Source: Omnitrophica bacterium GWA2_41_15
GTDB lineage: Bacteria; Omnitrophota; Gorgyraeia; Gygaellales; Profunditerraquicolaceae
DNA length: 64,000 nt
Direction of reading: 5' to 3'
NCBI GenBank assembly: GCA_919901915.1
Contig: CAKKQB010000028.1
Location: 38,499-102,498, forward strand
Shown: piece after piece, positions 1 through 64,000 of the stretch
How positions within the stretch are numbered: position 1 is the first letter of the stretch
Layout of the letters: each line of letters begins with the position of its first letter
Notes under the pieces: generated by a model
Seen by the model: the letters and a program-made list of their open reading frames with translations, nothing else
Database searches by the model: none
Told to the model about the DNA's origin: nothing
Program-made: the position numbers and the translations under genes

Positions 1-413
1 GCCGGATATAAAAATTCTTCCACTACCTTAGAGAGCCGATGTATTTCATCAATAAAAAGAATATCCCCTTTTTCTAAATTCGTTAATATGCCGATAAGGT
101 CCCCAGCGCGCTCAATTGCCGGGCCAGAAGTAGCAGTAATCTTTGAACCCATTTCATGAGCAACGATATGCGCGAGCGAAGTTTTACCTAATCCGGGCGG
201 ACCGCTTAAAAGCAGATGATCAAGAGGCTCTTTTCTTTGTTTTGCCGCCTGCGCTGAAATCTTTAAATTATCCACTATCTCCTTATGGCCTATAAACTCG
301 ATAAGTTTTTTCGGCCTTAAAGAAATATTTAAAACTACATCTTCTTCAGATTCTTTAACGTCAGCCACAATATGACTGCTCTTTAAAAGTGCCTGCCTCG
401 TATCTTCTTTCAT
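1..413 (-). CDS. ruvB: Holliday junction helicase RuvB, N-terminal part; gene continues beyond the window start
   Basis: Reverse-complement translation gives [10 protein letters not shown]...[22 protein letters not shown]...LFIDEIHRL, i.e. Walker A plus the RuvB N-domain. The ATG lies at 411-413. Confidence 0.8.
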
Positions 414-472
414 AATACTATTTTTGTGTCGTTCCAAGTCCACTGTCAAGGTCTGACCCCATCTTCTAAAAT

Positions 473-661
473 GTCATTCCCGCGAAAGCGGGAATCCAGA
501 ACAAGAATCTGGGAAAAAGGTGACTGTCACGCCTTTTATGACTGTCACCTTTTTTTCGCCCCGAATTATCATTCGAATTACCATTAAGGCAGACACATAG
601 GTCTGCCCCTACGGTTTCCCCGGAATTCTCCAGTAGAGACGAGGCACTGCCTCGTCTCTAC
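473..661. repeat. Cluster of four distinct palindromic elements downstream of SBBP paralog A
   Basis: gtcattcccgcgaaagcgggaatcc at 473-497; ggtgactgtcacgcc..gactgtcacc at 512-556; ggcagacacataggtctgcc at 588-607; gtagagacgaggcactgcctcgtctctac at 633-661. Further copies occur at 3147-3197, 2285-2316 and 41646-41685. Confidence 0.8.
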
Positions 662-675
662 ACGACAGGGGCAAA

Positions 676-3123
676 CTAACTATTACAACCGAAAAAAATG
701 GCTTTATTATCAGTCGGTTCAACCTCTATTTTTGCGACAAAACCCCCATAATAGCTAATAGACCTAGAGACACTCCCACTCCAAGAGGAAAAAAGTTTCC
801 AATTACTTTTACTATTATTATCGCTACTGGTGAAACGGCTATTAGACACACCCCCAACATAGACATTATTACTATATACGGCCAGAGCAGTAACTTGATC
901 ATAGCCCGTATCACCTAACCATCGGAGCCATTTAATTGTAGGCATGGGGCTAGAAGATGTAGCGTCATCAATAATTTTCATAACGAATCCTTCATCAGTT
1001 ATGCCGCTATTAGTACCATTAAACTTTGTATTTCCACACCCCTCTTTACCGGTATTAAAATTAAGATAATTTTTAGACACCCCCCCAACATAGATATTTT
1101 TACCTTTCACAGATAAAGCGTTAACCCGGTCATCCCCATCTCCGCCTAACCACAACATCCAGCTTAAAGTAGGTTTGCCAACAGAATCCTCAATGATTTT
1201 CGCGACGAATCCTTCATCTTTTCTAGTAGGGCAAACCATACAAAAAAACCCCCCCCCAACATAGATATTTTTACCGCTCACAACCAAAGCAGTAACTTGA
1301 TCATAAGAACCTGTCCCATAGACACCTGTTTTGGCTAACCATTGACCCCACTTTAAAACAGGATTACCAGTCTCATCAGAAATTTTTATAACAAATCCAT
1401 CGCTATGGTCTTCTCTCTTCTTATCATCAAGTCCGGGTATTCCCCAGCCAACTGTACTAACAGACCGCCCCCCAACATAGATATCGCTACCATTCACAGC
1501 CAGAGCAAAAACTCGATCCTCACTATTTCCGCCTAACCATTGACCCCACTTTAAAACAGGCTTACCAGTCTCATCAGAAATTTTTATAACGAATCCATTA
1601 GGAAAAATACTCCACCCATCAGAGAGCCCGGTTATCGTCGACCAGCCAGTGCTTGACCCACAACCCCCCGCAACGTAGATATTAGTACCGCTCACAGCCA
1701 AAGCAGTAACTCGATCCTGCCCCATATCTCCTAACCATTGTCCCCACGCTATATCACCCTTAGTAGATTTATCAACAATCTTTATAACGAATCTCCTTAT
1801 ACCTGTACAACTGATATCTTTCCAATTATTGGCAATGGGCGTTGTTGACCAATTAGTTGTAGCCTTGGATTCCCCCCCAGCATAGATACTACTACCGTTC
1901 ACAACCAAATTAGTAACTCGATCAAAACTCGTTGCTCCGCCGTCTAAAAATTTACTCCACTTTCTACAAGCTTTACTAGTAGAAGAATCATAGCCGATTT
2001 TCATAACGAATCCGTTCGTACCTGTGTTACGGGCATCGGTAGTGGATGTCACAAAATTACTATTAGAATACGCCCCCCCAACGTAAATATTACTACCATT
2101 CACAGCCAGAGCAAAAACTCGATCCTCCTTATCGCTTATATCTAACCAAAAACCCCAAGCTAATGAAACAACGCTTGGATCAATAAGCAAAGGGTAATTG
2201 GAAAGAGGTTCTTTGATAGAGATAACTAAAGTATCTTGACCAATAATAGTGTAAGAAGCAGTTTTCTTACAACGATCACGTTTTGCAGTAGAGACGAGGC
2301 ATTGCCTCGTCTCTGCATTTGTCCAATAAACAAGAGGTTCTAAAGTAGCAAGAAGTTTTTCATCGCCAAAGCTTACATCACGTTTTAAGGCTTTACGCAC
2401 AGCATCCATTACGCAAGCGCGTTTTTTAGGGTCGGAATTATCTATGCCGGAAATCTTCATCGTTCTATAAATATTAACACTGCCGTTAGACTGTTGCTTA
2501 AGGGTTATGCTCGCGCCGGCATCAGCGGAGAACTTCCAGGTGTATTGGCTTAAATTATCAGGATGGTTAAAAGCCGTAGCTTGAATCCACTCTTTTAATC
2601 CTGCGCCGGAAGAAGATTGGGAAGCAAAATAAATAATAGTATCGGTTGACCGTTGATAAACCTGCGCATGGCCAAACGATTTAGACCTTGCCGTAAACTG
2701 TTTAAAAAGAACAGAACCCTTATCTAACTCCATAGTGAACGAAACAGTATCTTGTCCGTTTTCTATCTGAAAACGTTTTTTGACGGTATCTGATTTAGCG
2801 TCAAAAATAACGCGCATTTTTGCTTGACCCTGACGGTTGCCAAAGCCTTCGTCATTCCGGCGCAAGCCGGAATCCAGTCTGGGCTCTTGCATAGTAAATG
2901 TTACGGCATCAGGGCTAGTTTGAAATTGCGGTTTGCCAACAGATGGCTCTGGCGCGAGTTTAGATATTTGTTTAAGTATTCCTGCAACCATAGACAACTC
3001 TTGAGCTGTCGGACCGGGGATAGCCGCAAAAGTATTACTGCCTAAAAACCCCTCAAAAGGAAACAGGGTAAATGCCCATAAAACAACTAAACTAATTATT
3101 GATCTATATTTTCGCATTATCAT
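676..3123 (-). CDS. Secreted SBBP-type beta-propeller repeat protein, paralog A
   Basis: N-terminal signal peptide. At least 8 repeats of the form W(G/L)QWLG..DRV.ALAVNGSNIYVGG...GFV(M/I)KI. The N-terminal ~270 aa are near-identical at DNA level to 30072..31733. Stop is TAG. Copies of repeat elements lie in frame at 2285-2316 and 2851-2877. Confidence 0.6.
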   Translation of the reverse strand: MIMRKYRSIISLVVLWAFTLFPFEGFLGSNTFAAIPGPTAQELSMVAGILKQISKLAPEPSVGKPQFQTSPDAVTFTMQEPRLDSGLRRNDEGFGNRQGQAKMRVIFDAKSDTVKKRFQIENGQDTVSFTMELDKGSVLFKQFTARSKSFGHAQVYQRSTDTIIYFASQSSSGAGLKEWIQATAFNHPDNLSQYTWKFSADAGASITLKQQSNGSVNIYRTMKISGIDNSDPKKRACVMDAVRKALKRDVSFGDEKLLATLEPLVYWTNAETRQCLVSTAKRDRCKKTASYTIIGQDTLVISIKEPLSNYPLLIDPSVVSLAWGFWLDISDKEDRVFALAVNGSNIYVGGAYSNSNFVTSTTDARNTGTNGFVMKIGYDSSTSKACRKWSKFLDGGATSFDRVTNLVVNGSSIYAGGESKATTNWSTTPIANNWKDISCTGIRRFVIKIVDKSTKGDIAWGQWLGDMGQDRVTALAVSGTNIYVAGGCGSSTGWSTITGLSDGWSIFPNGFVIKISDETGKPVLKWGQWLGGNSEDRVFALAVNGSDIYVGGRSVSTVGWGIPGLDDKKREDHSDGFVIKISDETGNPVLKWGQWLAKTGVYGTGSYDQVTALVVSGKNIYVGGGFFCMVCPTRKDEGFVAKIIEDSVGKPTLSWMLWLGGDGDDRVNALSVKGKNIYVGGVSKNYLNFNTGKEGCGNTKFNGTNSGITDEGFVMKIIDDATSSSPMPTIKWLRWLGDTGYDQVTALAVYSNNVYVGGVSNSRFTSSDNNSKSNWKLFSSWSGSVSRSISYYGGFVAKIEVEPTDNKAIFFGCNS

Positions 3124-3211
3124 ATTTTACACATCCGTTATTTTCAGGAATCTGGGGGAAAAGGTGACTGTCACGCTCTTTGTGACTGTCACCTTTCTTT
3201 CAAAACCGCAA

Positions 3212-3973
3212 CTACCCCATTGCCACGGGAACAATATTTTCTTTATTGCGTGAAATTTCTATCTCACCGAACAAATTAGGCTGCATAGCAACTACCTCTT
3301 TCATCCTAATCAGCTCCAATATCGCCAGAAAAGTCACAATTATTTCTATTTTATTTTTTGCCTTAATAAATAAATCGGAAAGTTTTACCGAGGGCTCTAC
3401 CAATAAAAAATGCAGGAGATAGTGAATCTTTTCCTCAACAGTAAACTCATCTTTTATTACTTCATAAAATACATCTTTGGGAACATTCTTTAATGCCGCG
3501 GTAAAGGCGCTTATTAAATCAAATATACTTGCCTCAAAATACACCTCTTTCTGCGTAACTAATTCTTTATCCAGGTCGATCTTGGGCCGTTTAAAAATCT
3601 CGCGTTGATTATCTTCCCTTTCTCTTAAGGTCTGCGCTATCTGTTTAAACTTTTCATATTCTAATAACCGCTCTAGTAGCTCAGCGCGGGGGTCTCCTTC
3701 TTCCTCCCCTATACTTTCTTTTTGCGCGGGAAGAAGCATTTTGGATTTAATCTGCATCAGCGTAGCCGCCATTACCAAAAATTCTCCGGCAATATTTGGG
3801 TCTAAAAGCTTCATTAAATCTAAATACTCGAGATACTGCTGAGTAACCTGGGCTATAGGTATATCATAAATATTAAGATGATCTTTTTTTACCAAATATA
3901 AAAGCAAATCCAGCGGGCCTTCGAAAAGTTCTAATTTTATTTTATAATTCATCTTTAATACACCGATACACAC
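3212..3973 (-). CDS. scpA: Segregation and condensation protein A (kleisin)
   Basis: FEGPLDLLLYLVKKDHLNIYDIPIAQVTQQYLEYL...MAATLMQIKSKMLLP matches ScpA. The true start is probably the internal MNYKIK at about 3952. Confidence 0.8.
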   Translation of the reverse strand: MCIGVLKMNYKIKLELFEGPLDLLLYLVKKDHLNIYDIPIAQVTQQYLEYLDLMKLLDPNIAGEFLVMAATLMQIKSKMLLPAQKESIGEEEGDPRAELLERLLEYEKFKQIAQTLREREDNQREIFKRPKIDLDKELVTQKEVYFEASIFDLISAFTAALKNVPKDVFYEVIKDEFTVEEKIHYLLHFLLVEPSVKLSDLFIKAKNKIEIIVTFLAILELIRMKEVVAMQPNLFGEIEISRNKENIVPVAMG

Positions 3974-4050
3974 AGATAAAAGAACGGATAGACACGGATA
4001 AATCCGTGAAAATCCGTAAAAAAAATCCGCGTGAATCCGTGTTAAAATTA

Positions 4051-5031
4051 TTACATCTTAATTAAACCTTTCACCTCATCCATCGTCTGAATGGCAATTG
4101 AGCGCGCTTTTTTCTCTCCATCCTCTAATATGCCCATAATCTCATCTTTATTTTTAAGCAATTCTTTTCTTTTATTCTGTACGGGCTCTAGAAAATTAAT
4201 CAGGCAATTTCCTAACTCTTTTTTACATTCGGCGCAGCCTATTTGGGCTTTTGGGCAGCCTTGCGCGACTTCCTTTTCTTTCTCAGGCGCGAATATCGCG
4301 TAGTAACTGCGCACATTGCACATCTCTGGATGCCCCGGGTCATTTCTCTTTATTCTTAAAGGATCGGTAAACATACCTTGCACCTTTTTGGTAATAATTT
4401 CCGGCTCTTCTGAAAGCGCGATATAGTTATTATAACTTTTACTCATCTTCCTGCCATCCAAGCCCAAGAGACGGTTTGATTTAGTCAAAAGCGCCTGAGG
4501 CGAGGGAAAAATATCTTTTTTATAGAGATTATTAAATTTTCTCGCGATCTCCCTAGTTAGCTCTAAATGCGGAAGCTGATCTTCGCCAACAGGAACTACC
4601 TCTGCTTTATAAAGCATGATATCTGCCGCCTGTAAAACCGGATAGCCCAAAAAACCATAAGTATGTAACTCACGGTTAGTTATTTCGCGCAATTGTTCTT
4701 TATAGGTCGGACATCTTTCGAGCAGGCCCAAAGGGGTAATTATAGAAAAAACTAAACTTAATTCTAAATGCTCTTTAATACGCGACTGAACAAAAATAAT
4801 TGATTTTTTAGGATCTATTCCGCAGGCAAGCCAATCAATTACATTATCAATAATATTTCCCTTTAAATTCCCGGGATTCTCATATTCCGACATAAACGCG
4901 TGCCAGTCTGCCGCCATAAACAAACACTCATATTCATCCTGTAATTTCCGCCAATTTTCTAACGCGCCAACTAAATGACCTAAATGCAACGGACCCGTAG
5001 GGCGCATACCGCTTAAAATACGTTTCTTCAT
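4051..5031 (-). CDS. trpS: Tryptophanyl-tRNA synthetase
   Basis: HIGH-like motif TGPLHLGHLVG and a KMSKS motif. Length of 326 aa is typical of class I TrpS. Confidence 0.9.
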   Translation of the reverse strand: MKKRILSGMRPTGPLHLGHLVGALENWRKLQDEYECLFMAADWHAFMSEYENPGNLKGNIIDNVIDWLACGIDPKKSIIFVQSRIKEHLELSLVFSIITPLGLLERCPTYKEQLREITNRELHTYGFLGYPVLQAADIMLYKAEVVPVGEDQLPHLELTREIARKFNNLYKKDIFPSPQALLTKSNRLLGLDGRKMSKSYNNYIALSEEPEIITKKVQGMFTDPLRIKRNDPGHPEMCNVRSYYAIFAPEKEKEVAQGCPKAQIGCAECKKELGNCLINFLEPVQNKRKELLKNKDEIMGILEDGEKKARSIAIQTMDEVKGLIKM

Positions 5032-5098
5032 ATTTGTTAGCCAGTTGTTAACCGGTTTGCCAGTTTGCCGGTTAGCCGGTTAACCGGCAAATATATTT

Positions 5099-7462
5099 TT
5101 ATAATTTACGTGCTATTTTCTCAATCTCAAACGCCTCAATCACATCGCCTTCCAAAGTCTGATCAAATCCTGCCAGGCTTATTCCACATTCAAAATCAGC
5201 AAGGATTTCGCGCGCATCGTCTTTAAACCGCTTTAACGAAGAAAGCTTACCTTCAAAAACAACCTGCCCGTTCCTTACTAAATTAATCTGGCAATTCCGG
5301 GTAATCTTACCCTTAGTAACAAAGCAACCGGCAATTGTCCCCGCTTTTGATAATTTAAAAACCTTTCTTACTTCAGCGCTGCCTGAGAAAACCTTCTTTA
5401 TTTTAGGCTCCAACATTCCCTCTAACGCTGCTTTCAGCTCATTAACCAATTCGTAAATAATATTATAAATCTTTATCTCAATCCCCTCTTTAGCCGCCTG
5501 TTTTTTGGCTAAATCATCCGCGACAACATTAAATCCCATGATAAGAGCATTCGAAGCCACGGCTAATACCACATCAGAAGTATTTATATCACCCGCGCCA
5601 GCATGTATTATATTCAATTTGATTTCCGCGGTATCTATTTTACTAAAAGTTTCTTTTATCGCCTCGAGCGAACCCTGCACATCCGTCTTAATTATCAACT
5701 TTAATTCCTGAAGCTTTCCTTCCGCTATCTGAGCATGTAAATCCTCAAGATTAATCCTTTTTACCACCTGCATATGTTGCTGTTTTTCCTTTTCTAAACG
5801 CGTAACTGCTAATTCTTTTGCCTGATTCTCGTCCTCAATTACAAAAAATTGTTCACCTGCCTGTGGGATACCAGCTATGCCTAGAACCTCAACCGCGTAA
5901 GAAGGAGGCGCGGCAGTTATAGACAGGCCGCGATCATTAAGCATTGCCCTGATTTTACCATAAAATTTTCCTACGATAATATTCTCATTTAAACGCAGTG
6001 TGCCATTTTGCACGAGAAGAGTAGCAACAGGGCCTTTTGCCGGAGTAATCTTTGCTTCTATCACTACCCCGCAGGCGGGCCTTTTGGGATTACATCTTAA
6101 TTCTAACATCTGAGCTTCCAGAAGTATCATCTCAAGCAACGCATCTATCCCTTGGCCTGTCTTTGCTGATACCGGAACAATTATAGTTTTACCACCCCAA
6201 TCTTCAGCAGTAAGATCCATCCCCGCAAGCTGTTTTTTTACCCGGTCAATATCTGCCCCTTGTTTATCAACCTTATTCATAGCTACAATTATAGGCACGC
6301 CTGCCGCGCGGGCATGGTCAACTGCCTCCTGAGTCTGAGGCATTACACCATCATCCGCGGCCACCACCAAAACTACTATATCAGTAACACCTGCTCCGCG
6401 GCTACGCATAGCAGTAAAAGCTTCATGGCCAGGCGTATCCAGAAAAGTAACTTCACCGTGTTCTAAAATAACATGGTAAGCGCCAATATGCTGCGTGATA
6501 CCACCGTGCTCGGTATCCACAACCTTGCTCTTTCTTATAATGTCTAACAAAGAAGTCTTACCGTGATCGACATGCCCCATAAAAGTCACTACTGGAAATT
6601 TATGCCGCAAATCATCAGTTGAATCTTTTATTTCATGCGCGCGCAAAACTAACTCTTCTTTATTAAGGGCCTTCTTTATTTTATATCCGTATTTCTGACA
6701 AATTTTAACCACCACAGCTTCATCCAAAACCTGATTTATGTTTGCCATAACACCCATATTCATAAGGCTCTTCATAAAACCCGATAACTTCTCCTGCAAT
6801 TTTACAGCCAAATTTTTAACAATTACAGGAAACTCTAACTCAAGTTCTTTTAATTCAACCACAGGAGCCTCGACCTTAGCTTCGACCTTGACCTCAGGCT
6901 TTATCTCAACCTTAGCCTCAACCTTAGCCTCAACCTTTACTTCCTCAACCTTAGCCTCAGGTTTTATCTCAACCTTAGCCTCAACCTTAACCTCAGGCTT
7001 AGCCTCGACCTTAGCCTCAGTCTTTACTTCCTTAACCTCAGGCTTAGCCTCGACATTAGCCTCAACCTTAGTCTCAACCTCAGCCTTTACTTCCTTAGCC
7101 TCAACCTTAGTCTCAACCTCAGCCTTTACTTCCTTAGCCTCAACCTTAGTCTCAACCCTAACCTCCGTCTCAGCCTTAACCTTAGCCTCAGCCTTAGCTA
7201 CCTCAACCTTAGCCTTAGCCTTTATTTCCTTAGCCCTTATTTCCTTAGCCTCAACCTTTACTTCCTTAATCTCAGCCTTAATCTCAGCCTTTTTAACCGG
7301 TTTAGAAACAACTATCTTCTTAATTTTAGCCGCGGCATCAGCTTTAGGTTTGATTATTTTCTTAACAATCTTCTTAATCAAATTTATCTTCGGCGTTATT
7401 TTTTTAATCTTGCCCTTTTCTTCTTCCTTAGGAACTGTTTTTTCTTTCTTAATTTTTAGCAT
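5099..7462 (-). CDS. infB: Translation initiation factor IF-2 with an expanded KVEAK low-complexity N-terminus
   Basis: G-domain motifs [17 protein letters not shown] and NKVD, followed by the IF2 C-terminal domains. The N-terminal third is a K/E/V/A tandem repeat encoded by DNA tandem repeats at 6840-7300. Confidence 0.9.
6840..7300. repeat. Coding tandem repeat ('ccttagcctcaacc'-like units) inside infB
   Basis: Direct reading shows iterated cttagcctcaacc / ctcagccttagc units. This repeat also produces the spurious plus-strand STLAST ORF at 6738..7499. Confidence 0.8.
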
Positions 7463-7526
7463 AGTTATCCTTTTCTTGGTTCCTTCATGTTTAAAGTAAT
7501 AAGCATAGATCTAATTTACGTAAGTA

Positions 7527-7616
7527 TCTGGGCGGGCAAGCCCGCCTCTACAGGTCGTTACATGACCCCTGTAAATCATCGTCGTCGCGTAGGGGCGGGC
7601 TTGCCCGCCCAGATAC
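7527..7616. repeat. GC-rich hairpin element 'gggcgggcaagcccgcc ... ggggcgggcttgcccgccc'
   Basis: Long imperfect palindrome. Paralogous copies lie at 20639-20718 and 39786-39860. It underlies the spurious ORF 7511..7702. Confidence 0.8.
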
Positions 7617-7747
7617 CATAGTCCCGACAGATTGTTGTTATAAACAAATTCTATCAATTTTTCTCTGACAATTGATGTTTTTTTATTTCCCCTTTCTCCC
7701 ATGCCTTTACACCAATTCTTCCACCCTTATTATGAAAGAACCATTTT

Positions 7748-8962
7748 TTAAACACCCAAACAAAGTTTCTTTGCTTCTTCTATCAACTTCTCCGCCTTCT
7801 TTTTCGCGATACCTTTGAGTTTTATTAAATCCTCTACTTTTGCTTCAGCAAGAGATTTCATCGAATTAAACCCTGCTTCCTTAAGGCTCGTAATAATCTT
7901 CTCCCCTGCTCCGGGTAGGTTTTCCAAAGCTGCTCCCTCTATTTCTTTAACTTCTTCTATTACTACTTCCTTTTCCAGCGCCTTCTCTTCTAATTTTGGC
8001 GCGACAGAACTTGCGGTTTCTTTTGTGCGAATATCCAACCCCCAGCCAATCAGTTTCGCGGCAAGCCTCACATTCTGCCCTTGCTTACCGATAGCAAGTG
8101 ACAACTGGTCTTGCGCCACAATAACCTCCGCCTTTAATTTTTCCTTATCTAATTTTATCTCGGAAACCTGCGCCGGAGAAAGCGCCGCCTTAATATACTC
8201 TTTGATATCATCACTAAAATATACAATATCAATTCTCTCTCCCTGCAATTCATTTACAATATTTCGGACACGGTTCCCGCGCATACCTACACAAGCGCCC
8301 ACTGGATCAACCTTTTCATTCTTTGATAAAACCGCGATTTTAGTGCGCTCCCCTGGCTGGCGCGTTATAGATTTTATCTCTACGATTCCTTCGTATATCT
8401 CGGGCACCTCCATTTCAAACAACTTTTTTACAAAATTAACGTGCGCGCGGGACAGAACAATCTGAGGCCCCTTAATTTCTTTTTTTACTTCCAAAATATA
8501 AGAACGTATGCGCTGGCCTTGCTTAAACTCTTCTTTAGGCGACTGTTCGTATTTAGACAGGACGCCTTCAGCCCTGCCTAAAAGATCAATAATAATATTC
8601 CCCTTTTCAAACCTATAAACCGTACCACTGACAATCTCGCCGGCCTTACTTTGAAACTCATTAAAAACAACATCCTTTTCTGCCTCTCTAATTTTCTGAA
8701 TTATTACCTGGCGCGCCGCGGAAGCCGCGATGCGGCCAAAGTCTAAAGAAGTAACTTCCTCTTTATTTCTAAAAACCCTGATCTTGCCGGTAACAGCTTC
8801 CAACTCCACTTTTAGCTCTTCATCGAATTTAATGCCAAGCGCTTTCCTGGCAGCGCTTAAGAGCGCGCTTTCTACCGCCTCAACAAGAATCTCTTTTTTT
8901 ATTCCTTTTTCTCTTTCCAACTGTTCAATTATAGCTAACAATTCCTGGCTCATTTTAAACAC
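7748..8962 (-). CDS. nusA: Transcription termination/antitermination factor NusA
   Basis: S1 and tandem KH domains (the GACVGMRGNRVRNIVNELQGERIDIV region) plus C-terminal acidic repeats. Conserved nusA-infB synteny. Confidence 0.9.
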   Translation of the reverse strand: MFKMSQELLAIIEQLEREKGIKKEILVEAVESALLSAARKALGIKFDEELKVELEAVTGKIRVFRNKEEVTSLDFGRIAASAARQVIIQKIREAEKDVVFNEFQSKAGEIVSGTVYRFEKGNIIIDLLGRAEGVLSKYEQSPKEEFKQGQRIRSYILEVKKEIKGPQIVLSRAHVNFVKKLFEMEVPEIYEGIVEIKSITRQPGERTKIAVLSKNEKVDPVGACVGMRGNRVRNIVNELQGERIDIVYFSDDIKEYIKAALSPAQVSEIKLDKEKLKAEVIVAQDQLSLAIGKQGQNVRLAAKLIGWGLDIRTKETASSVAPKLEEKALEKEVVIEEVKEIEGAALENLPGAGEKIITSLKEAGFNSMKSLAEAKVEDLIKLKGIAKKKAEKLIEEAKKLCLGV

Positions 8963-9096
8963 CCCTTACTTTAATGCAAAAATCAAGACGTCGAGCGTAT
9001 AGCGCAGAGCGTATAGTGGATAGTAAAATCTAACCTATCCGCTAAACGCTATCCGCTAAACGCTAAAACATTCTTCTTTTGCTATTTGATTCTTTA

Positions 9097-9555
9097 TTAA
9101 ATAACCTGTTTTGCATTTATAATCTTGGACAATGGTATTTGTAATTCTTCTTCCAAAACCCTGATACACACGGTATTATCTTCCACGCGCAAAATTTGGC
9201 CAACCCACTCCTGCTTGTCATTTACACATTCATGAAGAAAAACTCTTACTCTTTTGTTTACGCAACGCGAAAAATCATTTTTCGTTTTAAGCGGCCTATC
9301 CAGGCCAGGCGAAGATACTTCTAAAACACATCCTTCCCCTAAAATACCTTTTTCTTCTAAGATCCTACCGACATTACTATTAAGAAAAGCGCAATCATCT
9401 AAATTTATGCCGCCTTGCTGCCTATCTGCCAAAATCTTTAAAAACAGGCCTCTTCCTTCATATCTATAAATAAGGTCTACTAAATCAAACCCTTGATTTT
9501 TTAAATAATCTCCAATTAACCTCTCTAATTCATCAATATTTTCCCGCTTATCCAT
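9097..9555 (-). CDS. rimP: Ribosome maturation factor RimP
   Basis: 152 aa. A GLDRPL-like motif is present (SSPGLDRPLKT). Sits in the rimP-nusA-infB synteny. Confidence 0.75.
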   Translation of the reverse strand: MDKRENIDELERLIGDYLKNQGFDLVDLIYRYEGRGLFLKILADRQQGGINLDDCAFLNSNVGRILEEKGILGEGCVLEVSSPGLDRPLKTKNDFSRCVNKRVRVFLHECVNDKQEWVGQILRVEDNTVCIRVLEEELQIPLSKIINAKQVI

Positions 9556-9564
9556 TTTCTTGTG

Positions 9565-10911
9565 CTACCGTATTTCGTCGTTCGTCGTTCGCTTCACGAA
9601 CAACGCTTCACGCTTCGCAAGATACGGAATTATTTCTTCTCTCGGCTTAATAATCTTTTCGCCGCCGCGGCGCACCTTTAATTCTATGGTATTACTTTTC
9701 AAAAATTCCTTACCCACTATTAACTGTAAAGGAATTCCCAAAAGATCCGCGTCTTTAAATTTAACGCCTGCGCGCTCATCACGGTCATCTAACAAAACAT
9801 CAAACCCCTCGCGCTTAAGCTCATTATAAATTTCTACCGCGCTCCCAAAAATCTTTTTCTCCGTTACATCCAGAGGCAAAATAATAATTTTATAAGGAGC
9901 AATTTCATCCGGCCAGACAATACCAGCGGTATCATAATTTTGCTCAATTACCGCGGAAATCAACCGCGAAACGCCTATTCCGTAACAACCCATAATTATA
10001 GGTTTAAGCTTTCCGTCAGCATCAAGAAAATTTCCTCCCAACATCGTTGTATATTTAGTTCCCAGCTTAAAAATATGCCCTACTTCAATAGTATTAAGCT
10101 CTTGCGTCTTAGTGCCGCATTTGGCGCAATTATCATCTTGGCTTTGGCTATTGGAAGCCAAACCACTACCTGCTGGTTTGTGGTCATCTTCAAGCTCCGG
10201 TAAAGGCAAAGTGTTTGTCTTTACTGCTTCACATTTAGGGCATACCCTAACTACATCCTCTCCGTCTTGAGCCGGAACCATAAACTCATGTGAAATATTC
10301 CCGCCCATCACGCCAGAATCAGCTTCTGTAACAAGAAAATTAAGGCCGCATCTTTTAAATATCTTCTGATAAGCGCTATGCATTGCCTGATAATTTTTAT
10401 CTAATCCATCTTCATCTTTATCAAAACTATACGCATCCTTCATAATAAATTCGCACGCCCTAATCAAGCCAAACCGCGGACGAAGCTCATCGCGAAATTT
10501 TGTCTGGAGCTGATATAAAATTAAAGGCAGCTGCCTGTAACTAGACACGCAGTTTTTTACTAAATCCGTGATAACCTCTTCGTGGGTCGGGCCTAAACAA
10601 AGTTTCCTACCCTTTCTGTCAATAAATTTTAGCATTACATCATTTAAAGTTTTATCGCGGCCTGACCTCTGCCATAATTCTAACGGCTGCAATGCCGGCA
10701 GTAATAATTCGCTCGCGCCGCAAGATTCCATCTCCTGCCGGATTATCTTTTGAATATTATTCAATACCCTATAGCCTAAAGGTAAATAAGAATAAGCGCC
10801 AGCGATAAGCATGCGCGTAAGCCCAGAGCGCAAAAGCAATTTATGGCTTATAGATTCAGCTTCCTGCGGATTCTCTTTTAAAGTTGGTATAAAAGTTTTT
10901 GACCAATACAT
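9565..10911 (-). CDS. proS: Prolyl-tRNA synthetase (class II, archaeal/eukaryote-like type)
   Basis: Class II motifs and a zinc-binding C-terminal region; 448 aa. The last ~12 codons (KRTTNDEIR) are encoded by a heptamer hairpin repeat at 9570-9625. Confidence 0.85.
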   Translation of the reverse strand: MYWSKTFIPTLKENPQEAESISHKLLLRSGLTRMLIAGAYSYLPLGYRVLNNIQKIIRQEMESCGASELLLPALQPLELWQRSGRDKTLNDVMLKFIDRKGRKLCLGPTHEEVITDLVKNCVSSYRQLPLILYQLQTKFRDELRPRFGLIRACEFIMKDAYSFDKDEDGLDKNYQAMHSAYQKIFKRCGLNFLVTEADSGVMGGNISHEFMVPAQDGEDVVRVCPKCEAVKTNTLPLPELEDDHKPAGSGLASNSQSQDDNCAKCGTKTQELNTIEVGHIFKLGTKYTTMLGGNFLDADGKLKPIIMGCYGIGVSRLISAVIEQNYDTAGIVWPDEIAPYKIIILPLDVTEKKIFGSAVEIYNELKREGFDVLLDDRDERAGVKFKDADLLGIPLQLIVGKEFLKSNTIELKVRRGGEKIIKPREEIIPYLAKREALFVKRTTNDEIR

Positions 10912-10959
10912 TTTTCCTCGCTTCGTTCGAGAGTGATTAGTTTATGCTATTCACTATTT

Positions 10960-12219
10960 TTATGCCTCGCTAAAAATCTCTTTCGACAACTCTATACCTC
11001 TCTTTTCAAACAAAGAATAAAACACGGGGATTATTCCTGAAGCCTTAAACCTACCTTTAACTTCCTTATCAGAACCTACATTCTCTATTGCATATGTAAA
11101 TAAATCTTCCAAAACAATCTGTCCGTCTTTTAAACCGTTTATTTGCGTAATATGAGTAATCTTCCTTGAGCCATCCACTAACTGTTCCTGCTGGATAATA
11201 AGATGGACTGCCGCCACAAACTGCCTATATATTGCATCCAAGTTAATCGGCAGTCCTGACGTAAGCACCATTGTTTCAATCCGGTAAACAGCCTCCCGGG
11301 GAGAATTAGCGTGCAAAACTGCCAAAGAACCACTGTGACCGGAGCACGATGCCTGAAGCATATCCAAGGCCTCTGAACTTCTGATTTCACCAAGAATTAT
11401 CCTTCCCGGCCGCATACGTAAAGAATTCCTAAAAAGATCTCCTATCGTTATTTCGCCTTTACCCTCTATATTCGAACCTCTCGCTTCAAGCCTTACCACG
11501 TGCTCCTGTTTTAAATGCAACTCCGCAACATCCTCAATAGTAACAACGCGCTCATCATTACTGATATAGCTCGAAAGCACGCCCAGCGTTGTGGTTTTAC
11601 CAGAACCGGTTGCCCCGGCAAACAGAACATTTACTTTTGCTCTTATGCAAGCGATTAAAAAATCCGCCATTCGATTATCTAACGTGCCAAGCTTAATTAA
11701 ATCTTCAACGGTTATTATTTCTTTCAGGAATTTTCTTATTGTTACAACAATTCCGTCCACTGCTAAAGGCGGAATAATAATATTCACGCGCGAGCCATCC
11801 TTAAGAGATACATCTACGTAAGGAGAAAGCTCATCCACCCTGCGCCGCGTAGGCGCCAACATTTTATATATTAAACACCTTAATTGCTGTTCATCATCAA
11901 ATATAAGATTGGACAATATCTTTTTACCATTTTTTTCAATATAAATCTTTTTTGGCCCATTAATCATAATCTCAGTTACGCTTGGATCATTCATAATGTT
12001 TTCTACCGGGCCGTAACCAGCTAATTCATTAACCAAGTCAGAAATTACTTTGTCTTTATCTCCATCCGATATTATCGCGCGTTCGCGAGAAACGATTTCT
12101 CCTAGAATTCGCCCTATAACCTTTCCTAATCCCTCTTTGTCTACTTTTTCTTCACAGAATATACCGCTATATTGCTCCAGAAGCTTCTGTCTTATTTCTT
12201 TTTTTAATTTTTTAATCAT
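10960..12219 (-). CDS. CpaF/TadA-family type II/IV secretion ATPase; orphan, with no other pilus genes nearby
   Basis: Walker A AGATGSGKTT plus Asp box, Walker B and His box, in the arrangement typical of CpaF/VirB11-like ATPases. Confidence 0.7.
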   Translation of the reverse strand: MIKKLKKEIRQKLLEQYSGIFCEEKVDKEGLGKVIGRILGEIVSRERAIISDGDKDKVISDLVNELAGYGPVENIMNDPSVTEIMINGPKKIYIEKNGKKILSNLIFDDEQQLRCLIYKMLAPTRRRVDELSPYVDVSLKDGSRVNIIIPPLAVDGIVVTIRKFLKEIITVEDLIKLGTLDNRMADFLIACIRAKVNVLFAGATGSGKTTTLGVLSSYISNDERVVTIEDVAELHLKQEHVVRLEARGSNIEGKGEITIGDLFRNSLRMRPGRIILGEIRSSEALDMLQASCSGHSGSLAVLHANSPREAVYRIETMVLTSGLPINLDAIYRQFVAAVHLIIQQEQLVDGSRKITHITQINGLKDGQIVLEDLFTYAIENVGSDKEVKGRFKASGIIPVFYSLFEKRGIELSKEIFSEA

Positions 12220-13340
12220 TTCTTCACCTGTATCCCTTCTAACAAAGCATCAACACATTTATCAAAAGAAACTTTTTTTATCAATTTGCCCTTACTAAAC
12301 AACACCCCCATCTTCTTACCAAAAGCGATCCCAATATCCGCCTGCCTTGCCTCTCCCGGGCCATTAACCTCACAGCCCATTACAGCCACTTTAATCGGTT
12401 TGCCGGTTAACCTGTTAGCCTGTTTGCCTGTTAAACGGGATAACGGGATAACGGGATAACGGGATAACGAATTTTCTAATTCTTTTATTATCTTAACTAA
12501 ATCCACCCCGCAACGGCCGCAGGTAGGACAACTTATAATCTCAGGGCCAAAACATCTCAAACCCAAAGATTCTAAAATGGCTCTGGCTGCCTTGATTTCT
12601 TGCCTTGGCTCATCAGTAAGCGATACCCTTATTGTATCACCTATTCCATCCATCAACAAAGCCCCTAACGCAATGCTGGATTTTATCCCTCCATTATACG
12701 AAGCGCCTGTCGCGGTAAGGCCTAAATGTAAAGGATAGTCGCTTAGCTTAGCTATTTTACGATACGCCTCTACAGTATCTAAAATATCCGACCCCTTAAG
12801 AGAAATAACAATATCGTGGAATTTAAATCTTTCTAAAATTTTTACATAATCTAACGCGCTTTTAACCATTTTATCCGCTTGTGACCGGCAAACCAGCAAA
12901 CCGGCTAACCGGCTAACCGATAACGATCCCGAATTCACCCCCACCCTTATAGGAATATGGTTAATTTTCGCTGCCCTAACTATTTCTTTAATCTGATCTT
13001 GCTTATAAATATTTCCGGGATTCAACCTAATTTTATCCGCGCCATTATCAATTGCCTCCAGCGCCAAACGCCAATTAAAATGAATATCCGCGGCTATCGG
13101 CAATTTTACCTTTAGTTTAATTCTTTTAATTGCCCGCGCGTCAAGGCTGTCTTTTATTGCTAAACGGACTATTTCACAACCAGCGCTTTCTAATTCTTTA
13201 AGCTGTCTAACTGTCTTTTCTATATCAGAAGTTTTGACCTTAGCCATTGACTGAATAGCAATGGGGTTCGCGCCGCCAATTTCTATATTACCAATTTTTA
13301 TAATTCTGGATTTGCGTCTTTTAATTACCATAAACACCAC
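12216..13340 (-). CDS. ispG: 4-hydroxy-3-methylbut-2-enyl diphosphate synthase IspG (GcpE), with two in-frame repeat insertions
   Basis: N-terminal TIM-barrel domain and a C-terminal 4Fe-4S domain (CPTCGRC). Insert peptides SRLTGKQANRLTGKP and SVSRLAGLLVCRSQ are encoded by ccggtta-type hairpin repeats at 12396-12469 and 12885-12925. Confidence 0.9.
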   Translation of the reverse strand: MVFMVIKRRKSRIIKIGNIEIGGANPIAIQSMAKVKTSDIEKTVRQLKELESAGCEIVRLAIKDSLDARAIKRIKLKVKLPIAADIHFNWRLALEAIDNGADKIRLNPGNIYKQDQIKEIVRAAKINHIPIRVGVNSGSLSVSRLAGLLVCRSQADKMVKSALDYVKILERFKFHDIVISLKGSDILDTVEAYRKIAKLSDYPLHLGLTATGASYNGGIKSSIALGALLMDGIGDTIRVSLTDEPRQEIKAARAILESLGLRCFGPEIISCPTCGRCGVDLVKIIKELENSLSRYPVIPLSRLTGKQANRLTGKPIKVAVMGCEVNGPGEARQADIGIAFGKKMGVLFSKGKLIKKVSFDKCVDALLEGIQVKK

Positions 13341-13360
13341 TATGTTAAATTATGTAATCT

Positions 13361-14443
13361 TCACTTAAACAATTTAGCTATCTTATCCCCAAACAATTTT
13401 AATATATCGTTATAAGTTACGAATAAGGCGAAAAAAACAATCATCACAACTCCAATTTGCGTAATAACGCGCTCAAGCTTAAGATTTAATGTTTTGCCCC
13501 TTATTTTTTCAATGCCTAAGAACAAAATGTGCCCGCCATCTAACACAGGAAACGGAAGAAGATTAAATATCGCCAGGCTCACGCTTATCAACCCCACCAA
13601 ATTTAAGATTGCGATTATCCCCTGCGAGGCAACCTTTGAGGTTATGATAAACATTCCCAGCGGGCCGGTTACTGATTCACGAAACGATACGCGGCCCGTA
13701 AAAATTCTCCAAAGCCCTTTATATGTCATCTCCGTCAGGTAACAGGTCTTATCTACAGCTAACAAAAAAGCCTTAAAAAAACCATGCCTTACCACAACCG
13801 CGTCATTATAATCAGGGGTTATGCCAAGCAGGCCTACCTTCTGTTTCGCGCCCAAAGTGCCATCTAAGTGTTTTTCTCTTATAGTAACATCTATTTTACG
13901 AACCTCATTGCCCCTAGCAACTGAAAGCAAAACATTAGCAGTTTCTTTTTTGTTGTAAATAATTTTTGTTAAGTCCTCCCAATATTCCACCTTTTGATTA
14001 TCTATGGCGATAATCGTATCACCGGCTTCTATCCCTGCCTTCTTTGCCCCAAAACCATCAATAAGGCCGCCTACTTTAGTAGTAAGCGTAGGGTAGCCAA
14101 CAAAAAATATAAACCAAAAACACAAAAATCCTAATATATAATTCAACAAGGCGCCGCTTGAAATTATCCAGAAACGTTTTCCTACTGGTTTTGAAAAATA
14201 CTCATAGCTCTGACCGCTGTATTCTTCAGGGTCATCTCCTGCCATCTTAACGTAACCACCCAAGGGTATTAAATTAATGCTGTATTCAGTATGGCCTTTT
14301 TTCTTTTTTAATATTTGCGGCCCAAAACCCAAAGAAAAATTCTCAACCCTGACACCCACTTTCCTGGCGGCAATAAAATGCCCAAATTCATGGACAAAAA
14401 TTAAAACGCTTAAAATTGTTAAAAAAATAATAAAGGTAATCAT
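13361..14443 (-). CDS. rseP: Site-2 zinc metalloprotease RseP
   Basis: HEFGH motif in TM1, an internal PDZ domain, and a C-terminal LDGG motif. Confidence 0.85.
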   Translation of the reverse strand: MITFIIFLTILSVLIFVHEFGHFIAARKVGVRVENFSLGFGPQILKKKKGHTEYSINLIPLGGYVKMAGDDPEEYSGQSYEYFSKPVGKRFWIISSGALLNYILGFLCFWFIFFVGYPTLTTKVGGLIDGFGAKKAGIEAGDTIIAIDNQKVEYWEDLTKIIYNKKETANVLLSVARGNEVRKIDVTIREKHLDGTLGAKQKVGLLGITPDYNDAVVVRHGFFKAFLLAVDKTCYLTEMTYKGLWRIFTGRVSFRESVTGPLGMFIITSKVASQGIIAILNLVGLISVSLAIFNLLPFPVLDGGHILFLGIEKIRGKTLNLKLERVITQIGVVMIVFFALFVTYNDILKLFGDKIAKLFK

Positions 14444-15597
14444 CCTATAATCCTCCTAGCTTTCTCTCGGGCCCAAATATCCGCTTCTAAAATATCGCCT
14501 AAATCGGGTTTAGTAATATTACGGTGCGCATCAAGAGTCATCCTGATGACTTTCGCGATAGCCAAAAACTCAAGCCTATTTTTTAGGAATGCCGCCACAC
14601 AAACCTCATTAGCGGCATTTAAGACGCAAGGCATAGTTCCTAAACTAGACGCGGCCTGAACAGCAAGCTCCAAACAAGGAAATTTCTTAAAATCCGGCCT
14701 CTCGAAATGCAACTCCTTTAATTTATAAAAATCTATTCCAAGAAACGAGCTTGGTAATTTTTCCGGATAAGAAAGCGCGTACTGTATAGGCAGGCGCATA
14801 TCCGTAGCGGATAACTGCGCCAGATAAGTTCCATCAATAAATTCAACCATAGAGTGAATTACGGATTCAGGATGTATAAGAATCTTAATTTTTTCTAATG
14901 ACACTCCAAATAAAAACATAACCTCAAGAAGTTCTAAACCCTTATTCATTAATGTCGCGGAATCAACGGTTATCTTTTTCCCCATCTTCCACTTGGGATG
15001 CTTTAAGACTTTGCTGACAGACGCGTCTTTTAATTGTCTTTTACTCGCGTTTCTAAAGGGGCCTCCTGAACCTGTTAAATAAATATTTTTTAAATCATCC
15101 TTATTCTTTCCTTCCAGGCATTGCCAAATCGCGCAAGTTTCGCTATCCACTGGAATTATCCTTTTAAAGCGATTCTTAGCTCTTTGGGCTATTAAAGGCC
15201 CTGCCATAACTAACGCCTCTTTATTGGCTAACGCAACCTGCTTATCGCAATCAAGGGCTTTTAATAAAGGCATCAACGCGGCTGAGCCGCTTATCGCGAG
15301 CAAAATCCTATCTACCTTTTTTTCCGAAACCAAAAAATTAAGACCTTCATTACCCGCGAAGATTTTGGTTTTGCAACTTAATCTGGATTCCAATTTTTTA
15401 GCCGCCTTTAAATCTATTACAGCGGCAAAAAGAGGTTTAAATTCCTTTATCTGTCTTTCTAAAATATCAACATTAGAATTCGTACTTAAACCCACTACAT
15501 GGAATTCCGAGGGAAAATGCCTTACAACTTCTAAAGCATTCTGACCTATGGAACCAGTGGAGCCTAATATAGTAATATTCTTCATAGCAAAACTCAA
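14440..15597 (-). CDS. dxr: 1-deoxy-D-xylulose 5-phosphate reductoisomerase
   Basis: N-terminal GSTGSIG NADPH-binding motif and full Dxr architecture. MEP-pathway neighbour of ispG. Confidence 0.9.
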   Translation of the reverse strand: MSFAMKNITILGSTGSIGQNALEVVRHFPSEFHVVGLSTNSNVDILERQIKEFKPLFAAVIDLKAAKKLESRLSCKTKIFAGNEGLNFLVSEKKVDRILLAISGSAALMPLLKALDCDKQVALANKEALVMAGPLIAQRAKNRFKRIIPVDSETCAIWQCLEGKNKDDLKNIYLTGSGGPFRNASKRQLKDASVSKVLKHPKWKMGKKITVDSATLMNKGLELLEVMFLFGVSLEKIKILIHPESVIHSMVEFIDGTYLAQLSATDMRLPIQYALSYPEKLPSSFLGIDFYKLKELHFERPDFKKFPCLELAVQAASSLGTMPCVLNAANEVCVAAFLKNRLEFLAIAKVIRMTLDAHRNITKPDLGDILEADIWAREKARRIIG

Positions 15598-15665
15598 ACT
15601 AATACTTTAGCGTATAGCGTATAGTTTTTCTATCCGCTATCCGCTATACGCTCAGCCTCTTACAT

Positions 15666-16475
15666 TTACCTTACAATACTGCTCATATAAAAATAAAATA
15701 CCGGCGCGGTAAACAATAAACTATCTATTTCATCCAAAATCCCGCCCATACCCGGCAGTAAATCGCCTGAATCCTTTATCTGACAATCCCGTTTTATCAA
15801 AGACTCTGACAAATCCCCCAACTGCCCGATTATTCCAAGAGAAATCCCTAAAAATATCAGGTGCGGATATGAAAAACTCAAAAATGGTTTACTAAGGCAG
15901 GCGCCAAGGACACTAAAGAATAACCCCCCGACAGCCCCTTCAACTGTTTTCTTGGGGCTGATATGCGGCAGGAGAGGAATTTTTCCAAAGCGGCTGCCTA
16001 TAAAATACGCGCCAATATCTCCTAATTTTGTGATCAATAATATCGAGCTCAAGATACCCAAACCATGATTTAAGTATTTTATCTTAAGCAAAAAACTAAA
16101 AAACCAAGAAACATAAAATATGCCAAACAGGGTTGTAGATACGCCTATAGTTACACCAGCGCTCTCCCTGCGCTTAAACTGCATAAGAATTAAAAATAAA
16201 AGCGCTATAACTATAAAAAGAAATTCCCATTTTTTAGTAAGCTCAAATTGCAGCATTATGGAAATAGGGATTATCGCGCCCATACAAATACCAAAATATT
16301 TATAAGTGGCTATGCCTTTGTGCTCAAGCATGCGGAAAAACTCGCGTAAACCCAAAACAATAAGAGCAATAACTACCAGATCGCAAATCCGGAAATTATA
16401 CCACCAATCAATTAAAAGAGAGGCAATAACAATGCTTACAATCCAAAATCCGCTAATTATTCTCTTTATCATCAT
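15666..16475 (-). CDS. cdsA: Phosphatidate cytidylyltransferase
   Basis: Polytopic membrane protein with the C-terminal CdsA signature (KRDCQIKDSGDLLPGMGGILD). Conserved uppS-cdsA-dxr-rseP order. Confidence 0.8.
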   Translation of the reverse strand: MMIKRIISGFWIVSIVIASLLIDWWYNFRICDLVVIALIVLGLREFFRMLEHKGIATYKYFGICMGAIIPISIMLQFELTKKWEFLFIVIALLFLILMQFKRRESAGVTIGVSTTLFGIFYVSWFFSFLLKIKYLNHGLGILSSILLITKLGDIGAYFIGSRFGKIPLLPHISPKKTVEGAVGGLFFSVLGACLSKPFLSFSYPHLIFLGISLGIIGQLGDLSESLIKRDCQIKDSGDLLPGMGGILDEIDSLLFTAPVFYFYMSSIVR

Positions 16476-17196
16476 TTATCCCCCTCTGCACTCCCCCAAA
16501 CCGTCTTTCCCTTTTTTGATACTCAAGGATTGCTTCCTGAAAATCCTGGCGCTTAAAATCCGGCCAATATTTTTTCACAAAATATAACTCCGCGTAAGAA
16601 AGCTGCCAGAGTAAAAAATTACTCAAGCGCATTTCACCGCTGGTACGTATCAGGAGATCCGGATCAGGCAAATTCGCGGTATAAAAATAACTATTAAACC
16701 CTTCGATATCAAGATCGTTCGCGTTAACCTGCCCGCGGAGAACATTTTCAGCAAATCTTTTTGCCGCATCCACTATCTCTTGCCTTGAGCCATAATTTAA
16801 TGCCAAAACCATTGTCAAGGCCTTATTATTTTGGGTCTTCTCTTGGGCCTTTCTAATTTTTTCTAATATATATTTAGGCATGGGCTCAGGCCTGCCGATT
16901 ACCAAAAAACGAATATTATCTTTGCTTAACTGCTCAATTTCTTTATCCAAAAAGTTGCCAAGATAACGCATGAGCATGCGTATTTCGTATTTTGGCCTAT
17001 TCCAGTTTTCAGTTGAAAAAGCAAAAAAGGTAACTGCCTCTACCCCTGATTCAATCGCTGCTTTTACAATTTCCTTAACCCTTTTCGCGCCTTCATGATG
17101 ACCAATGACGCGGCTAAAACCTTTTTCTTTTGCCCAGCGCCCATTACCATCCATTATTATAGCGACGTGCTTAGGGATATTACTCTTATCAATCAC
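16453..17196 (-). CDS. uppS: Undecaprenyl diphosphate synthase
   Basis: HVAIIMDGNGRWA and FSTENWNRP motifs of cis-prenyltransferases. Confidence 0.9.
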   Translation of the reverse strand: MIDKSNIPKHVAIIMDGNGRWAKEKGFSRVIGHHEGAKRVKEIVKAAIESGVEAVTFFAFSTENWNRPKYEIRMLMRYLGNFLDKEIEQLSKDNIRFLVIGRPEPMPKYILEKIRKAQEKTQNNKALTMVLALNYGSRQEIVDAAKRFAENVLRGQVNANDLDIEGFNSYFYTANLPDPDLLIRTSGEMRLSNFLLWQLSYAELYFVKKYWPDFKRQDFQEAILEYQKRERRFGGVQRGINDDKENN

Positions 17197-17197
17197 G

Positions 17198-17253
17198 TTT
17201 TAGCGGATAGCGGATAGCGGCTAGCGTATAGTTTTTCTATCCGCTATCCGCTT
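17198..17253. repeat. Heptamer-tandem hairpin (gcggata)n ... (tatccgc)n; one example of a pervasive family
   Basis: tttagcggatagcggatagcggctagcgtatagtttttctatccgctatccgc. More than 20 family members with different heptamer units sit at gene boundaries and inside genes. The coordinates are given in the findings. Confidence 0.85.
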
Positions 17254-17254
17254 C

Positions 17255-18835
17255 TTATTGGTGCACTCTATAATCTATATTGGGGAATATGTTATCTTTA
17301 CGTTCAATCTCGGAAAGCCATTCCTGATCAATGGAATTTGATTTTATGTCTTCGCATAAACGATTAAAACAGAGAAGATGCTCTTTAGTGCGCCGAACCG
17401 CGTAATCAACATGAGTGCCTGTACCCATAATAAACGCCCAATCAGAACTCTGCGCGAGTAAAAGTTCGCGTAAAGCCTGATTTAACGCGCGCCTTAACAA
17501 ATCTCGCGCGTCAGGAAAGCCCTTTGTTAATTCCGCCATCCGCCCTGAAGCAGTATGCAGGTGCCGATAAATCCAGTCATTTGTCCCCTGAAGCCACATC
17601 TCGCTGTAACCCTTCCAGCCCCAACTTGACAAAGAAGGCGCCACTACCTGATTTCTGGGATTCTCCGCCAAATATTCTGACGCGGTAATCAAACGTATTT
17701 CGTCTTGATCAAACGCGATTTTTCGAATCAGGAAATCTAACCACATCGGGCCTTCATACCACCAGTGGCCGAACAACTCCGCGTCATAAGGAGAAACAAG
17801 AATAGGCTTCTTCTGCATAAAATCATAAAGATATTCCACTTGTTTCTGGCGATTAAATAGAAAATTGCCCGCGTGTTCCGCGGCTCTAGCTCTAGCCCGC
17901 TCCACGTTATAGGGTTCCTTTTGACAAGATGTTCCAGTAATACGATAATACTTCATCCCTGTATTTATTCTTATTCCGTCGGGATGAATATAGGGCTTTA
18001 TATACTCAAACTCTAAATCAAATCCTATATCACGATAAAACTCACGGTAATTATAATCTCCCGGGTAACCTTCAACCGAAGACCAGACCTGCTTAGATGA
18101 CTCTAAGTCCCTCGCGAAACAAGCGACACTTGTACCTTTACAGTAAACCGGAGCAAATACACCATATTTTGGCCTGGGTGTGCCATGCAAAATTCCGTGA
18201 GAATCAGTAAAAAAATAACGCAGGCCCGCTTCTTTTAGAATTTCATCATGTCCCGGATGATAACCACATTCGGGTAACCATATACCCCTTGGCTTCCTGC
18301 CAAATATACTTTCATAATGGCTCACAGCTACTTTAACCTGCGACCTGACTGATTCACGGCAAACATCCATAAACGGAAAATATCCATGAGTCGCTCCACA
18401 GGTAATAATCTCTAATTTTCCGGCATCTTGAAAGTTTTTAAAAGCAACGGTTAAATTACGATTGTACCTTAAAAAAGTGTCGCGAGCCTTACAAAATTGA
18501 TTCAAATACATTATTGCCAAGCACTGAAAATCCGACTGCCAAGTAGTCCTTTCTATTTCCTTATGCGCAAGCTCAATAAGCTCATTTATATGTTTTAAAT
18601 AACGCTCTTGAAGCAAAGAATCAGTTAACATAGAAAGAAGCGTTGGACTTAAAGTCATCGTCAAACGAAAATCTACCTTATCAGCCAATAAATTTTCAAA
18701 GACCCAAATCAGAGGAATATACGTCTCTGTTATTGCCTCATAAAGCCAATCCTCTTCTAAAAAATCCTCGTGTTCAGGATGACGAACAAAAGGAAGGTGG
18801 CCGTGCAATACTAAACTTAGATATCCTTTATGCAT
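17255..18835 (-). CDS. Glycoside hydrolase family 57 protein (1,4-alpha-glucan branching enzyme type)
   Basis: N-terminal HGHLPFVRHPE and the overall GH57 TIM-barrel pattern; 526 aa. Confidence 0.75.
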   Translation of the reverse strand: MHKGYLSLVLHGHLPFVRHPEHEDFLEEDWLYEAITETYIPLIWVFENLLADKVDFRLTMTLSPTLLSMLTDSLLQERYLKHINELIELAHKEIERTTWQSDFQCLAIMYLNQFCKARDTFLRYNRNLTVAFKNFQDAGKLEIITCGATHGYFPFMDVCRESVRSQVKVAVSHYESIFGRKPRGIWLPECGYHPGHDEILKEAGLRYFFTDSHGILHGTPRPKYGVFAPVYCKGTSVACFARDLESSKQVWSSVEGYPGDYNYREFYRDIGFDLEFEYIKPYIHPDGIRINTGMKYYRITGTSCQKEPYNVERARARAAEHAGNFLFNRQKQVEYLYDFMQKKPILVSPYDAELFGHWWYEGPMWLDFLIRKIAFDQDEIRLITASEYLAENPRNQVVAPSLSSWGWKGYSEMWLQGTNDWIYRHLHTASGRMAELTKGFPDARDLLRRALNQALRELLLAQSSDWAFIMGTGTHVDYAVRRTKEHLLCFNRLCEDIKSNSIDQEWLSEIERKDNIFPNIDYRVHQ

Positions 18836-18888
18836 AATATAATATGTATTGTGAGACTATTGCGAAATTGATTTCAAACAATCCGTTA

Positions 18889-19980
18889 CTATTTTGTTAC
18901 TTCTTCTTTAACCAAGATACTGCTTTTTGTCTCTCTGTTAACTGTGGGTGTAATAGTGCGTTCTTCGATAGAATCGCTTGATACAGCTTTAACGGGTATA
19001 ACCTGCTTTCCATCAGGAAGAGCAAAACGTAATGAAAAAGTCCCATCCTGCCTTAACGTTATAGGCCTGCCCTGAACAGTCACCTTAGCATCTGGCTCAG
19101 TGGCGCCATAAACAATCAATTCACAGTCAACTACAAGCCAAAATTTCCTTTCCTTTTCCCCCGGCATCTTTTTTACCGGACTGCCCATAGAAGCCATTCC
19201 AGGCGAAGCAAAAACACCGGAAAAAAGAGCCTTTTTAATCCTCTCCTGCCATGCTTTACCTACCGGAGAACTTTGACCTAACCCGAAACCCATGCCATAA
19301 AGCCGCGCGAACATCTCATCAGGAATCATCCACTCCTCATCAGTAATCCATGATGGGCCTTCTACTGGCGTATGAACTATATTTGAACGTATGATAGTAA
19401 CAAATCTTCCATCAGACAGCAATAAACCAAAATCCACAACCCAAGATTTTCCCGGGCCGCCAGTATCAATATACCAACTACTGGAATAATCACTAACCTG
19501 GACATCAAAAAAACCATGCGCATTCTGGCCATTAAATACAATATTACTTATATCATAAACACGTAAAACACGCTTTGCTTTATAGAATTCATCTCTGAAC
19601 TCATTTTTTAGCTTTTCAATGGTTGTTCCCCTAATCTCCCAATAAGCATGAAGCCACCACAAATCACGCACCTGCAGTATAATTTTATCATAATCATATC
19701 TATCAGGTAACTCTTGGGGCAAGACACGCTTTGGCTTAACTACTTCCGGACGAGAATACTTTGCTTTTTCTATTGCTAATTGCTCTTCATTAAAAACCGT
19801 TTCTTTTGCTTCTGGCAAAACAGCTTCTTCGCCTGCTCTTATCTTTTCTGCTTTTACCTTTTTTGGTTTAATTTCCTTTACCTTTTTTGGCTTAATTTCC
19901 TTTGGTTTAATTTCCTTTGGTTTGGTTTTTCTCTCTACTAATTCTTTTATTTTTTCCTTAATCTTGCGAAATATAACCAT
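18889..19980 (-). CDS. Hypothetical protein with a K/E/P-rich N-terminal repeat; possibly the DUF4912 family that accompanies GH57 genes
   Basis: N-terminal KEIKPK repeats and a conserved core (LWWLHAYWE). Position immediately downstream of GH57. Family assignment is from memory only. Confidence 0.35.
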   Translation of the reverse strand: MVIFRKIKEKIKELVERKTKPKEIKPKEIKPKKVKEIKPKKVKAEKIRAGEEAVLPEAKETVFNEEQLAIEKAKYSRPEVVKPKRVLPQELPDRYDYDKIILQVRDLWWLHAYWEIRGTTIEKLKNEFRDEFYKAKRVLRVYDISNIVFNGQNAHGFFDVQVSDYSSSWYIDTGGPGKSWVVDFGLLLSDGRFVTIIRSNIVHTPVEGPSWITDEEWMIPDEMFARLYGMGFGLGQSSPVGKAWQERIKKALFSGVFASPGMASMGSPVKKMPGEKERKFWLVVDCELIVYGATEPDAKVTVQGRPITLRQDGTFSLRFALPDGKQVIPVKAVSSDSIEERTITPTVNRETKSSILVKEEVTK

Positions 19981-20212
19981 TTCTACCTCCTAATATAATC
20001 AGACATCCTTATTGCTTCTCTATTATAGGATATCTTAACAAGAAAATTGCCTCCATTAACAACCTTGAGGGGCAATTTTCGCAGTGGTACAGGAAAGTTT
20101 TATACTTTCCTGTACCATAAAAAAAAAAGGGGCACTACCCCTTTTCCAAAAAACTTGTTACTCCTGCCTCCTTTTATATTATTTTCTTATTGCTAAAGCA
20201 ACTAACTCATTA

Positions 20213-20590
20213 CTATTTTTTAGATTTTTCAGCTTTGTGAACGTTCAATGCTTCTTTGAGGTCTTCCTCAAGAGTTTCCCTTAGCTTACTTATCTTTTGA
20301 ATTTCATCTTTAAGACTCTGATTGACCAATTGCTCCTGCACCAGGGCCTTTTTTATTGCCTGGCCGCCGATCTTTTCTTCCTCTAACTCGCTCTCTCTTG
20401 TCCTCAAGCTTTCCTGTAAAATTGTTTTTTCTTGAGAAATTTTATTCACCTTCTCTTCTAAATCAAGTCTTAAACCCATTTCCCTATCCCGGCTAGCCTT
20501 TTGCAAAAATGTATTACTACACGACTTTAAGGTTGACACAAAAAATATTACATTCAATATAGCTAGTATTAAAATAATTCTATTTTTCAC
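20213..20590 (-). CDS. Small coiled-coil lipoprotein/exported protein
   Basis: Signal peptide with a lipobox-like LKSC, followed by a heptad-rich coiled coil. Confidence 0.4.
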   Translation of the reverse strand: MKNRIILILAILNVIFFVSTLKSCSNTFLQKASRDREMGLRLDLEEKVNKISQEKTILQESLRTRESELEEEKIGGQAIKKALVQEQLVNQSLKDEIQKISKLRETLEEDLKEALNVHKAEKSKK

Positions 20591-20826
20591 CTGAAAATCT
20601 CCGCGACTCGTTTAAAAATCATCTTGTGAATTCTATTTTGGGCGAGCAAGCCCGCCCCTACGCGAATCGCTACATAATTCCTACGTGTTTTGCCGCGTAG
20701 GGGCGGGCTTGCCCACCCTTTCTCACTTAAAAATCTCCGCGACTCGTTTAAAATCAATGCGTCAAAACAACACGATTTTCATTCTTATTGGTGCCCCACC
20801 AAAGCGGGGCATGAAAGTTTCATAAT

Positions 20827-21468
20827 TTACTTAAGATTTTCCCGCGGCTCCCTAATGCTTTGCGCTGCTTCTTTTGCTTTGCTGTCCTTAGACAAAATTA
20901 CAATTTCAACCCTGCGATTTAATTGGCGGCCATCCTTTGTGTCATTAGACGCGACCGGATGAAATTCACCATAGCCAACCGCGGACAGGCGCCCTGGTAG
21001 AATTCCTCCATTATCAACCGTATAATGTAAAACGCTCAATGCCCGAGCTGTGGAAAGTTCCCAATTTGTTTTCCACCCGGAACTCTGAATAGGCTGATTA
21101 TCCGTATGTCCTTCTATCCTCACATTAAAATCTGACACGTTCTCTTTCAAAACCTTAGTTACTTTAGTAAGCACCTGATAAGCCTCATTTTTAATTTCCG
21201 CTTTTCCTGAATCAAATAAAAGATCGCCTAACACAGTAATCACTAAGCCTCTTTCTGACATATCCACCCTTACTGACTTTTCCTGAATTTCATTCTTAAG
21301 CCTTCCCTCAAGAAGTCTCTTTGCTTGTTCTAGTTCATCCAATCGCGCGGACAACTCTTCAATTTTTTGAATATCTGAACGCCTTCCTTTTTGAAAAATA
21401 AATGTACACCCGCTAAGAGCTACTGATAAAAATGCTATAACCATCATTCTAAAAAATTTTACTTTCAT
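20827..21468 (-). CDS. OmpA-family peptidoglycan-associated lipoprotein with an N-terminal coiled coil
   Basis: Lipobox LSGC. C-terminal OmpA/MotB domain with GHTDN...NRRVEIV. RBS aggagg 8 nt upstream of the ATG. Confidence 0.75.
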   Translation of the reverse strand: MKVKFFRMMVIAFLSVALSGCTFIFQKGRRSDIQKIEELSARLDELEQAKRLLEGRLKNEIQEKSVRVDMSERGLVITVLGDLLFDSGKAEIKNEAYQVLTKVTKVLKENVSDFNVRIEGHTDNQPIQSSGWKTNWELSTARALSVLHYTVDNGGILPGRLSAVGYGEFHPVASNDTKDGRQLNRRVEIVILSKDSKAKEAAQSIREPRENLK

Positions 21469-21647
21469 AAATTACGCCTCCTAATATAATTTTTAGGCAT
21501 AACTATAAATTATGCCTAACTAATAGCCTCGAACGAATTTCGTAAAAGACTATATTTTTGGAAATTTTCAAAGTGAAACTTAACTGTAACACAATCAATG
21601 AGTTTAGTCAAGTATAAATTTCATTACACAATTCGTGGTAATTCCTG

Positions 21648-23129
<1,482 letters not shown>

Positions 23130-23130
<1 letters not shown>

Positions 23131-24368
23131 TACGGACTCATCGTAAATATCTTACGCGCGATATCCGGATACTTCGCGATAAATTTTAGCTCATCTTCAA
23201 CTAAAGGTTTCTGATTATGAACATTGGCATATCTAACCAATTCCAATACCTCTGCCGCTTCGGCGTTATCTTTAAAAGCAACCTCTATTTTATCATAAAC
23301 ATTTCTAAAACCCTTAATTCCAGAATATTCTCCTGTAGTAATTTGACGTCCTGTCTCAATTATCTCCGGCTCGCCGCGGCCTAATTCCTCAAAATCATAT
23401 AGCTCATAATTACGCCTGTCTTTAAGCGCCCCATCAGCATGAATTCCTGATTCATGCGCGAAAGCGTTCGCGCCTATCCCAGGCTGATTTATAGGTATAG
23501 GCACGCCAAAGGCATAAGAGGCATATTTACAAATTCGCCAAGCAACTTTTAACCTTATTCTTTCATCAAGTTGATATTCTTGCATCGCGTTTCCATATTT
23601 TATAGCCAAAATTACAGAAATCAAATCCGCGTTGCCTGCGCGCTCACCCATGCCATTAACGCAAGTATTAATATAGGCGTCGCATCCAGCGTCATTTGCC
23701 GCCCTCGCGCCCGCGATTGAATTTGCCACAACCAACCCCAAATCATTATGGCAATGAACCTCAATAGGTAGCTTAACCGCTTCAGCTAAAAGTTTTATTC
23801 TCTCATACATTGTAAAAGGAGTGTCGCAGCCCAAAGTATCGCAATAACGAATCCTGTGCGCCCCCGCTTCCTTGGCGCTCATAGCAAACTCAATTAAATA
23901 CTCTAACCTCGTGCGTGAGGCGTCTTCCGCGTTTACACCGATAAGCTCAACGCCTAATTTAGCCGCTTCCCTCACCGCTTCCATCATTTCTTTTATCACC
24001 GACTGATGATCAAGTTTTCCTTTAAACTTATGCGTAATCATCTGGTCAGATGTAGAAATAGAAAGATTCACATATTTAAGCCCCTCTACAAATTTAAAAG
24101 CGGTATCAACATCTTCCTTAGTTGCCCTTAACCAACCGCTTAATTTTATAGGAAAAAGCGCGCCAATTTTTGCCAACTCTAAATTAGCGTTTAAATAATT
24201 TGTTTCATGGCGTGTAACCGGAAAACCAAATTCCGATTGAGACACCCCCATTTCATTTAAATAAAGATTGAGCATTGTCTTCTGCAGTTTAGAAAGACAT
24301 ATCCGTGAAGTCTGAACCCCGTCGCGGTTAGTCACATCGATAATATAAATTTTTGGTTTGTCTGTCAT
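23130..24368 (-). CDS. HMGL-like aldolase-family synthase (2-isopropylmalate / homocitrate / citramalate synthase family)
   Basis: DVTNRDGVQT near the N-terminus and HCHNDLGLVVANSIAGARAA...NGMGERAGNADL, as in the LeuA/NifV family; 412 aa. Substrate is not assignable. Confidence 0.7.
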
Positions 24369-24410
24369 ATTTCACCTCGCATAATATTTATTAAACAATT
24401 ACACTGATAG

Positions 24411-24537
24411 GACTGTGTCATAACTCCACTTTTGTGTCATTGCGAGGCTTCCAAAGGAAGCCGTGGCAATCTTTTTCCAACGAGAAATATTTTTAAGATT
24501 ACTCGCCTTCGGCTCGTAATGACATCGTGACACAGTC
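24411..24537. repeat. MITE-like element of about 127 bp
   Basis: Perfect terminal inverted repeats gactgtgtca...tgacacagtc enclose a gtcattgcgagg...cgtaatgac inner palindrome. Confidence 0.7.
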
Positions 24538-24551
24538 TGAATGCCTCGTCT

Positions 24552-26291
24552 CTACTGCTTCTTTATAATCTTCCTCAATTCCTCCTTCGACGGCACGGCT
24601 TTTGTGGAAAATATTTCCTGATTATCCACAAGATACGCCGGGCCAAACATAACTCTTAGTTCTCTGTTAAGTTCGATATTCTTCCTTAAAAGATTTTTCC
24701 CTTCACTGCCCCTGGCGCACGCCTTTACCTCACTTAAATCCATACCGGCTCCGATACAATCATCCCACCAGGAACTTTTAGAATTTTGCGCCCGGCAACT
24801 TATGTAATTCCAAAACCTTTGCGGATAATACTTCTGTACGCATACCGCGCGTAAACACTCTTCAGTCTCAAAAGCGCCTCTTTGCGCGTCAAATCCATTT
24901 TCATTTTCAACCGCCAGAAAATGAATCTGGGGATCAAACTCCCTTGCTGTATCTAATAATCCCGCGGCATCTTCATCAAATAAACTTATAAATAAATCTA
25001 ATTTTTTATTTATTTTTAACCTGCTGATAAATTGGGAAATACCGCTGAATTCCGGCTTCAACATATAAAAATCGCCTTTTACCTCTAAATTACGTTTAAG
25101 ATCTTCAAATTTTTTCTCCTTATCAACTTCTTTACCTAAAAAATAGGCAGGCAGGCTTGATATAGAAAATTTCTTAATAAGGTCCTGCGCCTTTTCCCCG
25201 GGATAATATTCATAAGAAACAATTAAATTGGGGAAATCCCTTTTTAAGGCTTTAATCGGTGTTTGCGTATCGCATACCCTGCAATTCTTTGGGGTAATAA
25301 TCAAAAGATTAACCTTACCTGATTCTTCAAATGAACAACGAGAATCTAATTTCCCCGGATTATGGCACGTTCCAGCAAGGCCATCTTTCTTACAATTGGT
25401 ATCCTGAAAACAACGCGGCAATAAAGAAAGAACCTCTGGATCATCCTGTATTTTGTCCGAAAGACGCAGAGTTTCTATCTCATATTTTACTAGCTTATTA
25501 TCCTTTAAAGTAATGGTTGCCCTGCCTAACCTGCGCCCCTGCCAAGAGCTCCTTAAAAATAACGTATTAGCTATTTTTTCAAAAGAAGAAATCCCCTCTT
25601 CTTTTGAAAAAGAATCCTGTAAAATAACGATATCTACGCCTTTCACAGCGCTAATCAAATCAAGAGTGTCCTTCTGGGGCAAATAACTTAAAAGCACAAT
25701 AATATTAACAGGAATTTTTTTTAATTCTTCAACTGATTTTTTAAGCGCTATAATTGGCTCGATAATTTTGGAGCCCTCCAGCTTCTGCCTCGCGTAAGGA
25801 TCAGTTATCCCGACAATCCCGACTTTTATGTTTAAAATTTGTTTTATAATATAGGGTTTCACAAAAGGAAACTCATCCGTAGAAATATTGCTTGATAAAA
25901 AAACTAATTTTGTTTTGGCGGCATTATCCTGAAAAAAACTCCTGCCAAGATTAAACTCATCACTGCCGATATTCAAGGCATCATATTTCATCAATTCCAT
26001 TGCCCTAAGGTTGATGAGCGACCTCTCCGAGTCAAATTGCGTATTCTGCGTCCACTCATCCAAAAGGCCGCCGGCAAAGAAACCGCCGGAATCCAAAAGC
26101 AGGCTTTGAGGATATTTTTTCTTAATCTGCTTAATTAAACTTGCTCTGCGGCTAATACCGCCATCAATCTCTTTCGGACAGCTACAGGGATAAAGCATAG
26201 CGTGGGTGGAACCGGTATAAAGGATAGTAATTTCTTCAGCAAAACAAGTAAACATAAAACCATAAATACAAAATGCAAAAACGCAAATCAA
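24552..26291 (-). CDS. Exported hypothetical protein with a metallophosphatase-like N-domain and a Cys-rich C-domain; start is uncertain
   Basis: Signal-peptide-like ICVFAFCIYGFMFTCFA. The N-domain resembles 5'-nucleotidase but lacks the canonical metal-binding motifs. The ORF-track N-terminus at 26414 translates gcggatagcg/ctacgct repeats and is spurious. Confidence 0.4.
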   Translation of the reverse strand: MICVFAFCIYGFMFTCFAEEITILYTGSTHAMLYPCSCPKEIDGGISRRASLIKQIKKKYPQSLLLDSGGFFAGGLLDEWTQNTQFDSERSLINLRAMELMKYDALNIGSDEFNLGRSFFQDNAAKTKLVFLSSNISTDEFPFVKPYIIKQILNIKVGIVGITDPYARQKLEGSKIIEPIIALKKSVEELKKIPVNIIVLLSYLPQKDTLDLISAVKGVDIVILQDSFSKEEGISSFEKIANTLFLRSSWQGRRLGRATITLKDNKLVKYEIETLRLSDKIQDDPEVLSLLPRCFQDTNCKKDGLAGTCHNPGKLDSRCSFEESGKVNLLIITPKNCRVCDTQTPIKALKRDFPNLIVSYEYYPGEKAQDLIKKFSISSLPAYFLGKEVDKEKKFEDLKRNLEVKGDFYMLKPEFSGISQFISRLKINKKLDLFISLFDEDAAGLLDTAREFDPQIHFLAVENENGFDAQRGAFETEECLRAVCVQKYYPQRFWNYISCRAQNSKSSWWDDCIGAGMDLSEVKACARGSEGKNLLRKNIELNRELRVMFGPAYLVDNQEIFSTKAVPSKEELRKIIKKQ

Positions 26292-26410
26292 TGTTTTAGC
26301 GTTTAGCGGATAGCGTTTAGCGGATAGTTTATCATGTCCTATACGCTCTACGCTATGCGCTCTACGCTCATCTTGCTCTACGTTATACGCTTGACATTTG
26401 AATCTCTTTA

Positions 26411-28006
26411 TCATAGCCTTATCCCCTTCACTGATAAAATATTTTCTATTTTTTTTATCTCTTCCAAGATTTTCGCTGAAACAGGAGTATCCACATTTAA
26501 AACGCTTATTGCTTTTCCACCGGGCGCCTCGCGGCCAAAGGTCATAGCCGCAATATTAATATTGTATTTGCCTAAAAACATTCCCAGATTTCCGATAATA
26601 CCCGGCCTATCCCAATTCTCCACAAAAATCAAATCCCCCATAGGAATCACTTCAACATAATACTCATCAATCTTTACAATGCGCGGCTGTTTATTGGAAG
26701 AAAGGGTGCCTAAAATTCTCCTGGTTTCCTTATCGGTCTTAAGCTCCAATTGAATCAGGTTTACAAATTCCTCTTCCTTTGAAGATTTTGCCTCATTGAT
26801 TTTAATACCTCTTTCTTTAGCTAACGCCAAAGCATTGATAGAATTAACTGTCTCGCCAAGTATAGGAGTAAGCAATCCTTTAACCAAAGCTAATGTCAGA
26901 GGCGTTAAATTATGCCGGCTGATATCGCCGCTATAAATTATATTTAATTCTTTTAACCTGCCCTCAATTAGTTGACAGCTGAATAAGCCTGTCTTCTCTG
27001 CCAGATTAATATACGGCTCAATAGCCTTATACGCCTCTGGTTCCACGCAGGGGTAATTGGCGGCATTCTGAATACCTTTGCCTAAAAGCGCGTCAGAGAC
27101 AATATGTGCCACTTCGATTGCCACATTAACCTGCGCTTCTTCCGTGGAAGCGCCCAAATGAGGGGTGAGGATAACATTATTTAATTTTAAAAGCTCGCTG
27201 TCAGCCAAAAGCGGCTCATTCTCAAAAACATCCAAAGCAGCGCCGGAAACCTTACCTTCTTTAACCGCCTTAACAAGCGCCGCCTCATCAACAATACCGC
27301 CCCGGGCGCAATTAATTACGCGCACGCCTTTTTTCATAATCGCGAACTGTCCATCTGATATCATATGCTTAGTCTCGCTGGAAAGCGGCACGTGAACCGT
27401 AATGTAATCAACCCGCTGAAACAGCTCTTCTAATTCCACTACCTCTACCCCAATGCCTTGCGCGACTTCAAGCGACAAATACGGGTCGAATGCTAAAATC
27501 TTCATCCCGAATGATTTAGCCCTTTTAGCCACTTCTGTGCCAATCCTTCCCAATCCAACGATACCCAATATTTTACCATAAAGTTCAACACCCATAAACT
27601 TAGAACGTTTCCACTCGCCTAATTTTACCGAAGCATTTGCTTGGGGAATGCTCCTGGAAAGCGACAAAATCATACTCATTGTATGCTCGGCTGTAGAAAT
27701 AGTGTTACCCGCGGGCGTATTCATCACGATTATACCCTTTTGCGTAGCTGCCTCTAAATCCACATTATCTAATCCCACGCCGGCGCGGCCTATTACTTTC
27801 AGCCTGTCTGAAGCGCCAATAATATCCTTAGTTACCTTGGTAGCGCTTCTTACCACTAAAGCATCGTAATCTTTAATTATCTCTTTTAACATTTCCGGCT
27901 TTAAGTCTGTCTTCACATCAACCTGAAATTCTTTCACGTCTCTAAAAATTTTCAATCCCTCTTCTGATAACGCATCGCTAACTAATATTTTTTTCATTTT
28001 ACGCAC
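26411..28006 (-). CDS. serA: D-3-phosphoglycerate dehydrogenase with a C-terminal ACT domain
   Basis: 2-hydroxyacid dehydrogenase NAD-binding motif GIVGLGRIG, catalytic R/E/H residues, and ASB plus ACT C-terminal domains; 531 aa. Confidence 0.9.
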   Translation of the reverse strand: MRKMKKILVSDALSEEGLKIFRDVKEFQVDVKTDLKPEMLKEIIKDYDALVVRSATKVTKDIIGASDRLKVIGRAGVGLDNVDLEAATQKGIIVMNTPAGNTISTAEHTMSMILSLSRSIPQANASVKLGEWKRSKFMGVELYGKILGIVGLGRIGTEVAKRAKSFGMKILAFDPYLSLEVAQGIGVEVVELEELFQRVDYITVHVPLSSETKHMISDGQFAIMKKGVRVINCARGGIVDEAALVKAVKEGKVSGAALDVFENEPLLADSELLKLNNVILTPHLGASTEEAQVNVAIEVAHIVSDALLGKGIQNAANYPCVEPEAYKAIEPYINLAEKTGLFSCQLIEGRLKELNIIYSGDISRHNLTPLTLALVKGLLTPILGETVNSINALALAKERGIKINEAKSSKEEEFVNLIQLELKTDKETRRILGTLSSNKQPRIVKIDEYYVEVIPMGDLIFVENWDRPGIIGNLGMFLGKYNINIAAMTFGREAPGGKAISVLNVDTPVSAKILEEIKKIENILSVKGIRL

Positions 28007-28043
28007 CTCCTGATAGTTTTAATAACAATTCCCTCCCCCTTGT

Positions 28044-28136
28044 GAGACTGGGTCAAATAGCTGTGTCATTCCCGCGAAAGTGGGAATCCTGAGACTGGGT
28101 CAAATAGCTGTGTCATTCCCGCGAAAGCGGGAATCC
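28044..28136. repeat. Tandem duplication of a 'gagactgggtcaaatagctgtgtcattcccgcgaaagcgggaatcc' unit
   Basis: Two nearly identical ~46-nt units at 28044-28089 and 28091-28136. Each contains the gtcattcccgcgaaagcgggaatcc palindrome. Confidence 0.8.
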
Positions 28137-28163
28137 ACGAAGGGAAATACTTCTTATTAAACC

Positions 28164-29303
28164 CTATACCCTCAAAAACACTTCCTCCGCCGCTTTTACG
28201 CCAGAACCTAATTCAAATTTGTATCCCATTTGAGTCAAAACTTTTTCCAGGCATGATATGCCGAGAATAATATCAAACTCTTCAATAAAACCCATATGGG
28301 CAATCCTGATCAATTTGCCTTTCATTTCATCCTGGCCTCCGGCAATGGTTATGCCGTAAGTATCGCGCATAGTTTTAACTAATTTCTCGCCGTCAAGGCC
28401 CGCGGGAACATTAGCCGCTGTAACCGCGTCAGAAGAATTACTGCCGGCAAATAATTCCAGTCCCAGCGCCTTCATCGCCGTTCTTACGGCAACCCCAAGC
28501 TTTTTGTGGCGCGAAAACACATTTTCTAAACCGTCCTCCTTAAGCATTTTTAACACTTCATTCAAGGCAATAATTAAAGTAATGGCGGGAGTAAAAGGGG
28601 TATCTGTTTTATCAAGCGCCTTTTTTGCTTTTTTTAAATCAAGATAATACCTAGGGCATTTCGCGTTTTCAACTAAGCCAAATGCCTTTGAACTTACAGA
28701 AATAAATCCTAAACCCGGGGGAAGCATCAGGCCTTTTTGCGAACCGGAAACCACTACATCGCAAAACCAAGCGTCGGTTTTAAGGTCAACAGCGCCTAAG
28801 CCGCTTATGGCGTCAACCACTAATACCGCCGGTGTATCTTTTATGATTTTACCAATAGCCTCAATATCGCTTTTCGCGCCGGTTGATGTTTCACATAAAG
28901 TTGTAAATACGGCTTTTATTTTTGGATTTGCTCCTAACCTGCGCTCTATCTCCTTAGGCTCAACCGCATGCCCCCATTCCACTTTAATAACATCACAATT
29001 TACATTATTCGCGCGACAGATCTCTGTCCAACGCTCGCCGAATTTTCCAGCCTCCACTATTATCACCGTGTCGCCGGGGGATAACAAATTTACAACTGCC
29101 GCCTCCATCGCGCCTGTCCCAGAAGAAGCTAAAATAAAAACATCGTTTTTTGTCTGGAATACATACCTTAGGCCGTCAGTCGTCTCTTTTAGAATTGCCT
29201 GAAATTGCGGAGTCCGATGATGAATTATCGGCCTGGACATCGCCTCGCAAACATACGGCGGTAATGGTGTTGGCCCGGGTGTTAATAAATAGTTTTTGCG
29301 CAT
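28164..29303 (-). CDS. Class V aminotransferase; phosphoserine / serine-pyruvate aminotransferase type, probably the SerC partner of the adjacent serA
   Basis: LLTPGPTP N-terminus and the SGSQKGL pyridoxal-lysine region. The 17-aa ORF-track extension ([11 protein letters not shown]) is a translated cgtatct heptamer repeat. Confidence 0.8.
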   Translation of the reverse strand: MRKNYLLTPGPTPLPPYVCEAMSRPIIHHRTPQFQAILKETTDGLRYVFQTKNDVFILASSGTGAMEAAVVNLLSPGDTVIIVEAGKFGERWTEICRANNVNCDVIKVEWGHAVEPKEIERRLGANPKIKAVFTTLCETSTGAKSDIEAIGKIIKDTPAVLVVDAISGLGAVDLKTDAWFCDVVVSGSQKGLMLPPGLGFISVSSKAFGLVENAKCPRYYLDLKKAKKALDKTDTPFTPAITLIIALNEVLKMLKEDGLENVFSRHKKLGVAVRTAMKALGLELFAGSNSSDAVTAANVPAGLDGEKLVKTMRDTYGITIAGGQDEMKGKLIRIAHMGFIEEFDIILGISCLEKVLTQMGYKFELGSGVKAAEEVFLRV

Positions 29304-29393
29304 AGACACCTCCTTGTGTGCGTATCTCGTATCTCGTGAATCGTATCTCGTCATTCGTCGTTCGCATTTCGTAACGATTCACGAGATACGAAC

Positions 29394-30005
29394 TTATTTC
29401 TTCTGGCTAACAATCACCTCATCAATAATTCCGTAATCTTTAGCTTCATTCGCGGACATAAAATAATCTCTATCCGTATCCTTTTGTATCTTATCCAAAG
29501 ATTGCCCCGTATGAACCGCCAAAAGGCCGTTTATAGACTCGCGCATCTTTAAAATCTCTTTAGCATGACGGGAAATATCTTCCGCGGTTCCCTGAACGCC
29601 GCCCCAAGGCTGATGAATCATAACTCTTGAATTAGGAAGCGTCTGACGTTTTCCTTTTCTACCCGCGCATAAAAGAAGCGCGGCTATGCTAGATGCCTGG
29701 CCCACGCAATAAGTCGCCACATCGCACTTGACAAACTGCATGGTATCGTATATCGCAAGGCCTGCCGTAACTACTCCGCCGGGAGAATTTATATAAATAT
29801 TTATATCTTTATTAGCATCCTCCATCTGCAAAAACAACATCTGCGCAATCGCTAAATTTGCCACATAATCATCAATAGCAGTCCCAATAAATATAATACG
29901 CTCTTTTAATAACCGGGAATAAATATCATAGGCCCGTTCATAACCCCGCGAAGTCTGCTCGATAACCATCGGAACCAATGTCTGATTTTTAATCTCCATA
30001 CCCAC
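29394..30005 (-). CDS. clpP: ATP-dependent Clp protease proteolytic subunit
   Basis: Active-site context INSPGG around the catalytic Ser, the His-containing MIHQP, and the Asp region; 203 aa. Confidence 0.9.
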
Positions 30006-30071
30006 CTCCTCAATTAATGTCTACTGTCAAGGTCTGACCCCATTTTAGTTAACACAACCGGGGTAACTTAC

Positions 30072-31733
30072 TTAACTGTTACAACCGAAAAGAATAGCGT
30101 TATTCTTAGTAGATTCATCCCCTAGTTTTACGACAAAGCCGTCTGCGCCAACGACAAGATGCTTTTGCGGTTCCCATGATGTTGCTTCCCAGCCGGCTTC
30201 ATCACACGACCATCCTCCAACATAAATATTCTTACTATTCACAGCTAACGCAATAGGTTCCTCTCCAGGGCCAGAAATGCCTTTTTCACCTAACCATTGA
30301 CCCCACTTTACTGCAGGCAAAATGCCATCAATAATTTTTATAACGAACTTTTGCTTATGACCACTATATGTCCCCAAAAATGTTGTTTCCCAACCTATTT
30401 GAGGGCTGGTAACGCCAATCCCATAGGTATTGGACGTCCCTCCAACGTAAATATTATTACCATTCACAGCTAAAGCATTAACTGAATCCATTGCTTTTCC
30501 ACCTAACCACTGACCCCATTTCAATTCAGGCTTATTAGTAACGGGATTATCGAAAATTTTTATAACAAATAGTTCCCTCGTGCTAGAGCTTTTAAACTCA
30601 CCTAACATCGTTATTCCATCCAAGCCGGTTTTGCTAGTTGACTCCCCCCCAACATAGATATTGCTACCATTTACAGCTATGCATAGAACTAAATCATAGA
30701 TTTTTCCTCCTAACCATTGACCCCAAACCACCGAAGCACTCGGATCAATAAGCAACGGGTAATTTGAAAGAGACTCTTTAATAGAAACAGTTAAGGCATT
30801 ATCAGCGTTAATAATATAGGATGCAGTTTTTTTAACTCCATCAGCTGTCCAATAAACAAGAGGTTCTAAAATAGCGAGAGGTTTTTCATCGCCAAAAGCG
30901 ACATTATGGTTTAAGGCTTTACGCACAGTATCCATTACCGAGGCGCGTTTTTTAAGGTCAGAATTATCTATGCCGGAAATCTTCATTGTCCTGTAAACAT
31001 TAACACTACCGTTGGGCTGTTGTTTGAGAGTTACGCTTGCGCCAGAGTCAGTTGAAAATTTCCAGGTATATTGGCTTAAATTATCAGAATGATTAAAAGC
31101 CGTAGCTTGAATCCACTCTTTTAACATTGCGCCTTGAGCAGATTGAGAAGCAAGGTATATAATAGTGTCTGTTGGCCGTTGATAAACCTGCGCAGAGCCC
31201 AGCGGTTTAGATTTAACGGTGAACTGTTTAAAAGGGGCAGAATTATTATCTAATTCCATCGTGAACGAAGCAGTATCTTGACCGTTTTTCATCAGAAAAC
31301 GTTTTTTGACGGTGTCCGATTTAGCATCAAAAGAAACGCGCATTTCCACTGGGCTCGACCGACCGAGGGCGGAATGCCCGAGGAAGTCGGGATAATGCTC
31401 CACTCCTTCGTCATTCCGGCGCAAGCCGGAATCCAGTCCGGACTCTGACATAGCAAATGTTACAGCATCACTATTAGTTTGAAATTTTGGTTTACCTGTA
31501 GGAAATAAAGCAAGAGGCTCTGGCGCGAGTTTAGATATTTGCTTAAATATCCCCACGGTCATAGACAACTCTTGAGCTATTGGCCCAGGAATAGCCGCGT
31601 ACACGTTACCAGTTAAAAAAGGCGCCGAAGAAAACAAAATAAACACTGGTAAAATAATTAAACTAACTACTGCGGCATACTTCCTTATCATTTTCAATCC
31701 TCCATTTAAACTTCTACGCCCTTTTTCATCCAT
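30072..31733 (-). CDS. Secreted SBBP-type beta-propeller repeat protein, paralog B
   Basis: The N-terminal ~270 aa are homologous to 676..3123 (AIPGPIAQELSM..QISKLAPEP..DSGLRRNDEG). WGQWLGG...NIYVGG repeats and a C-terminal ...FGCNS. In-frame repeat copies at 31356-31392 and 31409-31435. Confidence 0.6.
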   Translation of the reverse strand: MDEKGRRSLNGGLKMIRKYAAVVSLIILPVFILFSSAPFLTGNVYAAIPGPIAQELSMTVGIFKQISKLAPEPLALFPTGKPKFQTNSDAVTFAMSESGLDSGLRRNDEGVEHYPDFLGHSALGRSSPVEMRVSFDAKSDTVKKRFLMKNGQDTASFTMELDNNSAPFKQFTVKSKPLGSAQVYQRPTDTIIYLASQSAQGAMLKEWIQATAFNHSDNLSQYTWKFSTDSGASVTLKQQPNGSVNVYRTMKISGIDNSDLKKRASVMDTVRKALNHNVAFGDEKPLAILEPLVYWTADGVKKTASYIINADNALTVSIKESLSNYPLLIDPSASVVWGQWLGGKIYDLVLCIAVNGSNIYVGGESTSKTGLDGITMLGEFKSSSTRELFVIKIFDNPVTNKPELKWGQWLGGKAMDSVNALAVNGNNIYVGGTSNTYGIGVTSPQIGWETTFLGTYSGHKQKFVIKIIDGILPAVKWGQWLGEKGISGPGEEPIALAVNSKNIYVGGWSCDEAGWEATSWEPQKHLVVGADGFVVKLGDESTKNNAILFGCNS

Positions 31734-31990
31734 TCAGGTAAAGGAGTACGAGTTGCTTCACAATAAAGAATTTCAGGCGCTATATCTATTTCTTTATTCC
31801 ACGTAAGATTACCGATTTCTTTATCAAGCTGGAATGATTTAAAAAATTCGATATTTTTGAATCTCTCAAAAACACCGCTTTTTTCTAAATATGGACAAAA
31901 ATCCATAATTCCTGCCTCTCCATTCTCAAATGTGAGCTTTATTTTATAATCTTCCAGATACTCCGCCAATATTATATCTAAAAGCATCAA
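31706..31990 (-). CDS. DUF2442 family protein
   Basis: Small ~90 aa protein of the DUF2442 family (family assignment from memory, no defining motif identified), paired immediately downstream of a DUF4160 gene, which is the usual arrangement. Confidence 0.5.
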   Translation of the reverse strand: MMLLDIILAEYLEDYKIKLTFENGEAGIMDFCPYLEKSGVFERFKNIEFFKSFQLDKEIGNLTWNKEIDIAPEILYCEATRTPLPEWMKKGVEV

Positions 31991-32000
31991 GAGCCTCCTT

Positions 32001-32261
32001 TTATTTTAAAGGTTCTATTTTTTCAGGTGGAAGATTTTGAGCCATAATTTCCCAATCTTTTAATAATTCATTTTTATATAAAAATGCCCATTCCATAATT
32101 AGGCCTAATGCTCTTGGCGGAAATCTTCCTTCCAAAATTCGCAATGAATTAATATCAATTGCAATTTTATATTCACCGTAACGAGCATGGAAATGAGGCG
32201 GATTATGTTCGTCATAAAACATAGACACTATAATTCCATAAAATCTCGATATTTCAGGCAT
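32001..32261 (-). CDS. DUF4160 family protein
   Basis: MPEISRFYGI...YDEHNPPHFHARYGEYKIAIDI, the characteristic HNPPHFH core. Confidence 0.55.
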   Translation of the reverse strand: MPEISRFYGIIVSMFYDEHNPPHFHARYGEYKIAIDINSLRILEGRFPPRALGLIMEWAFLYKNELLKDWEIMAQNLPPEKIEPLK

Positions 32262-32553
32262 TTTAATTCCTCATTATTTCTCAAATTTTACGACAAAACC
32301 GCCTACAGGGATTGTTGCAAAATGCTTCCGAGCTGTCAAGAGCCCTGCTTGACTGGGCAATCCAGAAGTTTTTATCGACAAGCTTTTCAGTTTCTCTCAT
32401 TCCGGATTAAAACATTCCGGAATGACGGCTTTTCTGAGATTGCTGAAATAATCCAAAATAGGCAGCAATCTCTGATTACAGCGATTAAATTTAGATTACA
32501 GCGATTTATTTCCGTCGGTAAAATCTCTGTAATCTTTTGTAATCTCCGTAATC

Positions 32554-32600
32554 AGAGGTCACTGATATAGTTTTTAGGAATTTTTCAGTGACCTCTTTTC
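32554..32600 (+). terminator. Strong stem-loop followed by a T-tract; candidate plus-strand intrinsic terminator
   Basis: A perfect 12-bp stem agaggtcactga ... tcagtgacctct is followed by tttc, but no confident plus-strand gene lies upstream. Confidence 0.35.
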
Positions 32601-32632
32601 TTAATTCTTGACACCACCTGATTGTCATGTCT

Positions 32633-33508
32633 CTACACGACCTGCCAATCCGCTTCCCTTAACAAAAACTCCATAACATGGCGCGACATATTATCGTCGG
32701 AAGGAATATTTTCCTTCTTTGCTATTTGGGCAAAAACTAAATACACCAAAACATGCTTTTTAGCCTCTGGTTCTAATTTTTCAATTAAAACCTTTTCCTG
32801 ACTGTCTATTGTTTCTCTAGGAACTCCTTTTAATGCCAAATCCACTTTTGCCTGCTTTAGCATATCATCAAGCTGGCGCTTTATAAGGCTTTGCGGCAAT
32901 TCAAAAACAAAATCCTTGGTTATATTTTCAATTATTTCGTTTTCAATTCTGGCGTGCTCCTGGTTTTCTTTATTCATAAAAATCTGTCTTTCTATAGCCC
33001 TCTCTAATTCCTGCGTGCCGGGATACCCTAAAGACTTAGCAAGCCTATCATCTACCTCTTCAATTTTATACTGCTCTTTCAAAGAATCAATGCCGCGCTT
33101 TACCTCATCATCAGCCACATTTGTCTTTTTAAAGTTAATCTTTATATTTTTATAGTTTTCTATAACTATCTCGGGACTTACCTCAACTTTTGCCTTAAAC
33201 GAAAGGCTGTTTTTATCTAATTGGACTTCTGTAATCTCCGGCAGGCCCACAACATCAAGATTTTCTTTTTGCATTGCCTCATTGTAAACATCCGGCACTA
33301 ATTCCCTAAGAACATTTTCGCGGACAACAGAGCCATATTGCTTTTCTACAATATCGCGCGGGGCCTTCCCCGGACGGAATCCCTGCACCTTCGCGTCCCT
33401 GGCAACCCTTTTAAAAACATCTTCAAACTTATTTTTTACAATATCACCGCTTACCTCAATACTTATCTCTCTTCTAATACTGTCTACTTTTTTGATTTCT
33501 GTTTTCAC
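32633..33508 (-). CDS. tig: Trigger factor lacking the PPIase (FKBP) domain
   Basis: N-terminal ribosome-binding signature GFRPGKAP and a C-terminal arm domain. At 291 aa, the ~100-aa PPIase domain found between them in canonical Tig is absent. Confidence 0.7.
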   Translation of the reverse strand: MKTEIKKVDSIRREISIEVSGDIVKNKFEDVFKRVARDAKVQGFRPGKAPRDIVEKQYGSVVRENVLRELVPDVYNEAMQKENLDVVGLPEITEVQLDKNSLSFKAKVEVSPEIVIENYKNIKINFKKTNVADDEVKRGIDSLKEQYKIEEVDDRLAKSLGYPGTQELERAIERQIFMNKENQEHARIENEIIENITKDFVFELPQSLIKRQLDDMLKQAKVDLALKGVPRETIDSQEKVLIEKLEPEAKKHVLVYLVFAQIAKKENIPSDDNMSRHVMEFLLREADWQVV

Positions 33509-33519
33509 GTTTGTCCTTT

Positions 33520-34242
33520 CTACATCCTAAATTTCTCGCCCAAATATACTGAACGAGCCTGCGGATTATTAACCAATTCTTCTGATGTCCCGGAAATCAA
33601 AATTCTGCCTTCAGCAATTAAATACGCCCTGTCAGTTATAGAAAGTGTCTCCCGGACATTATGGTCAGTGAGTAAAATCCCCAGGCCTTTTTTCCTTAGT
33701 TCCCTGATAATCTCCTGCGCCTCACTAACCACAATCGGGTCTATACCTGAAAACGGCTCATCTAAAAGTATGAACGAAGGGTTTGTCACTAACGCGCGCG
33801 TTATCTCAAGGCGCCTTCTTTCCCCTCCCGATAATGTATAAGCCTTACTTTTAGCAAGATGCGAAATATTTAATTCTTCCAACAGATAAGCGAGCCTCCT
33901 GTTTCTTTCAGCCTTACTTATAGATAGGGTCTCTAATATCGCCATAATATTTTCTTCCACGGTAAGTTTTCGAAATACAGAAGGCTCCTGTGAAAGATAA
34001 CCTATACCATAACGGGCACGCTCATGAATAGGCAGTGCCGTTATATCATTATTATCAAAAATTATTTTCCCGCGATTAGGCGCGATTACACCCACCACCA
34101 TATAAAACGTTGTAGTTTTTCCCGCGCCATTAGGCCCTAACAGGCCCACAATCTCACCGCGCAAAACCTGCATATTCACGCCCTTGACAACTTCCCTTCC
34201 ATCATAGGACTTAGCTAAATCTTTAATTTCCAATAAATGCAT
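33520..34242 (-). CDS. lptB: LPS export ABC transporter ATP-binding protein
   Basis: Walker [10 protein letters not shown], the ABC signature LSGGERRR and Walker B ILLDEP; 240 aa. Sits in the kdsD-kdsC-lptC/A-lptB synteny. Confidence 0.85.
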
Positions 34243-35275
34243 TTTTAGCGTCCTCTGTTGAATTTATAATTAACTTAGGCCTTCCAGTAAGAACAATCTT
34301 TTTATCTGAAGCGGTATAAAGCGCTTCTTCGCTGTAAGAAACATTTTCCCCGCGAGAAATCTTTACATTTCCCTTCGCGATAATCTTGTCTATTTGGCTT
34401 CCTATGGATTTCGGCCCTTGCTTTAATTCACCAGTAGGGACAGCGCAGTGCGCTGTCCCTACAGCTGTCCCTACGTTATCTTTGTGTTCCCTACCGGTCC
34501 GAATAAAATAGACATCCATTTTATCGCTCGAGATTTCAGATCCCTGCTGGCTGACTTTAACATTATTGCTAAATTGAGCGATATTTTTTTCATAATCTAC
34601 CTCAAGCGGGCCATCGCAGGTAATGATTATTTTTTCTTGTGATTTTACGCCTAAAAGCCCTTCTTTCTGAACAGGCTCAATGTCTAACCGCACATCGCGT
34701 TCTAAGGCAATCTGTTTTAAATCAGACTGCCCCTTTACCCCTGTCGCCGTCACAGTCATATTATCTCTTTTTATATTTACCGGATCACCTGTTGTAACAA
34801 CCCCGCCTTTTCTATCCCAATCCAAAGAATCAGTAGTTAGTTTTGTGCCGCCGGAAGTAGTAATAACAACATCCTGCTTTAGATTAACCTTACCATTTTC
34901 TTTATTGAAATCGCCTTTTTTAGCGCTAAGCCGAATATCTTCTCCTTTTCCATAAAAATTACCCACCACACTATCAAGCTTTACCTGCGATTGAAAAATA
35001 TCGGCTGTTTTAGCGCGAAGATCCCATTCCTTTTTACCTTTTTCTCCCTGGCCAGCAACGCTAAAATCATTAATCTGCTGATCTGCTTCAATAGATGACT
35101 GTTCAGCGGCAAATGAGAAATTATAAATACCAAAACATAAATAACAAAATAAACATAAAGCGTAAAATAAGCTCGTATCTCGTGAATCGTATCTCGTGAA
35201 TCGTTTCCCAACGAGATACGAGATACAAGATACAAAATACGAGATACGAACGACGATTCCTATTCTAAATATCAT
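34223..35275 (-). CDS. OstA-like LptA/LptC-family periplasmic LPS transport protein; start is uncertain
   Basis: Beta-jellyroll OstA-like repeats with the pattern K.N.....NV.......I..D. Lies between kdsC and lptB as in the canonical operon. The N-terminal ~35 codons translate the heptamer repeat at 35172-35260. Confidence 0.55.
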
Positions 35276-35807
35276 ACACTGCCAAAGCCTCCTGCCACTT
35301 CCCTTGCGATTTTAAAATAAGTTCCGCGACTTCGCGCACAGCGCCTTTACCGCCCAGCGCAACCGTAATATAAGAAGCCGCTTGCTTAATCTCGGAAACC
35401 GCGTTAAATACCGCTACCGGCAAACCCACTCTTTTCATTAAACATAAATCCACCAAATCATCGCCCACAAAACATACTTCGCTAATATCAACTTTGTATT
35501 TCTTTAATATCTCCCCCAACACCGCTGTTTTAGGAGAAATATTTTCAAAAATCTCCGCCACCCGCATATCACGGGCGCGCGGTCTTATTGTCTTTGAGCC
35601 TTTTGCCGTGATAATAACTGTTTTTATTCCGGCCCTATAAAGCAGGCACACGCCCAGGCCATCATGGACATCAAAAAATTTCGAATCCCTTCCTTTAGAA
35701 TCATAGATTATTCTGCCATCCGTTAAAACCCCGTCAACATCCAAAAGCAGCAACTTAACTTTTTGAGCCTTTCCCTTTAATTCTTCTGTTACTATAGTAT
35801 TTAACAT
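35265..35807 (-). CDS. kdsC: 3-deoxy-D-manno-octulosonate 8-phosphate phosphatase
   Basis: HAD motif LLLLDVDGVLTDG; 180 aa, the typical KdsC size and architecture. Confidence 0.8.
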   Translation of the reverse strand: MLNTIVTEELKGKAQKVKLLLLDVDGVLTDGRIIYDSKGRDSKFFDVHDGLGVCLLYRAGIKTVIITAKGSKTIRPRARDMRVAEIFENISPKTAVLGEILKKYKVDISEVCFVGDDLVDLCLMKRVGLPVAVFNAVSEIKQAASYITVALGGKGAVREVAELILKSQGKWQEALAVYDI

Positions 35808-35859
35808 ATTTGTGAACCGGTGAACCGGTGAACTGGTTAACCGGTTAACCGGCTAACCC

Positions 35860-36822
35860 TTACACCAATCCCGCCTTCAAAAGATCCTGCACATCTAATA
35901 GTCCCACCGGCCGCTTATTTTTATCCACAACCGGAACTTCATCTATTTTCTTGTCTTTTAATATACTCATCGCGCTGGCAGCCAGCATATCCGCGCTAAC
36001 CACGCAAGGATCCTTAGTCATTACTTCTTTAATCTTACGCTGGAGTAAATTCCCGTCTATTTCTAAGTGCCGCCGCAGGTCTCCATCAGTAAAAATCCCT
36101 TTTAACCGGCCAACCTTATCCACCACAGTAGCGCAGCCAGCCTTGGCCTGCGTTATTTCAAGCAAAACCTCTGAAACATTTTTTTCTTCATAAACAACCG
36201 GATTATCTTGAGCCTTGCGCATGATATCTTCTACTTTTAATAAAAGGCTCCTTCCCAAAGCTCCACCCGGATGAAAAAAAGCAAAATCCTTTTCTTTAAA
36301 TCCCCTCAAATCAAGAACGCATACTGCCAAGGCATCACACATAGCCAGCGTAGCGGTAGTAGAAGCAGTAGGAGCCAGACCCAGAGAACAAGCCTCTTTT
36401 TTTACTGAAATATCCAAAACCACATCGCTATATTTGGCAAGAACTGATTTCATATTTCCGGTAAGAGCGATTATTGAACAGCCGATTTTTTTTAAGAGTG
36501 GTAATAATTGTTTTATTTCATCGGATATGCCGCTGGTAGAAATAATTACAACTACGTCCGCGGGAACAACTCTTCCCAAATCTCCATGGATTGCCTCCGC
36601 GATATGTAAAAACAAGCTCGGCGTGCCTGTAGATGCCAATGTCGCGGAAAACTTCTGGGCAATAATTCCGGTTTTACCCATACCGCTTACCACAACCCTG
36701 CCTTTAGTCTTTAATATATAATTGGCCGCTCTTTCAAAGTTAATCTCAAGTCTGGATTTTAAGTCAAGGATCGCGCCAGCCTCAATATCCAAAACCTCTT
36801 TTGCTCTTTTTAATATATTCAT
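35860..36822 (-). CDS. kdsD: Arabinose-5-phosphate isomerase (SIS domain plus tandem CBS)
   Basis: SIS domain GMGKTGIIAQKFSATLASTGT followed by two CBS domains. Confidence 0.85.
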   Translation of the reverse strand: MNILKRAKEVLDIEAGAILDLKSRLEINFERAANYILKTKGRVVVSGMGKTGIIAQKFSATLASTGTPSLFLHIAEAIHGDLGRVVPADVVVIISTSGISDEIKQLLPLLKKIGCSIIALTGNMKSVLAKYSDVVLDISVKKEACSLGLAPTASTTATLAMCDALAVCVLDLRGFKEKDFAFFHPGGALGRSLLLKVEDIMRKAQDNPVVYEEKNVSEVLLEITQAKAGCATVVDKVGRLKGIFTDGDLRRHLEIDGNLLQRKIKEVMTKDPCVVSADMLAASAMSILKDKKIDEVPVVDKNKRPVGLLDVQDLLKAGLV

Positions 36823-37634
36823 TTCAACGCTTTCTCTATTCGCGTAACCTGTTTAAGAAGCTTTTCTAAGGCCTTGAAATCAATCATATTTGGGCCATCG
36901 CAAAGCGCCTTATCAGGAGAAGAATGCACTTCCAAAAATAAACCATCACAGCCAAAAGCAACCGCCGCGCGCGATAAGCCCTCAACAAATTCACGCTGTC
37001 CGCCCGAAGCTGTACCTTTGCCGCCCGGAAGCTGAACGCTGTGCGTAGCATCATAAATCACAGGGTATCCAAACTCCCGCATTATGCCAAGGCTTCTAAA
37101 ATCAGTGACTAAATTATTATACCCAAAACATGCTCCCCGCTCAGTAATCAGTATTGACTTATTGCCTACAGATTCAATTTTTTTAATTATAGGAACGATA
37201 TCCCATGGCGCTAAGAATTGCCCTTTTTTAATATTTATCACCTTACCGCTCTTTGCCGCGGCCGTTACAATATCCGTCTGGCGGCACAAAAGGGCAGGAA
37301 TCTGAATTATATCCGCGACCTTGGATACCTCTATTATATCCGCCTGACAATGAACATCAGTCAATATAGGCACCTTAATTTCTTGTTTTATTCTACGCAA
37401 AACAGAAAGCCCTTTTTTTATGCCCGGGCCGCGATAAGAATCTATAGAAAGCCTGTTTGCCTTATCAAAACTAGTTTTAAAAATAAAAGGAATGCCGACC
37501 TTATCGGCAATCTTCTTTATCGTTACCGCGGCATCTAAACAAAGCCCCTCTGATTCAATCACACAAGGCCCAGCGATTAAAACCAGGGGATTTTTATCGC
37601 CTATTTTTATATTACCTACCTGTATTTGCTTCAT
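36819..37634 (-). CDS. kdsA: 2-dehydro-3-deoxyphosphooctonate aldolase (Kdo-8-P synthase)
   Basis: DAHP-synthase-like TIM barrel (IAGPCVIES, QIPALLCRQTD, HSVQLPGG); 271 aa. Confidence 0.9.
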   Translation of the reverse strand: MKQIQVGNIKIGDKNPLVLIAGPCVIESEGLCLDAAVTIKKIADKVGIPFIFKTSFDKANRLSIDSYRGPGIKKGLSVLRRIKQEIKVPILTDVHCQADIIEVSKVADIIQIPALLCRQTDIVTAAAKSGKVINIKKGQFLAPWDIVPIIKKIESVGNKSILITERGACFGYNNLVTDFRSLGIMREFGYPVIYDATHSVQLPGGKGTASGGQREFVEGLSRAAVAFGCDGLFLEVHSSPDKALCDGPNMIDFKALEKLLKQVTRIEKALK

Positions 37635-38532
37635 TATTATTAATCGTGCTTGTCGGACTTGGCTTATCCCCGCCTATCGGCGGAACAGACAGGCCTGCTT
37701 CTTTTTCGGGACAGATAAATCCGCCCCCTATATTTATGGATAAAGCAGTTTTTGCAGGAGCTTGATTTATCAAGCCTATTCCTTTGTTTTTTTCTATTCT
37801 CTCATTTTGAAAATAAAGTTTTACCTTCTCGAGATCCTCTATGGTATCCACGCCAATTGTATCATATTTTGTTTCAATAACCTTAATACGGTAACCTTCT
37901 TCCAAAACTCGCAACTGCTCTAAGCGTTCTACTCTCTCTAAATAAGAAACCGGCAAATTCTTGTAGGTAAAAAGGAAATCTTTGGTGTAACCGTATAAAC
38001 CTATATGCTTAAAATAAACCGGAAAATTTATTTCTGATTCTTTAGCGCGAAAAGGTATGGGTAAACGTGAAAAATAAAGAGCAAAATTATTTTTATCAAT
38101 CACAACCTTAACTACATTAGGGTCATTAATAACAAGCTCATCTTCAATATTTTTCATAACAGTCGCCATAGAAATAGAGCTGTTATCTAATAATGCTCTC
38201 GCGACAGTATCTATCATAGTAGGATGAATCAACGGCTCATCGCCCTGAATGTTTATAACTATTTTCGCGTCTATTGAATTTATTACTTCACAGATCCTAT
38301 CTGTGCCCGAGGCATGGCCTTTAGCAGTAAGAACCACCTTCGCGCCAAACCCTTTAGCCGCGGCAGCCACTCTCTCGTCATCGCAGGCAATAATCAAATC
38401 GTCCAAGGTAAGCGCCTGTTTTGCCCGTTCCCAGACATGCTGGAGCATAGGTTTACCCAAAATATTCGCCAGAACCTTCCCCTCAAATCTTGTTGAAAAA
38501 TATCTTGCCGGAATAATACCGATTACATCCAT
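37612..38532 (-). CDS. kdsB: 3-deoxy-manno-octulosonate cytidylyltransferase (CMP-Kdo synthetase) with a ~55-aa low-complexity C-terminal tail
   Basis: IIPARYFSTRFEGK N-terminus and the KdsB core. The tail overlaps the kdsA start by 23 nt. Confidence 0.8.
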   Translation of the reverse strand: MDVIGIIPARYFSTRFEGKVLANILGKPMLQHVWERAKQALTLDDLIIACDDERVAAAAKGFGAKVVLTAKGHASGTDRICEVINSIDAKIVINIQGDEPLIHPTMIDTVARALLDNSSISMATVMKNIEDELVINDPNVVKVVIDKNNFALYFSRLPIPFRAKESEINFPVYFKHIGLYGYTKDFLFTYKNLPVSYLERVERLEQLRVLEEGYRIKVIETKYDTIGVDTIEDLEKVKLYFQNERIEKNKGIGLINQAPAKTALSINIGGGFICPEKEAGLSVPPIGGDKPSPTSTINNNEANTGR

Positions 38533-38597
38533 ATTTCCTCACTTTGTTCGGAAGAGTACAGAGAACAGAAAACAGAGAAAAACCTTTCTGTACTCTC

Positions 38598-39623
38598 TTA
38601 CCCACACTCTATTCCCGATAATAACTCTTTTCTTGTCGTAGCCGCAGTCCCTACTTTACCCACCACTATCCCTGCCGCGTAATTTGCCAGATGCGCCGCT
38701 TCTAATTTAGCCGCCCCACAACTTAACCCTAAAGTAAATACGCTTATAACCGTATCACCCGCGCCCGAGACATCAAAAACCTCTTGCGCGACTGTGGGTA
38801 TATGCGCCATATGACCATTATTTTCAAATAACTTCATTCCGCGCTCACCTAAAGTAATTAAAACTGAATCTAACTCCAAATATTTAAGAACTTCGCCTGC
38901 CGCCCGGTCAATATCCTTATCAGTAAATAACTTATCGTCATTTATCTGAAAACTATTCGTAGTATCTTTTATTTTTAAATTTCTAACCGCGTTTTCTAGT
39001 TCCTTACCATTAGGAGTAATACAGGTAGCAAGCCGGTAATACTGAAAATGCTCTTCTTTGGGATCAACGGTAATAATCTTTTTTTCAACGCGCGACAACC
39101 CGATAACCTCTTCAACTAATTGCTTATTTATCACCCCTTTGCCATAATCTTCTATAATAATGGCATCAAAATCATTTATATTTTTCTTTATAAATTCAAT
39201 GAGCCGCTGGTTTAGCTTAGCTGAAAGCGCCTCCTTATGCTCCCAATCAACCCTTACAACCTGTTGATGGCCGGCAATAATGCGCGTCTTTACCGTAGTA
39301 TGCCTGGAAGAATCAATAAAGATACCCCTCGTATCTATATTTCTCTTTCGCAATTCTGAAAATAATATCTGGGAATTCTTATCCTTTCCCACAATTCCCA
39401 CAAGGCAAACATTCGCGTCAAGGGAACGAATATTATTGGCAACATTGGCTGCTCCGCCCGGAATATGAGTTCTTCTATTCGCCCAAACCACCGGCACAGG
39501 CGCCTCAGGAGAGATCCTGTCAACACTGCCCCAAACATATTCATCTAAGATTAAATCCCCAACAACCAAGATTCTTGCTTTAGAGAATTTAGAAATTATA
39601 TTTTTTAGGGTATTTGTCCTCAT
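38598..39623 (-). CDS. D-glycero-beta-D-manno-heptose-7-phosphate kinase (RfaE domain I; PfkB-family sugar kinase)
   Basis: ILVVGDLILDEY start and a DVSGAGDT anion hole near the C-terminus; 341 aa. No adenylyltransferase domain is fused. Confidence 0.75.
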   Translation of the reverse strand: MRTNTLKNIISKFSKARILVVGDLILDEYVWGSVDRISPEAPVPVVWANRRTHIPGGAANVANNIRSLDANVCLVGIVGKDKNSQILFSELRKRNIDTRGIFIDSSRHTTVKTRIIAGHQQVVRVDWEHKEALSAKLNQRLIEFIKKNINDFDAIIIEDYGKGVINKQLVEEVIGLSRVEKKIITVDPKEEHFQYYRLATCITPNGKELENAVRNLKIKDTTNSFQINDDKLFTDKDIDRAAGEVLKYLELDSVLITLGERGMKLFENNGHMAHIPTVAQEVFDVSGAGDTVISVFTLGLSCGAAKLEAAHLANYAAGIVVGKVGTAATTRKELLSGIECG

Positions 39624-40211
39624 TAGTAATGAAAATTTTAGCGCCTTACGTCGTTATGTATTTGTATTCGAAGTTCTAATTTTAGCATAAATTTTAATTA
39701 AATCAATACTATTTTAGGAATGCGTCAAGCCAATTTAGAAATGTCGTATTTTCATATTTCAATTACGAGGTGTCTGAATTGTTGCATTTTTGGGCGAGCA
39801 AGCGACCGAGGGCGAAATGCCCGAGGAAGTGTCGCGCCCATCTGGGCGGGACCTCGCCCCTACTTTAGAATACGACATTTCTAAATTGGTAGAATACGAC
39901 ATTATCATATTGGGATGACATACTATTTTAAACACAAACCCTATCCCGCCTTTTCTGCCACTTTTTGGCCATTTTTCGCGAAATATCATGGCTAAACCTA
40001 TCGCACCCCCGTCATTCCGGTGAAAACCGGAATCCAGTCACATAAAAATCACTGGACCCCGACTTTCGTCGGGGTGACGCACCTTGCCTTCGTCATTCCA
40101 GCCCCGATTTTCATCGGGGCAGGCTACATCCGGAATCCAGGTTAATAATATTTCCTGGATTCCGGATTAAAACATTCCGGAATGACGGTTTTTCTTAATT
40201 GTGACACAGTC
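39624..40211. repeat. Non-coding region of ~590 bp filled with nested palindromic elements
   Basis: TIR pair aatttagaaatgtcgtatt / aatacgacatttctaaatt flanks a GC-rich gggcgagcaagcgaccgagggcgaaatgcccgaggaagt...gggcgggacctcgcccc hairpin. Three gtcattcc..ggaatcc units follow at 40011-40140, then ggattccggattaaaacattccggaatgacgg at 40158-40189. Confidence 0.75.
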
Positions 40212-42344
40212 TTATTTACCGGCGACTGCCGTTTCTATTGCGCAGTTTGGACGGGTTAAGATCGCGTCAGCGGCTTCTATTACATCCTCTATGCTGACAG
40301 CTTTAAGACAGGCAAATTCTTTTTTGCAGTTATGCGCCAGACATTCAATACATCCTGCTTCTTTATGATGTAAAATTTTGTCTCTTTCACCCAACGGTCC
40401 CCAGCGTTTAGGGCTTAGGCCTTTTTGATTCCTGCCAAATATGGTAATTACAGGCGTCCCCACTGCCACAGCAATATGCATGGGGCCAGAGTCAGTGGAA
40501 ATAAACAACTTACACCTCTTTAAAATACTGGCTAACTGGCTTATTGACGCTCTTCCTGTCAGGTTAATTACAGGAATACGCGAATGTTTCACTAAATTTA
40601 ACGCCAATAAAGAGTCTTGCGCTCCGCCAACCACAATCACCTTAAAACCATATTTTTCAACCACCCTCTCGCCAACCCGGGCAAAACGCTCCTGCGGCCA
40701 AATCCTAGACGGACAACTTGCGCCCGGATGAATTGCCAATATTTTATCAGAGCTCTTAATCCCTTCCTTGCTAAATAATGTCTCTACCCAATCTTCAGAA
40801 TCCTGCCTAATGGGAACAAATAATTTTTTATCTTTTGGCTCAATCCCCAAAGCCCTTACCAAATCAAGGCTGTATTCTACCTCATGTTTTTCTCCTAATT
40901 GTTTAGTATGTTTTATTCTTTTTGTAAGCAAAAAACCTAATTTATAGTCATACCCAATTCTTCTGGGTATGCGAGCAAAAAATATTACAAGATGCGCGCG
41001 GCTTGTAGGATGCAAAATCAGGCTTACATCAAATCTTTTTTTCTTTAATTGGCTGGAAAATTTTAATGACCCATACCAGCTTTTATGCAAAGCGCTCTTA
41101 TCATATATTATTACGTCATCTAAATAAGGATTGACCTCCACTATTTCCTTTGTATAAGGCGAAACCATCATCGCTATATAGGCATTAGGATATTCATCTC
41201 TTAATGCCTTTATTACCGGCGTGGATAAAACCACATCGCCGATTCTATCGGTCCTTACGATAAGAATCCGCTTGAAATTATTTTTTGAGCGGATAGTGTT
41301 TGGCGGATAGCGGAACCCCAAAATATTTCTTACATCTCTTATTACATCTTCAACCTTAATCAAATTCATACACTCTACAGTATCAAACCTGCACTGTGCC
41401 GCTTGACACGGCCGGCAAAAAATATCCTTTTTAACTACCGCGCGAACCTCTGACCAAGGGCCATATTTCTCCTCATTAGTAGGCCCAAATATTGCTGCTA
41501 CAGGGACATTTAAATAACTAGCCAAATGCGAAACCGCGCTATCATTGCTTACCAATATTTTTGCTTTTTTTAATAACGCGGCCAATTGCAAAAAAGTTAT
41601 TTTTCCGGCTAAATCTATTATAGATTCTTCGCCCTTCGAACCCGTAAAAAGGTAACTGTCACGCCCTTTGCGACTGTCACCTTTTTGTTCACCTTTTTTT
41701 AGATACTCCGTTATAACTGCGTCATCCTTATCTCCCACCAAAATTATCTTGGCAGAAAATTCTTGTATTAAAAATGGAATTAATTCCGCGAACTTGTCCT
41801 TGTCCCACATCTTCAGATGACTGCGCGCTCCCGGGGCAATAACGATTATTTTATCCCCGGCGGCTAAACCATTCTCTTCCAATATTTTTTTAATACATTC
41901 TTCGTCTTGGCGGCTAATATATAAAGACTTTTTATCCGCGGCTTCTCGCGGACTTTCACGAACTCCCATAGCGCTAAGCGCCCCGCGCAAGCGCCTTTCC
42001 TTCATATGTTTTATTTTCCCGGAAATAAACAGAAACGGCGAAATTTTAATCTTCGCGGGTAAAAACGCGCCATACAAACTATTACGCAAATCAAAAACCG
42101 CGTCAAACTTTTCCTTCTTAAGTTGATTGAATAATTTTATCTTATCCCTTAACTTTGAATGTTTATTATAAATAATGAGTTTATCTATGGAAGGGTTATT
42201 TTCGAATATCTCCTTTGGGCGAGGAGCAGTCATAACCGTAATTTTAGCCGCAGGAAACTTCTCTTGCAATATATCCAAAACCGGCAAAGTCAGGACCACA
42301 TCGCCGAGATTACTTAGAGTAATAAAGAGAATCTTGTTTATCAT
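40212..42344 (-). CDS. Tandem-fused double GT9 heptosyltransferase (two ADP-heptose:LPS heptosyltransferase domains in one 710-aa ORF)
   Basis: Two complete GT9 folds, each ending in the ...SNDSGPMH..A..TP...FG motif region. Two palindromic repeat copies are read in frame: 41646-41685 (encoding GDSRKGRDSY) and 41288-41316 (FRYPPNTIRS). Confidence 0.75.
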   Translation of the reverse strand: MINKILFITLSNLGDVVLTLPVLDILQEKFPAAKITVMTAPRPKEIFENNPSIDKLIIYNKHSKLRDKIKLFNQLKKEKFDAVFDLRNSLYGAFLPAKIKISPFLFISGKIKHMKERRLRGALSAMGVRESPREAADKKSLYISRQDEECIKKILEENGLAAGDKIIVIAPGARSHLKMWDKDKFAELIPFLIQEFSAKIILVGDKDDAVITEYLKKGEQKGDSRKGRDSYLFTGSKGEESIIDLAGKITFLQLAALLKKAKILVSNDSAVSHLASYLNVPVAAIFGPTNEEKYGPWSEVRAVVKKDIFCRPCQAAQCRFDTVECMNLIKVEDVIRDVRNILGFRYPPNTIRSKNNFKRILIVRTDRIGDVVLSTPVIKALRDEYPNAYIAMMVSPYTKEIVEVNPYLDDVIIYDKSALHKSWYGSLKFSSQLKKKRFDVSLILHPTSRAHLVIFFARIPRRIGYDYKLGFLLTKRIKHTKQLGEKHEVEYSLDLVRALGIEPKDKKLFVPIRQDSEDWVETLFSKEGIKSSDKILAIHPGASCPSRIWPQERFARVGERVVEKYGFKVIVVGGAQDSLLALNLVKHSRIPVINLTGRASISQLASILKRCKLFISTDSGPMHIAVAVGTPVITIFGRNQKGLSPKRWGPLGERDKILHHKEAGCIECLAHNCKKEFACLKAVSIEDVIEAADAILTRPNCAIETAVAGK

Positions 42345-42462
42345 TTGATGGAATAATGATTAATAATGGTTAGCAAGGGTTAATTTTGTTAACCTCTATT
42401 AACTTTTTATTAACTGCTATTAACCCTATATAATTCTTATTTCACATTCGCGGTAATCCAAT

Positions 42463-43482
42463 TTAAATAATAGCTTCTATCTCCTTAACAACATCCTCAA
42501 CCGTGATTTCCTTCATACAACGATTATCTTCACAATCTAGCCTGTAGCAAGGAATCGAACAACCTACATCCTTTCGCAAAATAACCGTATTTTTCATAGG
42601 ATAAGGCCCGGTTATTTCCGGCGACGTGGGGCCAAAAATGGCTATAATCTTTTTTGCGCCTGAGGCGTTCGCGATATGCAAAGGCCCAGTATCGGCGGTA
42701 ATAAATAAATCAAGCATAGAGCACAAAGCAGCCATTTGTTTTATATTTAAAATGCCGCAGGCAATTACAGGCTTTTCCTTCATCGCTTCTTTTATTTCTT
42801 TAACTAATGTTAAATCGCCTGTTCCTCCAGTTATAACAACCTTAGCCTTAAAATCCGCGATTAACCTGTCTGCTAAAAGCGCCCAATATTCTTTCGGCCA
42901 ACGCTTAAGCATCCAATTTCCGCCCGGATTCAAAACCACAAGGACATCGTTTTCCGCAATCGAATTTTTATTTAAAAAATCATTCGTAAAGGTCCTGTCT
43001 TCTTCACTGAAAAAAAACTCTAAAAACCTGTCTTCTACTTTAAGCCCTGCTTTTTCAATTATATTAAGGTAGTAGTCTATGCGATGGATGCTGTCTTTTT
43101 TAGGCCTCGGTATGTTCTTTGTTAAAAGGAATGCTCTTTTCTTTGTCTGGTAACCTATTCTCTCTTTTATGCCTGCCAGCCTGCAGATAAGCGCGCGGCT
43201 AAATGAACGGTGCAAAAGAAATACCACGTCAAAATTCTTATCTTTAAGAAACCTTACAAAACTCAATTTCTGAAAAAATCCTTTATGGAAACCTTTCTCA
43301 TCAAAAATAATGAGCTCATCCAAATGCGGATTTCCTTTTAAAACCTGATAACAATGTTTGGGTATTATACAGGCAATAAAACTATTTCCGTAATTTCTCC
43401 GGATATTACTGATAACAGCGGTAGAAAATAACACATCGCCTAACCAGTTAACGTTAAATATAAGTATGCGTTTAGGTTCCAT
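42463..43482 (-). CDS. GT9 family heptosyltransferase
   Basis: LGDVLFSTAVI N-terminus and C-terminal TADTGPLHIANASGAKKIIAIFGPTSP; 339 aa. Confidence 0.8.
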   Translation of the reverse strand: MEPKRILIFNVNWLGDVLFSTAVISNIRRNYGNSFIACIIPKHCYQVLKGNPHLDELIIFDEKGFHKGFFQKLSFVRFLKDKNFDVVFLLHRSFSRALICRLAGIKERIGYQTKKRAFLLTKNIPRPKKDSIHRIDYYLNIIEKAGLKVEDRFLEFFFSEEDRTFTNDFLNKNSIAENDVLVVLNPGGNWMLKRWPKEYWALLADRLIADFKAKVVITGGTGDLTLVKEIKEAMKEKPVIACGILNIKQMAALCSMLDLFITADTGPLHIANASGAKKIIAIFGPTSPEITGPYPMKNTVILRKDVGCSIPCYRLDCEDNRCMKEITVEDVVKEIEAII

Positions 43483-43496
43483 ACAACGAAAATTTG

Positions 43497-44618
43497 TTAT
43501 TTCACAACAATCTCTAGATATACCTTTTCTGTTTCAAAAACCATTTTTTCCTGCGAAAAATTCTCTTTGATAAAAGTTTTGGCATTACCCGCTAAATACT
43601 CTCTCTTGGGCGCGGAATTCAATAATTCTAAAATCGCCGCGGCTAAAGCGCCTGAATCAGCAGATTTTACTAACAGGCCGCTATATCCATCTTTTATTAA
43701 ACTTCGTATGCCTCCGACATTTGAACCAATACAAGCCTTGGCTTGCGCCATTGCCTCCATTAAGGCTAGACCCAAGCCCTCTTTCAAAGAAGGCATCACA
43801 AAAATATCCATAACTGACAACACTTCTCTCGTATCGCTAACCCCGGGCAAAAAATATGTATTTTTTTCAATTCCCAAAACTTTAACTAAATTTACCAACT
43901 CTTCTTTCATCTTGCCTTTACCAACAATAAATAACTGCGCTTGGCTAACAGCGCCTAAAACAATTTTCATTGCCCGAATAAGATAAATATGGCCTTTTAC
44001 ATCACTTAGCCTTGCCACAATACCAATCACCGGCCCATCACTTAGGCCAAAACCCTTCTTTCTCTGTTCTCTGTTCTCCCTGTCCCGAGCGAAGTCGAGG
44101 GATGTTCTCTGTTCTCCGAATTTATTAACATCTATCCCATTATGTATAACAACTATATTTTTCTTATCCACCTTAAAATCTTTAATCAAATGTTCTTCTA
44201 CTTGTTCGCTTATAGCAATTGTCTTTTGCCCCCAACAGGGAAAAAGCCAACGCGAAAATCTTGTCATAAAAAATCCATGGCCAGTCGAAATATAAGGAAT
44301 ACCCGTTTTCCTGCTTAACCAGCATCCTAAAACCTGCGTTGTGCGGCTATTCGCATGCATGATACTTATCTGATTCTGCTTTAAGAATCGCTTTAATCTA
44401 AAATAACTCAATAACATTTTGGGACTCGCCTCTGACTTTGTCCTAATGGGAATGTGGATATAATTTATCCCCTCTTCAATAAATCTTCCAAGAAGATCCC
44501 CCCCGCTTGAGGCGACATAAACATTGTGGCCGCGTTTTTTAAGGCCTGTAGCCAGAGACAAAACATAACTGGTTATCCCGCCGATATTGAGATGATTGGT
44601 GATAAATAGGATGTTCAT
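43497..44618 (-). CDS. GT4 family glycosyltransferase with an in-frame repeat insertion
   Basis: GT-B fold with the E..EAMA motif (GLALMEAMAQAKAC). The insert QRTSLDFARDRENREQRK is encoded by the agaacag heptamer hairpin at 44061-44120. Confidence 0.8.
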   Translation of the reverse strand: MNILFITNHLNIGGITSYVLSLATGLKKRGHNVYVASSGGDLLGRFIEEGINYIHIPIRTKSEASPKMLLSYFRLKRFLKQNQISIMHANSRTTQVLGCWLSRKTGIPYISTGHGFFMTRFSRWLFPCWGQKTIAISEQVEEHLIKDFKVDKKNIVVIHNGIDVNKFGEQRTSLDFARDRENREQRKKGFGLSDGPVIGIVARLSDVKGHIYLIRAMKIVLGAVSQAQLFIVGKGKMKEELVNLVKVLGIEKNTYFLPGVSDTREVLSVMDIFVMPSLKEGLGLALMEAMAQAKACIGSNVGGIRSLIKDGYSGLLVKSADSGALAAAILELLNSAPKREYLAGNAKTFIKENFSQEKMVFETEKVYLEIVVK

Positions 44619-44621
44619 TTT

Positions 44622-46727
44622 TTACTTCAATAATTTCTCTACCGCCTCTATTACCTCCTGCGGCGTAATCAGCTCCATACATTTGCGGCTTTTACACTTT
44701 GATTTATAGCATGGGCCGCAGACTAAATCTTTTTTTATCACCACACATCCTTTCACAGGCGCAAGATGCCGCCGAGGGTCAGTAGGGCCAAAAAGCGCGA
44801 CGAAAGGGGTGTTTACCGCTGTAGCGATATGCAAGGGACTAGAATCGCCAGACACAAACACACTACATCTTTTAATCAGGCATGCCAACTGATTAATTGT
44901 GGTTTTACCGCATGTATTGATAAGCTTTGTATTCTTGACTGAATTTAACAATGCTTGCGCTACAGCGCTATCTTTCTCTGTTCCGGTAAGCACAACCCGC
45001 ATATCCTTAGAGCCTAATTCCTCGCAAAATTTAACCATATATTTAAAAGGCCAATTTTTAGTTTGCCACCTGACGCTCGCGCTTATGTTTAACCCAACTA
45101 TTTTCGCTTTAGCGCTTAACCACTGGCTGTTTAATAATTCATCTATATACTGGCCATCTTCAACCGAAGGCCAAAGCTCTAAACGCGGGTCATTCAAATC
45201 TATACCCAACATCTTCAATATTCTAAATTGATGCGAAACCGGATCAATAGAAGGCCTGCCATCCTCAATCCGATGATTAAGCAAATTGCCAAATTTTTTA
45301 TTGTCATATCCATACCGATCCAACGCTAAGCTCAATCCGGCTAACATATGAGATTTACGGTTATTCTGCAAATCAATAACAATATCAAAATTCTTTTTTC
45401 TTAAAACTTCTGCCAACCGCCAATACCCTCCCGGCCCCTTATCTTTACCTTTAAAATCAACAACCAATAATTCATCTATATAAGGAGACGCCAAAAGCGC
45501 GTCCTTTGAATCATTTGAAACTAATAAACTAATTTTATAGTCTTTTTTTCCGCCTTTAGCGAAAAACTTTTCCTTAATCGCCTTTAACGCGGCAGTAGAA
45601 AGTATGATATCGCCTAAAGAACTAAATTTAATAATCAGAATCTTAAAATTACTTAAAGCATCCTCATAGACACCAAGGGTATTTTTTACCATAAGCTCAA
45701 CATTATACTTGTCCTTTACTTTTTTATATGCTTTTTCCGCCAGATTACGCGCGAAAAGCGCATCCTTAAAAATTCTTATCGCTGCCTCAGCGATCCTTGC
45801 CGGATCAGACGGCGGAACAATCAAGCCCGTTTCTTCATTTTCAATAATATCAACTACTCCTCCCACCCGCGTGGCAACCACAGGCACGCCTGAAGCCTGC
45901 GCCTCTATAATCACCCTGCCAAACGCTTCATGAGTAGTAGTAGCAAGTACAAGGAGATCCAAATGCGATAAAATCCCCGGTATATCCCGCTGTGTGCCTA
46001 AAAAATTAGTGCGCGACGTTTGCCCCAGCCTCTTAACCAAGCCTCTAATTTCTTCCTTATAGGCCTCCTTAGATGCAGGCGCGTCACCAACTATCCAAAC
46101 CTTTAAATTTGGCACAACCTCTCCTACTTTAGCCATGGCCTTAATAAAATCCAAATGTCCCTTAAGAGGCGTAATCCTGCCGATAATCCCCACGTTAAAA
46201 TCATCTTTTCTTTTTTCTTTTGGATCAATATATCTAAATTTCTCAAGATCAACACTACGCGGAACCAGCCTTATACGTTCGCGCATAACGCCAAAATCAT
46301 CAATCATATGCCGGGCAATAACATTGCTTAAAACAATCACGCGCTTTCCCCACCCCATCACTGAACTTAAAGGATGTTTTTTATAGTAACCGTGACAGGT
46401 AGTGATAAAAATTGTTTTCGCGCGCCGGCAGGCAAAATAGGCAATCCACGCCGGAACGCGTGAACGCGCGTGCACAATATCAATCTCTTCTTTTTTAATA
46501 ATTTCCACTAAGCGCGGGATTAATTTTATTATAGAAATAATGGATTTCTCATGCACCGGCAGTTTATAATGCACCGCGCCATTTGACTCGAGCTCTTTAA
46601 CTAATTCTCCGCCGCCAGACACGACAACCGCTTTATGCCCAAGTCTGATTAGATACTTGGCCAGGTCAAGGGTCCCGGTCTCTACTCCGCCGACATTAAG
46701 TTCAGGTAAAATTTGCAAAATATTCAT
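44622..46727 (-). CDS. GT4-GT9 fusion glycosyltransferase (N-terminal GT4, C-terminal heptosyltransferase-like)
   Basis: The N-terminal ~350 aa are GT4 (EAFGRVIIEAQASGVPVVA). The C-terminal ~340 aa are GT9 (SGDSSPLHIATAVNTPFVALFGPTDP). Confidence 0.75.
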   Translation of the reverse strand: MNILQILPELNVGGVETGTLDLAKYLIRLGHKAVVVSGGGELVKELESNGAVHYKLPVHEKSIISIIKLIPRLVEIIKKEEIDIVHARSRVPAWIAYFACRRAKTIFITTCHGYYKKHPLSSVMGWGKRVIVLSNVIARHMIDDFGVMRERIRLVPRSVDLEKFRYIDPKEKRKDDFNVGIIGRITPLKGHLDFIKAMAKVGEVVPNLKVWIVGDAPASKEAYKEEIRGLVKRLGQTSRTNFLGTQRDIPGILSHLDLLVLATTTHEAFGRVIIEAQASGVPVVATRVGGVVDIIENEETGLIVPPSDPARIAEAAIRIFKDALFARNLAEKAYKKVKDKYNVELMVKNTLGVYEDALSNFKILIIKFSSLGDIILSTAALKAIKEKFFAKGGKKDYKISLLVSNDSKDALLASPYIDELLVVDFKGKDKGPGGYWRLAEVLRKKNFDIVIDLQNNRKSHMLAGLSLALDRYGYDNKKFGNLLNHRIEDGRPSIDPVSHQFRILKMLGIDLNDPRLELWPSVEDGQYIDELLNSQWLSAKAKIVGLNISASVRWQTKNWPFKYMVKFCEELGSKDMRVVLTGTEKDSAVAQALLNSVKNTKLINTCGKTTINQLACLIKRCSVFVSGDSSPLHIATAVNTPFVALFGPTDPRRHLAPVKGCVVIKKDLVCGPCYKSKCKSRKCMELITPQEVIEAVEKLLK

Positions 46728-46798
46728 AATACAAAACCTCTTAATTTGTAATTTCTATTATAATTGGTTAACGCTGAAAAACCCTCATTATAAGCTAA

Positions 46799-48748
46799 TT
46801 ACATTATCCTCTTTACCGCTTCAACTACCAAAAGATTATCCTTAGGCGTATAAATCGAAGGATTCGTTCGCCAGATATGATCAATTTTTTTACCTAATTC
46901 CAAAATATCAACTAAATAAATATATTTGTTTCTGGCAAAATAATCAAGGAATCTTTTATGCTTCCCGTCTAATCCGGACGACTTAAAAACAAACGTATAT
47001 TTATTACTGCTTACTGCCTCTGAAACCATGGACAAACTGTCAGGAGAAGTTACAATAATTTTACTCAAACCAAGTATCCCTCCCACAGCCTCCGGAACAT
47101 TCTTTTCATTAGCTACAATTAGCATTTTACAACGTGGATAATCTCTGAACTCCTCTTTAACCAAAGCCTCTACTTCTTTTGAACTACGCCTTGAAGTTGT
47201 AATCAGAATACCTGCGTTCAAACTTTCAGATACTGCTTTTACCTGCTTAATCACCCCTAAAACCGTGTCTTTGTTAAGAGTGAAATTTTTCGTATCTCCC
47301 CCGATTAATAAACCAATGTAAAATCCAGTATTGCGTATTGCGTATTGCGTATTGCGTATTAACTTATCCGTCTCTTCTTTTAAATAAACCTCATCTATTA
47401 AATTCAGCGCTCCCTCGGTCACTACGACATTTTTTCTCTTCGGCGGGCAATCGTGTTTAGGCATTATTACCAGATCAAATCTTTTCATGCTTAATACAGA
47501 CGGCCGCATAACTACTATTGACTTAGCCATGTTTTCTCTGGCTAATATAAAATTAATCGGAGCCGCGCTTGCGCCGCAAGAAATTATTATATCGGGCTTC
47601 GCGCTTATTAAGCCATCATAAACATCACTTTTAAGAAAACTCTTCAAGCACCCTGAACAGCCCTGGCAATTATATTTACCTGCCAAAAAACTACTAAAAA
47701 TAAGCGCGTATTTAGAAAAATTGTTTTTAAATCTTATTTCTTTACTTTCAATTTTCGCCTCAATTCCCCTCTCCTTTAAAACATCACTAACGAGCCTCGC
47801 TACGCCTTGCGCCTGCCGGACATGCCCGGCTTTCGCGTCATTTAAAAGCAAAATACTTTTCTCTTTCGTATACTTCCATATTTTATAAGTCCAAAAAAGT
47901 TCTTTAGGGTATTTAAAAATATATTTTTCATAAACCCCAACCAGCCTTTGTAGATTGCTCTGAATATCTTTATCCGAATCGGCGCTCTTTTTGATTTCAA
48001 ATGCCGGCTCAATAAAAACCTTTGTAAACGGCCCTTTTACCCGCGTATAAAAAACCGGAATAATCGCGGCATCATACCTTAGCCCCAACTTCAACGCGCC
48101 GGTTGCCATAGAAGCGTATTGGCCGAAAAACTTAACCAAAACGCCGTTTTTACCGCCTTGGTCCATAGTCATACCAACCGCGCAATTATCTCCAAGCGCT
48201 TCAATTAATTGGCGTATACCGCCTTTTCTATAAATCACTTTAGAGCCTTTTAATCCACGGTATGAATTGAGCAGTTTATTCAGGCGGGGATATTTTTGCC
48301 CTTGCACGAATACAACATAAGGAAATCCAAGGTTAGCGCCGATAATATTAGAAAGCTCCCAACTGCCTTCGTGAACCACTAAAAGAATTACGCCTTTCCC
48401 TTTCTTAAAACCGGCAGAAATATTTTCCAATCCCTCGAAAGCCACATATTTATCTAAATATTTTTTATCCACCAAAGGGACAAGAAATACCTCTATCAAA
48501 TTCTGTCCAAATGCCCGATAAAATTCCTTGGTTATCCGGAATAATTCAGATGGCGGCTTCTCCTGTCCGAAGGCTGTTTTTATATTAGAATAGGCAACCG
48601 CCCTATGCCTAACATCAAAACAAAAAAGAAAATCACCCAGCCTTCTTCCCAGAAAAAAGCTAAAATTTTTAGGCAAGCATCTAATAAAAGAACCAACCGC
48701 CCTAAAAAGAATACAGCCCCAATAATCTATTATAGAATTCTTGTTCAT
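46799..48748 (-). CDS. Lipid A biosynthesis acyltransferase (LpxL/HtrB family) fused to a ~350-aa C-terminal domain of unknown function
   Basis: N-terminal LPLAT domain with the HEGSWE (H-x-N/S-WE) motif. An in-frame repeat insert NTQYAIRNTQYAIRNT is encoded by the gcgtatt heptamers at 47335-47363. Confidence 0.6.
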   Translation of the reverse strand: MNKNSIIDYWGCILFRAVGSFIRCLPKNFSFFLGRRLGDFLFCFDVRHRAVAYSNIKTAFGQEKPPSELFRITKEFYRAFGQNLIEVFLVPLVDKKYLDKYVAFEGLENISAGFKKGKGVILLVVHEGSWELSNIIGANLGFPYVVFVQGQKYPRLNKLLNSYRGLKGSKVIYRKGGIRQLIEALGDNCAVGMTMDQGGKNGVLVKFFGQYASMATGALKLGLRYDAAIIPVFYTRVKGPFTKVFIEPAFEIKKSADSDKDIQSNLQRLVGVYEKYIFKYPKELFWTYKIWKYTKEKSILLLNDAKAGHVRQAQGVARLVSDVLKERGIEAKIESKEIRFKNNFSKYALIFSSFLAGKYNCQGCSGCLKSFLKSDVYDGLISAKPDIIISCGASAAPINFILARENMAKSIVVMRPSVLSMKRFDLVIMPKHDCPPKRKNVVVTEGALNLIDEVYLKEETDKLIRNTQYAIRNTGFYIGLLIGGDTKNFTLNKDTVLGVIKQVKAVSESLNAGILITTSRRSSKEVEALVKEEFRDYPRCKMLIVANEKNVPEAVGGILGLSKIIVTSPDSLSMVSEAVSSNKYTFVFKSSGLDGKHKRFLDYFARNKYIYLVDILELGKKIDHIWRTNPSIYTPKDNLLVVEAVKRIM

Positions 48749-49796
48749 TTTTTATGATTGTTAATTCGATACGCAAGACTAAAATTCGTGAAGCGTGAGG
48801 CGTGAAGCGTGAAGCGTAAAGCCGCGCCGCGTCCTTTTCTGTGGTGATAATTGTGTCTATACCCTTATCAACAGAATCTTTGATAATTTTATCTATATCT
48901 GTCTTGATGTAATTATGGTGGTCGGGAAATTTAAAAGATAAGCCTATTTTAGCGCCGAGTGAAATAATCAAATTTTCAAAGGAATCGGGGTCTCCTATGC
49001 CGCAAAATATACTTACGCGCTTATCCTTAAGTATATCTGTCCCAAATAATTCAGCGCTTTTTTCAAGATTATATAATCCTATGGGTTTATGAACACTTTC
49101 CGCGATCAATGTTTTTGGATTAATCTTACTTAAAATATCTTTAAGCTCATCCAGTTTCACCCCAAAATCAACCTTGGTCAAAAAAAAGATATCCGCGCGC
49201 CTCAAGCAAGAAAGCGGCTCGCGCAAGATCCCCCTGGGTATCATATGGCGGTTACCAAAGGGATTAACAGCATCAATAGTTACAATCTCTAAATCTTTTT
49301 TAAGCCTCCACTGCTGAAAGCCATCATCCAACATAACCGTATCCACGCCATAATCTTTAAGCGCTCTTTTTGCCGCCCTAATTCTATCCGCATCCACAAT
49401 TACCGGAATATCGTTTAATTTTTTAGAAAGCATGTAGGGCTCATCGCCCATGGTTTCATAGCGGATAGCGGATAGCGCCTGCCTGCCGGCAAGGCAGGGA
49501 TAGCGGATAGATTTTCTTTTATAACCGCGGGTTAATATTGCGACTTTGCGGCCTTCCTGTTTTAAATACCTCGCGATAACTTCAACTAAAGAGGTTTTTC
49601 CTGTCCCGCCTACGGTAATATTACCCACGCTGATGACTTTAACATTCAGGCGATTCTGCCTAAGGAAACAAAAAAAGATTAAACCCCTGATTACTAATCC
49701 ATAAATAAGGGAGATAAGAAATAGGAAACCTTTTACAATAGCCGGGCCAATTCCCTTATATTTATCTGTAGCTAAATTATAAAGATACTTTTTCAT
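48702..49796 (-). CDS. lpxK: Tetraacyldisaccharide 4'-kinase
   Basis: P-loop GNITVGGTGKT. Two in-frame repeat inserts: SIRYPCLAGRQALSAIRY (49459-49510) and RFTPHASR (48786-48823). Confidence 0.85.
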   Translation of the reverse strand: MKKYLYNLATDKYKGIGPAIVKGFLFLISLIYGLVIRGLIFFCFLRQNRLNVKVISVGNITVGGTGKTSLVEVIARYLKQEGRKVAILTRGYKRKSIRYPCLAGRQALSAIRYETMGDEPYMLSKKLNDIPVIVDADRIRAAKRALKDYGVDTVMLDDGFQQWRLKKDLEIVTIDAVNPFGNRHMIPRGILREPLSCLRRADIFFLTKVDFGVKLDELKDILSKINPKTLIAESVHKPIGLYNLEKSAELFGTDILKDKRVSIFCGIGDPDSFENLIISLGAKIGLSFKFPDHHNYIKTDIDKIIKDSVDKGIDTIITTEKDAARLYASRFTPHASRILVLRIELTIIKNEQEFYNRLLGLYSF

Positions 49797-50084
49797 ATAT
49801 TCTGTATCTTATCACACCGAGAGACTCCTGACAACATTTTATTGTAACCTAATCGTAGCCAAATTCAACCGCAAGATCGAATCAATTAATCTCCGATGAC
49901 AAATCAAAGCAAGCGCTTTCTTTTAGAGCTGATTTAGCCTTGTTTTTACCCAATTCATAGTGTATACTTTAAGTATAAATACGTATATCGTATCCATGAT
50001 TTTCACTACGCGGTAGAACCTTCAGCAAAAGCTTTCAGCTTAAAGCTTAAAGCTTTTGCTGACAGCTGATAGCTGATAGCTAAA

Positions 50085-50249
50085 ATGCGCAAACTTATAA
50101 TTTTAATTATCCTTATTACCTTTTCCTTCACCTCCTTAGGCTTCCCCCCAGGTTCTGCCTTCCCTTCCTGTCATTCCTGCGAAAGCAGGAATCCAGTCTC
50201 AACCCTTACTTCGTTACCTAAGCGTCAACTCTGCCAATCCCCGTAATTA
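50085..50249 (+). CDS. Signal-peptide-encoding 5' segment, probably the frameshifted start of the long ORF 50497..52320
   Basis: MRKLIILIILITFSFTSLG, then a C6 tract at 50144-50149. Removing one C joins this frame to the ~120 codons that run stop-free (from 50141, no ATG) into the 607-aa ORF. Confidence 0.45.
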
Positions 50250-50496
50250 TTTTAATTTCCTCTTAGATGAAGGAGGCTATCAGCCTTCAGCTGAAAGCCG
50301 AAAGCTGATAACTGACAGCTTAACAGATGAAGCCAAAAAACTCATCCATTATTTTTTCCTCGGCATTACCCTACCCTCAACCGCGTTCTGGGTAAACCTA
50401 CAACCAACTCAATCAGACAGAATTACCTCAGATGAACTCTCTAAGACTGATTTAGGCAGAACCCTGTTAGAGCAAGACTTACAACTTAAGAAAGAT

Positions 50497-52320
50497 ATGG
50501 CTAATTATTTGCATCCCAAGAATCCCGTAGGCAAACTCTATTGGGAAAAACTCTATTCTGCAATCGGCAAAGAAAAAGCCAAGAAAGCTAAAATTACTAC
50601 CTCAAATCGTGTCTGGATTACTCCGAATCAAGCAGTGGTTATGGAAACTGAAGACGGAGCCTTGGTTGCTAAGGCAACCCTAAAAGTAATGTTGGAGAAC
50701 GAATATCTGAGTAACCAGACACCTCCGCGGTGGCCGAAGGCCTCCGCGGAGGTGGAAGCGGTTAAGAATGAGCAAACCCAACAACTCAGCGAGCAACTAA
50801 TGAAAGAAATCATCATTCCTGCAATAACTAAGGACATCAACGAAAGCCCACGCTATGCGCCCTTGCGCCAGGTTTATTACTCTTTAATATTAGCAGAGTG
50901 GTATAAGAGAAAAGTTAGCCGAAAGCTGACAGTTGATAACCCATCCCCTTACGCCCCCTATATTAACTCCGGCACAACCGCCGGTTTGGAATCCGAAGTC
51001 CCTTGGAAAAAGCAAGCAATCTGGCAGGAATACCTAAAAAGCTACCAACAAGGCGAATACAAACTTCAGGATACGCTTTTTGGCCTAAAGAGGATGTATT
51101 TTAGCGGGGGGATAATAATTGAGTTAGGCAATACCCCTACTTTAACATCTATCACTCAAAAAAAATTATTAAATAATCCCGATTTAGCAAAGGGGTTAAG
51201 CATTTCAAAGAATCCTAATGAAGCACTTGTTATAGTAAATACTATTTTGGAAGATAATAAGCAAATCGCCAGCTCGTCTATGGATGGTCAATCTAATGAT
51301 CGATCTTTGGTTTATGAGCAGTGTTCTTTTGATTTTATAAAAGATGAAAGGAAAAAAGTTTTAGACATTCAAGCTGAAACTTTATTCAAAGAAATGGATG
51401 AATTGCAACAAAGAATAAATGCGCTTAATATTGTTAGCGACCTTTCCAAATTAGTTTGTAATGAAGATACACTTATTCGTAAAATTGGTGGAATTCTCTC
51501 TTCCTTTAAAAATTTAAAACAAAAAGTAGGCGCATCTAAGGAAAGTCTTTCATATGAAAGACTTAATAATAGGCTAAAAGAATTGGAAGAGTTACTATTT
51601 GAAAGATGTTATTTTTCAGTTTTGAAAGATTTGGAGAAAGAAAGATATAATGAGATTAGGTATGTTCAGAAGTTTTTGACGCTAAGATTATGTAGGGAAT
51701 CTTTAAATCTTATTGATTCTTTCATTAAGCATTTCCCGGATTTAAGCAAAGAAGAGCGAAAAAAATACTTATGGAATACTGAACTGCAGGTAGCTAACGT
51801 CCTTATACGGGATGATCTTTTTAGGGGAATAACGGCAAAGAATGATATTGCATGGATTAAAGATATGATGATAAAGGGTAAATTTCTTAGTGTCGCACCT
51901 CCTTTAAATAACTGTTGGTTATCGGCAAATTATTTTTATTCAACATTTAGATATAATGATGAATCTCCGCGAGCAAAATTGCTTTGTATCTTAGATGCTT
52001 TCCGAATATATGGGCATGTTTTAGCAGAGGAAGAATACTTCTCCGAATCGGAAGAGGAAAAATACTCCGACGCATCGGGATGGAGAAGCTGTTTAGAGGG
52101 TGACTTAGAAGATATCCTTAGTTCTTTAGATACAAAAGAATTTTATCAGATATCATCTTTGTCTAAGTTAGTTTCCTTAATTAAAAAAGAATTGAAAATC
52201 AAGAAGAACCCTTTGCTTAAGTTATTTAGAAAAAGTTTGTTTCAAAACGATGAAATAAAAGAATGTATTACTGAAATTGCCCTTTATTTTTTAAGGCAAA
52301 AAAAGGCATCGTATCCATAA
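50497..52320 (+). CDS. Large hypothetical protein, 607 aa as tracked; about 727 aa if joined to the upstream signal peptide
   Basis: No recognisable domains and a central coiled-coil-like region. The upstream in-frame extension is open and includes a translated gtcattcctgcgaaagcaggaatcc element (VIPAKAGIQ). Confidence 0.5.
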   Translation: MANYLHPKNPVGKLYWEKLYSAIGKEKAKKAKITTSNRVWITPNQAVVMETEDGALVAKATLKVMLENEYLSNQTPPRWPKASAEVEAVKNEQTQQLSEQLMKEIIIPAITKDINESPRYAPLRQVYYSLILAEWYKRKVSRKLTVDNPSPYAPYINSGTTAGLESEVPWKKQAIWQEYLKSYQQGEYKLQDTLFGLKRMYFSGGIIIELGNTPTLTSITQKKLLNNPDLAKGLSISKNPNEALVIVNTILEDNKQIASSSMDGQSNDRSLVYEQCSFDFIKDERKKVLDIQAETLFKEMDELQQRINALNIVSDLSKLVCNEDTLIRKIGGILSSFKNLKQKVGASKESLSYERLNNRLKELEELLFERCYFSVLKDLEKERYNEIRYVQKFLTLRLCRESLNLIDSFIKHFPDLSKEERKKYLWNTELQVANVLIRDDLFRGITAKNDIAWIKDMMIKGKFLSVAPPLNNCWLSANYFYSTFRYNDESPRAKLLCILDAFRIYGHVLAEEEYFSESEEEKYSDASGWRSCLEGDLEDILSSLDTKEFYQISSLSKLVSLIKKELKIKKNPLLKLFRKSLFQNDEIKECITEIALYFLRQKKASYP

Positions 52321-52328
52321 GCGCTAAC

Positions 52329-52715
52329 TTGATAGACGAATACGATTATTTTTTTGAATTAGAATACGCAAAAATAGAACCGTTCTTTTTGGATCTAATT
52401 GCGAAATTATACTTCCAAAAATTCAAGCCTACAAATTTAGTATTATCTCATAAACGGAAAGAAGAGAAAAAGTATATTAAAGAATACATAGAGCAGGCAG
52501 TTAAAGAAAATTTAAAGATATTGGGACTCTCTGAAACGGAAGATTCATGGGCTAATGTTCAAAACGCCCATCGGGGATTGGCTAAAAAATATCATCCTGA
52601 CCTTAATCCAGGGAAAAACACGCACGAAGAGTTTATAAAAATTCAAGGTGCGTATGAGTTTTTAGAAAATGATAGAAAAAAAATTTTCCTATTAAATCGT
52701 CTGCTTCGCCGATAA
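52329..52715 (+). CDS. Small J-domain (DnaJ-like) protein
   Basis: C-terminal J domain with an HPD motif (LAKKYHPDLNPGKNTHEEFIKIQGAYEFL) and a non-homologous N-terminus. Confidence 0.6.
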   Translation: MIDEYDYFFELEYAKIEPFFLDLIAKLYFQKFKPTNLVLSHKRKEEKKYIKEYIEQAVKENLKILGLSETEDSWANVQNAHRGLAKKYHPDLNPGKNTHEEFIKIQGAYEFLENDRKKIFLLNRLLRR

Positions 52716-52741
52716 AAAGCCAAGAATTTGTTTCTTCGGCA

Positions 52742-54046
52742 GTGGTTCAAGAACCAGATTTAACCGAGTCAGCCGACGCGGTTGCCAAGGGCAGCCCCTT
52801 AGTAAACAAAGATCACCGTTTTCTTGCAAAAGATCAACCCGACTCTTCAGTGCTGGAAACAGATATCAAGGAGGATACTACCAACTCGCCGACGGCGGCT
52901 GAACTTGCCTCTTTGGCGGTGAGAATATCTAAAAGTAATCTAAAAGATGTTAATAACGCTTCTTTGAATATTATTCAAGCCAAGGTCAATCCTAATTTAA
53001 GGGGTGATTTTAAAATAGCAATTCCTGGGGCGATAGTAGATAATACCCCAAAACCTGATAAGAAAATAGACAGTTCAAATAGCATAGAGAATAAAATTTT
53101 AGATTACATAACAAGGCATAGAGTAGACCCCTATGAACTTATTATGAAAAAATTTGAAGAAGGTTACCAAGTTATTACCTTAGGAGAAACGCATCATTGC
53201 AAAAAAATGCAAACCTTCTTCCTTTCTTTAATTAAAAGGTTAAAACAATCTCAGGATAATAATGTAATAATAGCCATGGAAGATGGTAATTCTAAATACC
53301 AACCGTATATTGAAAGCTTATTCTAGAGTTTAAAAGATGTAAAACCGGAGGCCCGAATTGAACATATTAACCAAGTATTATTTGATGCAACTAAAAAATT
53401 AGGAGATATAAATCATGAAGGTGTAGGAATTAGCGGCGTAACTAACTTGCTTTGTGAAACAATAAAGATAGCCTTCGAAAATAATATCAAAGTAATCTGC
53501 GTAGATCCAAAAAGGCCGTTTACAAGACGTGATGAAGAAATGGCTAAAAATATCGGAAATATTATAGAAAAAAATCCTGGAATTAAAATTCTTTTTTATG
53601 GAGGAGCAAGTCATGCTGCAAATACGTCTTATATTCAGAAGGGTGGGTGGTATCGCGACGAAGATGATGTCGCCCTTTATACCTCTCTAGGTAAATATCT
53701 TAAGACCCGTTATTCTTCAAAAAAAACGTACACTATTATTTTATCGAGCGATAAAGACCTCTTTCCTTATTTTGATGGAGGATGGTTTAGCCGAACATTT
53801 AACTTACCTTCTAATAATCAAATAGAGAAAATGGTTTTTGCTTTAGATGGATTAAAAGAGACGATATTTTCTCAGGATCCTTGGTTGTTTACAGGCGAAG
53901 AGGATAAGTGGGAAAAAATGTATGAAGGAAATAATATGCCGAGTTGGACAAAATATAAGCGTAGCAAATACAATATGTTAGGAAATGCAGCAAATGGCCT
54001 TATCTTTTTAGGCGCAACTTATCCTACGGCAGACAAAAAAACCTGA
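52742..54046 (+). pseudogene. ChaN/Tiki (PF04187-like) family protein interrupted by an in-frame TAG at 53324-53326
   Basis: ORFs 52742..53326 and 53447..54046 share one frame and are open between them except for the single TAG. The upstream half carries ITLGETHH and the downstream half KILFYGGASHAAN, matching the two His motifs of ChaN/Tiki. Confidence 0.5.
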
Positions 54047-54085
54047 ATTGGTTCTTTAGCGCTAAAAACACAAGACCTGACACTT

Positions 54086-54430
54086 ATGGCCCATAATTCA
54101 GATACAGGTGGCATCGATCTCTCTCAAATCGAACTCACGCTTAAGGACGAAGCGTATATGTCAGGCCTTAACCCCGCTGACAGAAAAATCCTCTATGCAG
54201 CCAACGCGTTAAAAAAGGACTGGGAAAGCCTTTCACTGCTTTATGTCCATGAAATAATGCTACTTTTAAAAGACAACCTTGTCTCGGATATACAGAATAA
54301 AACCCTTTTCCTTGATATCCTCAACCAACTCAAAGTCAAGGAATTCCTTAACCCACAGGCCGTGCAATTCCTTAATCTCATCCAGTCCCAAAAGCCCCTT
54401 TCTGAGATAAAACTCGCGCTGTATAATTAA
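54086..54430 (+). CDS. Hypothetical protein
   Basis: 114-aa ORF in the island with no recognisable motifs. Confidence 0.3.
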   Translation: MAHNSDTGGIDLSQIELTLKDEAYMSGLNPADRKILYAANALKKDWESLSLLYVHEIMLLLKDNLVSDIQNKTLFLDILNQLKVKEFLNPQAVQFLNLIQSQKPLSEIKLALYN

Positions 54431-54459
54431 AATCGCAGCCAATCGCAACTGAATAATAT

Positions 54460-54490
54460 CTATCTAACAATTTTAAATTGTGGTATAATT
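54460..54490 (+). promoter_or_regulatory. Candidate extended -10 promoter and operator for mntA-hepT
   Basis: tgGTATAAT at 54481-54489 (TGn extended -10) is flanked by direct repeats taaattgt ... taaattgt. RBS aaggag lies 6 nt before the ATG at 54525. Confidence 0.4.
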
Positions 54491-54524
54491 AAATTGTTAA
54501 AAAAAAATGAGAAAGGAGCGTAGG

Positions 54525-54824
54525 ATGTTTACAAAGAGTGATATATTGAAAGTAATCCAAGAAAATACGGATGAAATCAAAACCTACGGTATTAAAAGAA
54601 TAGGAATTTTTGGTTCATTTGCTAGGGCCGCAGAGAAGGATAAAAGCGACATTGATGTACTTATTGAATTTAAGAAAGGCAAAAAAGCGTTTGACAATTA
54701 TATGGAGACTAAATTTCTTTTGGAAAAGATATTTCATCGCAGGGTTGATTTAGTAATAAAAGAGGCATTAAAGCCTGAAATTAAAAAAAATATACTTCGT
54801 GAGGTAGTATATGCGAGAATATAA
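54525..54824 (+). CDS. mntA: MntA-type minimal nucleotidyltransferase antitoxin
   Basis: GIFGSFARAAEKDKSDIDVLIEF matches the GS..G....D.D motif of pol-beta-like nucleotidyltransferases. It overlaps the hepT start. The first ATG with an RBS is at 54525; the ORF track starts at 54507. Confidence 0.8.
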   Translation: MFTKSDILKVIQENTDEIKTYGIKRIGIFGSFARAAEKDKSDIDVLIEFKKGKKAFDNYMETKFLLEKIFHRRVDLVIKEALKPEIKKNILREVVYARI

Positions 54825-55164
54825 TCTTTATTTAAACGATATCCTTAAGAGTATTAAGAAGATAGAGAGAGAGAGAGAGATATATATATATACAAAAGGG
54901 CTAACCTTAAAACAGGTAATGAAGAATGAATTAGTCGTTGATGGAGTTGCCAAGAATCTGGAGGTGATAGGTGAAGCGGTAAAAAATATTCCTTTCCAGA
55001 TAAAAGAAAAATATCCGAAGATTGAATGGAAGAAAATTGCCGGTTTAAGGGATATTTTAACCCACGAATATTTTAGTATAGATTTGGAAGTCTTATGGGA
55101 TATTACACAGAATAAATTACCTATTTTGAAAAAGCAGATTTTAACATTACTGCTTACGAAGTGA
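54811..55164 (+). CDS. hepT: HepT-type HEPN toxin (DUF86)
   Basis: R-x4-H-x-Y motif RDILTHEY near the C-terminus; 117 aa. It overlaps mntA by 14 nt. Confidence 0.8.
   Translation: MREYNLYLNDILKSIKKIEREREIYIYTKGLTLKQVMKNELVVDGVAKNLEVIGEAVKNIPFQIKEKYPKIEWKKIAGLRDILTHEYFSIDLEVLWDITQNKLPILKKQILTLLLTK
54874..54902. repeat. Dinucleotide repeat (AG)8(AT)6 inside hepT
   Basis: The run agagagagagagagagatatatatatata is read as EREREIYIY. Confidence 0.85.
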
Positions 55165-55483
55165 AATAAGGTAATTCTCGCGGCATTGGCCTCAACCAAC
55201 TCAAGGCCAATGCCTCTTTTTCAATATCAAGTAGATACAATCCGCCGCCAAACGCAGTCTCTAAAATCCTGAATTGTGGTTCAGTGCTAGAGCCAATGGA
55301 TAACGCCCGCATTTTCTGAAATAACGGCAGTTCTTTACTCAACGCCCTTATAACCTTGGTCAGTTCCTCTTCAATATCAACCTTGTCATTACTGTAGCGC
55401 GACCAGATTTTATCTTCATGGCTTAATTTTAAACAGCCGGTCCTAACACCTGCCTCAATTATTTTTTTATCGGAATAATTCAT
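55154..55483 (-). CDS. Hypothetical protein; possibly an N-terminal fragment of a SAM-dependent methyltransferase
   Basis: RALSIGSSTEPQFRILETAFGGGLYLLDIEKEAL weakly resembles methyltransferase motif I. The ORF ends exactly where the plus-strand island begins. Confidence 0.3.
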   Translation of the reverse strand: MNYSDKKIIEAGVRTGCLKLSHEDKIWSRYSNDKVDIEEELTKVIRALSKELPLFQKMRALSIGSSTEPQFRILETAFGGGLYLLDIEKEALALSWLRPMPRELPYFTS

Positions 55484-56759
55484 TTTTTATTAATTCAATT
55501 GCCCTTTTTGTTGACCCCTTATTTTTAAAAAGCGTTTCTCCTGCCTTGCGGCCTATTTCCTTAGCCTGCCCGGGATCAATAAGGAGCTCTTTTATTTTTT
55601 GCTTTAGAGCCTCAGGGCTATTTACCATAATTGCGGCATCATCAGTCAAGAATAAATCAGTGATACCGCGAAAATTAAAGACGTGAGGGCCGAAGAGGAT
55701 TGGTTTTTCTAGGGAAGCGGGTTCTAAAATATTATGCCCGCCCTTTTGGACAAGGCTGCCGCCCACAAAGACAATGTCTGCGATTGTATAGTAACTCATA
55801 AGTTCTCCTATGGTATCTAGAATAAAAACTGTTTGCCGGTTTGCCCATTCACCCGTTAACCCGTTAACCCGCTCACCCATTAACCCGCTCACCCTTAAAG
55901 AATTAAATTCATATTTCTTTATCACCCGCTCTATCTCTTTAGCTCTCTCCGGATGCCGCGGGGCAATAAGTAATCTTAAATAAGGAAACTCCGACGATAA
56001 TTCTTTATAAACACTTAATATTATTTTCTCCTCCCCCGGATGCGTACTTGCCGCCACAAAAAGCTTTTCACGTTTTTCTAACCCTAATTTTTGCTTATAA
56101 TCCGTGTCCTTCGTGAATTTTTTATCCGTATAATCCGTAGTATCAAACTTCAAATTTCCGCTCACTTTGATTTTTTCCCGCGCAACCCCTAAAGCCGCGA
56201 ATCTTTCCGCGTCAAGTTGAGTTTGAACGCAAAAGAGCGAAATTTTGGTTAAAATTGGCTTTAATAAAAATTTTATAACTGAATACCCCTTAAAAGAGCC
56301 ATCTGAAATCCTGCCATTAACGGTAACAATCGGAATCTTTCTTTTATGGAGGCAGGAAATAAGATTCGGCCAAATTTCGGTTTCTGCCAAGATAAATAAG
56401 GATGGATTTATTTTATTTATTACTATCCGGACTAAGAAACTTAAATCTAAGGGAAGATACGTTACAAAGTCAGTTTCTTGGGCAATACTCTTTGCAATTT
56501 TATTTCCCGTGGCAGTTACAGTTGAAATTACGAAATTTTTACCGGGATAAGCCCTTCTTAACTCCTCCAATAAACTCCTTATCGCCATTACCTCGCCCAC
56601 ACTTACCGCGTGTATCCAGATGGGCCTATCTAATTTCAATCCCCGCGGCAAAATTCCCAATCGCGCCAAAAACCCCTTATGAAACTTCCTTTTAAATAAA
56701 TATACGGGTAAATAAATAAGCGCGAAAATCAAAAATATTAAATCGTATATTATAAACAT
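55467..56759 (-). CDS. waaA: 3-deoxy-D-manno-octulosonic acid transferase with an in-frame repeat insertion
   Basis: WIHAVSVGEV signature and a GT-B C-terminal domain (FVGGSLV.KGGHN.LE). The insert GERVNGLTGEWANRQ is encoded by the heptamer repeat at 55833-55896. Confidence 0.85.
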   Translation of the reverse strand: MFIIYDLIFLIFALIYLPVYLFKRKFHKGFLARLGILPRGLKLDRPIWIHAVSVGEVMAIRSLLEELRRAYPGKNFVISTVTATGNKIAKSIAQETDFVTYLPLDLSFLVRIVINKINPSLFILAETEIWPNLISCLHKRKIPIVTVNGRISDGSFKGYSVIKFLLKPILTKISLFCVQTQLDAERFAALGVAREKIKVSGNLKFDTTDYTDKKFTKDTDYKQKLGLEKREKLFVAASTHPGEEKIILSVYKELSSEFPYLRLLIAPRHPERAKEIERVIKKYEFNSLRVSGLMGERVNGLTGEWANRQTVFILDTIGELMSYYTIADIVFVGGSLVQKGGHNILEPASLEKPILFGPHVFNFRGITDLFLTDDAAIMVNSPEALKQKIKELLIDPGQAKEIGRKAGETLFKNKGSTKRAIELIKNELFR

Positions 56760-56795
56760 ATCATTAGTGATTAGTGATTAGTGCCCCTTTAATCT

Positions 56796-57164
56796 TTAAC
56801 CACCATTCACCTTCTTTTTAAGTGAGCTTATTAAGGCATTTAACATCTTCTTAATTTCAAGCAGATCTTTTACTAATAAATTTAATTCTTTAGAAAAAAC
56901 AAACTTCAGATTACTGGATATAATCAACAAAGTTTCTATCTCGCCACAAGAAGCTAATGCGATATATAAAAACTGAATATATTCATTAGTATATCTTCGG
57001 GTGTAACCTTCAGATATATTTGCTGGCACAGAAACCGCGGCTCTTCTAATTTGACTCACTAATCCATATAATTCTTCTTTAGGAAATGGGATTGTTTCTT
57101 GATATATCTTAGTTACAAAATCTACTGCTTTTTGCCAAACAATTAATTCCTTAAAGTCTTTCAC
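56796..57164 (-). CDS. Four-helix-bundle protein (TIGR02436 / 23S rRNA intervening-sequence protein family, Avd-like)
   Basis: 122 aa with IVWQKA...RRAAVSVPANISEGY, typical of this family. Confidence 0.7.
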   Translation of the reverse strand: MKDFKELIVWQKAVDFVTKIYQETIPFPKEELYGLVSQIRRAAVSVPANISEGYTRRYTNEYIQFLYIALASCGEIETLLIISSNLKFVFSKELNLLVKDLLEIKKMLNALISSLKKKVNGG

Positions 57165-57205
57165 TTTTTCTCCCTAACCCTAATCCCTAATCACTAATCA
57201 CTATC

Positions 57206-58075
57206 TTAGGCCCGCGGATGCGCCTTATCATAAACGTTTTTCAATTTCTCGGTAGTGAGATGGATATAAATCTGCGTAGTTGAAAGGCTCGCGTGGCCCA
57301 GGAGCTCCTGAACCGTCCTCAAATCCGCTCCGCGATTTAATAGGTGTGTGGCAAAACTATGCCTAAAGGTATGCGCTGATACGCCTGATTTCACCCCGGC
57401 TATATGAATATATTTTCCCACGATATCCATCACGCCTCGGCTAGTTATGCGCTTCCCGTTTTTATTTAAAAATATAGCGGCTATCTGCTTCTTTTTTTTG
57501 TCCTGATATTTTCTTATTGCTGTTAAAGCAGTATCGCCAATAGGAACAAGGCGCTCTTTCTTGCCTTTTCCTAAAACCTTAATTGTTCCGCTGATAAAAT
57601 CAATATTCTCTAAATTTAACCCGACTAATTCCGAAATTCGCAATCCCGCGGAATAAAATGTCTCTAAGATTGCCCGATCGCGCAAGCCTAATAGATCTTT
57701 TTCACTTTTCGCGAAAGCGCCCTCAATTAATTTGGCTGTCTCCTCTTCAGTCATAAAAGATGGGAGGCGCTTTTCTTGCTTGGGACTTGAGATCGCGAGC
57801 ACAGGATTAACTTTTAAATAACCGTCGCGGGTCAAAAACCTAAAAAAACTGCGTAACGCGGAAAGCCTGCGATTAACCGTCCGTGACGAGAGATTTTTTT
57901 GTTTTAAAAACCCCAAGTACTTTCGCAAAATAAGGTAATCAATTTTTTCTAAATCAGTTTCGCCAATAAATTTCGCGAAATCTACCAGATCTAATTTATA
58001 ATTTAAGATTGTATGAGCTGAATAATTCTTTTCTATCTCTAAATAACGGGCAAATTTTTCAATATACTTTTCCAT
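57206..58075 (-). CDS. Tyrosine recombinase XerC/XerD family
   Basis: The catalytic R..H..R..Y tetrad is readable (ARDRAILE...HTFRHSFAT...GHASLSTTQIYIHL); 289 aa. Confidence 0.85.
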   Translation of the reverse strand: MEKYIEKFARYLEIEKNYSAHTILNYKLDLVDFAKFIGETDLEKIDYLILRKYLGFLKQKNLSSRTVNRRLSALRSFFRFLTRDGYLKVNPVLAISSPKQEKRLPSFMTEEETAKLIEGAFAKSEKDLLGLRDRAILETFYSAGLRISELVGLNLENIDFISGTIKVLGKGKKERLVPIGDTALTAIRKYQDKKKKQIAAIFLNKNGKRITSRGVMDIVGKYIHIAGVKSGVSAHTFRHSFATHLLNRGADLRTVQELLGHASLSTTQIYIHLTTEKLKNVYDKAHPRA

Positions 58076-60036
58076 TATTCCTTATCAGAGGGGAGGGTCT
58101 TTGAAATGAATCTGCATTTCGGGAAATTTGAGCAACCGTAAAAAAGGCCTCTTTTTGAATGGCGTTCAATCAACTCCCCGCCGCAATTTGGTTCAAGGCA
58201 TTTTACCCCTGAAGTAATGGATTTGGAATTCTTACAGTTAGGAAAATCAGAGCAACTTAAAAATTTCCCTCTTCTTCCCCATTTTATCACCATCGGTTTC
58301 GCGCATTGAACACAAATCTCTTCGGTTACAATAACCTCTTTTTTAATATTCGCCTGCGCGAAGTCAAGGCTCACTTTAAAAGGTTGGTAAAAATCTTCCA
58401 ACACCTTCAATTTATTGACGCGGCCATCCTCTATCCCGTCAAGCTCTTCCTCCATAAGCGCGGTAAATTTTAAATCCATAATTTTAGGGAAATACTCAAC
58501 CAAGAGGTCACAAACCTTAAATCCTAACTCAGTAGGAGTAAAGTAACCTTTAATTCTGCGCGCGTAATCGCGGTAAATTAATGTAGAGATTATAGGAGCA
58601 TACGTAGAAGGCCTGCCAATACCCTCCTCCTCTAATGCCTTAACCAAAGAGCTATCTGAAAATCTCGCTGGCGGCTTTGTAAAATGTTGCGACGGGATTA
58701 ATTTAAGCAAATCTAAAACCGAATCTTTTTGCAGTTCAGGAATTTTATTTTTTTCTTGAGCCTCGTCATTTTTATTATAAACAGCGCTAAACCCATTAAA
58801 GACAAGATCGCTTCCTGAAGCTGTAAATAAGTATTGATCCGCCATAATACTAACGGAAACTTGAAGATAACGGCTAGGGGTCATTTGACTGGAGACAAAA
58901 CGATTATAAATAATTTCATATAGTTCGTATTGATCAAGAGTTAAAAATTCCCTCAGGCTCTCAGCGGGCCTTGTGATTAAAGTAGGACGAATAGCTTCAT
59001 GCGCCTCTTGAGCAAGCTTCTTTACCTTATAGACATTGGGTGTTGGGGGCAAATAATCAACTCCAAAATTTTTAGTAATATAATCTCTTACTTCATTTAT
59101 TGCTTCCGGAGCTGCCCGAGGTGAATCAGTACGCATATAAGTAATTAAACCCACGGGATTATCATTGCCAATATCAATACCTTCATAAAGTTGCTGCGCG
59201 ATAATCATGGTTTTAACGGCATTAAACCTTAACTTATTAAATGCTTCCTGCTGTAAGGTACTCGTAATAAAAGGCGCTTCCGGAAAACGTTTCTTTTCTA
59301 TCTTTTTTATATCTTGAACCCGGAATTCTTTGCCCTTTATTTCTTCAACTAACCTGTCAGATTCTTCCTTATTTTTTATCTGCGCTTTTTCATCTCCTAT
59401 TTTTGCAAGCTTCGCCAAAAATGAGCCTTCAGCCTCGGGGCGCTTGAATTCCGCCTCCATCTCCCAATATTCCATAGAAATAAAGGCCTTAATCTGTTTT
59501 TCTCTTTCAATAATCAACCGCAAGGCTACTGATTGAACCCTGCCCGCGCTTAAACCTCGGGCTATTTTTTTCCAAAGCAAAGGGCTCAAAAAATAACCGA
59601 CAATCCTATCCAAAACTCTTCGGCCAATCTGCGCCTCAATCATTCCAAGATTAAAATCACGTGGTTTTTTAAACGCCTCAGCAACAGCGGAAGAAGTAAT
59701 TTCATGAAATTCAACGCGCAAAACCTCTTTATCTTTAAAAAGTTTCTCTTTAAGCTGCCAGCCAATCGCCTCGCCTTCCCTGTCAGGGTCAGTAGCAATG
59801 TATATTTTATCTTTGGCCTTGGCCTCCTTCTTAAGAGAACTTAACATCTTCTTTCTCGTGGAAATGGTTGTATATTCCGGCTTAAAACCATTCTCAACAT
59901 CTACACCAAGCTTTCTCCTGGGAAGATCGATTATGTGGCCCATAGAAGAAGTTACCAAAAATTCAGGGCCTAAAATCCTGCCTATCGTCTTTGCCTTGGT
60001 CGGAGATTCTACTATTACTAAACTTTTAGCTTTCAT
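58075..60036 (-). CDS. topA: DNA topoisomerase I
   Basis: TOPRIM start LVIVESPTKAKTI, the catalytic Tyr region, and C-terminal Cys4 zinc ribbons (CVQCAKPM...C...C). Confidence 0.85.
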   Translation of the reverse strand: MKAKSLVIVESPTKAKTIGRILGPEFLVTSSMGHIIDLPRRKLGVDVENGFKPEYTTISTRKKMLSSLKKEAKAKDKIYIATDPDREGEAIGWQLKEKLFKDKEVLRVEFHEITSSAVAEAFKKPRDFNLGMIEAQIGRRVLDRIVGYFLSPLLWKKIARGLSAGRVQSVALRLIIEREKQIKAFISMEYWEMEAEFKRPEAEGSFLAKLAKIGDEKAQIKNKEESDRLVEEIKGKEFRVQDIKKIEKKRFPEAPFITSTLQQEAFNKLRFNAVKTMIIAQQLYEGIDIGNDNPVGLITYMRTDSPRAAPEAINEVRDYITKNFGVDYLPPTPNVYKVKKLAQEAHEAIRPTLITRPAESLREFLTLDQYELYEIIYNRFVSSQMTPSRYLQVSVSIMADQYLFTASGSDLVFNGFSAVYNKNDEAQEKNKIPELQKDSVLDLLKLIPSQHFTKPPARFSDSSLVKALEEEGIGRPSTYAPIISTLIYRDYARRIKGYFTPTELGFKVCDLLVEYFPKIMDLKFTALMEEELDGIEDGRVNKLKVLEDFYQPFKVSLDFAQANIKKEVIVTEEICVQCAKPMVIKWGRRGKFLSCSDFPNCKNSKSITSGVKCLEPNCGGELIERHSKRGLFYGCSNFPKCRFISKTLPSDKE

Positions 60037-60158
60037 TTTAATTCAACGGGTTAAATAATAATTCTATTATTTGGGCGGTTCACGGACCGCCCCTACAAAA
60101 AAATGGTGTCAGAACTCCCTATCCCTGCTATGGTTTGGGTTCAATTATAAGTTATAAA

Positions 60159-61319
60159 TTATAAGCTTTTTGGCTTATAACTTACAAAATGTTTCCCCGG
60201 AACCTGTTTGATTAGCCTTTTCATTTGCAACTTTAAAAGTATATCAGAAATCCTTGAAACATCCATATTTGTTTTTTTCACGAGCTCATCTAATTGAATC
60301 TTTTCTTCTGACATCAAAGCAAAAACACGGTTTTCTTCTTTATCAAGCGTTATGACTTCATCCCCGCGGGATTCACCACTTGCAACGCGATCTCCCCCAT
60401 CTGCTTCATGGCTTTTCCGCTCCCTTATCTCATGCCAGCCCCTCCTGATCATTAAAGGCAGGAGCTCTTCCAAAATATCATCTACGCAAGAAATCAACTT
60501 CGCGCCTTGCTTAATTAAATTATTCGTGCCAAAAGATGTTTCAGAATCAACTTTGCCAGGCATCGCGAAAACTTCCCTGCCCTGCTCCAAAGCAAAATCC
60601 GCGGTTATAAGCGCGCCACTATTTTTTGCCGCCTCTGCCACCAAAAGGCCTAAAGACAAACCGCTGATAAGACGGTTTCTTCGCGGAAAATTTTGTTTCT
60701 CCGGCATAGTATTTACTGGAAATTCTGAAATAACCGCGCCATTTCTAGATATCTCTTCGGATAATTCCCTGTTTTCAGGCGGATAAATATGATTGAATCC
60801 ACTCCCCATTACCGCGATAGTGCGGCCTTTCTGCTTTAACGCGCCACGATGGCTGTAAGTATCAATGCCGCGCGCCATACCTGAAACAATGGTAAACCCT
60901 TTAGCTGATAATTGAAAGGCAAACTTTTGGGCATTCATCAAGCCATAAATAGAAGCCCGGCGCGAGCCAACAAGGCCTATGCTAAATTTATCCTCTTCTT
61001 TTAAATTTCCCTTAACATAAAGCGCGATTGGCGGGTCATAAATATCTTTAAGATTTTGCGGGTATTCAAGATCATCCCGCGTAATAATTTTTAAGCCGAA
61101 TTTCTTAGCCAAACCCAGCTCTTTATCAAGGGTATCACTCTTAAATGAGTTAATTTTAGCGGCTATTTTTTTTCCGATACCCGAAACTCCCATCAATTTT
61201 TCACAAGAAGCCTTTAAAATATCTTGCGGCTTATCAAAAAATTCCAACAGTTTTTTTAAACGGACACCTCCAATATCACCGATCAAATTCAAACTAACCA
61301 ACGCCTCGAACTTCGTCAT
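60159..61319 (-). CDS. dprA: DNA processing protein DprA (Smf)
   Basis: Rossmann-like DprA core (IVSGMARGIDTYSHRGAL...GSGFNHIYPPEN) and a C-terminal winged-helix domain. Confidence 0.85.
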   Translation of the reverse strand: MTKFEALVSLNLIGDIGGVRLKKLLEFFDKPQDILKASCEKLMGVSGIGKKIAAKINSFKSDTLDKELGLAKKFGLKIITRDDLEYPQNLKDIYDPPIALYVKGNLKEEDKFSIGLVGSRRASIYGLMNAQKFAFQLSAKGFTIVSGMARGIDTYSHRGALKQKGRTIAVMGSGFNHIYPPENRELSEEISRNGAVISEFPVNTMPEKQNFPRRNRLISGLSLGLLVAEAAKNSGALITADFALEQGREVFAMPGKVDSETSFGTNNLIKQGAKLISCVDDILEELLPLMIRRGWHEIRERKSHEADGGDRVASGESRGDEVITLDKEENRVFALMSEEKIQLDELVKKTNMDVSRISDILLKLQMKRLIKQVPGKHFVSYKPKSL

Positions 61320-61840
61320 CTTGTTATTTTTATAATTTTTTCTACAACTTTTCCCACAGAAAGCTTTGATGTATCAATGGCCTCATCCGCCAAGGCATAA
61401 TAAGGAGCGCGAAGCTTAAGTAGAGACGCTATCCGCTCTTTAGGGTCAAGAACATTTAAAAGAGGCCTGCGCGTAGTGCCGGATATCCTTTTTAATATCA
61501 CTTCTATAGCCGCGCTAAGACAAATTATAATTCCTGTTTTTTTCATTATTTTTATATTTTGCGGATTCATAACAATCCCGCCGCCGCAAGAAACCACAAA
61601 ATTTTTTTCTTTAGAAACCTCGCTTAAAACTTTTTTCTCTATCTTACGAAAATAAGGCTCGCCATTTTTAGCAAAAATTTCAGAGATAATTCTTTTTTCT
61701 TTAAGTTCAATTAAATCGTCCAAGTCCGCGAACTGCCATTTCTTTCTCTTGGCCAACTCTTTGCCAACCACGGTTTTTCCCGTTCCCATAAAACCAACGA
61801 GATAAATATTATTCATAGAAATATACTGTAGGGACAGCAC
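61316..61840 (-). CDS. aroK: Shikimate kinase
   Basis: Walker A GFMGTGKT at the N-terminus; 174 aa. Adjacent to aroC. Confidence 0.8.
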   Translation of the reverse strand: MLSLQYISMNNIYLVGFMGTGKTVVGKELAKRKKWQFADLDDLIELKEKRIISEIFAKNGEPYFRKIEKKVLSEVSKEKNFVVSCGGGIVMNPQNIKIMKKTGIIICLSAAIEVILKRISGTTRRPLLNVLDPKERIASLLKLRAPYYALADEAIDTSKLSVGKVVEKIIKITR

Positions 61841-61871
61841 AATGTGCTGTCCCTACTTAATGTAAATCGTT

Positions 61872-62138
61872 TTACCCTTCCTTGTAAGTTGCCAAAACTA
61901 AGTCGTTAATTTCTTTCTGGATCTCCTTTGTGGCGGACTCAACAGTATTGTACCATTTACCGTCTTTTCCTTGGTGCTGCGGCATACCCACGAATAAACC
62001 ATTGATTCCATCAACAACGCGCAGGCCCTTTACTATTACACCACCGAAAGAAACATCCACAAAAGCCTTTAACTTTGAATCTCCGTCAACCTTGTAAATA
62101 CGGCTGACCTGAACTGTGTTATTTTCCATCTCAATCAC
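61872..62138 (-). CDS. spoVG: SpoVG family protein
   Basis: LKAFVDVSFGGVIVKGLRVVDGINGLFVGMP matches the SpoVG consensus; 88 aa. Confidence 0.7.
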   Translation of the reverse strand: MIEMENNTVQVSRIYKVDGDSKLKAFVDVSFGGVIVKGLRVVDGINGLFVGMPQHQGKDGKWYNTVESATKEIQKEINDLVLATYKEG

Positions 62139-62269
62139 CCCCTTTCTACTATAATAGACGTAAAAGGGGTGATTTTCTCACATAAATATTTTTATACATT
62201 CGCGGCCAGAATAATGGCCGCTCAGTATTTCGCTCTAAGAAACCGCCCCGCCTCCGGCAGGGCAGAGCT

Positions 62270-63313
62270 TCATTTTCTTATCCTTAATAGATAATTTTGG
62301 TATGTCTTTTTTATATCTGAAATATTGTCAGCGCCAAATTTTTCTAAAAACGCGTCCGCCAAAGCATAAGCGCAGACAGATTCCGCGATTACCCCAGCGG
62401 CAGTAACCACGCAAATATCTGAACGCTCAACACTTGCTTTGGATGATTTCTTAGTCGTAATATTTACCGAATCTAAAGGATTCATCAATGTGCAAATCGG
62501 CTTCATACAAGCGCGAAGGACAATACTTTCACCGTTAGAAGTCCCGCCTTCAATACCTCCGGCATTATTGGTTTTGCGAAAATACCCCTTAGCCTTATTA
62601 TAATAAATCGCGTCATGAACCTCTGAACCAGACCTATCCGCGTAACCAAAACCCAAACCAATCTCTACTGCCTTTATTCCGGGGATCGACATTACAGCCA
62701 TAGCAAGCCTTGCGTCTAAACGCCTGTCCGGCTGGACATAGCTTCCTAAACCCACAGGAACATTTTTTGCCGTTACTTCAAATATCCCTCCCACAGTATC
62801 TTTATTGCTTATAGCTTTTAAAATTTTTTCCTTCATTCCTTCTTCGGTATTCTCTCCATTGATAGATAAAACCTTGCTGGAAATTTCTACCCCAAAGACA
62901 TCCAGAAATATTTTACATACCGCGCCAACCCCAACAGTTGCCGCGGTATTTCTGGCTGAAGCTCGCTCCAAAACTTCCCTTATGTCAGTAAACCCATATT
63001 TTAACAATCCGGCTAAATCCGCGTGTCCCGGCCTGGGGCACAACACCTCTTTTAATTTCTCAATACTAAAATCCTTGTTTTCAATCAACAAGGTAATCGG
63101 GCTAGCCAAAGTAACATTTCCTTTAAGCCCGGAAAGTATCCGGACATTATCTTTCTCAATCTCCATACGCTTACCACGGCCAAAACCAGATTGACGGCGC
63201 TTCAATTCTTCATCTATACTGGCAGTCTCCACCCTAAGACCTGCTGGCATACCCTCCAAAATTGCAATTATTGCTCTTCCGTGCGATTCACCCGCGGTTA
63301 GATAACGTAACAT
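62270..63313 (-). CDS. aroC: Chorismate synthase. The ORF-track start at 63361 is extended through a repeat.
   Basis: MLRYLTAGESHG start and the full AroC fold. The upstream 16 codons (MRNTQYAIRNTQ) translate the gcgtatt heptamer hairpin. Confidence 0.9.
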   Translation of the reverse strand: MLRYLTAGESHGRAIIAILEGMPAGLRVETASIDEELKRRQSGFGRGKRMEIEKDNVRILSGLKGNVTLASPITLLIENKDFSIEKLKEVLCPRPGHADLAGLLKYGFTDIREVLERASARNTAATVGVGAVCKIFLDVFGVEISSKVLSINGENTEEGMKEKILKAISNKDTVGGIFEVTAKNVPVGLGSYVQPDRRLDARLAMAVMSIPGIKAVEIGLGFGYADRSGSEVHDAIYYNKAKGYFRKTNNAGGIEGGTSNGESIVLRACMKPICTLMNPLDSVNITTKKSSKASVERSDICVVTAAGVIAESVCAYALADAFLEKFGADNISDIKKTYQNYLLRIRK

Positions 63314-63402
63314 TACAGCCTCCTTTTGCGTATTGCGTATTGCGTATTGCGTATTGCGCAATACGCATCACGCACGACGCACGACGAAATATGCGCGACG
63401 AA

Positions 63403-63957
63403 TCATTTCCACAATCCTCTTCTATTTTCCCGCGCTTCCCGGTATAATTTTAAGAATAAGTCCGCGTATTGAACATTTGGCGCGATAGTCATTAAAGAAG
63501 CATACCCCTGCGTTACAATTTCAGCATTTACAAACATACCATCTTCTAAATAAACGTAAGCTAGAAGCCTGCTATACTTATCACGCTTAGTTACATCAAA
63601 CTCTAAACGGACGCGTTTTCCCTCTACTAGATTCTTGGTAAATTCGTACGCCTGTCTTCCTAATTCCTGAATCGTTTTTACATCTTGGCCTGAACGCTGG
63701 CTATCGCGATATAATTTCGCGCTTTCATGCATTTCAGGCGTATCAATTCCGATGAGCCGGACCCTCTCTCCATTCTCAAGCACTAAAGTATCTCCATCAA
63801 CAGCCCTTTTCACAAAAATATCCGAATAATCATAATCCTTTCCAAACGGAATACTAATTCTCCCTTTTTTAGAGTGATCCGCACCGGATTCTCCATTACA
63901 AGAAATCAAAAAAATAAGGCTTGCTGACAAAAAAATCAATTTTAGCGCATTTTTCAT
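63403..63957 (-). CDS. Staphylococcal-nuclease-like (SNase/thermonuclease) exported lipoprotein
   Basis: Signal peptide plus lipobox LISC. SNase-fold motifs DGDT..L.......RLIGIDTPE and the later R/E residues. Confidence 0.7.
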   Translation of the reverse strand: MKNALKLIFLSASLIFLISCNGESGADHSKKGRISIPFGKDYDYSDIFVKRAVDGDTLVLENGERVRLIGIDTPEMHESAKLYRDSQRSGQDVKTIQELGRQAYEFTKNLVEGKRVRLEFDVTKRDKYSRLLAYVYLEDGMFVNAEIVTQGYASLMTIAPNVQYADLFLKLYREARENRRGLWK

Positions 63958-64000
63958 TTTATTATGCTCCTTTCAACGTCATTTGGCAGGGACAGCACAA

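Follow-up and report, generated by a model that had tools for sequence, protein, structure and literature searches.

Heptanucleotide arrays and nested palindromic modules in the spacers and protein linkers of Omnitrophota

Short tandem arrays, mostly with a 7 nt unit, are dispersed through the window (the whole 64 kb stretch of Omnitrophica bacterium GWA2_41_15 DNA that was analysed), where they lie between genes and, in frame, within genes for conserved enzymes. Orthologues from related species carry 7 nt-periodic DNA of other units at the same positions. Two segments, one in a GT4 glycosyltransferase gene and one in a gene with an LpxL-type acyltransferase domain, had been flagged in an earlier note. 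These segments probably belong to a genome-wide Omnitrophota family of selfish micro-repeats, similar in kind to STRR and SDR, that is filtered by selection.

Period 7 arrays in the window and in related genomes

The exact tandem arrays found in the window included 18 with period 7, five with period 8 and three with period 6, and none with period 9 or 10. The sequence GCGTATTGCGTATT was matched seven times in the window against an expectation of 0.01, and AGAACAGAGAACAG was matched four times against 0.03. TRF, applied to 1.15 Mb of sequence from the 80 related species, reported 164 rows with period 7, 64 with period 8 and 59 with period 9. Among 190 arrays there were 134 distinct canonical units. 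The related loci comprised approximately 10 kb on either side of one LPS cluster, together with IspG proteins, and the sequences compared were metagenome assemblies throughout. Array density was highest in the closest relatives of the window and was zero or near zero at more distant orthologue loci. The clearest arrays were exactly 33 nt long, corresponding to approximately 4.7 units. Array length modulo 3 was uninformative when derived from TRF coordinates because the TRF boundaries are fuzzy.

As a split based on ORFs overcalls coding sequence (95% of bases), the array-bearing loci in the window were classified manually, giving approximately 15 intergenic and eight coding loci. Per base, arrays were commoner in non-coding spacers than in genes, and each of the coding units recurs in intergenic arrays of the window. 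With period 7 over-represented and several dispersed unit families per genome, enriched between genes, the arrays have the properties of a heptameric repeat family. A literature search retrieved no paper pairing Omnitrophota with heptanucleotide repeats.

The element in the GT4 glycosyltransferase gene

The GT4 gene, the parts of its element and an intergenic array of the same unit family are as follows.

43497–44618, minus strand: GT4 glycosyltransferase gene, 373 aa, the first flagged host (from ORF and Pfam)
44103–44116, minus strand: (GAGAACA) array, upstream part in gene sense, 14 nt, in register with 44060–44078
44079–44102, minus strand: 24 nt module TCCCTCGACTTCGCTCGGGACAGG (aa SLDFARDR), inserted precisely and in frame, with no target duplication
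44060–44078, minus strand: (GAGAACA) array, downstream part in gene sense, 19 nt
38553–38579, plus strand: intergenic array of the GT4 unit family (AGAGAAC, 3.9 copies)

The element thus consists of (GAGAACA)2, the 24 nt module and (GAGAACA)2.7, with the flanking heptamers in direct orientation. When the module is taken out, the array is continuous and in perfect register over 33 nt (4.7 units). The gene encodes ...GEQRTSLDFARDRENREQRK... (aa 168–187), which is the peptide originally reported. A heptamer hairpin had also been proposed here, but the heptamers are direct repeats and the 69 nt stretch folds at −9 kcal/mol, no better than shuffled sequences (z = +0.47), and the hairpin reading was rejected.

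Pfam places Glyco_transf_4 at aa 12–165 and Glycos_transf_1 at aa 184–347, so the element lies between the two domains. The minimum pLDDT of the AF2 model falls at residues 171–180. Judged from the domain spans and this lowest-pLDDT segment, the site is sequence-tolerant. At the shared linker, GT4 orthologues have 7 aa-periodic peptides derived from differing units, which the DNA confirms; arrays of other units were found in roughly half of the 74–80 orthologues examined, and lag 7 was the best lag in 36 of 74 loci. Two orthologues (P0008 and P0014) have the same unit as the window without the module (EQRTENREQRK). In most species the conserved GT4 motifs are 38 residues apart regardless of the unit, and the linkers of distant orthologues are ordinary and non-repetitive, with a similar length. 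We conclude that the GT4 element is an old array, orthologously shared, that has recently received one 24 nt module.

An intact array in the ELM1-like domain and its twin upstream of aroC

The second flagged host contains an uninterrupted array that is also found near aroC.

46799–48748, minus strand: gene for a fusion of an LpxL-type acyltransferase and an ELM1-like protein, 649 aa, the second flagged host
47328–47360, minus strand: exact (AATACGC)4.7 array, 33 nt, encoding LIRNTQYAIRNT (aa 463–474)
63326–63358, minus strand: second exact (AATACGC)4.7 array, 33 nt, in the aroC 5′ UTR, directly upstream of the Shine-Dalgarno sequence
63359–63392, minus strand: inverted partner arrays (GCGTATT and ACGCACG units) that pair with 63326–63358 to give a long hairpin

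The earlier note had placed a heptamer array in an LpxL-like gene. The array is indeed within the gene, but in the ELM1-like half (PF06258, aa 307–612) and not in the LpxL half (Lip_A_acyltrans, aa 6–292), and the peptide encoded is LIRNTQYAIRNT (IRNTQYAIRNT) instead of NTQYAIRNTQYAIRNT. Most orthologues, distant non-periodic ones among them, have a segment of equal length here, and several have other 7 aa-periodic peptides at the array position. Lag 7 was the commonest best lag at this site (17 of 57 loci, compared with 6–7 of 57 in control regions). The RNA of the array had no structure beyond chance (z = +1.56). The ELM1 element is an intact 33 nt array in place of a loop of equal length.

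The proposal that this unit is shared with the aroC region, where it creates a false N-terminus, was borne out. The 33 nt array is identical in the coding ELM1 half and in the non-coding aroC 5′ UTR, where it ends 2 nt before AAGGAGG. The true ATG is at 63311–63313, and in a public annotation aroC begins downstream of the array and has a product of 347 aa. The region 63320–63392 folds at −36 kcal/mol (z = −5.5), and none of 200 shuffled sequences was as stable.

Other hosts in the window

Further arrays were found in five genes and in one intergenic gap.

49458–49510, minus strand: LpxK site 1, a (CCGCTAT) array interrupted by the 21 nt GC palindrome CCTGCCTTGCCGGCAGGCAGG (49478–49498), encoding SIRYPCLAGRQALSAIRY
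48787–48822, minus strand: LpxK site 2, a (CTTCACG)5 array, encoding ...YASRFTPHASR
12406–12469, minus strand: IspG (GcpE) site B, in-frame octamer arrays (SLSRYPVIPLSRLTGKQANRLT)
12884–12919, minus strand: IspG site A, an in-frame octamer array (SVSRLAGLLVCRS)
55851–55898, minus strand: WaaA (Kdo transferase), an in-frame octamer array (LRVSGLMGERVNGLTG)
41287–41315, minus strand: GT9-GT9 fusion linker, a decayed CCGCTAT-type remnant (GFRYPPNTIRS)
9574–9591, minus strand: ProRS C-terminal tail, a (CGACGAA)2.6 array
35812–35858, minus strand: intergenic octamer arrays in the gap between the SIS/CBS-domain (KdsD-type) and Hydrolase_3 (KdsC-type) genes

Orthologue alignments show the array at LpxK site 1 as an insertion of 10–12 aa relative to short RGYKRxxxMGDEP forms, with the PCLAGRQ-type module present in some orthologues only, and lag 7 was best in 14 of 36 loci. 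At the place matching LpxK site 2, other 7 aa-periodic peptides were found and lag 7 was best in 19 of 50 loci; in control regions it was best in 2–7 of 50–57 loci. Both IspG sites are occupied by arrays across the clade in the orthologue alignment. Heptamer-periodic peptides, including KRNTQYAIRNT, were found at site A, and in one other Omnitrophota genome (L212) site B has a matching array together with a nest of modules of approximately 110 nt. Clear arrays are present in the GT9-GT9 linker of approximately 13 other species.

The segments had been described as in-frame inserts in LPS-biosynthesis genes, which were thought to be frequent hosts. The arrays are in frame, but the term insert fits only the GT4 24 nt module and the LpxK site 1 array. 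Ortholog alignment, which had been suggested as a check, found the 24 nt module to be absent from GT4 orthologues with the same unit, but periodic segments are common to the GT4, ELM1 and LpxK positions. Orthologues from up to 80 species have 7 nt-periodic DNA of other units at these positions, indicating that the arrays are old, common features of tolerant loops. Arrays do recur in the LPS cluster (LpxK twice, WaaA and the GT9-GT9 linker), and 4 of 14 LPS genes in the window were hosts compared with 2 of 42 others (P = 0.03, from a post hoc comparison of small numbers), but specificity was not established. With ProRS and IspG among the hosts, the latter at two sites and throughout the clade, the arrays are not specific to LPS genes.

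Unit sharing and palindromic modules

Arrays from the same genome share units more often than arrays from different genomes (18 of 155 pairs within genomes compared with 164 of 4405 pairs between genomes), and none of 2000 permutations reached this. One array-plus-hairpin composite is found at three loci in L018, and the GT4 and GT9-GT9 sites carry the same unit in both L005 and L012. Both LpxK sites of L003 are built from one unit, and in L211 the two IspG sites are each occupied by an AATACGC array. The AATACGC unit was also found in the gene for a GT4 protein (P0010).

Palindromic modules are nested in arrays, and their removal leaves a continuous array of 33 nt in the GT4 and LpxK genes of the window and in the GT4 gene of L018 (31 nt at L018:13146). 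A 21 nt module, CCTGCC...GGCAGG, was found in 19 copies, mostly inside arrays, in 12 genomes (11 related species and the window). Exact copies of the 20 nt core of the GT4 module (TCCCTCGACTTCGCTCGGGA) number at least 129 and are distributed over at least 120 metagenome contigs, and the host contigs span 35–70% GC. An inverted partner was found 100 nt or less away in 25 of 116 copies, and an exact reverse copy of the core lies inside IspG of L212. The modules are therefore SDR/REP-like in being short (20–30 nt) palindromes with many dispersed copies. Their insertion is precise and without target duplication, as seen from the restored register, from empty-site orthologues and from the palindromes that distinguish L002 and L005. 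The terminal inverted repeats and target-site duplication of a MITE were not found, since the GT4 flanks are direct and the module has no duplication. When five contigs containing the GT4 module core were searched against Rfam, only sub-threshold generic hairpin matches and no family were obtained. A literature search on module-type peptides (LDFARDD and similar) found nothing, and there was no RAYT gene or Y1_Tnp domain among the annotated genes of approximately 60 kb.

Length variation

Differences between close genomes can be read directly. L025 and L031, which are 89% identical, differ by a 21 nt indel of three units in LpxK, a 14 nt indel of two units and a 60 nt indel of an inverted-array hairpin, and L005 differs from L002 by two in-frame 30 nt palindromes. 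When the window was compared with the ENA NODE_43 assembly over approximately 58 kb, a comparison that leaves out 24.4–33.5 kb of the window, there was one SNP and a difference of one octamer unit and one dinucleotide unit. The octamer array at 35812–35858 is one unit (8 nt) shorter in the near-identical assembly, and this is the only indel over 21 kb, which also includes one SNP. This single copy number difference could be an assembly effect, as repeats of 31–33 nt fragment assemblies or mislead the assembler. Arrays at window positions 47357, 15637, 12434 and 50303 contain the ends of Logan contigs.

Length polymorphism, the other check that had been suggested, was thus seen in an intergenic octamer array between near-identical assemblies and in 21 nt steps between species, but not in the flagged coding arrays, which had no length change among the independent contigs of this strain. 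The nearest non-identical GT4 in the databases was 74% identical. The GT4 reading frame was out of frame across the site in none of 80 species, and with all 80 orthologues in frame phase variation is not supported. It was rejected as the main reading on these grounds and because the strain contigs are identical. Separately, a dinucleotide array in a nearby HepT-like gene is a candidate for a true switch.

Comparison with known repeat families

The STRR heptamers of heterocyst-forming cyanobacteria are likewise tandem heptamers in several unit families at many, mostly intergenic, loci. Their units include CCCCAGT, TTGGTCA and CAACAGT, to which none of the 45 commonest among the 134 canonical units corresponds. 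The Omnitrophota arrays differ in phylum, have unrelated units and lie in frame at orthologous protein-loop hot spots, with turnover of the unit, and we know of no description of STRR arrays in frame at such hot spots. The likeness appears, from the sequences compared, to be one of kind and not of descent. STRR are also reported from a variable part of the RNase P RNA gene (Vioque 1997, NAR 25:3471, as cited in PMC2858038), and heptanucleotides of Calothrix are mentioned in PMC4692102.

The SDR of Nostoc resemble the palindromic modules in being 21–27 nt in length, inserted precisely and nested in other short repeats. They are also said to be embedded in tandem heptamers. SDR5 is inserted precisely into HIP1 (PMC4390886 and PMC5861425); the reference for the SDR is Elhai et al. 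(2008, Genome Res 18:1484). SDR have been reported in Nostocaceae only (PMC5861425), whereas the Omnitrophota modules have other sequences and the GT4 core is spread over metagenome contigs. Long SSRs include an excess of heptamers (PMC4692102), as noted by Mrazek et al. (2007). The G-rich heptameric SSRs of Xanthomonas and Nostoc (Rehm et al. 2015, PMC4692102) mostly have about four units and include some inverted pairs, but they are of one unit type, intergenic and studied as G-quadruplex formers. The Omnitrophota arrays have more than 100 unit types, none of them G4-like, and many arrays lie within genes and keep the reading frame.

Rickettsia palindromic elements (RPE) are dispersed in frame in unrelated housekeeping genes at fold-compatible positions (PMC10969869), and the repeats described here are similarly dispersed in frame in unrelated conserved genes (GT4, LpxL-ELM1, LpxK, WaaA, IspG and GT9). 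However, RPE are approximately 100–150 bp with a conserved peptide per family and no tandem heptamers, whereas the Omnitrophota elements are 21–57 nt and their peptide varies with the unit. REP sequences and RAYT-mobilised REPINs (PMC3116915) are also GC-rich imperfect palindromes of 20–30 nt, often in inverted pairs, but are typically extragenic and species-specific. Within LPS-related genes, the SSR contingency loci of Haemophilus and Neisseria likewise have a tandem unit with a length not divisible by three; the Omnitrophota arrays differ in having no out-of-frame alleles, in being short, and in their location in mid-gene linkers of normally essential hosts. The kind of repeat is already known, and what is new is the phylum and the in-frame hot spots.

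Origin of the arrays and alternative explanations

The selfish family that we consider probable comprises tandem arrays of a 7 nt or, less often, an 8 nt unit, and GC-rich palindromic modules of 21–30 nt often nested precisely inside them. Most arrays occupy short spacers between co-directional genes, where inverted arrays pair to form long hairpins, and about one-third are intragenic, surviving only in sequence-tolerant linkers and surface loops and with lengths divisible by three. As 7 and 3 have no common factor, all three frames of a heptamer array give one and the same cyclic peptide of seven residues, so that a unit without a stop codon is safe whichever frame is read. Turnover would proceed by gain and loss of units, in three-unit steps inside genes, by copying or conversion among the arrays of one genome, leaving a few units to dominate each genome, by decay through point mutation, and by use of the arrays as landing pads for palindromic modules. 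The enzymatic route would be slippage, conversion or transposition. The arrays presumably have no function for the host, and we have assumed that they are neutral, but selection on the linker or the mRNA could explain why arrays persist at the matching loop in many species. The mode at approximately 33 nt and the genome-specific units are not as simple slippage predicts. We tentatively raise the idea, which is the more doubtful one, that in this clade an active uncharacterised process writes or copies genome-specific heptamer arrays of approximately 33 nt into many loci, where they serve as landing pads for cosmopolitan palindromic modules of 20–30 nt. Writing of heptamers into the loops of essential enzymes would be possible since the peptide is identical in every frame.

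Alternatively, the arrays and hairpins may be DNA or mRNA signals under selection. They might, for example, form hairpins between operon genes that stabilise transcripts or direct their processing, or be bound by a protein specific to the lineage, and the intragenic copies would be the same signals in coding sequence. The very stable hairpins (−36 kcal/mol, z = −5.5) that intergenic copies form immediately 5′ of ribosome-binding sites, the retention of position across species while the sequence changes, and the clearest arrays all being exactly 33 nt are consistent with this, and genome-specific units are expected with a co-evolving trans-acting factor. However, we consider it unlikely, given the lack of structure beyond chance in the flagged coding arrays (z = +0.47 and +1.56), the 134 different units among 190 arrays, the decay or loss of arrays in many lineages with no visible consequence, and the absence of an Rfam family matching the module contexts searched. 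Selection on the protein, favouring a flexible hydrophilic hinge of fixed length for which a DNA repeat is the cheapest solution, could explain why the GT4 motif spacing is 38 residues in most species with any unit and why the element lies at a domain hinge of low model confidence. This seems very unlikely when non-coding spacers have the higher array density per base, the same array can be found both inside and outside coding sequence, peptides are unrelated between species, and distant orthologues have non-repetitive linkers of similar length.

Even less probable are contingency loci, in which slippage-prone heptamer arrays would switch LPS-modifying genes by frameshift in the manner of the Haemophilus tetranucleotide repeats. 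A change of one 7 nt unit does shift the frame, LPS glycosyltransferases are among the hosts, one array in the window differs by one unit between near-identical assemblies, and the candidate for a true dinucleotide switch is nearby in the HepT-like gene. Yet GT4 is in frame across the site in 80 of 80 species, no independent contig of the strain differs in the coding arrays, and differences in length between species are in 21 nt steps; the arrays are also short (4.7 units), in mid-gene linkers away from the 5′ end, and in hosts that are normally essential (IspG, ProRS, LpxK and WaaA), though GT4 itself could be dispensable. Short-read assemblers do break at the arrays, with Logan contigs ending inside them, but the chance of an assembly or sequencing artefact is negligible, as the same sequences are present in independent assemblies (ERZ1292638, ERZ1292640, ERR3858133, ERR3858135 and ERR2809142) and analogous arrays are found in many unrelated MAG projects.

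An excess of heptamers has long been noted in some bacteria, and the Omnitrophota lineage offers an unusually clean view of it. In dozens of species, arrays are present in the same loops of conserved enzymes, with the units replaced while position and length stay constant, and whether such arrays originate by slippage alone or by copying or insertion becomes testable in this lineage. In practical terms, the arrays lead to false N-termini (as for aroC), broken short-read assemblies and spurious 'inserts' in the annotation of Omnitrophota MAGs. The lineage also reveals a route for the remodelling of protein linkers by tiny repeats, and if the tentative writing process proved true, there would be a class of mobile DNA of less than 60 nt that continually rewrites them.

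The GT4 element

The GT4 glycosyltransferase gene contains a repeat element located between two Pfam domains.

43497..44618, minus strand, GT4 gene, 373 aa

In the window DNA and the ORF listing, the element reads GGAGAACAGAGAACA / TCCCTCGACTTCGCTCGGGACAGG / GAGAACAGAGAACAGAGAA in gene sense and is translated as GEQRTSLDFARDRENREQRK (aa 168–187). The heptamer blocks are in direct rather than inverted orientation, and removal of the central 24 nt (44079–44102) fuses them in perfect register to give a 33-nt (GAGAACA)4.7 array. The earlier note described a hairpin here, but this was rejected, as the 69-nt stretch folded as RNA (−9 kcal/mol) is no more stable than shuffled sequence (z = +0.47). 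At this site, the sole difference between the window GT4 and two homologous proteins with the same unit (P0008 and P0014, peptide EQRTENREQRK) is the eight residues SLDFARDR, the product of the 24-nt module. In an AlphaFold model of good overall confidence (mean pLDDT 89.7), the element falls in the weakest segment, where residues 171–180 average 61. Together with the position between domains, this would fit a tolerant hinge.

The GT4 homologues were all from Omnitrophota MAGs, the nearest non-identical one sharing 74% identity. An ENA contig from groundwater well H43 at Hainich matches the window with 100% identity, and a second assembly matches it almost completely. An alignment of 120 homologues revealed a peptide of about 11 residues with a 7-residue period in many of them, between NGIDVxKF and KKxLGLxDGPVVGIVARLS. 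It differs by lineage (EQRTENREQRK, IRNTQYAIRK, RVQSTEYRVQK, NQKPETRNQK, RCTKYDVRSTK, RTTEDGRRTT, RYALSDTRYA, QQTTDNRQQT and RRKKEEGRRKK). Inspection of DNA from 80 species representatives confirmed that true heptamer arrays underlie such peptides, examples being (GAGGACA)4, (AGAAGAC)4.7 and GTACGAW in loci L004, L012 and L003, respectively. Among these 80 loci, the conserved motifs lie 38 residues apart in most species, and the reading frame is intact through the site in all 80. Autocorrelation was strongest at a lag of 7 in 36 of 74 GT4 loci. Distant orthologues (FGDFSxRxKLRxDLG, 36 residues) showed no periodicity.

The LpxL-ELM1 array and its copy upstream of aroC

The array attributed in the earlier note to an LpxL-like gene falls, according to the Pfam domains, in the ELM1-like half of a fusion gene, and an identical array is found near aroC.

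46799..48748, LpxL-ELM1 fusion gene, lipid A acyltransferase domain (aa 6–292) and PF06258 ELM1-like domain (aa 307–612)
47328–47360, exact (AATACGC)4.7 array in gene sense, 33 nt, in the ELM1-like half
63326–63358, second identical 33-nt (AATACGC) array, upstream of aroC

Translation of the ORF gives LIRNTQYAIRNT (aa 463–474) for the first array, one period fewer than previously listed. The window segment is the same length as in most orthologues. Several close orthologues have other periodic peptides at this site (VQGLGFRVQG, VQATGHRLQATG, KSTEYRVPST and NTYDLRLTTY), and distant orthologues have ordinary, non-repetitive sequence of equal length. The second array ends 2 bases before AAGGAGG, and the real aroC ATG is at 63311–63313. 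As these and the start of the 347-aa product in the public annotation lie downstream, the array is placed in the aroC 5′UTR, in agreement with the suggestion that it had formed a false N-terminus. It pairs with inverted arrays immediately upstream to give a hairpin of −36 kcal/mol (z = −5.5). Both flagged motifs are far more frequent in the window than chance would allow (7 matches, 0.01 expected; 4 matches, 0.03 expected).

LpxK has two such sites. Site 1 is a true insertion of 10–12 residues relative to short RGYKRxxxMGDEP forms, and site 2 is a loop replacement, as at the ELM1 site. A lag of 7 was the commonest best lag at the ELM1 site and at both LpxK sites, but not in control regions. 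The GT9-GT9 fusion linker and both IspG sites are further hot spots across the clade. By these alignments, the flagged GT4 and ELM1 arrays, previously regarded as inserts, are shared features rather than recent insertions; the 24-nt module, absent from P0008 and P0014, is the part to which the term still applies.

Arrays in the window

The window is 39.9% GC and almost all of its genes are on the minus strand. It contains 18 exact arrays of period 7, five of period 8, three of period 6 and none of periods 9 or 10, and TRF lists many more imperfect ones. The flagged arrays would belong to a repeat family spread across the genome. Most arrays occupy the short spacers that separate genes of like direction, where they are often inverted and form hairpins, and others are in frame within genes.

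15608–15652, 17201–17252, 26295–26391, 29321–29390, 35172–35249 and 63326–63392, examples of intergenic hairpin-forming arrays
49458–49510, LpxK site 1, in-frame array (SIRY-PCLAGRQ-ALSAIRY)
48787–48822, LpxK site 2, in-frame array (ASRFTPHASR)
IspG, in-frame octamer arrays at two sites
WaaA, in-frame octamer array
ProRS, array in the C-terminal tail

Clear internal arrays were found in 4/14 LPS-related genes and 2/42 others in the window (Fisher p = 0.03), a small and post hoc count that gives only a hint of enrichment. LPS genes had been proposed as frequent hosts and several do carry arrays, but so do IspG and ProRS, so housekeeping genes with no link to LPS are also among the hosts.

Two other repeats in the window have no relation to the heptamer family and are ordinary low-complexity or domain repeats: a long imperfect repeat of 12-nt period at 6866–7290 in the N-terminal region of IF2 (5099..7462), and a 198-nt unit present twice at 1335–1747 inside ORF 676..3123. 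A 122-aa four-helix-bundle gene (56796..57164; PF05635 23S_rRNA_IVP, with a weak bAvd match) adjoins a gene for a XerC/D-like integrase and waaA, and is flanked by heptamer arrays (ATTAGTG x3 at 56763–56783; TCCCTAA / CACTAAT-type at 57171–57203).

Nested palindromic modules

A search for arrays interrupted by 12–45 nt identified those in the window GT4 and LpxK genes, three in L018, and others in L022 and L002, with the register kept across each gap. The two array halves total exactly 33 nt in the window GT4, the window LpxK and the L018 GT4 (31 nt at L018:13146). One palindrome, CCTGCCTG(Y)CGGCAGGCAGG (20–21 nt), was found in 19 copies in 11 species and the window, most of them in arrays of unrelated units, and encodes PCLAGRQ, ACPAGRQ or CLSGRQ peptides in GT4, LpxK and IspG orthologues.

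The window GT4 module has no second copy in the window or the 80 loci. Its 20-nt core, TCCCTCGACTTCGCTCGGGA (44079–44098), recurs exactly at least 129 times, on at least 120 JGI metagenome contigs. Among the matches listed (L091–L210), contig GC content spans 35–70% and the core is flanked in consensus by GG...TGAC. For 25 of 116 copies, an inverted partner was found no more than 100 nt upstream. A low-GC contig (L097) has two copies beside heptamer arrays, and in L212, from another Omnitrophota genome, the octamer array at IspG site B harbours an exact reverse copy. An Rfam search of the module contexts matched no family. The in-register nesting indicates that small, widely distributed palindromic modules use the arrays as landing pads.

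The contigs bearing the core derive from soils, sediments and waters, and it is a cosmopolitan REP-like mini-palindrome. The IspG gene at L212:301–1527 has an in-frame nest of about 110 nt made up of several REP-like modules, in the octamer array shared with the window, and this essential enzyme is thereby about 37 residues longer (GSTGSGSTGSPFALSEQSESKGSPSLEPSRAKSRD). Two tandem 47-nt units (97% identical) containing the hairpin TTCCCGCGAAAGCGGGAA lie between two genes at window 28043–28136. L034 has a longer dispersed repeat based on a heptamer array: an element of about 60 nt with an (AATGACA)2 start and an A-rich tail, found three times in 7 kb (9860, 12893 and 16555).

Unit sharing and differences between close genomes

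The 190 period-7 arrays include 134 canonical units. Allowing one mismatch, a unit was shared by 18/155 within-genome pairs compared with 164/4405 between-genome pairs, a difference reached in none of 2000 label permutations. In the window, the GAGAACA unit recurs at 38553, AATACGC in the aroC UTR and CCGCTAT at five intergenic places. In L018, a composite, (CAGRGTT)n + CCTGCCTGTCCGGCAGGCAGG + (CAGRGTT)n, is repeated at three loci. In L005 and L012, the unit at the GT4 site recurs at the GT9-GT9 linker. A single unit serves both LpxK sites in L003, and in L044 the LpxK unit is found again at GT4. Both IspG sites of L211 carry AATACGC arrays, and the GT4 protein P0010, with the same unit, is probably from the same genome. 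Local slippage alone would not predict such sharing, and some copying or conversion between arrays, or re-seeding, is implied. Genomes related to L002–L005, L022 and the window are rich in arrays, and the Omnitrophota of L043, L048 and L056–L060 are free of them.

Two loci with 89% identity, L025 and L031, differ at LpxK site 1 by exactly three AAATCCC units (a 21-nt indel). They also differ by a two-unit indel of 14 nt and by an intergenic hairpin of 60 nt composed of inverted arrays. Relative to L002, L005 has two in-frame 30-nt GC palindromes (CCCCGCYCCTGCGYGCAGGAGCGGGG) inside GT9 heptosyltransferase genes (L005:5755 and 6860), and L004 and L005 have a palindromic element of 57 nt at the GT4/GT9 junction, where GT4 has its 3′ end (L004:11085).

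Over about 58 kb, the window differs from the second assembly, of the same population, by one SNP, one intergenic octamer unit (35812–35819) and one CT unit (54863). The length polymorphism anticipated earlier is found at the octamer array, but the flagged coding arrays are the same in every contig of the strain. Short-read unitigs from other runs (Logan L082, L086, L087 and L090) end inside arrays (window 47357, 15637, 12434 and 50303); these arrays are either repeated beyond the k-mer length or polymorphic in the population, and assemblies break at them.

An (AG)10.5 run in a HepT-like toxin gene (54860–54880) has a one-unit difference between samples. In the window and the H43 assembly it encodes an intact product of 117 aa, but in ERZ1292638 and ERR3858135 it is truncated to 81 aa with a separate 31-aa fragment, making the run a candidate on/off switch of a HepT / MNT-type nucleotidyltransferase toxin-antitoxin pair.

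Nature of the arrays

The arrays could alternatively be read as a means of phase variation, as selected RNA or DNA signals, as selected linkers or as an artefact, but none of these was favoured by the tests run. The heptamer and octamer family fits selfish or neutral micro-repeats, and the mode of about 33 nt and the genome-specific units argue for a process beyond slippage. The cyanobacterial STRR heptamers are analogous, as are the small dispersed repeats (SDR) that nest within other short repeats. Xanthomonas and Nostoc offer a parallel in their heptameric SSRs, which also have about four units, are sometimes inverted and occupy the same intergenic places while their sequence varies (PMC4692102). 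The in-frame placement recalls the Rickettsia palindromic elements (PMC10969869). Elements of this kind are thus known, but a literature search found no paper linking Omnitrophota with heptanucleotide repeats, and their occurrence in this phylum and the orthologous in-frame hot spots with unit turnover appear to be undescribed.

Because 7 and 3 are coprime, whichever of the three frames is read, a heptamer array yields one and the same cyclic heptapeptide, and any stop-free unit is frame-proof provided that the array's overall length is divisible by three. This simple property, which follows from the sequence itself, explains how heptamers are able to live in genes.

Follow-up and report, generated by a model that had tools for sequence, protein, structure and literature searches.

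The lpxK gene and its two repeat-built loops

The window, by which we mean the whole 64-kb stretch of DNA that was analysed, carries on its minus strand an intact lpxK coding sequence (48702..49796, 364 aa), identified from the ORF list, Pfam, phmmer and an AF2 model compared by Foldseek; its 3' end overlaps the start of an lpxL-ELM1 fusion gene by 47 nt. The protein matches Pfam PF02606 over its full length (E 1.6e-81; 274.4 bits, the curated cut-off being 27; positions 4-324 of a 328-position profile) and is aligned by phmmer with Aquifex LpxK 4EHW (E 4.9e-37). The AF2 model (mean pLDDT 79.5) has the two-domain LpxK fold, with Aquifex LpxK 4EHY as its best Foldseek match (E 8.7e-23, TM 0.66/0.77). 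The P-loop GGTGKTS (aa 63-69; 49590..49610, minus strand), the arginine of RGY, the Asp/Glu pair of GDEP and the Walker B DD are all present, and the invariant columns of the ortholog alignment are G63, G64, T65, G66, K67 and T68, then R90 G91 Y92, G117 D118 E119 and D157 D158. R90 corresponds to Aquifex R72, and D118/E119 to D99/E100; in the Aquifex enzyme the RGY arginine binds the lipid and the GDEP Asp/Glu are catalytic, and lpxK is essential in E. coli (PMC6286764). An identical LpxK protein is recorded on three contigs, which thus show no polymorphism among themselves. No known RNA family is indicated between 48500 and 50500, since a scan of this region against Rfam returned sub-threshold chance matches only.

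Two segments of this protein are encoded by tandem heptanucleotides. The site-1 loop (aa 95-115, peptide KSIRYPCLAGRQALSAIRYET; 49452..49514, minus strand) lies between RGYKR and MGDEP, and residues 92-114 are modelled as a beta-hairpin excursion with pLDDT below 50. Its DNA is a heptamer array split in two: a first half at 49458..49477 (minus strand), detected by TRF as (ATAGCGG)x2.9 on the plus strand and read as CTATCCG/CCGCTAT on the coding strand, and another half, GATAGCGGATAG, located by pattern search at 49499..49510 (minus strand), which falls in phase with the first once the GC core that separates them is removed. Read in the coding orientation, the array is free of stop codons in all frames; the reverse orientation carries TAG. 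With at most two mismatches, GCGGATAGCGGATA is found 19 times in the 64-kb window for 0.42 expected, a count that no shuffle attained. The initial annotation had described this insert as a complete hairpin with gcggata arms, which is not borne out: the gcggata flanks are direct repeats on the same strand, halves of one array split by the core, and the 69-nt segment folds no better than its shuffles (z -0.46 for the mRNA strand, +0.82 for the other strand). Its sole pairing part is the core, with a stem of about 6 bp.

The site-2 loop (aa 324-341, peptide ARLYASRFTPHASRILVL; 48774..48827, minus strand) lies between TTEKDA and RIEL. It is encoded by (CGTGAAG)x5.1 on the plus strand, CTTCACG on the coding strand (48787..48822, minus strand; TRF score 58, 89% matches), with a lag-7 identity of 0.68 against a gene background of 0.28, and the CGTGAAG dimer occurs five times in the window for 0.20 expected, again a number that no shuffle reached. 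That both peptides are encoded in frame in lpxK, the second from cgtgaag heptamers, had been noticed at the outset and stands, with counts far beyond chance as measured by shuffles. In the AF2 model, site 2 falls between helix 320-328 and strand 338-349. An intein, a DGR and a domain insertion were also weighed and set aside, since the segments measure 7-21 aa, are periodic at the DNA level and have no domain matches.

A 21-nt GC core

The GC near-palindrome CCTGCCTGCCGGCAAGGCAGG that splits the site-1 array (49478..49498, no strand assigned; its boundary can shift by 1 nt) is 21 nt long and adds 7 aa. It is of the type CCTGCCTG-N5-CAGGCAGG, forming a hairpin with a stem of 6-8 bp and a loop of 5-7 nt. 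When excisions of 15-26 nt were tried, that of exactly 21 nt yielded a continuous 42-nt (CTATCCG)n array encoding KSIRYPLSAIRYET, and no other length did so; in six of six cases, removal of the core restored the phase of the array together with a canonical loop of 42/45 nt or 54 nt, with 21 nt only. This core is the only net insertion in the window lpxK. The earlier proposal of two insertions in the gene thus holds for the core and fails for the arrays, which fill loops of conserved length (14 and 18 aa).

The identical 21-mer is present on the coding strand of lpxK in another locus (L125), in the orientation opposite to that of the window gene, and in the LpxL-ELM1 loop of L089, a locus where one core is nested within another both at site 1 and at position 7480. 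Two orthologs that are 96% identical (P0023 and P0047) differ by a 14-aa core-bearing insert; a 39-nt insert bearing a palindrome other than the core distinguishes two others (L127 and L128). The idea of a multi-copy element within the window was rejected, the core being present as a single copy in 64 kb. A scan of viral contigs returned 37 stretches with the 21-mer, mostly high-GC phage loci without arrays, and strict arrays were also absent from the low-GC viral contigs that matched. The palindrome thus also exists outside Omnitrophota, and an argument from pure mobility is weakened accordingly: as the 21-mer is found in unrelated high-GC viral contigs outside arrays, its recurrence could partly reflect convergent (CCTG)n/(CAGG)n simple sequence.

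The loops among LpxK orthologs

Loop lengths were compared over 120 LpxK orthologs, with site 1 measured in 115 proteins and site 2 in 108; those of site 1 group around 7, 14, 21 and 28 aa. Analogous arrays, with or without cores, occupy the same two sites in most close orthologs, and their unit differs from genome to genome (CAATACG, AATTACC, AACTTCG or ACGAACG, with an 8-mer in L099). The site-1 loop measures 14 aa in 64/115 proteins, 21-23 aa in 17, 28-29 aa in three and 7 aa in seven; it is reduced to 4-5 aa in seven orthologs. At site 2, 18 aa is the length in 85/108, with 25-28 aa in nine proteins and 11 aa in one. Orthologs at about 50% identity have the same loop lengths without periodicity, and the repeat segments are missing from P0001, P0010, P0066 and P0101 among others. 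Because loop length is conserved, also in the orthologs without periodicity, we can understand the heptamer arrays as filling a pre-existing loop: they occupy or replace it, and add no length.

A lag-7 identity of at least 0.6 is reached by 10/29 site-1 segments and 5/32 site-2 segments, against 1.6% of all 42-nt lpxK windows, and lags besides 7 are not raised in the loop segments. Arrays of period 7 amount to 1.49 per 10 kb in Omnitrophota loci versus 0.29 in other phyla, a fivefold difference; for periods 5 and 6 no enrichment was found in the same comparison. In most ortholog loci (about 11 kb) strict arrays are confined to lpxK. The outgroup consists of the 66 LpxK genes of other phyla, mostly Verrucomicrobiota and other PVC relatives, among the matches listed in a scan of the genome collection. 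Their site-1 loop is non-periodic, mostly 34-42 aa long, and contains in most of these listed genes a conserved VVSDG..LL beta-hairpin between RGY and GDEP. This hairpin is lacking in the window LpxK, being replaced in the Omnitrophota clade by a 14-aa repeat loop, and is not a family-defining trait. The same peptides in distant taxa, which had been named as evidence to the contrary, occur in 0/66 of these other-phylum genes among the matches listed.

Between close strains the loops are hypervariable, the rest of the sequence being 93-98% identical. For L127 and L128, identity is 98-100% along most of 3.5 kb. It breaks down mainly at the two lpxK loops, where the flanks differ as well (by 7 synonymous changes upstream of site 1), and at in-frame indels of 39-48 nt, the palindrome of one of which is also present in L086. 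A few other 50-nt windows drop to an identity of 0.8-0.9. The comparison of L081 with L086 gives the same picture, so that strains alike in nearly everything else can have wholly unrelated arrays. To judge from the aligned sequences, these replacements look like allelic recombination in short patches that would swap whole cassettes. In L125, a TnpB-like gene lies directly upstream of lpxK.

Arrays elsewhere in the window

The repeats are peculiar neither to lpxK nor to the window genome. The window holds 14 strict 7-nt arrays and six strict 8-nt arrays (a fuller list also holds three low-complexity rows), with GCGGATA, CGTGAAG, GTATTGC and others as units; AGCGGAT is shared by three loci of the window, and AATACGC by five loci across four genomes, at different genes. 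The lpxL-ELM1 fusion contains (GTATTGC)x4.7 in frame (47328..47360, minus strand, TRF), giving the peptide NTQYAIRNT at aa 466, and its orthologs in L081, L088 and L089 have arrays or nested cores at the same loop. In ispG/gcpE, TRF identifies two in-frame 8-nt arrays (12403..12469, minus strand) that encode LSRYPVIPLSRLTGKQANRLTGK, with a third array at 12896-12919; in orthologs of IspG these two loops again contain periodic peptides and cores of the PAGRQ type, as with IRYPCLSGRQALSA in P0215. This same pattern in IspG and LpxL-ELM1 means that the phenomenon is not specific to LPS genes. Within the window, the arrays located in coding sequences are concentrated in LPS genes, which make up five of the six genes concerned (lpxK, lpxL-ELM1, a GT9 fusion, GT4 and kdtA).

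Between genes, a TAGCGGA/CTATCCG inverted pair (17201..17252, no strand assigned, inverted repeat I17) makes a hairpin that separates two co-directional genes. The RNA of 17195-17260 folds at -29.9 kcal/mol with a z of -6.9, and a sister copy at 15606-15652 (folded as 15600-15660) has a z of -4.5. Doublets of GTAG-type palindromes are present in the window as well, at 7524-7616 and 20640-20718.

Related systems and a proposed explanation

Cyanobacterial STRR are tandem 7-bp repeats, dispersed over the genome, which can form hairpins between genes (PMC2670836), and the title of a 1997 paper by Vioque, as cited in PMC2858038, places STRR-type heptamers within the functional gene rnpB. Two features are common to STRR and to the Omnitrophota arrays: short tandem arrays of a 7-nt unit scattered over many loci, and intergenic copies that form hairpins. 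The hosts differ, STRR belonging to heterocyst-forming cyanobacteria, and so do the units from those of STRR1-3; the core sequence is probably distinct as well. The SDR of Nostoc, reportedly described by Elhai et al. in 2008 (Genome Res 18:1484), are said to be 21-27-nt hairpin elements, often located inside heptamer arrays and nested in themselves. The core described here resembles them in form: it has 21 nt with a hairpin, lies inside heptamer arrays, occurs nested in copies of its own sequence and can be removed in phase. The Omnitrophota arrays stand in frame in essential protein genes, at orthologous loops throughout the clade, with length steps of 7 aa, and we know of no cyanobacterial report of in-frame arrays stepping by 7 aa at orthologous loops of essential genes. 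To our knowledge, the pairing of heptamer arrays with very small palindromic inserts was previously linked to a single subgroup of cyanobacteria. A literature search found no paper tying Omnitrophota to heptamer repeats, and a survey of the phylum mentions neither repeats nor lipid A (PMC10066038).

Other palindromic families are more remote. Rickettsia palindromic elements (RPE) are selfish palindromes found in frame in unrelated metabolic genes, at positions compatible with fold and function (PMC10969869). They are about 150 bp long, with a conserved peptide and no tandem heptamers, whereas the Omnitrophota core has 21 nt. REP and REPIN are short GC-rich imperfect palindromes in many dispersed copies (PMC3116915); REPs are extragenic and form inverted doublets beside a RAYT gene, while the core is intragenic, single or nested, and without a GTAG head.

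We may take the repeat-built loops of LpxK, with a probability of roughly 0.7, as what corresponds in Omnitrophota to the heptamer repeats of cyanobacteria and their very small palindromic inserts, here tolerated where the protein can do without the loop. The segments are probably not foreign domains but two dispensable surface loops coded by heptanucleotide tandem arrays. Since seven cannot be divided by three, translation passes through every frame of an array, and lpxK stays in frame only if units are gained or lost by threes (21 nt, 7 aa). Arrays may turn over by replication slippage in such three-unit steps, and by exchange between arrays within a genome or between strains; since the replacements seen between close strains resemble allelic recombination, we infer turnover in situ from the length classes and from the perfect arrays. 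The GC near-palindrome would be a tiny dispersed hairpin element, moving as a hairpin and inserting precisely, with no target duplication and a gain of exactly seven codons. The loop peptides would be tolerated rather than used, as suggested at site 1 by a hairpin excursion the ends of which are pinned beside the lipid-binding arginine of RGY and the catalytic Asp/Glu of GDEP. By alignment and by model this loop is dispensable, being cut down to 4-5 aa in some orthologs and modelled with low confidence. The same process would also operate in IspG, LpxL-ELM1, KdtA and glycosyltransferases, and inverted arrays would give rise to the stable hairpins between genes.

Alternative explanations

Two observations fit this explanation less easily: the concentration of in-CDS arrays in the LPS genes of the window counts against it, and the persistence of arrays in lpxK only, in most ortholog loci, is not obviously predicted by pure neutrality. 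It is possible, and we offer it as a tentative reading, that a lineage-specific active process, independent of the cyanobacterial one, seeds and homogenises 7-nt arrays and 21-nt palindromes at particular loops. The loops of LpxK, IspG and LpxL would then be hypervariable cassettes that strains exchange through recombination in short patches; diversifying selection might act on them, or they might have a function at the DNA or RNA level, and the 21-mer would rank among the smallest mobile elements known outside cyanobacteria.

An unlikely alternative is that of contingency loci, in which non-triplet repeats are selected for slipped-strand mispairing, which would turn expression of lpxK and of the LPS genes beside it on or off. 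The model would be neuO of E. coli K1, where a coding 7-nt VNTR gives heptad peptides and is translated in frame if the number of units is divisible by three; there, 3-53 units stand at the 5' end of a gene that is phage-borne and dispensable, and 65.6% of the genomes, hence the majority, are phase-OFF (PMC13001214). The 7-nt coding unit is common to both, five of the six array-bearing genes in the window are LPS genes, and arrays of five perfect units persist in many lineages, all of which would suit such a switch. The Omnitrophota arrays, however, have 4-6 units of genome-specific sequence, within internal loops of essential genes, and no OFF allele was seen in the consensus assemblies. None of 32 full-length lpxK genes (31 ortholog loci and the window gene) is out of frame, to be set against the 65.6% of neuO; this argues against phase variation, with a force that is moderate and not decisive, because consensus assemblies would hide minority OFF alleles. 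Furthermore, loop lengths change in 7-aa steps only, and the same arrays and cores are found throughout the clade in loops of IspG, a housekeeping enzyme.

Selection at the protein level seems just as doubtful. It would act on the heptad peptides, as a symmetric beta-hairpin, an interaction or regulatory loop, or under diversifying selection, with the DNA repeats as a by-product. It would account for the hypervariability of the loops between close strains, for the position of most clearly divergent patches on the two lpxK loops in the 3.5 kb compared between L127 and L128, for conserved lengths of 14 and 18 aa, and for site 1 standing in for the VVSDG..LL hairpin of other phyla. Yet such selection does not require a periodicity of 7 nt, rather than merely of 21 nt; the same units build non-coding hairpins between genes, the same peptides appear in unrelated enzymes, and site 1 can shrink to 4-5 aa. 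As LpxK presumably works at the cytoplasmic face of the membrane, an external selector is also not obvious.

More improbable still is that an ordinary lpxK was twice, and independently, invaded by repeat DNA, once in the form of a complete hairpin with gcggata arms. An insertion did take place in the case of the GC core, and orthologs such as P0001, P0010, P0066 and P0101 do lack the segments; against this, the flanks are direct repeats in a segment that folds no better than shuffles, non-repetitive orthologs have loops of equal length, and most of the clade has arrays at both sites, with differing units. Chance similarity or an assembly artefact can be rejected: short-read assemblers can mis-size repeats, but these arrays, of 53 nt at most, are below the sequencing read length, the exact protein is on three contigs, the same architecture recurs, always in frame, in independent JGI, ENA, NCBI and Logan assemblies, and shuffles never reached the observed repeat counts.

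Consequences for evolution and annotation

Repeats with a unit that is not a multiple of three can persist over long evolution inside essential genes, where they reshape loops by 7 aa and even displace a hairpin conserved in other phyla. That such arrays are combined with palindromic inserts in an uncultured phylum too points either to a mechanism shared with cyanobacteria or to convergence. The lpxK loops are natural markers for strain typing, and offer a handle on slippage and short-patch recombination in uncultivated bacteria.

Annotation is affected as well, with arrays making genes look fused, extending N-termini falsely and giving unusual peptides of low complexity (LPAGRQAG, SAIRYPLSAK, NTQYAIR), artefacts that will recur in Omnitrophota MAGs and protein databases. 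The initial annotation had assigned a false N-terminal peptide to purA; the array at 9035-9067 is reversed, and on the purA strand each of its three frames is closed by a stop, which rules out such a peptide. Its two other assignments outside lpxK were sound: FRYPPNTIRS is present in the 710-aa GT9-GT9 fusion, where it lies at aa 344, within the linker that joins the halves, and the false N-terminal peptide of ORF 24552..26414 is an 11-aa segment within the first 40 codons.

The lpxK gene and its repeat segments

The lpxK ORF (48702..49796, minus strand) codes for a 364-aa product which matches the Pfam LpxK profile nearly from end to end (E 1.6e-81) and, among PDB entries, the LpxK of Aquifex (E 4.9e-37). 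Its AlphaFold model (40 sequences) has a mean pLDDT of 79.5, with 4EHY as top structural match. The closest homologs, 59-72% identical, are all annotated as Candidatus Omnitrophota, and the alignment shows no variation in the P-loop, RGY, GDEP or Walker B residues. As the initial annotation had claimed, two repeat segments lie in frame in this gene: (ATAGCGG)x2.9 followed by CCTGCCTGCCGGCAAGGCAGG and GATAGCGGATAG (49458-49510) in the loop between RGYKR and MGDEP, hereafter site 1, and (CGTGAAG)x5.1 (48787-48822) in the loop between TTEKDA and RIEL, site 2. Both are far over shuffle expectation, with 19 matches to the gcggata-family segment in the window against 0.42 expected, and 5 to the CGTGAAG repeat against 0.20.

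The observation was real, and its interpretation right in part. The first segment had been read as a hairpin with gcggata arms; the 69-nt segment folds no better than shuffled sequences (z -0.46 and +0.82), pairing is confined to a stem of ~6 bp in the 21-nt GC-rich core which splits the array (49478..49498), and the gcggata flanks, being both on the plus strand, are direct repeats unable to pair. Related peptides had been noted in the GT9 linker and at the N-terminus of ORF 24552..26414, correctly so; the one noted upstream of purA is not borne out, as the array there has the opposite orientation and the purA strand has stops in all three frames. Inverted arrays of the same units between genes do fold strongly (17195-17260, z -6.9; 15600-15660, z -4.5). 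The hairpins at 15606-15652 and 17201-17252 have an identical 29-nt centre, GCGTATAGTTTTTCTATCCGCTATCCGCT, and are therefore copies of one heptamer-built element, each occupying nearly the whole spacer of two co-directional genes. A 14-nt unit made of two alternating heptamers, CTATCCGCTAAACG, is also repeated 2.2 times at 9035-9067 and, in opposite orientation, at 26295-26327.

Loop lengths and periodicity among orthologs

Both sites were compared across 120 homologous proteins and, at the DNA level, 35 orthologous loci. Of 115 proteins, 64 have a site 1 of 14 aa, and further length classes are 7 aa (n=7), 21-23 aa (n=17), 28-29 aa (n=3) and 4-5 aa (n=7); site 2 is 18 aa long in 85 of 108, the remainder having mainly 25-28 aa and, once, 11 aa. 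The 7-aa step is 21 nt, that is, three heptamers. In many orthologs a near-perfect heptamer array fills the 42 nt of site 1, with a unit that differs by genome (CAATACG, AATTACC, AACTTCG, ACGAACG, GATTACG, CAGCAAT); one locus, L099, has an 8-mer unit and a 15-aa loop. Nucleotide identity at lag 7 reaches 0.6 or more in 10 of 29 segments at site 1 and 5 of 32 at site 2, a level found in just 1.6% of all 42-nt windows of the same genes, and lags other than 7 stay at background level in the loop segments. Orthologs of ~50% identity have loops of equal length without periodicity; among the matches listed, LpxK from other phyla (66 genes) has a non-periodic loop, mostly of 34-42 aa, with a VVSDG..LL motif, and Aquifex LpxK has 21 residues at the site-1 position. 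Equal lengths without periodicity, together with the longer outgroup loop, imply that the arrays are not net insertions. They sit in a shortened, derived loop which replaced a conserved beta-hairpin.

The protein appears to offer room for such variation. In the Aquifex alignment, site 1 is flanked by the equivalents of R72, which binds the lipid substrate, and of the catalytic D99/E100 (PMC6286764); being pinned between them, it must be a hairpin excursion that leaves and returns at one spot. The model has pLDDT below 50 over residues 92-114, and site 1 is cut down to 4-5 residues in seven orthologs. Both window units are stop-free in every frame in the coding orientation and have stops in the opposite one, as would be expected of purifying selection on orientation.

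The 21-nt GC core

The core is a different matter, and here the initial proposal of two in-frame insertions is borne out for one component: while the arrays add no net length, the GC core was inserted as a separate piece of 21 nt. When excision lengths of 15-26 nt were each tried on the window core and five further instances, only 21 nt restored the array phase across the junction, bringing the loop back to 42/45 nt (site 1) or 54 nt (site 2) and leaving KSIRYPLSAIRYET as the window site-1 loop. There is no visible target duplication. The family consensus is CCTGCCTG-NCCGN-CAGGCAGG. The core occurs once in the window; its plus-strand 21-mer (the lpxK non-coding strand) has an identical copy on the lpxK coding strand in ortholog locus L125 and another in the LpxL-ELM1 loop of L089; L089 has a core nested in a core at two loci. 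In L086 and L128, other small palindromes (CCCCGCCGTAGGCGGG, TCCGCCTTTGGCGGA) are similarly placed. The L125 lpxK, with a core at both sites, lies immediately downstream of a TnpB-like gene (Cas12f1-like_TNB domain, L125 9091-9927). The 21-mer pattern CCTGCCTGCCGGNNAGGCAGG is also found in 37 IMG/VR stretches (L129-L165), mostly phage loci of 61-69% GC, frequently several times per contig and at homologous positions among related phages, with no heptamer array around it in any of the 37. As it also occurs in high-GC phages outside arrays, its recurrence falls short of proving mobility.

Turnover between strains

Loops may be wholly different between LpxK proteins that are 93-98% identical elsewhere. 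Across the greater part of 3.5 kb, L127 and L128 are 98-100% identical in DNA. The chief exceptions are the two loops and several indels, along with a few other 50-nt windows that fall to 0.8-0.9. All five units at site 1 are CTTACAA in one strain, GTCACAA in the other; the 30 nt upstream hold seven differences, all synonymous, identity resumes at once downstream of the array, and site 2 lies in a divergent patch of ~130 nt. A like pattern is seen at site 2 between L081 and L086 (95% nucleotide identity). Such synonymous changes beside the arrays show that loop cassettes were imported whole from diverged alleles, in what looks like short-patch homologous recombination. L127 and L128 are further set apart by four presence/absence indels, ranging from 39 to 75 nt. 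The longest, of 75 nt, is intergenic (alignment columns 234-308); the other three lie in frame within lpxL-ELM1 and comprise segments of 48 nt (1587-1634) and 39 nt (2754-2792) and a 42-nt duplication (2865-2906). The 39-nt one holds the palindrome CCCCGCCGTAGGCGGGG, also present in L086 lpxK site 2.

Repeat units are common to different loci and genomes beyond chance: the window holds AGCGGAT three times, AATACGC is found five times across four genomes (in lpxK, lpxL-ELM1 and one intergenic site), and the unit of L086 lpxK site 2 is that of its close relative L081 in lpxL-ELM1. As to the mechanism of array and core turnover, we infer that arrays would exchange units with one another, which fits these cases, and the length classes and perfect arrays suggest that they may slip by three-unit steps.

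A lineage-wide phenomenon

Omnitrophota loci carry 1.49 period-7 arrays per 10 kb, against 0.29 in those of other phyla; periods 5 and 6 show no enrichment in the same comparison. In the window, lpxL-ELM1, the GT9-GT9 linker, a GT4 gene, kdtA and ispG also carry in-frame arrays. In LpxL-ELM1 orthologs the corresponding loop has arrays or nested cores, and IspG homologs across the clade have two loops with arrays or cores like those of LpxK (periodic peptides RLSTIDHRLSTRP, KLSAIRYPLSAKP and AIRNTQYAIR; core peptides STIDYPLPAGRQGLST), the peptide IRYPCLSGRQALSA of one IspG, P0215, nearly equalling that of the window LpxK. What is seen here thus extends across the lineage and beyond LPS genes. 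Even so, strict arrays within ~11 kb are confined to lpxK in the majority of ortholog loci, a persistence not readily expected under pure neutrality.

The main rival reading is phase variation by heptanucleotide repeats as in neuO (PMC13001214). The clustering of in-CDS arrays in LPS genes within this window speaks for it; yet IspG carries arrays of the same kind, LpxK is essential in Escherichia coli (PMC6286764), loop lengths change by 7-aa steps only, and none of the 32 full-length genes from assemblies is out of frame. Selection of the loops at the protein level would explain neither the 7-nt periodicity nor the non-coding copies of the units. An artefact is excluded, since the arrays recur in independent assemblies.

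We found no report in the literature of heptamer arrays of this kind in Omnitrophota. The closest analogue is the STRR heptamers paired with SDR micro-elements of Nostocaceae. In Elhai's 2008 description, SDRs are reportedly hairpin elements of 21-27 nt, embedded in heptamer arrays and self-nested. STRRs are 7-bp repeats, hairpin-capable between genes (PMC2670836), and also lie inside rnpB, to go by a title cited in PMC2858038; the Omnitrophota arrays belong to another phylum, have other sequences and stand in frame in essential genes, in orthologous loops with 7-aa length steps. RPEs are likewise tolerated in-frame insertions, but of ~150 bp (PMC10969869) against 21 nt for the core, and REP/REPIN elements are extragenic (PMC3116915), whereas the lpxK core is inside a gene.

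Neighbouring genes and other repeats

The LPS cluster (window 40212-48748; L125 11136-20400) is made of fused genes, LpxL-ELM1 (649 aa), GT4-GT9 (701 aa) and GT9-GT9 (710 aa), which relatives share; an LptC-LptA fusion lies at 34223..35275. The two halves of the window GT9-GT9 are joined by a linker made of a heptamer array, and the linker of the L125 ortholog is shorter. Divergent from lpxK is a 607-aa ORF (50497..52320, plus strand) without Pfam match; a 20-nt palindrome and heptamer arrays (50021-50081) lie in the 700-nt spacer that separates them. At 7524-7616 and 20640-20718, inverted GC-rich doublets (GTAGGGGCGGGCTTGCCCGCCC type), with arms of 25-28 nt, 92-96% complementary and 29-37 nt apart, look like REPIN-type REP doublets, a family distinct from the lpxK core. 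A 47-nt unit is present twice at 28043-28136 (97% matches), with the palindrome ATTCCCGCGAAAGCGGGAAT in each copy. Finally, a long degenerate 12-nt repeat, AGCCTCAACCTT, which runs to ~28 copies and has higher-order periodicity at 63 and 171 nt (6866-7290), probably encodes a repetitive low-complexity protein within ORF 5099..7462 (787 aa).

Follow-up and report, generated by a model that had tools for sequence, protein, structure and literature searches.

The plus-strand block between lpxK and waaA (~49.8-55.2 kb of the window, i.e., the whole 64-kb stretch of DNA analyzed here) is probably a lineage-specific insertion that holds one broken gene from a family of modular proteins, together with a HepT/MntA pair. 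The dead copy is itself of little interest, but the family behind it may matter.

A plus-strand block between lpxK and waaA

The minus strand carries 40 of the 43 ORFs of at least 200 aa in the 64-kb window, and a 607-aa ORF is the sole genuine long ORF on the plus strand. The original prediction had described a reversal of strand between lpxK and waaA, and all of the ORFs that it listed are present at the coordinates it gave. The C6 tract, the J domain with its HPD motif, the TAG and the dinucleotide repeat that it had picked out are there as well. Its reading of these as a signal-peptide protein, a ChaN/Tiki-like domain with an internal TAG and a HepT/MntA pair was borne out, as were the lesions and the variable repeat that it placed in the block.

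The order xerC-waaA-[5 bp to 6.8 kb]-lpxK-lpxL is shared by 80 related Omnitrophota loci, in which housekeeping genes running in the same direction occupy the waaA-lpxK spacer. No component of the block was found in any of the 80 loci, which bears out the view that it is foreign to the LPS cluster. Judged from these comparisons, the waaA-lpxK interval is a variable slot and the block probably a lineage-specific insertion there. On the far side of the block, only the first ~90 aa of a 298-aa gene, intact in L004, are left as ORF109 (55154..55483, minus strand); its homology ends at 55208, which sets the right border of the inserted block. The insertion cut off this neighbor gene at residue ~90 of 298.

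Relative to the window (mean GC 0.399, SD 0.035), the variable middle of the broken gene (0.31-0.36) and the toxin-antitoxin pair (0.31-0.32) both lie more than 2 SD below the mean, whereas the N-domain (0.43) and the C-domain (0.42) do not. Of the seven 500-bp windows with the lowest GC, five fall in the block. The divergent spacer (49797..50084) that separates lpxK on the minus strand from the broken gene on the plus strand contains a 20-nt palindrome (50022-50062) and sigma-70-like sites (50059-50101), the number of such promoter-like sites being not above that in shuffled controls.

Terminal domains of a single protein family

The ORFs between 50085 and 54430 (all plus strand) appear to be pieces of one gene of ~4.35 kb, conceptually encoding 1,448 aa, because the piece at either end is a conserved terminal domain, N- or C-terminal, of one and the same protein family. 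The gene opens with the signal peptide MRKLIILIILITFSFTSLGFPP (50085..50150), the best 15-mer of which has a mean Kyte-Doolittle value of 2.69, in a frame different from that of the remainder; it matches the pattern M.K..K.LSL.LCF.L.F.Q.GFAQ common to the N-termini of the family. The conserved N-terminal domain of this Omnitrophota family (50149..51198; ~320-350 aa) retains every one of the 45 columns that are invariant in alignment A2. The annotated ATG at 50497 lies 116 codons inside the domain, and homology continues upstream from there across the C6 tract up to the signal peptide. In the AF2 model of the homolog P0089 this domain has a pLDDT of ~90. A REP-like hairpin (50171..50193), one of seven copies in the window where none is expected, forms an in-frame insertion encoding PAKAGIQ.

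At the other end, the 114-aa ORF (54086-54430), which had been taken for a separate gene of no recognized kind, turned out to be the conserved C-terminal domain of the same Omnitrophota family (54047..54430, with GGIDLS from 54107). Over 109 aa it shares 61% identity with residues 997-1105 of P0005 (1,108 aa), and it is 61-64% identical to the last ~105 residues of the family proteins with the closest N-domains; in 17 long family members its match lies at the extreme C-terminus. When the 20 full-length proteins closest in their N-domains are taken, the 114-aa ORF detects a C-domain in all of them, and its full-length C-domain hits all fall among those 20. Subtypes of the N- and C-domains co-vary (Spearman rho 0.62, p=9e-4). 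Identity to P0002, a same-sample paralog, is 68% for the N-domain and 63% for the C-domain.

Between the two lies the cargo. Cargo region 1 (51202..52303; ~370 aa, all-helical, GC 0.31) had no homologs detected in our searches, and its AF2 single-sequence model was poor (pLDDT 44). It is followed by a J domain (52515..52682, residues 63-118 of the 128-aa ORF at 52329-52715) with its HPD motif within KKYHPDLNPG, which scored 45.3 bits with Pfam DnaJ against a cutoff of 27.8. After an S/P/T/D/E-rich linker comes the N-terminal half of a ChaN/Tiki-like domain (linker and half together 52682..53323; motifs LGETHH and IAMED), and then its C-terminal half (53327..54043; motif GGASH), which also gave a weak erythromycin-esterase match. 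PF04187 matched the first half at E=4e-5 and the joined halves at 32.8 bits (cutoff 27.7), covering only a quarter of the model; the ChaN/Tiki assignment comes from this partial Pfam match and is to that extent putative.

It had been proposed that six independent genes work together here as an effector or defence island. Public annotations do call every fragment as a separate gene, MntA matches a PADLOC candidate system, and the block is low in GC and lineage-specific. Yet the first and last pieces are terminal domains of one family with co-varying subtypes; three of the five fragment ORFs start at TTG or GTG; each junction within 50085-54430 consists either of a homopolymer tract at which open frames overlap or of one in-frame stop; no similar gene set occurs in the 80 relatives or in metagenome contigs; and PADLOC recognizes MntA only. 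We consider this reading very improbable: six of the eight ORFs are pieces of one modular gene, and the J and ChaN/Tiki domains, once assigned to a separate adaptor and protease, are both cargo domains inside a single protein. The effector-like idea falls for these ORFs as a gene set and survives only as a conjecture about the family as a whole. Fragments of the broken gene could be expressed as separate proteins; Shine-Dalgarno signals, generally weak in this genome, give no guide to their start sites.

Five lesions and a probable pseudogene

Five lesions interrupt the presumed single gene. At the C6 tract (50144..50149), one extra C shifts the frame and splits the signal peptide from the N-domain; with C5 the frame would run on as GFPQVLPSL, in line with GFAQ in the family consensus, and at the equivalent point P0002 reads GLAQVLPSL without interruption. 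At the A7 tract (52298..52304), the 607-aa frame, which ends 5 codons farther on, overlaps the frame of the J ORF. The A8 tract (52676..52683) lies between the J ORF and the ChaN ORF: the ChaN frame opens exactly there, after TGATAG, and the J frame ends 10 codons on. The fourth lesion is an in-frame TAG inside the ChaN/Tiki-like domain (53324..53326), and the fifth an in-frame TGA between the ChaN ORF and the 114-aa ORF (54044..54046), with the same frame on both sides. The A7, A8 and TGA lesions are absent from the original prediction. The A7 and A8 junctions are assigned from frame geometry rather than homology, because no intact ortholog with the same J and ChaN cargo was found in homolog searches that included metagenome contigs.

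Three of the five lesions lie in homopolymer tracts (C6, A7, A8), classic sites of indel errors, and the gene might then be intact in the organism and broken by sequencing or assembly only. This is unlikely. Two of the lesions are nonsense substitutions, the sequence comes from a SPAdes assembly with ~33x coverage in which 40 long minus-strand ORFs of the same 64 kb are uninterrupted, and the same-sample paralogs P0002 (1,238 aa) and P0004 (1,093 aa) are both intact. Moreover, three contigs from different assemblies (NCBI, ENA and Logan) carry the same ORF fragments, and two assemblies that differ at the (AG)n repeat of HepT and at one SNP agree on all five lesions, though the read sets of these two may overlap.

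The homopolymer frameshifts, beside a HepT gene that truly varies at its repeat between assemblies, could also point to a contingency gene switched by slippage, or to expression through programmed frameshifting or readthrough. An ON state would require three independent slips (+1, -1, -1) as well as suppression of both TAG and TGA; the C6, A7 and A8 tracts are invariant between assemblies; and the intact paralogs need no recoding. Recoding is also contradicted by ordinary long ORFs in the window, which end in TAA (26), TAG (10) and TGA (7), TAG being an ordinary stop. We regard this as the least probable of the explanations considered. A gene with five lesions is most likely dead and, given its conserved domains, the broken gene is most likely a recently inactivated pseudogene; recency is suggested because the N- and C-domains retain every family-invariant residue.

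The Omnitrophota protein family

By homology, the broken gene belongs to a very large family of modular proteins restricted to Omnitrophota. The family comprises 7,385 representatives (clusters at 50% identity) at E<=1e-3, and 5,557 when the limit is tightened to E<=1e-30; every representative has a single N-domain, which is N-terminal in every case. Lengths run from 600 to 7,391 aa, so that 1,448 aa is typical. The architecture consists of a Sec-type signal peptide, a conserved alpha/beta N-domain, hypervariable cargo and a conserved C-domain (~105 aa, starting at GGID(L/F)) that is helical, predicted as a helical bundle in the AF2 model. A K/R-plus-hydrophobic N-terminus is present in 176 of 201 family proteins, only nine of which have another TM-like stretch, and GG[IVL]D[LFM] occurs 85-145 aa from the C-terminus in 76 of 96 further representatives.

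The cargo is highly diverse, including J domains, radical SAM/B12, SAM methyltransferases, guanylate kinase, glucose-6-phosphate isomerase and PPDK_N, as well as HEAT/TPR repeats and M23 and M28 peptidases. Sequence and fold searches of Pfam, NCBIfam, PDB and BFVD gave no match to either the N- or the C-domain. Searches for a conserved neighbor gene, a fold match or literature on the family found none. Family genes occur one at a time, with envelope and housekeeping genes such as BamD/LptE/MurJ and lpxK/waaA around them, and in five contexts no adjacent immunity or dedicated secretion gene was seen.

Possible functions of the family

Intact members are predicted to be exported through Sec. The common N- and C-domains would then probably be shared modules for handling the protein in export, anchoring or delivery, and the cargo would supply the activity of each protein. 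One possibility is that the proteins stay with the producer, in its periplasm or on its cell surface, e.g., as an envelope scaffold or coat in which the conserved ends assemble and the middle is displayed. The Sec-type signal with no further TM segment fits such a role, as do the position of single members among envelope and housekeeping genes (BamD/LptE/MurJ, lpxK/waaA), the lack of adjacent immunity or secretion genes, and HEAT/TPR repeats and M23 and M28 peptidases as cargo plausible outside the cytoplasm. Against it, J domains, radical SAM/B12, SAM methyltransferases, guanylate kinase, glucose-6-phosphate isomerase and PPDK_N need ATP, SAM, Fe-S assembly or Hsp70, none of which, to our knowledge, is expected in the periplasm. 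We hold the envelope role to be a real possibility, if not the favored one. Many cargo domains depend on partners or cofactors of the cytoplasm; most economically, the cargo would act inside another cell, host or prey, and delivery into other cells is plausible as a hypothesis drawn from domain logic.

The HepT/MntA pair

Downstream of the broken gene, and separate from it, lies what its sequence identifies as a type VII toxin-antitoxin pair, as had been recognized along with its dinucleotide repeat. The MntA-type nucleotidyltransferase antitoxin (54507..54824, plus strand; Pfam, NCBIfam and PADLOC) likely starts at 54525, with AGGAG upstream in a genome where such signals are generally weak, and the HepT-type RNase toxin (54811..55164, plus strand; Pfam HepT-like and NCBIfam) has the motif RDILTHEY. 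Pfam scores were 90.9 bits (HepT-like) and 53 bits (NTP_transf_2), both clearing the Pfam cutoffs by a wide margin, and the NCBIfam scores of 47.1 and 39.1 are below the HepT/MntA equivalog cutoff of 60. PADLOC recognized MntA, as PDC-S09, as the only component of the block; as had been anticipated, the block as a whole corresponds to no system catalogued in Pfam, NCBIfam or PADLOC. Inside HepT, a sequence scan located an (AG)8(AT)6 microsatellite (54864..54891); no other dinucleotide repeat in the 64 kb reaches 6 units. In a second assembly (AG)8 is replaced by (AG)9, which frameshifts the toxin; slippage of this internal (AG)n repeat switches the HepT frame.

Comparison with known systems

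Like the Rhs/YD, CdiA, LXG and MafB polymorphic toxins, the family has many paralogs per genome and joins conserved trafficking modules to highly variable payloads, and the variable part here is lower in GC, as it is in those toxins. Unlike them, it is conserved at both ends with the payload in the middle, carries a Sec signal peptide, lacks an adjacent immunity or dedicated secretion gene in the five contexts, and shows no sequence or fold match to them in its N- and C-domains. Type IX secretion cargo and autotransporters also place an N-terminal Sec signal and a conserved C-terminal domain of ~100 aa on diverse passengers. In contrast, the family's C-domain is a predicted helical bundle rather than a beta-sandwich or beta-barrel, with no type IX CTD match in Pfam or NCBIfam, and there is an extra conserved N-domain of 320 aa.

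Archaeovorins are giant Omnitrophota proteins with signal peptides and N-terminal regions lacking known domains; they reach at least 10-100 kaa and have many TM helices and adjacent T2SS/T4P loci (West-Roberts et al., 2023, 10.1101/2023.11.21.568195; 2026 preprint, 10.64898/2026.06.07.730766). The present family shares their phylum, signal peptides, N-terminal regions without known domains and internal repertoire of HEAT, radical SAM, PPDK_N, methyltransferase and TPR domains, and itself reaches 7,391 aa. An N-cap/C-cap family does not appear in the descriptions in those papers.

The HepT/MntA pair resembles other type VII systems in its upstream antitoxin, its 14-nt overlap with the toxin and its Rx4HxY and GSX10DXD motifs, and differs in the internal (AG)8(AT)6 repeat of the toxin, the length of which differs between assemblies. 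The cargo of the broken gene has the HPD motif of J-domain proteins and the GExH...E...GxxH motifs of Tiki/ChaN/erythromycin-esterase proteins; in contrast to free-standing J-domain co-chaperones or ChaN/Tiki lipoproteins, both domains here would be internal to one signal-peptide protein.

A large Omnitrophota family with conserved ends

The plus-strand block between lpxK and waaA contains a recently decayed member of an enormous, uncatalogued Omnitrophota protein family, together with an ordinary HepT/MntA pair that carries an unstable repeat. All of the ORFs described in the original prediction were found where it had placed them. The strand flip is also clear, as the minus strand carries 40 of the 43 ORFs of at least 200 aa in the 64-kb window, and the 607-aa ORF (50497-52320) is the window's only genuine long plus-strand ORF. 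The observation was confirmed in this way, and the interpretation attached to it was partly supported.

When the 607-aa frame was extended upstream to position 50197 and used as a query, more than 355 proteins were returned, almost all labelled Omnitrophota or Omnitrophica. In every case the match was confined to the first ~300 query residues, a stretch that takes in 100 codons 5' of the annotated ATG. Precomputed Pfam domains of these proteins comprise HEAT, radical SAM/B12, several methyltransferases, FHA, metallophosphoesterase, M23 peptidase and DnaJ, and mostly there are none. Reading the sequences revealed a very conserved signal-peptide-like N-terminus, M.KK..K.LSL.LCF.L.F(E/Q)Q.GFAQ, followed by an N-domain of ~320 aa, an unrelated middle (the cargo) and a conserved C-domain, i.e., the last ~105-120 residues, beginning with GGID(L/F).

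Among 1.84 billion cluster representatives, an exhaustive phmmer search with the N-domain of the window recovered 7,385 matches at E<=1e-3 and 5,557 at E<=1e-30, counted as clusters at 50% identity. Each of these proteins, which range from 600 to 7,391 aa, has a single N-domain, and this invariably occupies residues ~30-400. The GGID motif lies 85-145 aa from the C-terminus in 76 of 96 new representatives. Among 201 members with a complete N-terminus, 176 start with a K/R-plus-hydrophobic segment and only 9 have another TM-like stretch. A Pfam census of 35 complete members detected M23, HD, HEAT, PPDK_N, glucose-6-phosphate isomerase, guanylate kinase, metallophosphoesterase, FHA, DnaJ, GNAT, methyltransferase, ARMT1 and GT9, with no domain common to more than two members. 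Other members of the family lie singly amid housekeeping genes (ABC-F/ATP synthase, YmdB/RNase Y, ComEC/BamD/LptE, OsmC/two-component); no neighbour gene was shared in the contexts examined, and no conserved small downstream gene was seen in five contexts.

The N- and C-domains matched nothing in Pfam, NCBIfam or PADLOC, and a profile search against PDB sequences returned nothing. Foldseek found nothing in BFVD, and its best hit in the PDB, to NheA, had an E-value of 0.39 and a probability of 0.08 and was not trusted. An AF2 model of the minimal member P0089 (608 aa, 73-sequence alignment; pTM 0.70) has a predicted alpha/beta N-domain at residues 50-340 (pLDDT ~90) and a predicted five-helix C-domain at residues 510-608 (pLDDT 80-93). 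Full-text searching of the literature found no description of proteins capped in this way. The family thus has no Pfam or NCBIfam entry, and neither a structural relative nor a published description of it was found. A viral origin was rejected, as 2.9 million viral contigs contained no more than 4 loci.

One gene broken by three frameshifts and two stops

The original prediction had counted six genes, among them an unknown 114-aa ORF (54086-54430). This ORF has the GGID(L/F) motif at the distance from the C-terminus that marks the family (85-145 aa) and is 61-64% identical to the C-termini of the family homologues P0005, P0133 and P0130 (for the 1,108-aa P0005, 61% over 109 residues to residues 997-1105). 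Among long members of the family, 17 match it at their extreme C-termini. All 20 of the full-length proteins with the nearest N-domains have a C-terminus detectable by the 114-aa ORF, and its full-length C-domain matches all fall within those 20; the subtypes of the two domains co-vary (Spearman 0.62, p=9e-4). Because the 114-aa ORF is the C-terminal domain of the family, the ORFs from 50085 to 54430 are one gene. In automated annotation, a pseudogene of this kind ends up as several 'hypothetical proteins', here with the 114-aa ORF resembling an orphan gene.

The other parts of the gene can be followed from its 5' end. The signal-peptide segment MRKLIILIILITFSFTSLGFPP (50085-50150) is K/R-rich and hydrophobic and ends in the G-F-A-Q-like manner of the family. 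It joins the N-domain frame only after the removal of one C from the C6 tract at 50144-50149, which is real and is the meeting point of the two frames; with C5 the junction reads ...SLGFPQVLPSL..., compared to GLAQVLPSL in the paralog P0002. The N-domain carries the invariant motifs FWVNL.P, TD.G, E.DL.LKKD, R.WI.P, RQ.Y.SL, GEY and YFSGG, is 57-70% identical to family members and keeps 45 of the 45 invariant columns of the family alignment, so inactivation is recent. With P0002, a protein from the same metagenome sample, identity is 68% over the N-domain and 63% over the C-domain, and the window holds no second copy of either domain. Further downstream, the 607-aa and J frames overlap at an A7 tract (52298-52304) and the J and ChaN frames at an A8 tract (52676-52683), exactly where the downstream frame opens. 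Both ChaN halves and the C-domain ORF share a single frame, broken by TAG at 53324 and TGA at 54044. Conceptual repair yields 1,448 aa, which is typical of family members. In place of an uninterrupted polypeptide there are three frameshifts and two stops, and the gene was therefore filed as a family pseudogene.

These lesions are real. The window agrees with the ENA contig NODE_43 (121.7 kb, coverage 33.8) except for one SNP and one AG unit: over 21.8 kb the only differences are the A/G change (Ile/Val) at 53486, in the ChaN-like pseudogene fragment, and the AG unit in HepT. The fragment proteins of 607 and 128 aa turn up on three contigs, from the NCBI, ENA and Logan assemblies. Two paralogs from the same sample, P0002 (1,238 aa, coverage 32) and P0004 (1,093 aa), are intact, and the minus strand of the window is tiled with long uninterrupted ORFs. 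Reassignment of a stop codon was rejected because all three stop codons are in normal use in the window. Phase switching of the broken gene would have to deal with shifts of +1, -1 and -1 plus two nonsense codons, and this excludes both single-switch phase variation and simple recoding. Shine-Dalgarno signals are too weak genome-wide for judging whether the fragments have starts of their own.

A REP-like hairpin, TCATTCC(NGC)GAAAG(CN)GGAATC, was found in 7 copies in the window with 0 expected (474-496, 2852-2874, 23053-23075, 28066-28088, 28113-28135, 31411-31433 and 50171-50193), and pairing in its stem is preserved via compensatory changes. The copy at 50171 is in frame, inside the coding sequence of the N-domain. 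Two more in-frame palindromes, at 50276-50305 and 50720-50754, lie in loops where homologues hold different low-complexity inserts. These elements resemble the in-frame palindromic elements of Rickettsia.

Cargo domains and base composition

The J domain claimed for the 128-aa ORF was recovered by Pfam at 45.3 bits (cutoff 27.8), with HPD (in KKYHPDLNPG) between helices II and III, and it matches J-domain sequences in the PDB down to 8e-7. The ChaN/Tiki frame is likewise split as described: PF04187 matches in the 194-aa ORF, the splitting stop is the TAG at 53324-53326, and the match rises above the gathering score only with the halves joined (32.8 vs 27.7, model positions 7-60 of 213). The set GExH...E...R...GxxH characterizes the Tiki/ChaN/erythromycin-esterase superfamily, and the sequence itself shows the ChaN-like motifs LGETHH, IAMED and GGASH. 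The Erythro_esterase match to this region is weak (E=0.009), and PDB sequences gave no match to it. For the 372-aa helical cargo, a single-sequence AF2 model was poor and uninformative (pLDDT 44). Among 5.8 billion proteins, the only match to the repaired middle (945 aa) was itself; JGI metagenome contigs held no protein match, and a DNA pattern across the C tract, with variable tract length, matched nothing.

Comparison of GC content, as had been proposed, picked out low values for the cargo (0.31-0.36) and the toxin-antitoxin pair (0.31-0.32) relative to a window mean of 0.399 +/- 0.035. Within the broken gene the composition is a mosaic, with 0.43 in the N-domain and 0.42 in the C-domain. 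The intact paralogs show the same high-low-high pattern (locus L002, 1102-4818; locus L003, 825-4106), with ends of ~0.40-0.44 and a middle of ~0.35. The low GC thus belongs to the variable cargo and does not mark the whole gene as foreign, and the shared pattern suggests that cargo cassettes differ from the caps in history or constraint.

The HepT/MntA pair

Both members of the predicted HepT/MntA pair were upheld. HepT matches the Pfam HepT-like RNase model at 90.9 bits (cutoff 23.5) and has the Rx4HxY motif as RDILTHEY; with NCBIfam HepT_toxin it scores 39.1, under the cutoff of 60. MntA, an MntA-type nucleotidyltransferase, matches NTP_transf_2 at 53 bits (cutoff 21) with the GSX10DXD motif GSFARAAEKDKSDID, and scores 47.1 with NCBIfam MntA, again under the cutoff of 60. 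It lies upstream of HepT with a 14-nt overlap and a likely start at 54525. In type VII HepT/MntA systems the antitoxin AMPylates the toxin, which cleaves RNA. MntA is also the only PADLOC match in the block (candidate system PDC-S09, 5e-36); the fragments of the large gene matched nothing there, in keeping with the earlier statement that the content matched no recognised system.

The (AG)8(AT)6 repeat in HepT (54864-54891) is real and is the window's only dinucleotide repeat of at least 6 units. On the 121.7-kb contig it reads (AG)9, and HepT is frameshifted into 31-aa and 81-aa ORFs; the HepT version in the window, found on a 118-kb contig (NCBI/ENA), is intact. Of the contingency features originally proposed, the one in HepT is supported by this (AG)8 vs (AG)9 difference between assemblies, or at least the tract is unstable. 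It provides a natural example of a toxin reading frame that differs between assemblies of one population.

On another metagenome contig (L084, 16-1064), a PIN-like ORF and a 57-aa ORF that resemble a toxin-antitoxin module come immediately after a family C-terminal domain. The adjacency is the same as in the window and may be due to chance.

Insertion into a variable slot of the LPS operon

A WaaA scan of GTDB species genomes yielded 80 Omnitrophota loci, in which the order and orientation xerC-waaA-...-lpxK-lpxL/Elm1 are conserved. The waaA-lpxK spacer (49796-55467 in the window; L004-L083 in the relatives) is a variable slot of 5 bp to 6.8 kb with 0-10 genes, and the genes in it are co-directional housekeeping genes (GreA, UbiA-like, cytidine deaminase, OsmC, STAS-PilZ, HAD, GDT1, HD-GYP, QueC-like). 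The N-domain, C-domain, J, ChaN, helical cargo, MntA and HepT were found in 0 of the 80 loci, so relatives do not carry the same genes at this position. The proposed check of whether related genomes have lpxK and waaA together without the island thus showed the island to be absent (80/80), with a spacer of varying length.

At the right edge, ORF109 (55154-55483, minus strand) corresponds to the N-terminal ~90 residues of a methyltransferase-like gene of 298 aa, of which the related locus L004 has an intact copy (8655-9551). The homology ends at 55208, the rest of the 298-aa gene is nowhere in the window, and the last 16 codons of ORF109 are the complement of the HepT 3' end. Absent from the 80 loci and accompanied by the truncation of ORF109, the block is thus an insertion specific to this lineage, and part of its neighbour was deleted by it. 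No tRNA, tRNA-linked integration, island-specific integrase or convincing flanking direct or inverted repeats marking a mobile element were found at the block, and no Rfam element exceeded threshold, a T-box match of 23 bits against a gathering score of 93 being chance. An association of xerC with the island was rejected, as xerC abuts waaA in 80/80 relatives.

Two further features were noted nearby. A 122-aa four-helix ORF between xerC and waaA (56796-57164, minus strand; Pfam 23S_rRNA_IVP, with a weak bAvd match) has no homologue in the 80 loci, all of which have xerC immediately next to waaA; it represents a second small insertion, again lineage-specific, next to the LPS genes. At 46799-48748 (minus strand), a lipid A acyltransferase (Lip_A_acyltrans) is fused to an Elm1-like domain; the 649-aa ORF overlaps lpxK by 47 nt, and both fusion and overlap are conserved across the 80 loci.

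Possible function and comparison with known systems

The locus itself is ordinary, i.e., a dead gene and a toxin-antitoxin pair in a variable slot of the LPS operon. The interest lies in the family, in which freely exchangeable cargo is framed by a fixed signal peptide, a fixed N-domain and a fixed C-domain. Abundant and uncultured, the ultra-small Omnitrophota are suspected of a predatory, parasitic or host-dependent life. With enzymes of cytoplasmic type placed behind a Sec signal, the family offers a specific and testable way into the question of how these bacteria act on other cells. Family members have a Sec-type signal, lack further membrane anchors and carry cargo that is interchangeable. 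Many of the cargo domains depend on ATP, SAM, Fe-S assembly or Hsp70, and on one reading the proteins would act in the cytoplasm of another cell. Such action would fit the proposed predatory or host-dependent lifestyle. The other reading is that these are envelope or surface proteins, in which the 'enzymatic' domains have other roles.

If the proteins do act in other cells, it is conceivable, though we consider it unlikely, that the capped family forms a phylum-wide arsenal of polymorphic effectors. The shared signal peptide, N-domain and C-domain would then serve to export the protein and translocate it into a host or prey cell, and the interchangeable middle would deliver enzymes functional only in cytoplasm; a J-domain cargo might recruit the Hsp70 of the victim, and the locus in the window would represent an effector allele that was discarded. 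The capped architecture may also be a building principle of the giant proteins of the phylum.

Polymorphic toxin systems combine a C-terminal variable toxin with a cognate immunity gene downstream of it, whereas in this family the variable region is internal, which places it outside that class. The giant proteins of Omnitrophota (10.1101/2023.11.21.568195; 10.64898/2026.06.07.730766) have a domain repertoire like that of the family, which neither of these two reports describes.

Follow-up and report, generated by a model that had tools for sequence, protein, structure and literature searches.

In the contingency loci of Neisseria, Haemophilus and Campylobacter, poly-G/C or tetranucleotide tracts lie in the 5' coding regions of surface-protein genes, and the poly-G/C switches that are known usually have 7-8 nt or more. 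In-frame insertion into protein-coding genes is known from the Rickettsia palindromic elements and from other small palindromic repeats. Pro-Pro-Gly is an EF-P-dependent stalling motif. The sequence CC[C/U]-[C/U] is +1-slippery for tRNA-Pro, with slippage of up to about 1% at CCC-C in E. coli (PMC4519876).

The locus analyzed here occupies positions 50085-54430 of the window, that is, of the whole 64,000-nt stretch of DNA under study. Like the contingency loci, it carries, within the 5' coding region of a secreted-protein gene, a homopolymer at which a change of +/-1 nt switches the frame. Its tract, however, is only 6 nt long and does not vary in length between assemblies; neither the paralog nor the 80 family loci have it, and the ON state leaves the gene incomplete. 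With prfB/RF2-type +1 frameshifting and with non-programmed tRNA-Pro slippage, the locus shares a CCC-C junction at which a slip yields a family-like protein. In contrast to the prfB/RF2 type, it has neither a slow A-site stop nor a Shine-Dalgarno-like stimulator, and the arrangement is unconserved among homologs. With the homopolymer-slippage pseudogenes of dispensable paralogs, it has in common that it is a homolog of intact genes, that its frame is broken at mononucleotide runs with extra nonsense mutations, that the lesions lie in one gene among intact neighbours, and that sequence similarity and codon bias are still kept. It differs from these in that its parent family is uncharacterised and that its host is an uncultured groundwater member of the Omnitrophota, for which we infer the loss of function. 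We consider it probable (roughly 0.78) that 50085-54430 is a recently inactivated pseudogene of a single gene of an Omnitrophota family, in which the C6 run represents a fixed slippage insertion. The features of the locus are as follows.

50085..50147, + strand: signal-peptide coding segment in frame A (MRKLIILIILITFSFTSLGFP), matching the family N-terminus
50140..52320, + strand: open frame in frame B, comprising the conserved N-domain (about 50149-51190) as well as a middle region specific to the lineage
50144..50149, + strand: C6 run (CCCCCC), the likeliest site of a 1-nt insertion, frame A to frame B (+1)
50170..50194, + strand: short palindromic repeat with an 8-bp stem and a GAAA loop, an in-frame insert read as VIPAKAGIQ (gtcattcctgcgaaagcaggaatcc)
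50276..50319, + strand: AGCTGAWAGC-type repeat with a 7-nt period, an in-frame insert (…QPSAESRKLITDS…), net 15-nt insertion relative to the paralog
52275..52320, + strand: second frameshift window, frame B to frame A (-1), with T6 at 52287-52292 and A7 at 52298-52304
52329..52715, + strand: J-domain (DnaJ) segment in frame A with an HPD motif (called ORF of 128 aa, start codon TTG)
52676..52715, + strand: third frameshift window, frame A to frame C (-1), with A8 at 52676-52683
52742..53326, + strand: N-terminal part of a ChaN/Tiki-like domain in frame C, ending at the in-frame TAG 53324-53326
53327..54046, + strand: continuation of frame C, 40 open codons followed by a called 199-aa ORF, ending at TGA 54044-54046
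54062..54430, + strand: family C-terminal domain (GGIDLSQIELTLKDEAY…SLSLLYVHEIM…) in frame C, assigned by homology, with a called 114-aa ORF at 54086-54430

The parent family comprises 449 tblastn-confirmed matches in a one-genome-per-species collection, is restricted mainly to Omnitrophota and has several paralogs per genome. Its members are built from a signal peptide with G[FL]AQ, the N-domain (about 320 aa), a middle region ('cargo') that varies, and the C-domain (about 110 aa); in about 440 Omnitrophota proteins, a signal peptide ending in G[FL]AQ is followed by the conserved N-domain. Among the middle domains, which are interchangeable, are J-domain, HEAT, methyltransferase, radical SAM, M23 peptidase and FHA. 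Neither the N- nor the C-domain of the family has a Pfam or NCBIfam model, and the N-domain matched no PDB fold significantly. As a speculation, this layout might point to delivered effectors in a phylum that has been proposed as host-dependent.

The first-pass annotation, made from the letters of the window, had placed the start of a signal peptide at ATG 50085, and this was borne out. Frame 0 from ATG 50085-50087 reads MRKLIILIILITFSFTSLGFPPGSAF..., and its N-terminus fits the family pattern of a basic start, a hydrophobic stretch and G[FL]AQ; among the homologs, 101 of 119 have [FLIVM]AQ within the first 75 aa after a hydrophobic N-terminus. The frame-0 ORF is 53 aa long and ends at TAA 50244-50246, slightly 5' of the position of about 50247 first given, frame A beyond 50147 being out of register. 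The C6 run lies at 50144-50149 as described, in the codon context TTC CCC CCA GGT. Frame B (+1) opens at 50140, not at 50141, immediately 3' of TAG 50137-50139, and closes at TAA 52318-52320. The absence of a start in its first part was correctly noted: there is no ATG, GTG or TTG in frame B across the 119 codons 5' of ATG 50497, the start of the annotated 607-aa ORF, which lies within the N-domain. Deletion of one C does join the two frames into one protein, as had been proposed; its length is 744 aa and not about 727 aa, and it ends at 52320. This C5 product has a family-typical N-terminus, ...SLGFPQVLPSL, compared with ...TGLAQVLPSL in the paralog P0002.

The C6 run alone is not unusual in the window. 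CCCCCC occurs 19 times on both strands, compared with 25.8 +/- 6.6 in dinucleotide-preserving shuffles. Judged from the sequence, what goes beyond chance is that conserved coding sequence lies in different frames on the two sides of the run. In tblastn searches, P0002, P0126 and P0129 matched 50149-51192 with 58-68% identity, and residues 26-367 of P0002 matched 50149-51114 with 68% identity; the N-domain of the locus thus begins at 50149 in frame +1. The motif series of the N-domain (LRYLS…FWVNL…LQLKKD…RPWIVP…LRQVYYS) is present after the signal peptide, but the two are split over two frames. The position of the frame change is bounded by TAG 50137-50139 in frame B on one side and by the start of homology at 50149 on the other. 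DNA alignment with the paralog locus L002 showed 16 nt (GGCTTCCCCCCAGGTT) in the window against 15 nt (GGTCTGGCTCAAGTT) in the paralog, that is, exactly one extra nucleotide, which is located in the C-run; the paralog has GGCTCAAG at this site and no tract. With homology on both sides and one extra base, the proposal of a single gene, split at the C-run into signal peptide and 607-aa ORF, was confirmed. Once corrected, the cleavage motif of the locus is G-F-P-Q, in which Pro replaces the family Ala, a replacement that would be compatible with relaxed selection.

The consequence of starting translation at ATG 50497 was considered on an AlphaFold2 model. Residues 20-321 were mostly modelled with pLDDT >70 (means of 10-residue blocks, many >85). 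Residues 20-119 of the modelled domain are encoded 5' of ATG 50497, and a start at this codon would remove two strands and two long helices (residues 20-119) from the N-domain.

The end of the gene at 52320, implied by the earlier length of about 727 aa, could not be retained. The gene runs on to 54430 through two more frameshifts and two in-frame stops, so that five lesions lie in 50085-54430: three frameshifts and two in-frame stops (TAG 53324 and TGA 54044). Every frameshift window contains one or more homopolymer runs (C6; T6 and A7; A8). Coding potential is unbroken from 50085 to 54430 in the frame order A, B, A, C. Frame A reopens at 52275, and near 52300 the coding potential passes from B to A; the opening of frame C is at 52676, and near 52690 the coding potential passes from A to C. 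Past the third frameshift, frame C reads KKNFPIKSSASPIK, an ASSP linker of the family type. The B-to-A and A-to-C frameshifts were assigned from the open frames, the coding potential and the architecture of the family instead of a direct ortholog alignment; the unique middle region had no match among GTDB genomes, and in the protein search nothing besides the ORF itself exceeded 70% query coverage. The C-run was accordingly compared with paralogs and family loci in place of orthologs.

The J-domain between these two windows was matched by Pfam PF00226 (E = 9.4e-12, residues 63-118) and also by NCBIfam DnaJ models, and the intact family members P0072 and P0114 contain internal J-domains. In frame C, which has only two stops in 585 codons, PF04187 matched the read-through translation with 31.9 bits (cut-off 27.7) over profile positions 7-60, up to the TAG. 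The segment beyond, 53327..54046, showed a weak match to the later part of the erythromycin-esterase profile, a family that we take to be related to ChaN. Coding potential also covers the 'intergenic' stretch 53327-53446, with frame-C values of 11.5-13.7 across 53350-53469. The Pfam match ending at the stop, the weak erythromycin-esterase match beyond it and the coding potential together suggest that the TAG splits one domain; when the ChaN-like region was compared by pairwise BLAST with a domain of P0055 that looks alike, the result was not significant.

In local BLAST against 120 fetched family proteins, the C-domain of the locus matched the very C-terminal ends of P0004 and P0009 with 61-62% identity; its identity to P0002, P0126 and P0129 is 41-64%; the P0002 match (41% over 201 aa) spans the TGA at 54044. 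In an exhaustive search with the 114-aa ORF, 30 proteins of 346-4676 aa had the domain at their C-terminal end, no more than about 25 residues away from it. Full-length family proteins matched the locus collinearly in tblastn, with the N-domain at 50149-51192 and the C-domain at 54062-54427, and the spacing between the two domains is about 1,408 aa here and about 1,370 aa in P0126 and P0129. The GGID[LF]… C-terminal domain is thus present and collinear at the locus, yet it is on another frame and ORF than the N-domain. The locus descends from the family without being an intact member. Since some intact members, for example P0028, P0033 and P0039, have no C-domain, family architecture alone cannot force the 607-aa ORF and the downstream ORFs into one gene.

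The lesions are confined to this locus. The remaining 44 long ORFs in the window are intact and contain 190 homopolymer runs of at least 6 nt with zero frameshifts, compared with 22 such runs and three frameshifts in the locus (about p = 1e-3, hypergeometric). The C6 run and all five lesions are identical in two assemblies, ERZ1292638 (NODE_43, coverage 34) and ERZ1292640 (Hain_H43_02um_R1_96, coverage 44), which differ from each other by one SNP and one (GA)n tract. This comparison of tract length is one of consensus sequences from two assemblies of one aquifer project, for which a shared systematic artefact is conceivable, as is a C5 allele carried by a minority of the population. The Hainich groundwater libraries were sequenced on Illumina NextSeq with 2x150 bp reads (PMC8672522), and the contig name suggests that both assemblies belong to that library set. 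A global reassignment of TAG or TGA was ruled out; other long ORFs in the window are ended by TAG in 11 cases and by TGA in 8. A search for tRNA genes within the window found none.

It is worth considering how else these facts could be interpreted. The first-pass annotation had offered a sequencing or assembly indel, a phase-variable tract and programmed frameshifting as causes, and none of the three was upheld. Homopolymers are the classic site of indel errors, and all three frameshift windows have runs; the true genome could then have C5 and an intact gene start. This is highly unlikely, given the Illumina sequencing described for the Hainich libraries and the coverage of both contigs, the occurrence of C6 in two separately deposited assemblies that differ elsewhere, the 190 runs in other ORFs without a frameshift, and the two nonsense substitutions, which homopolymer errors cannot produce. 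A phase-variable contingency locus, in which the poly-C slips often and the secreted protein is ON with C5 or C8 and OFF with C6, we regard as unlikely. The tract does sit in the usual setting of a contingency gene: it lies 5' in the coding region, and the family is a secreted one that evolves fast and has multiple paralogs. A real repeat-length polymorphism, the (GA)n tract of a HepT gene that differs between the two assemblies, lies 4.7 kb off, and P0014 (locus L004) likewise has a signal peptide that a +1 shift, here at a T7 run, puts out of frame. For a hypermutable tract, however, six nucleotides are few; the window shows no enrichment of C6 runs, and the run is C6 in both assemblies even though the (GA)n tract differs. 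The paralog has no tract at the site. The family loci in other genomes are in frame in 80 of 80 cases, only one of which has a C6 in its 5' region, elsewhere and in frame. In addition, the ON state would still stop at 52320 and would not rebuild the whole gene, two frameshifts and two nonsense codons preceding the C-domain.

Programmed or physiologically relevant +1 frameshifting would have peptidyl-tRNA-Pro slip from CCC to the overlapping CCC, giving the 744-aa secreted protein. The slippery CCC-C is present at 50145-50148, frame 0 at the C6 run encodes Pro-Pro-Gly, at which stalling could lengthen the time for a slip, and a +1 slip would give the very protein that a C5 run encodes. Against this, the paralog and all 80 family loci read straight through without a shift, the signal peptide being in frame in 80/80 GTDB family loci and in nearly all of the 119 listed homologs. 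The A-site codon CCA (Pro) is neither an in-frame stop nor obviously rare, and frame 0 has 32 more sense codons. The upstream CCTCCTTAGG is not Shine-Dalgarno-like, an Rfam scan of 49500-54800 gave only a chance-level T-box match, and the further lesions downstream argue that the gene is free of selection. We therefore consider such frameshifting extremely unlikely and expect at most error-level leakiness at the C6 run. That the run is not inert, and allows a low, condition-dependent output of the 744-aa secreted N-domain protein (tuned, for example, by EF-P or m1G37) or a slow ON/OFF switch, seems highly improbable as well; if it were active, the +1 shift at T7 in P0014 would hint at recurrent silencing or tuning in an effector-like family. 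Gene fission into separate functional genes, namely a cytoplasmic 607-aa protein, a 128-aa J-protein, two ChaN-like halves and a 114-aa C-domain protein, is very unlikely. Gene callers annotate the pieces separately in every deposited copy, each piece has a possible start (ATG, TTG, GTG, TTG and ATG, in this order), and the representative library contains short proteins with the C-domain only. These stand-alone matches (57-225 aa) may be fragments. On the other side, ATG 50497 lies inside the folded N-domain as modelled, with the loss of residues 20-119, and the 119 conserved codons 5' of it are open and carry coding signal. Three successive 'genes' share one frame with single stops between them and coding signal over the gaps, the ChaN-like match ends exactly at the TAG, and long members of the family invariably have the C-domain at their C-terminus.

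Five lesions lie across one gene, and the locus is therefore most probably a pseudogene, an ordinary decaying gene copy and no genetic switch. The ancestral gene would have had about 1,450 codons for a signal peptide, the N-domain, a middle with the J-domain and the ChaN/Tiki-like domain, and the C-domain. As a precursor step, a G-to-C change probably turned the conserved Ala codon of G-F-A-Q into a Pro codon and created the C-run. Replication slippage from C5 to C6, the presumable mutational mechanism, would then have inserted 1 nt and become the majority in the population. Translation from ATG 50085 would yield just the 53-aa peptide, and a protein started at ATG 50497 would have neither the signal peptide nor the first ~100 residues of the folded N-domain; the short frame-0 product and the truncated fold of the model suggest that function has been lost. 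Decay would have continued downstream with two -1 frameshifts in the windows with A/T runs and the two nonsense codons, although this order in which the lesions arose is itself deduced. A strong coding signal persists, and the locus has no large deletions.

The locus is probably one more homopolymer-slippage pseudogene and matters little alone. The deposited annotation, with its five 'hypothetical proteins' (607, 128, 194, 199 and 114 aa), is misleading, and a single disrupted gene should be marked in their place. The whole gene should be checked before a 'signal peptide plus frameshift' is read as phase variation or recoding. The more interesting by-product is the parent family of secreted modular proteins. 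In that family, P0014 is a genuine second frameshift of the signal peptide, at its T7 run and in a different place. P0084 and P0105 were rejected as further frameshifts; their starts were miscalled, and the signal peptide is in frame upstream.

Two repeat elements are inserted in the N-terminal region. The VIPAKAGIQ element upstream of ATG 50497, already noticed in the first reading of the window, is present in the +1 frame and makes a net 18-nt insertion relative to the paralog. It occurs in 7 copies in the window against 0 expected, with complementary base changes on both arms of the stem, and the fold energy of 50130-50215 is -19.6 kcal/mol (z = -3.0). As with the Rickettsia palindromic elements, its palindromic copies are dispersed, some lying between genes and others in frame within ORFs; they are tolerated in variable loops, and complementary changes keep the stem. 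The element differs from those of Rickettsia in its length, about 25 nt against roughly 100-150 nt, and in the phylum. The hairpin was ruled out as a stimulator of frameshifting, as it starts 22 nt 3' of the C-run and is a dispersed repeat; it is unconnected with the frameshift. The AGCTGAWAGC-type repeat has 10 matches against 0.06 expected, and related copies are also seen in the 5' leader at 50031-50080.

The reading frame that starts at ATG 50085 (frame A) begins with MRKLIILIILITFSFTSLGFPPGSAF and ends after 53 aa at TAA 50244-50246, and a CCCCCC run lies inside it at 50144-50149. The +1 frame (frame B) opens at 50140, immediately 3' of TAG 50137-50139, and runs to TAA 52318-52320; from 50140 it contains no ATG, GTG or TTG before ATG 50497, 119 codons on. 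On re-reading, the first-pass annotation of 50085-52320 was correct as to the frames, the C6 run, the start-free +1 stretch and the hairpin. Its corrected product of ~727 aa was too short, since removal of one C from C6 gives a protein of 744 aa. The C6 run alone is unremarkable (19 C6 matches in the window against 25.8 ± 6.6 expected).

With the C5-corrected protein as the query, 440 homologs were found, essentially all from Omnitrophota. The family N-terminus is a basic and hydrophobic signal peptide with G[FL]AQ at its end ([FLIVM]AQ in 101 of 119 homologs), followed by a conserved domain of ~320 aa (…LRYLSVNSANP.NYFNFLLD…FWVNL…LEQDLQLKKD…RVWI.PD…LRQ.Y.SL…). Frame A of the window encodes the signal peptide, and the N-domain begins at 50149 in frame B. 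The stretch 50149-51114 matches residues 26-367 of P0002, a paralog from the same assembly with equal coverage, at 68% identity. In the DNA alignment at the C-run, GGCTTCCCCCCAGGTT in the window (16 nt) faces GGTCTGGCTCAAGTT at the P0002 locus (15 nt). In the region of the C-run, the window is thus longer by exactly one base. This extra base and the conserved homology in both frames bear out the first-pass proposal that the signal peptide and the 607-aa ORF are one gene split at the C-run. In an AlphaFold2 model based on an alignment of 37 sequences, residues 20-321 mostly had pLDDT values above 70, with many 10-residue blocks above 85. Residues 20-119, modelled as two strands and two long helices, are encoded 5' of the annotated ATG 50497. 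This indicates that the 607-aa ORF deposited at NCBI/ENA is a truncated domain and not a natural protein.

The gene appears to extend far beyond 52320. The family C-terminus is a second conserved domain of ~110 aa (GGID[LF]…LNPAD.KIL.AAKAL…SLSLLYVHEIM…), found in the window at 54062-54430 with 61-62% identity to the extreme C-termini of the homologs P0004 and P0009; the match to P0002 (41% over 201 aa) spans a TGA at 54044. When the 114-aa ORF was the query of an exhaustive HMMER search, the domain lay at most ~25 residues from the C-terminus in 30 proteins (346-4676 aa). The full-length homologs P0002, P0126 and P0129 are collinear on the window (N-domain 50149-51192, C-domain 54062-54427), and the spacing between the two domains is ~1,408 aa in the window vs ~1,370 aa in those homologs. 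A codon-usage scan trained on 38 intact window genes showed an unbroken coding signal over 50085-54430 in the frame order A, B, A, C, where C is the third frame.

Segments in the codon-usage scan and the frame changes between them
from 50085, + strand: signal peptide, frame A
50144-50149, + strand: run C6 in the interval of the change from A to B
50146 to ~52300, + strand: frame-B segment
runs at 52287-52304, + strand: T6 and A7 in the interval of the change from B to A
~52300-52690, + strand: J-domain segment, frame A (Pfam PF00226, E = 9.4e-12)
52676-52683, + strand: run A8 in the interval of the change from A to C
~52690-54430, + strand: frame-C segment

Frame C is interrupted in 585 codons only by TAG 53324-26 and TGA 54044-46. 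A ChaN/Tiki-type match (PF04187, 31.9 bits) stops exactly at this TAG, and the 40 codons from the TAG to the next possible start have a strong coding score. The C-domain match, the continuous coding signal, the three frame changes and the two stops together argue for one ancestral gene of ~1,450 codons with five inactivating lesions. Stop-codon recoding was rejected, because all three stops terminate other ORFs of the window (TAA 25, TAG 11 and TGA 8, this locus excluded).

The first-pass annotation had offered a sequencing or assembly indel as one origin of C6. The contig Hain_H43_02um_R1_96 of assembly ERZ1292640 (coverage 44) matches window 48811-61164 at 100% identity, and over 13.8 kb NODE_43 of the separately deposited ERZ1292638 (coverage 33.8) departs from the window only at one SNP (53486) and by one (GA)n unit; C6 and every other lesion are thus present in both. 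The SNP, the sole substitution in the shared 13.8 kb, lies in the pseudogene and is A/G between the assemblies (ATC vs GTC, Ile/Val). The other 44 long ORFs are tightly packed along the window and show no frameshift at 190 homopolymer runs of at least 6 nt, against 3 frameshifts among 22 runs at this locus (hypergeometric estimate, ~p = 1e-3). Judging from the contig name, the two assemblies derive from the Hainich groundwater libraries, which are described as Illumina NextSeq, 2x150 bp (PMC8672522). Errors of a homopolymer-prone platform, which moreover could not generate nonsense substitutions, are not the explanation.

The other two first-pass candidates were a phase-variable tract and programmed frameshifting. 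The evidence speaks against a contingency switch, for which the tract is of only borderline length. The tract is not conserved: signal peptide and N-domain share one frame in all 80 family loci retrieved from other genomes (79 by script, L058 intact on inspection), a C or G run of at least 6 nt occurs in the 5' region of only one of them, at another codon and in frame, and DNA alignment showed no tract at the C6 site of the P0002 locus. The two assemblies differ at a truly hypermutable (GA)n tract but are the same at C6. Nor would a C5 'ON' state restore the gene, as its 744-aa product ends 5' of the J-domain, the ChaN-like domain and the C-domain. As for ribosomal +1 frameshifting, tRNA-Pro is documented to slip at CCC-C, with shifting of up to ~1% in E. 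coli (PMC4519876). The P-site motif CCC-C is correct at the junction, and frame 0 happens to be Pro-Pro-Gly. However, a slow A-site codon, a Shine-Dalgarno-like stimulator and an Rfam element are all absent, the hairpin, which begins 22 nt 3' of the C-run, is a dispersed repeat, and the site is not conserved. The locus thus fails the tests for programmed frameshifting, and error-level leakiness is the most that could be expected. We regard it as very improbable that leaky +1 decoding at C6 is functional or that the run acts as a slow switch.

The locus rather resembles a classic pseudogene produced by slippage, in a paralog family that expands and contracts. In the cleavage region, the corrected window reads G-F-P-Q against a family consensus of G-[FL]-A-Q. 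Most likely, a GCC to CCC change would have created a C5 run (ttC CCC Cag), to which slippage would then have added the sixth C. Pro at the conserved Ala of the signal-peptidase site is probably damaging, which fits relaxed selection. The inactivation was probably recent, as the coding signal is still strong and no large deletion is present. In the homolog gene P0014 (L004 1281-1510, Logan contig SRR22388346_1079753), from an unrelated sample, frame 0 encodes the signal peptide, MSIPQGIKRVICLFLAACFF, and frame +1 the mature protein, with a T7 run (1334-1340) as the junction. This homopolymer shift is similar to that of the window and also +1. Sporadic paralog decay therefore occurs in the family, and the P0014-type frameshift is such decay, not a conserved mechanism.

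The locus derives from an unnamed Omnitrophota family of modular secreted proteins but does not count as an intact member any more. This family is large and uncharacterised, with 449 tblastn-confirmed matches in a one-genome-per-species collection and several paralogs per genome. Its layout is a signal peptide, the ~320-aa N-domain, ASSP-type linkers, a highly variable middle and the ~110-aa C-domain. The middle domains include HEAT, SAM methyltransferase, radical SAM, M23 peptidase, FHA, metallophosphoesterase and J-domain. Pfam and NCBIfam hold no model for the N- or C-domain, and a PDB fold search with the N-domain model (residues 20-321) gave no significant match. The layout might be that of a cargo-carrying secreted effector.

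Two kinds of repeat occur in the pseudogene and elsewhere in the window.

Repeat elements
50170-50194, + strand: hairpin gtcattcctgcgaaagcaggaatcc, frame-B translation VIPAKAGIQ
475-496, 2853-2874, 23053-23074, 28067-28088, 28114-28135, 31412-31433, 50172-50193: copies of the palindrome
50031-50080, 50276-50319, 17202-17218, 49460-49476: 7-nt-period repeat AGC(T/G)GA(W)AGC…

The dispersed 22-25-nt palindrome CATTCC(N)GCG(A/C)AAGC(N)GGAATC has seven window copies vs 0 expected, with complementary base changes on both stem arms. Four of the seven, including the VIPAKAGIQ copy, are in coding sequence and translated in frame. Relative to the P0002 paralog, the VIPAKAGIQ hairpin is a net 18-nt in-frame insertion, and the stretch SAESRKLITDS, an AGCTGAWAGC-type repeat, is a net 15-nt one. 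Neither insertion has any connection with the frameshift; both are in linkers that vary across the family. The AGCTGAWAGC-type repeat, with its 7-nt period, takes up the 5' leader of the pseudogene as well, and it is found in the leader of the paralog and in frame inside the pseudogene and lpxK (the minus strand of 49460-49476 reads …LSAIRYE…).

The segment 676-3123 (-) has a C-run of 6-9 nt roughly every 200 bp (1080, 1249, 1468, 1664, 1872, 2073) because Gly-rich YVGG motifs are encoded by coding-strand G-runs. The product is an 815-aa secreted repeat protein (…DRV.ALAV.G..IYVGG…GFV.KI…) with no Pfam match and an in-frame hairpin-element insertion close to its N-terminus; by eye, its repeats are reminiscent of beta-propeller repeats. 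At 56796-58075 (-), a 23S-rRNA-IVP/bAvd-like gene (PF05635, E = 5e-37) adjoins a tyrosine integrase gene, flanked by kdtA-like and topA genes. No reverse transcriptase was seen nearby; the pair is possibly what is left of a mobile or diversity-generating element. The (GA)n(TA)6 tract at 54860-54892 (10360-10395 in the matching ERZ1292638 locus) lies near the 5' end of a HepT-like toxin ORF, 54811-55164 (+) (PF01934, E = 6e-26), which adjoins its MNT-type nucleotidyltransferase partner at 54507-54824. ERZ1292638 has one GA unit more than the window and ERZ1292640; the toxin gene is intact in the window (117 aa) and split into 31 + 81 aa in ERZ1292638. The tract is thus a true repeat-length polymorphism, which would turn the predicted toxin gene on or off between assemblies.
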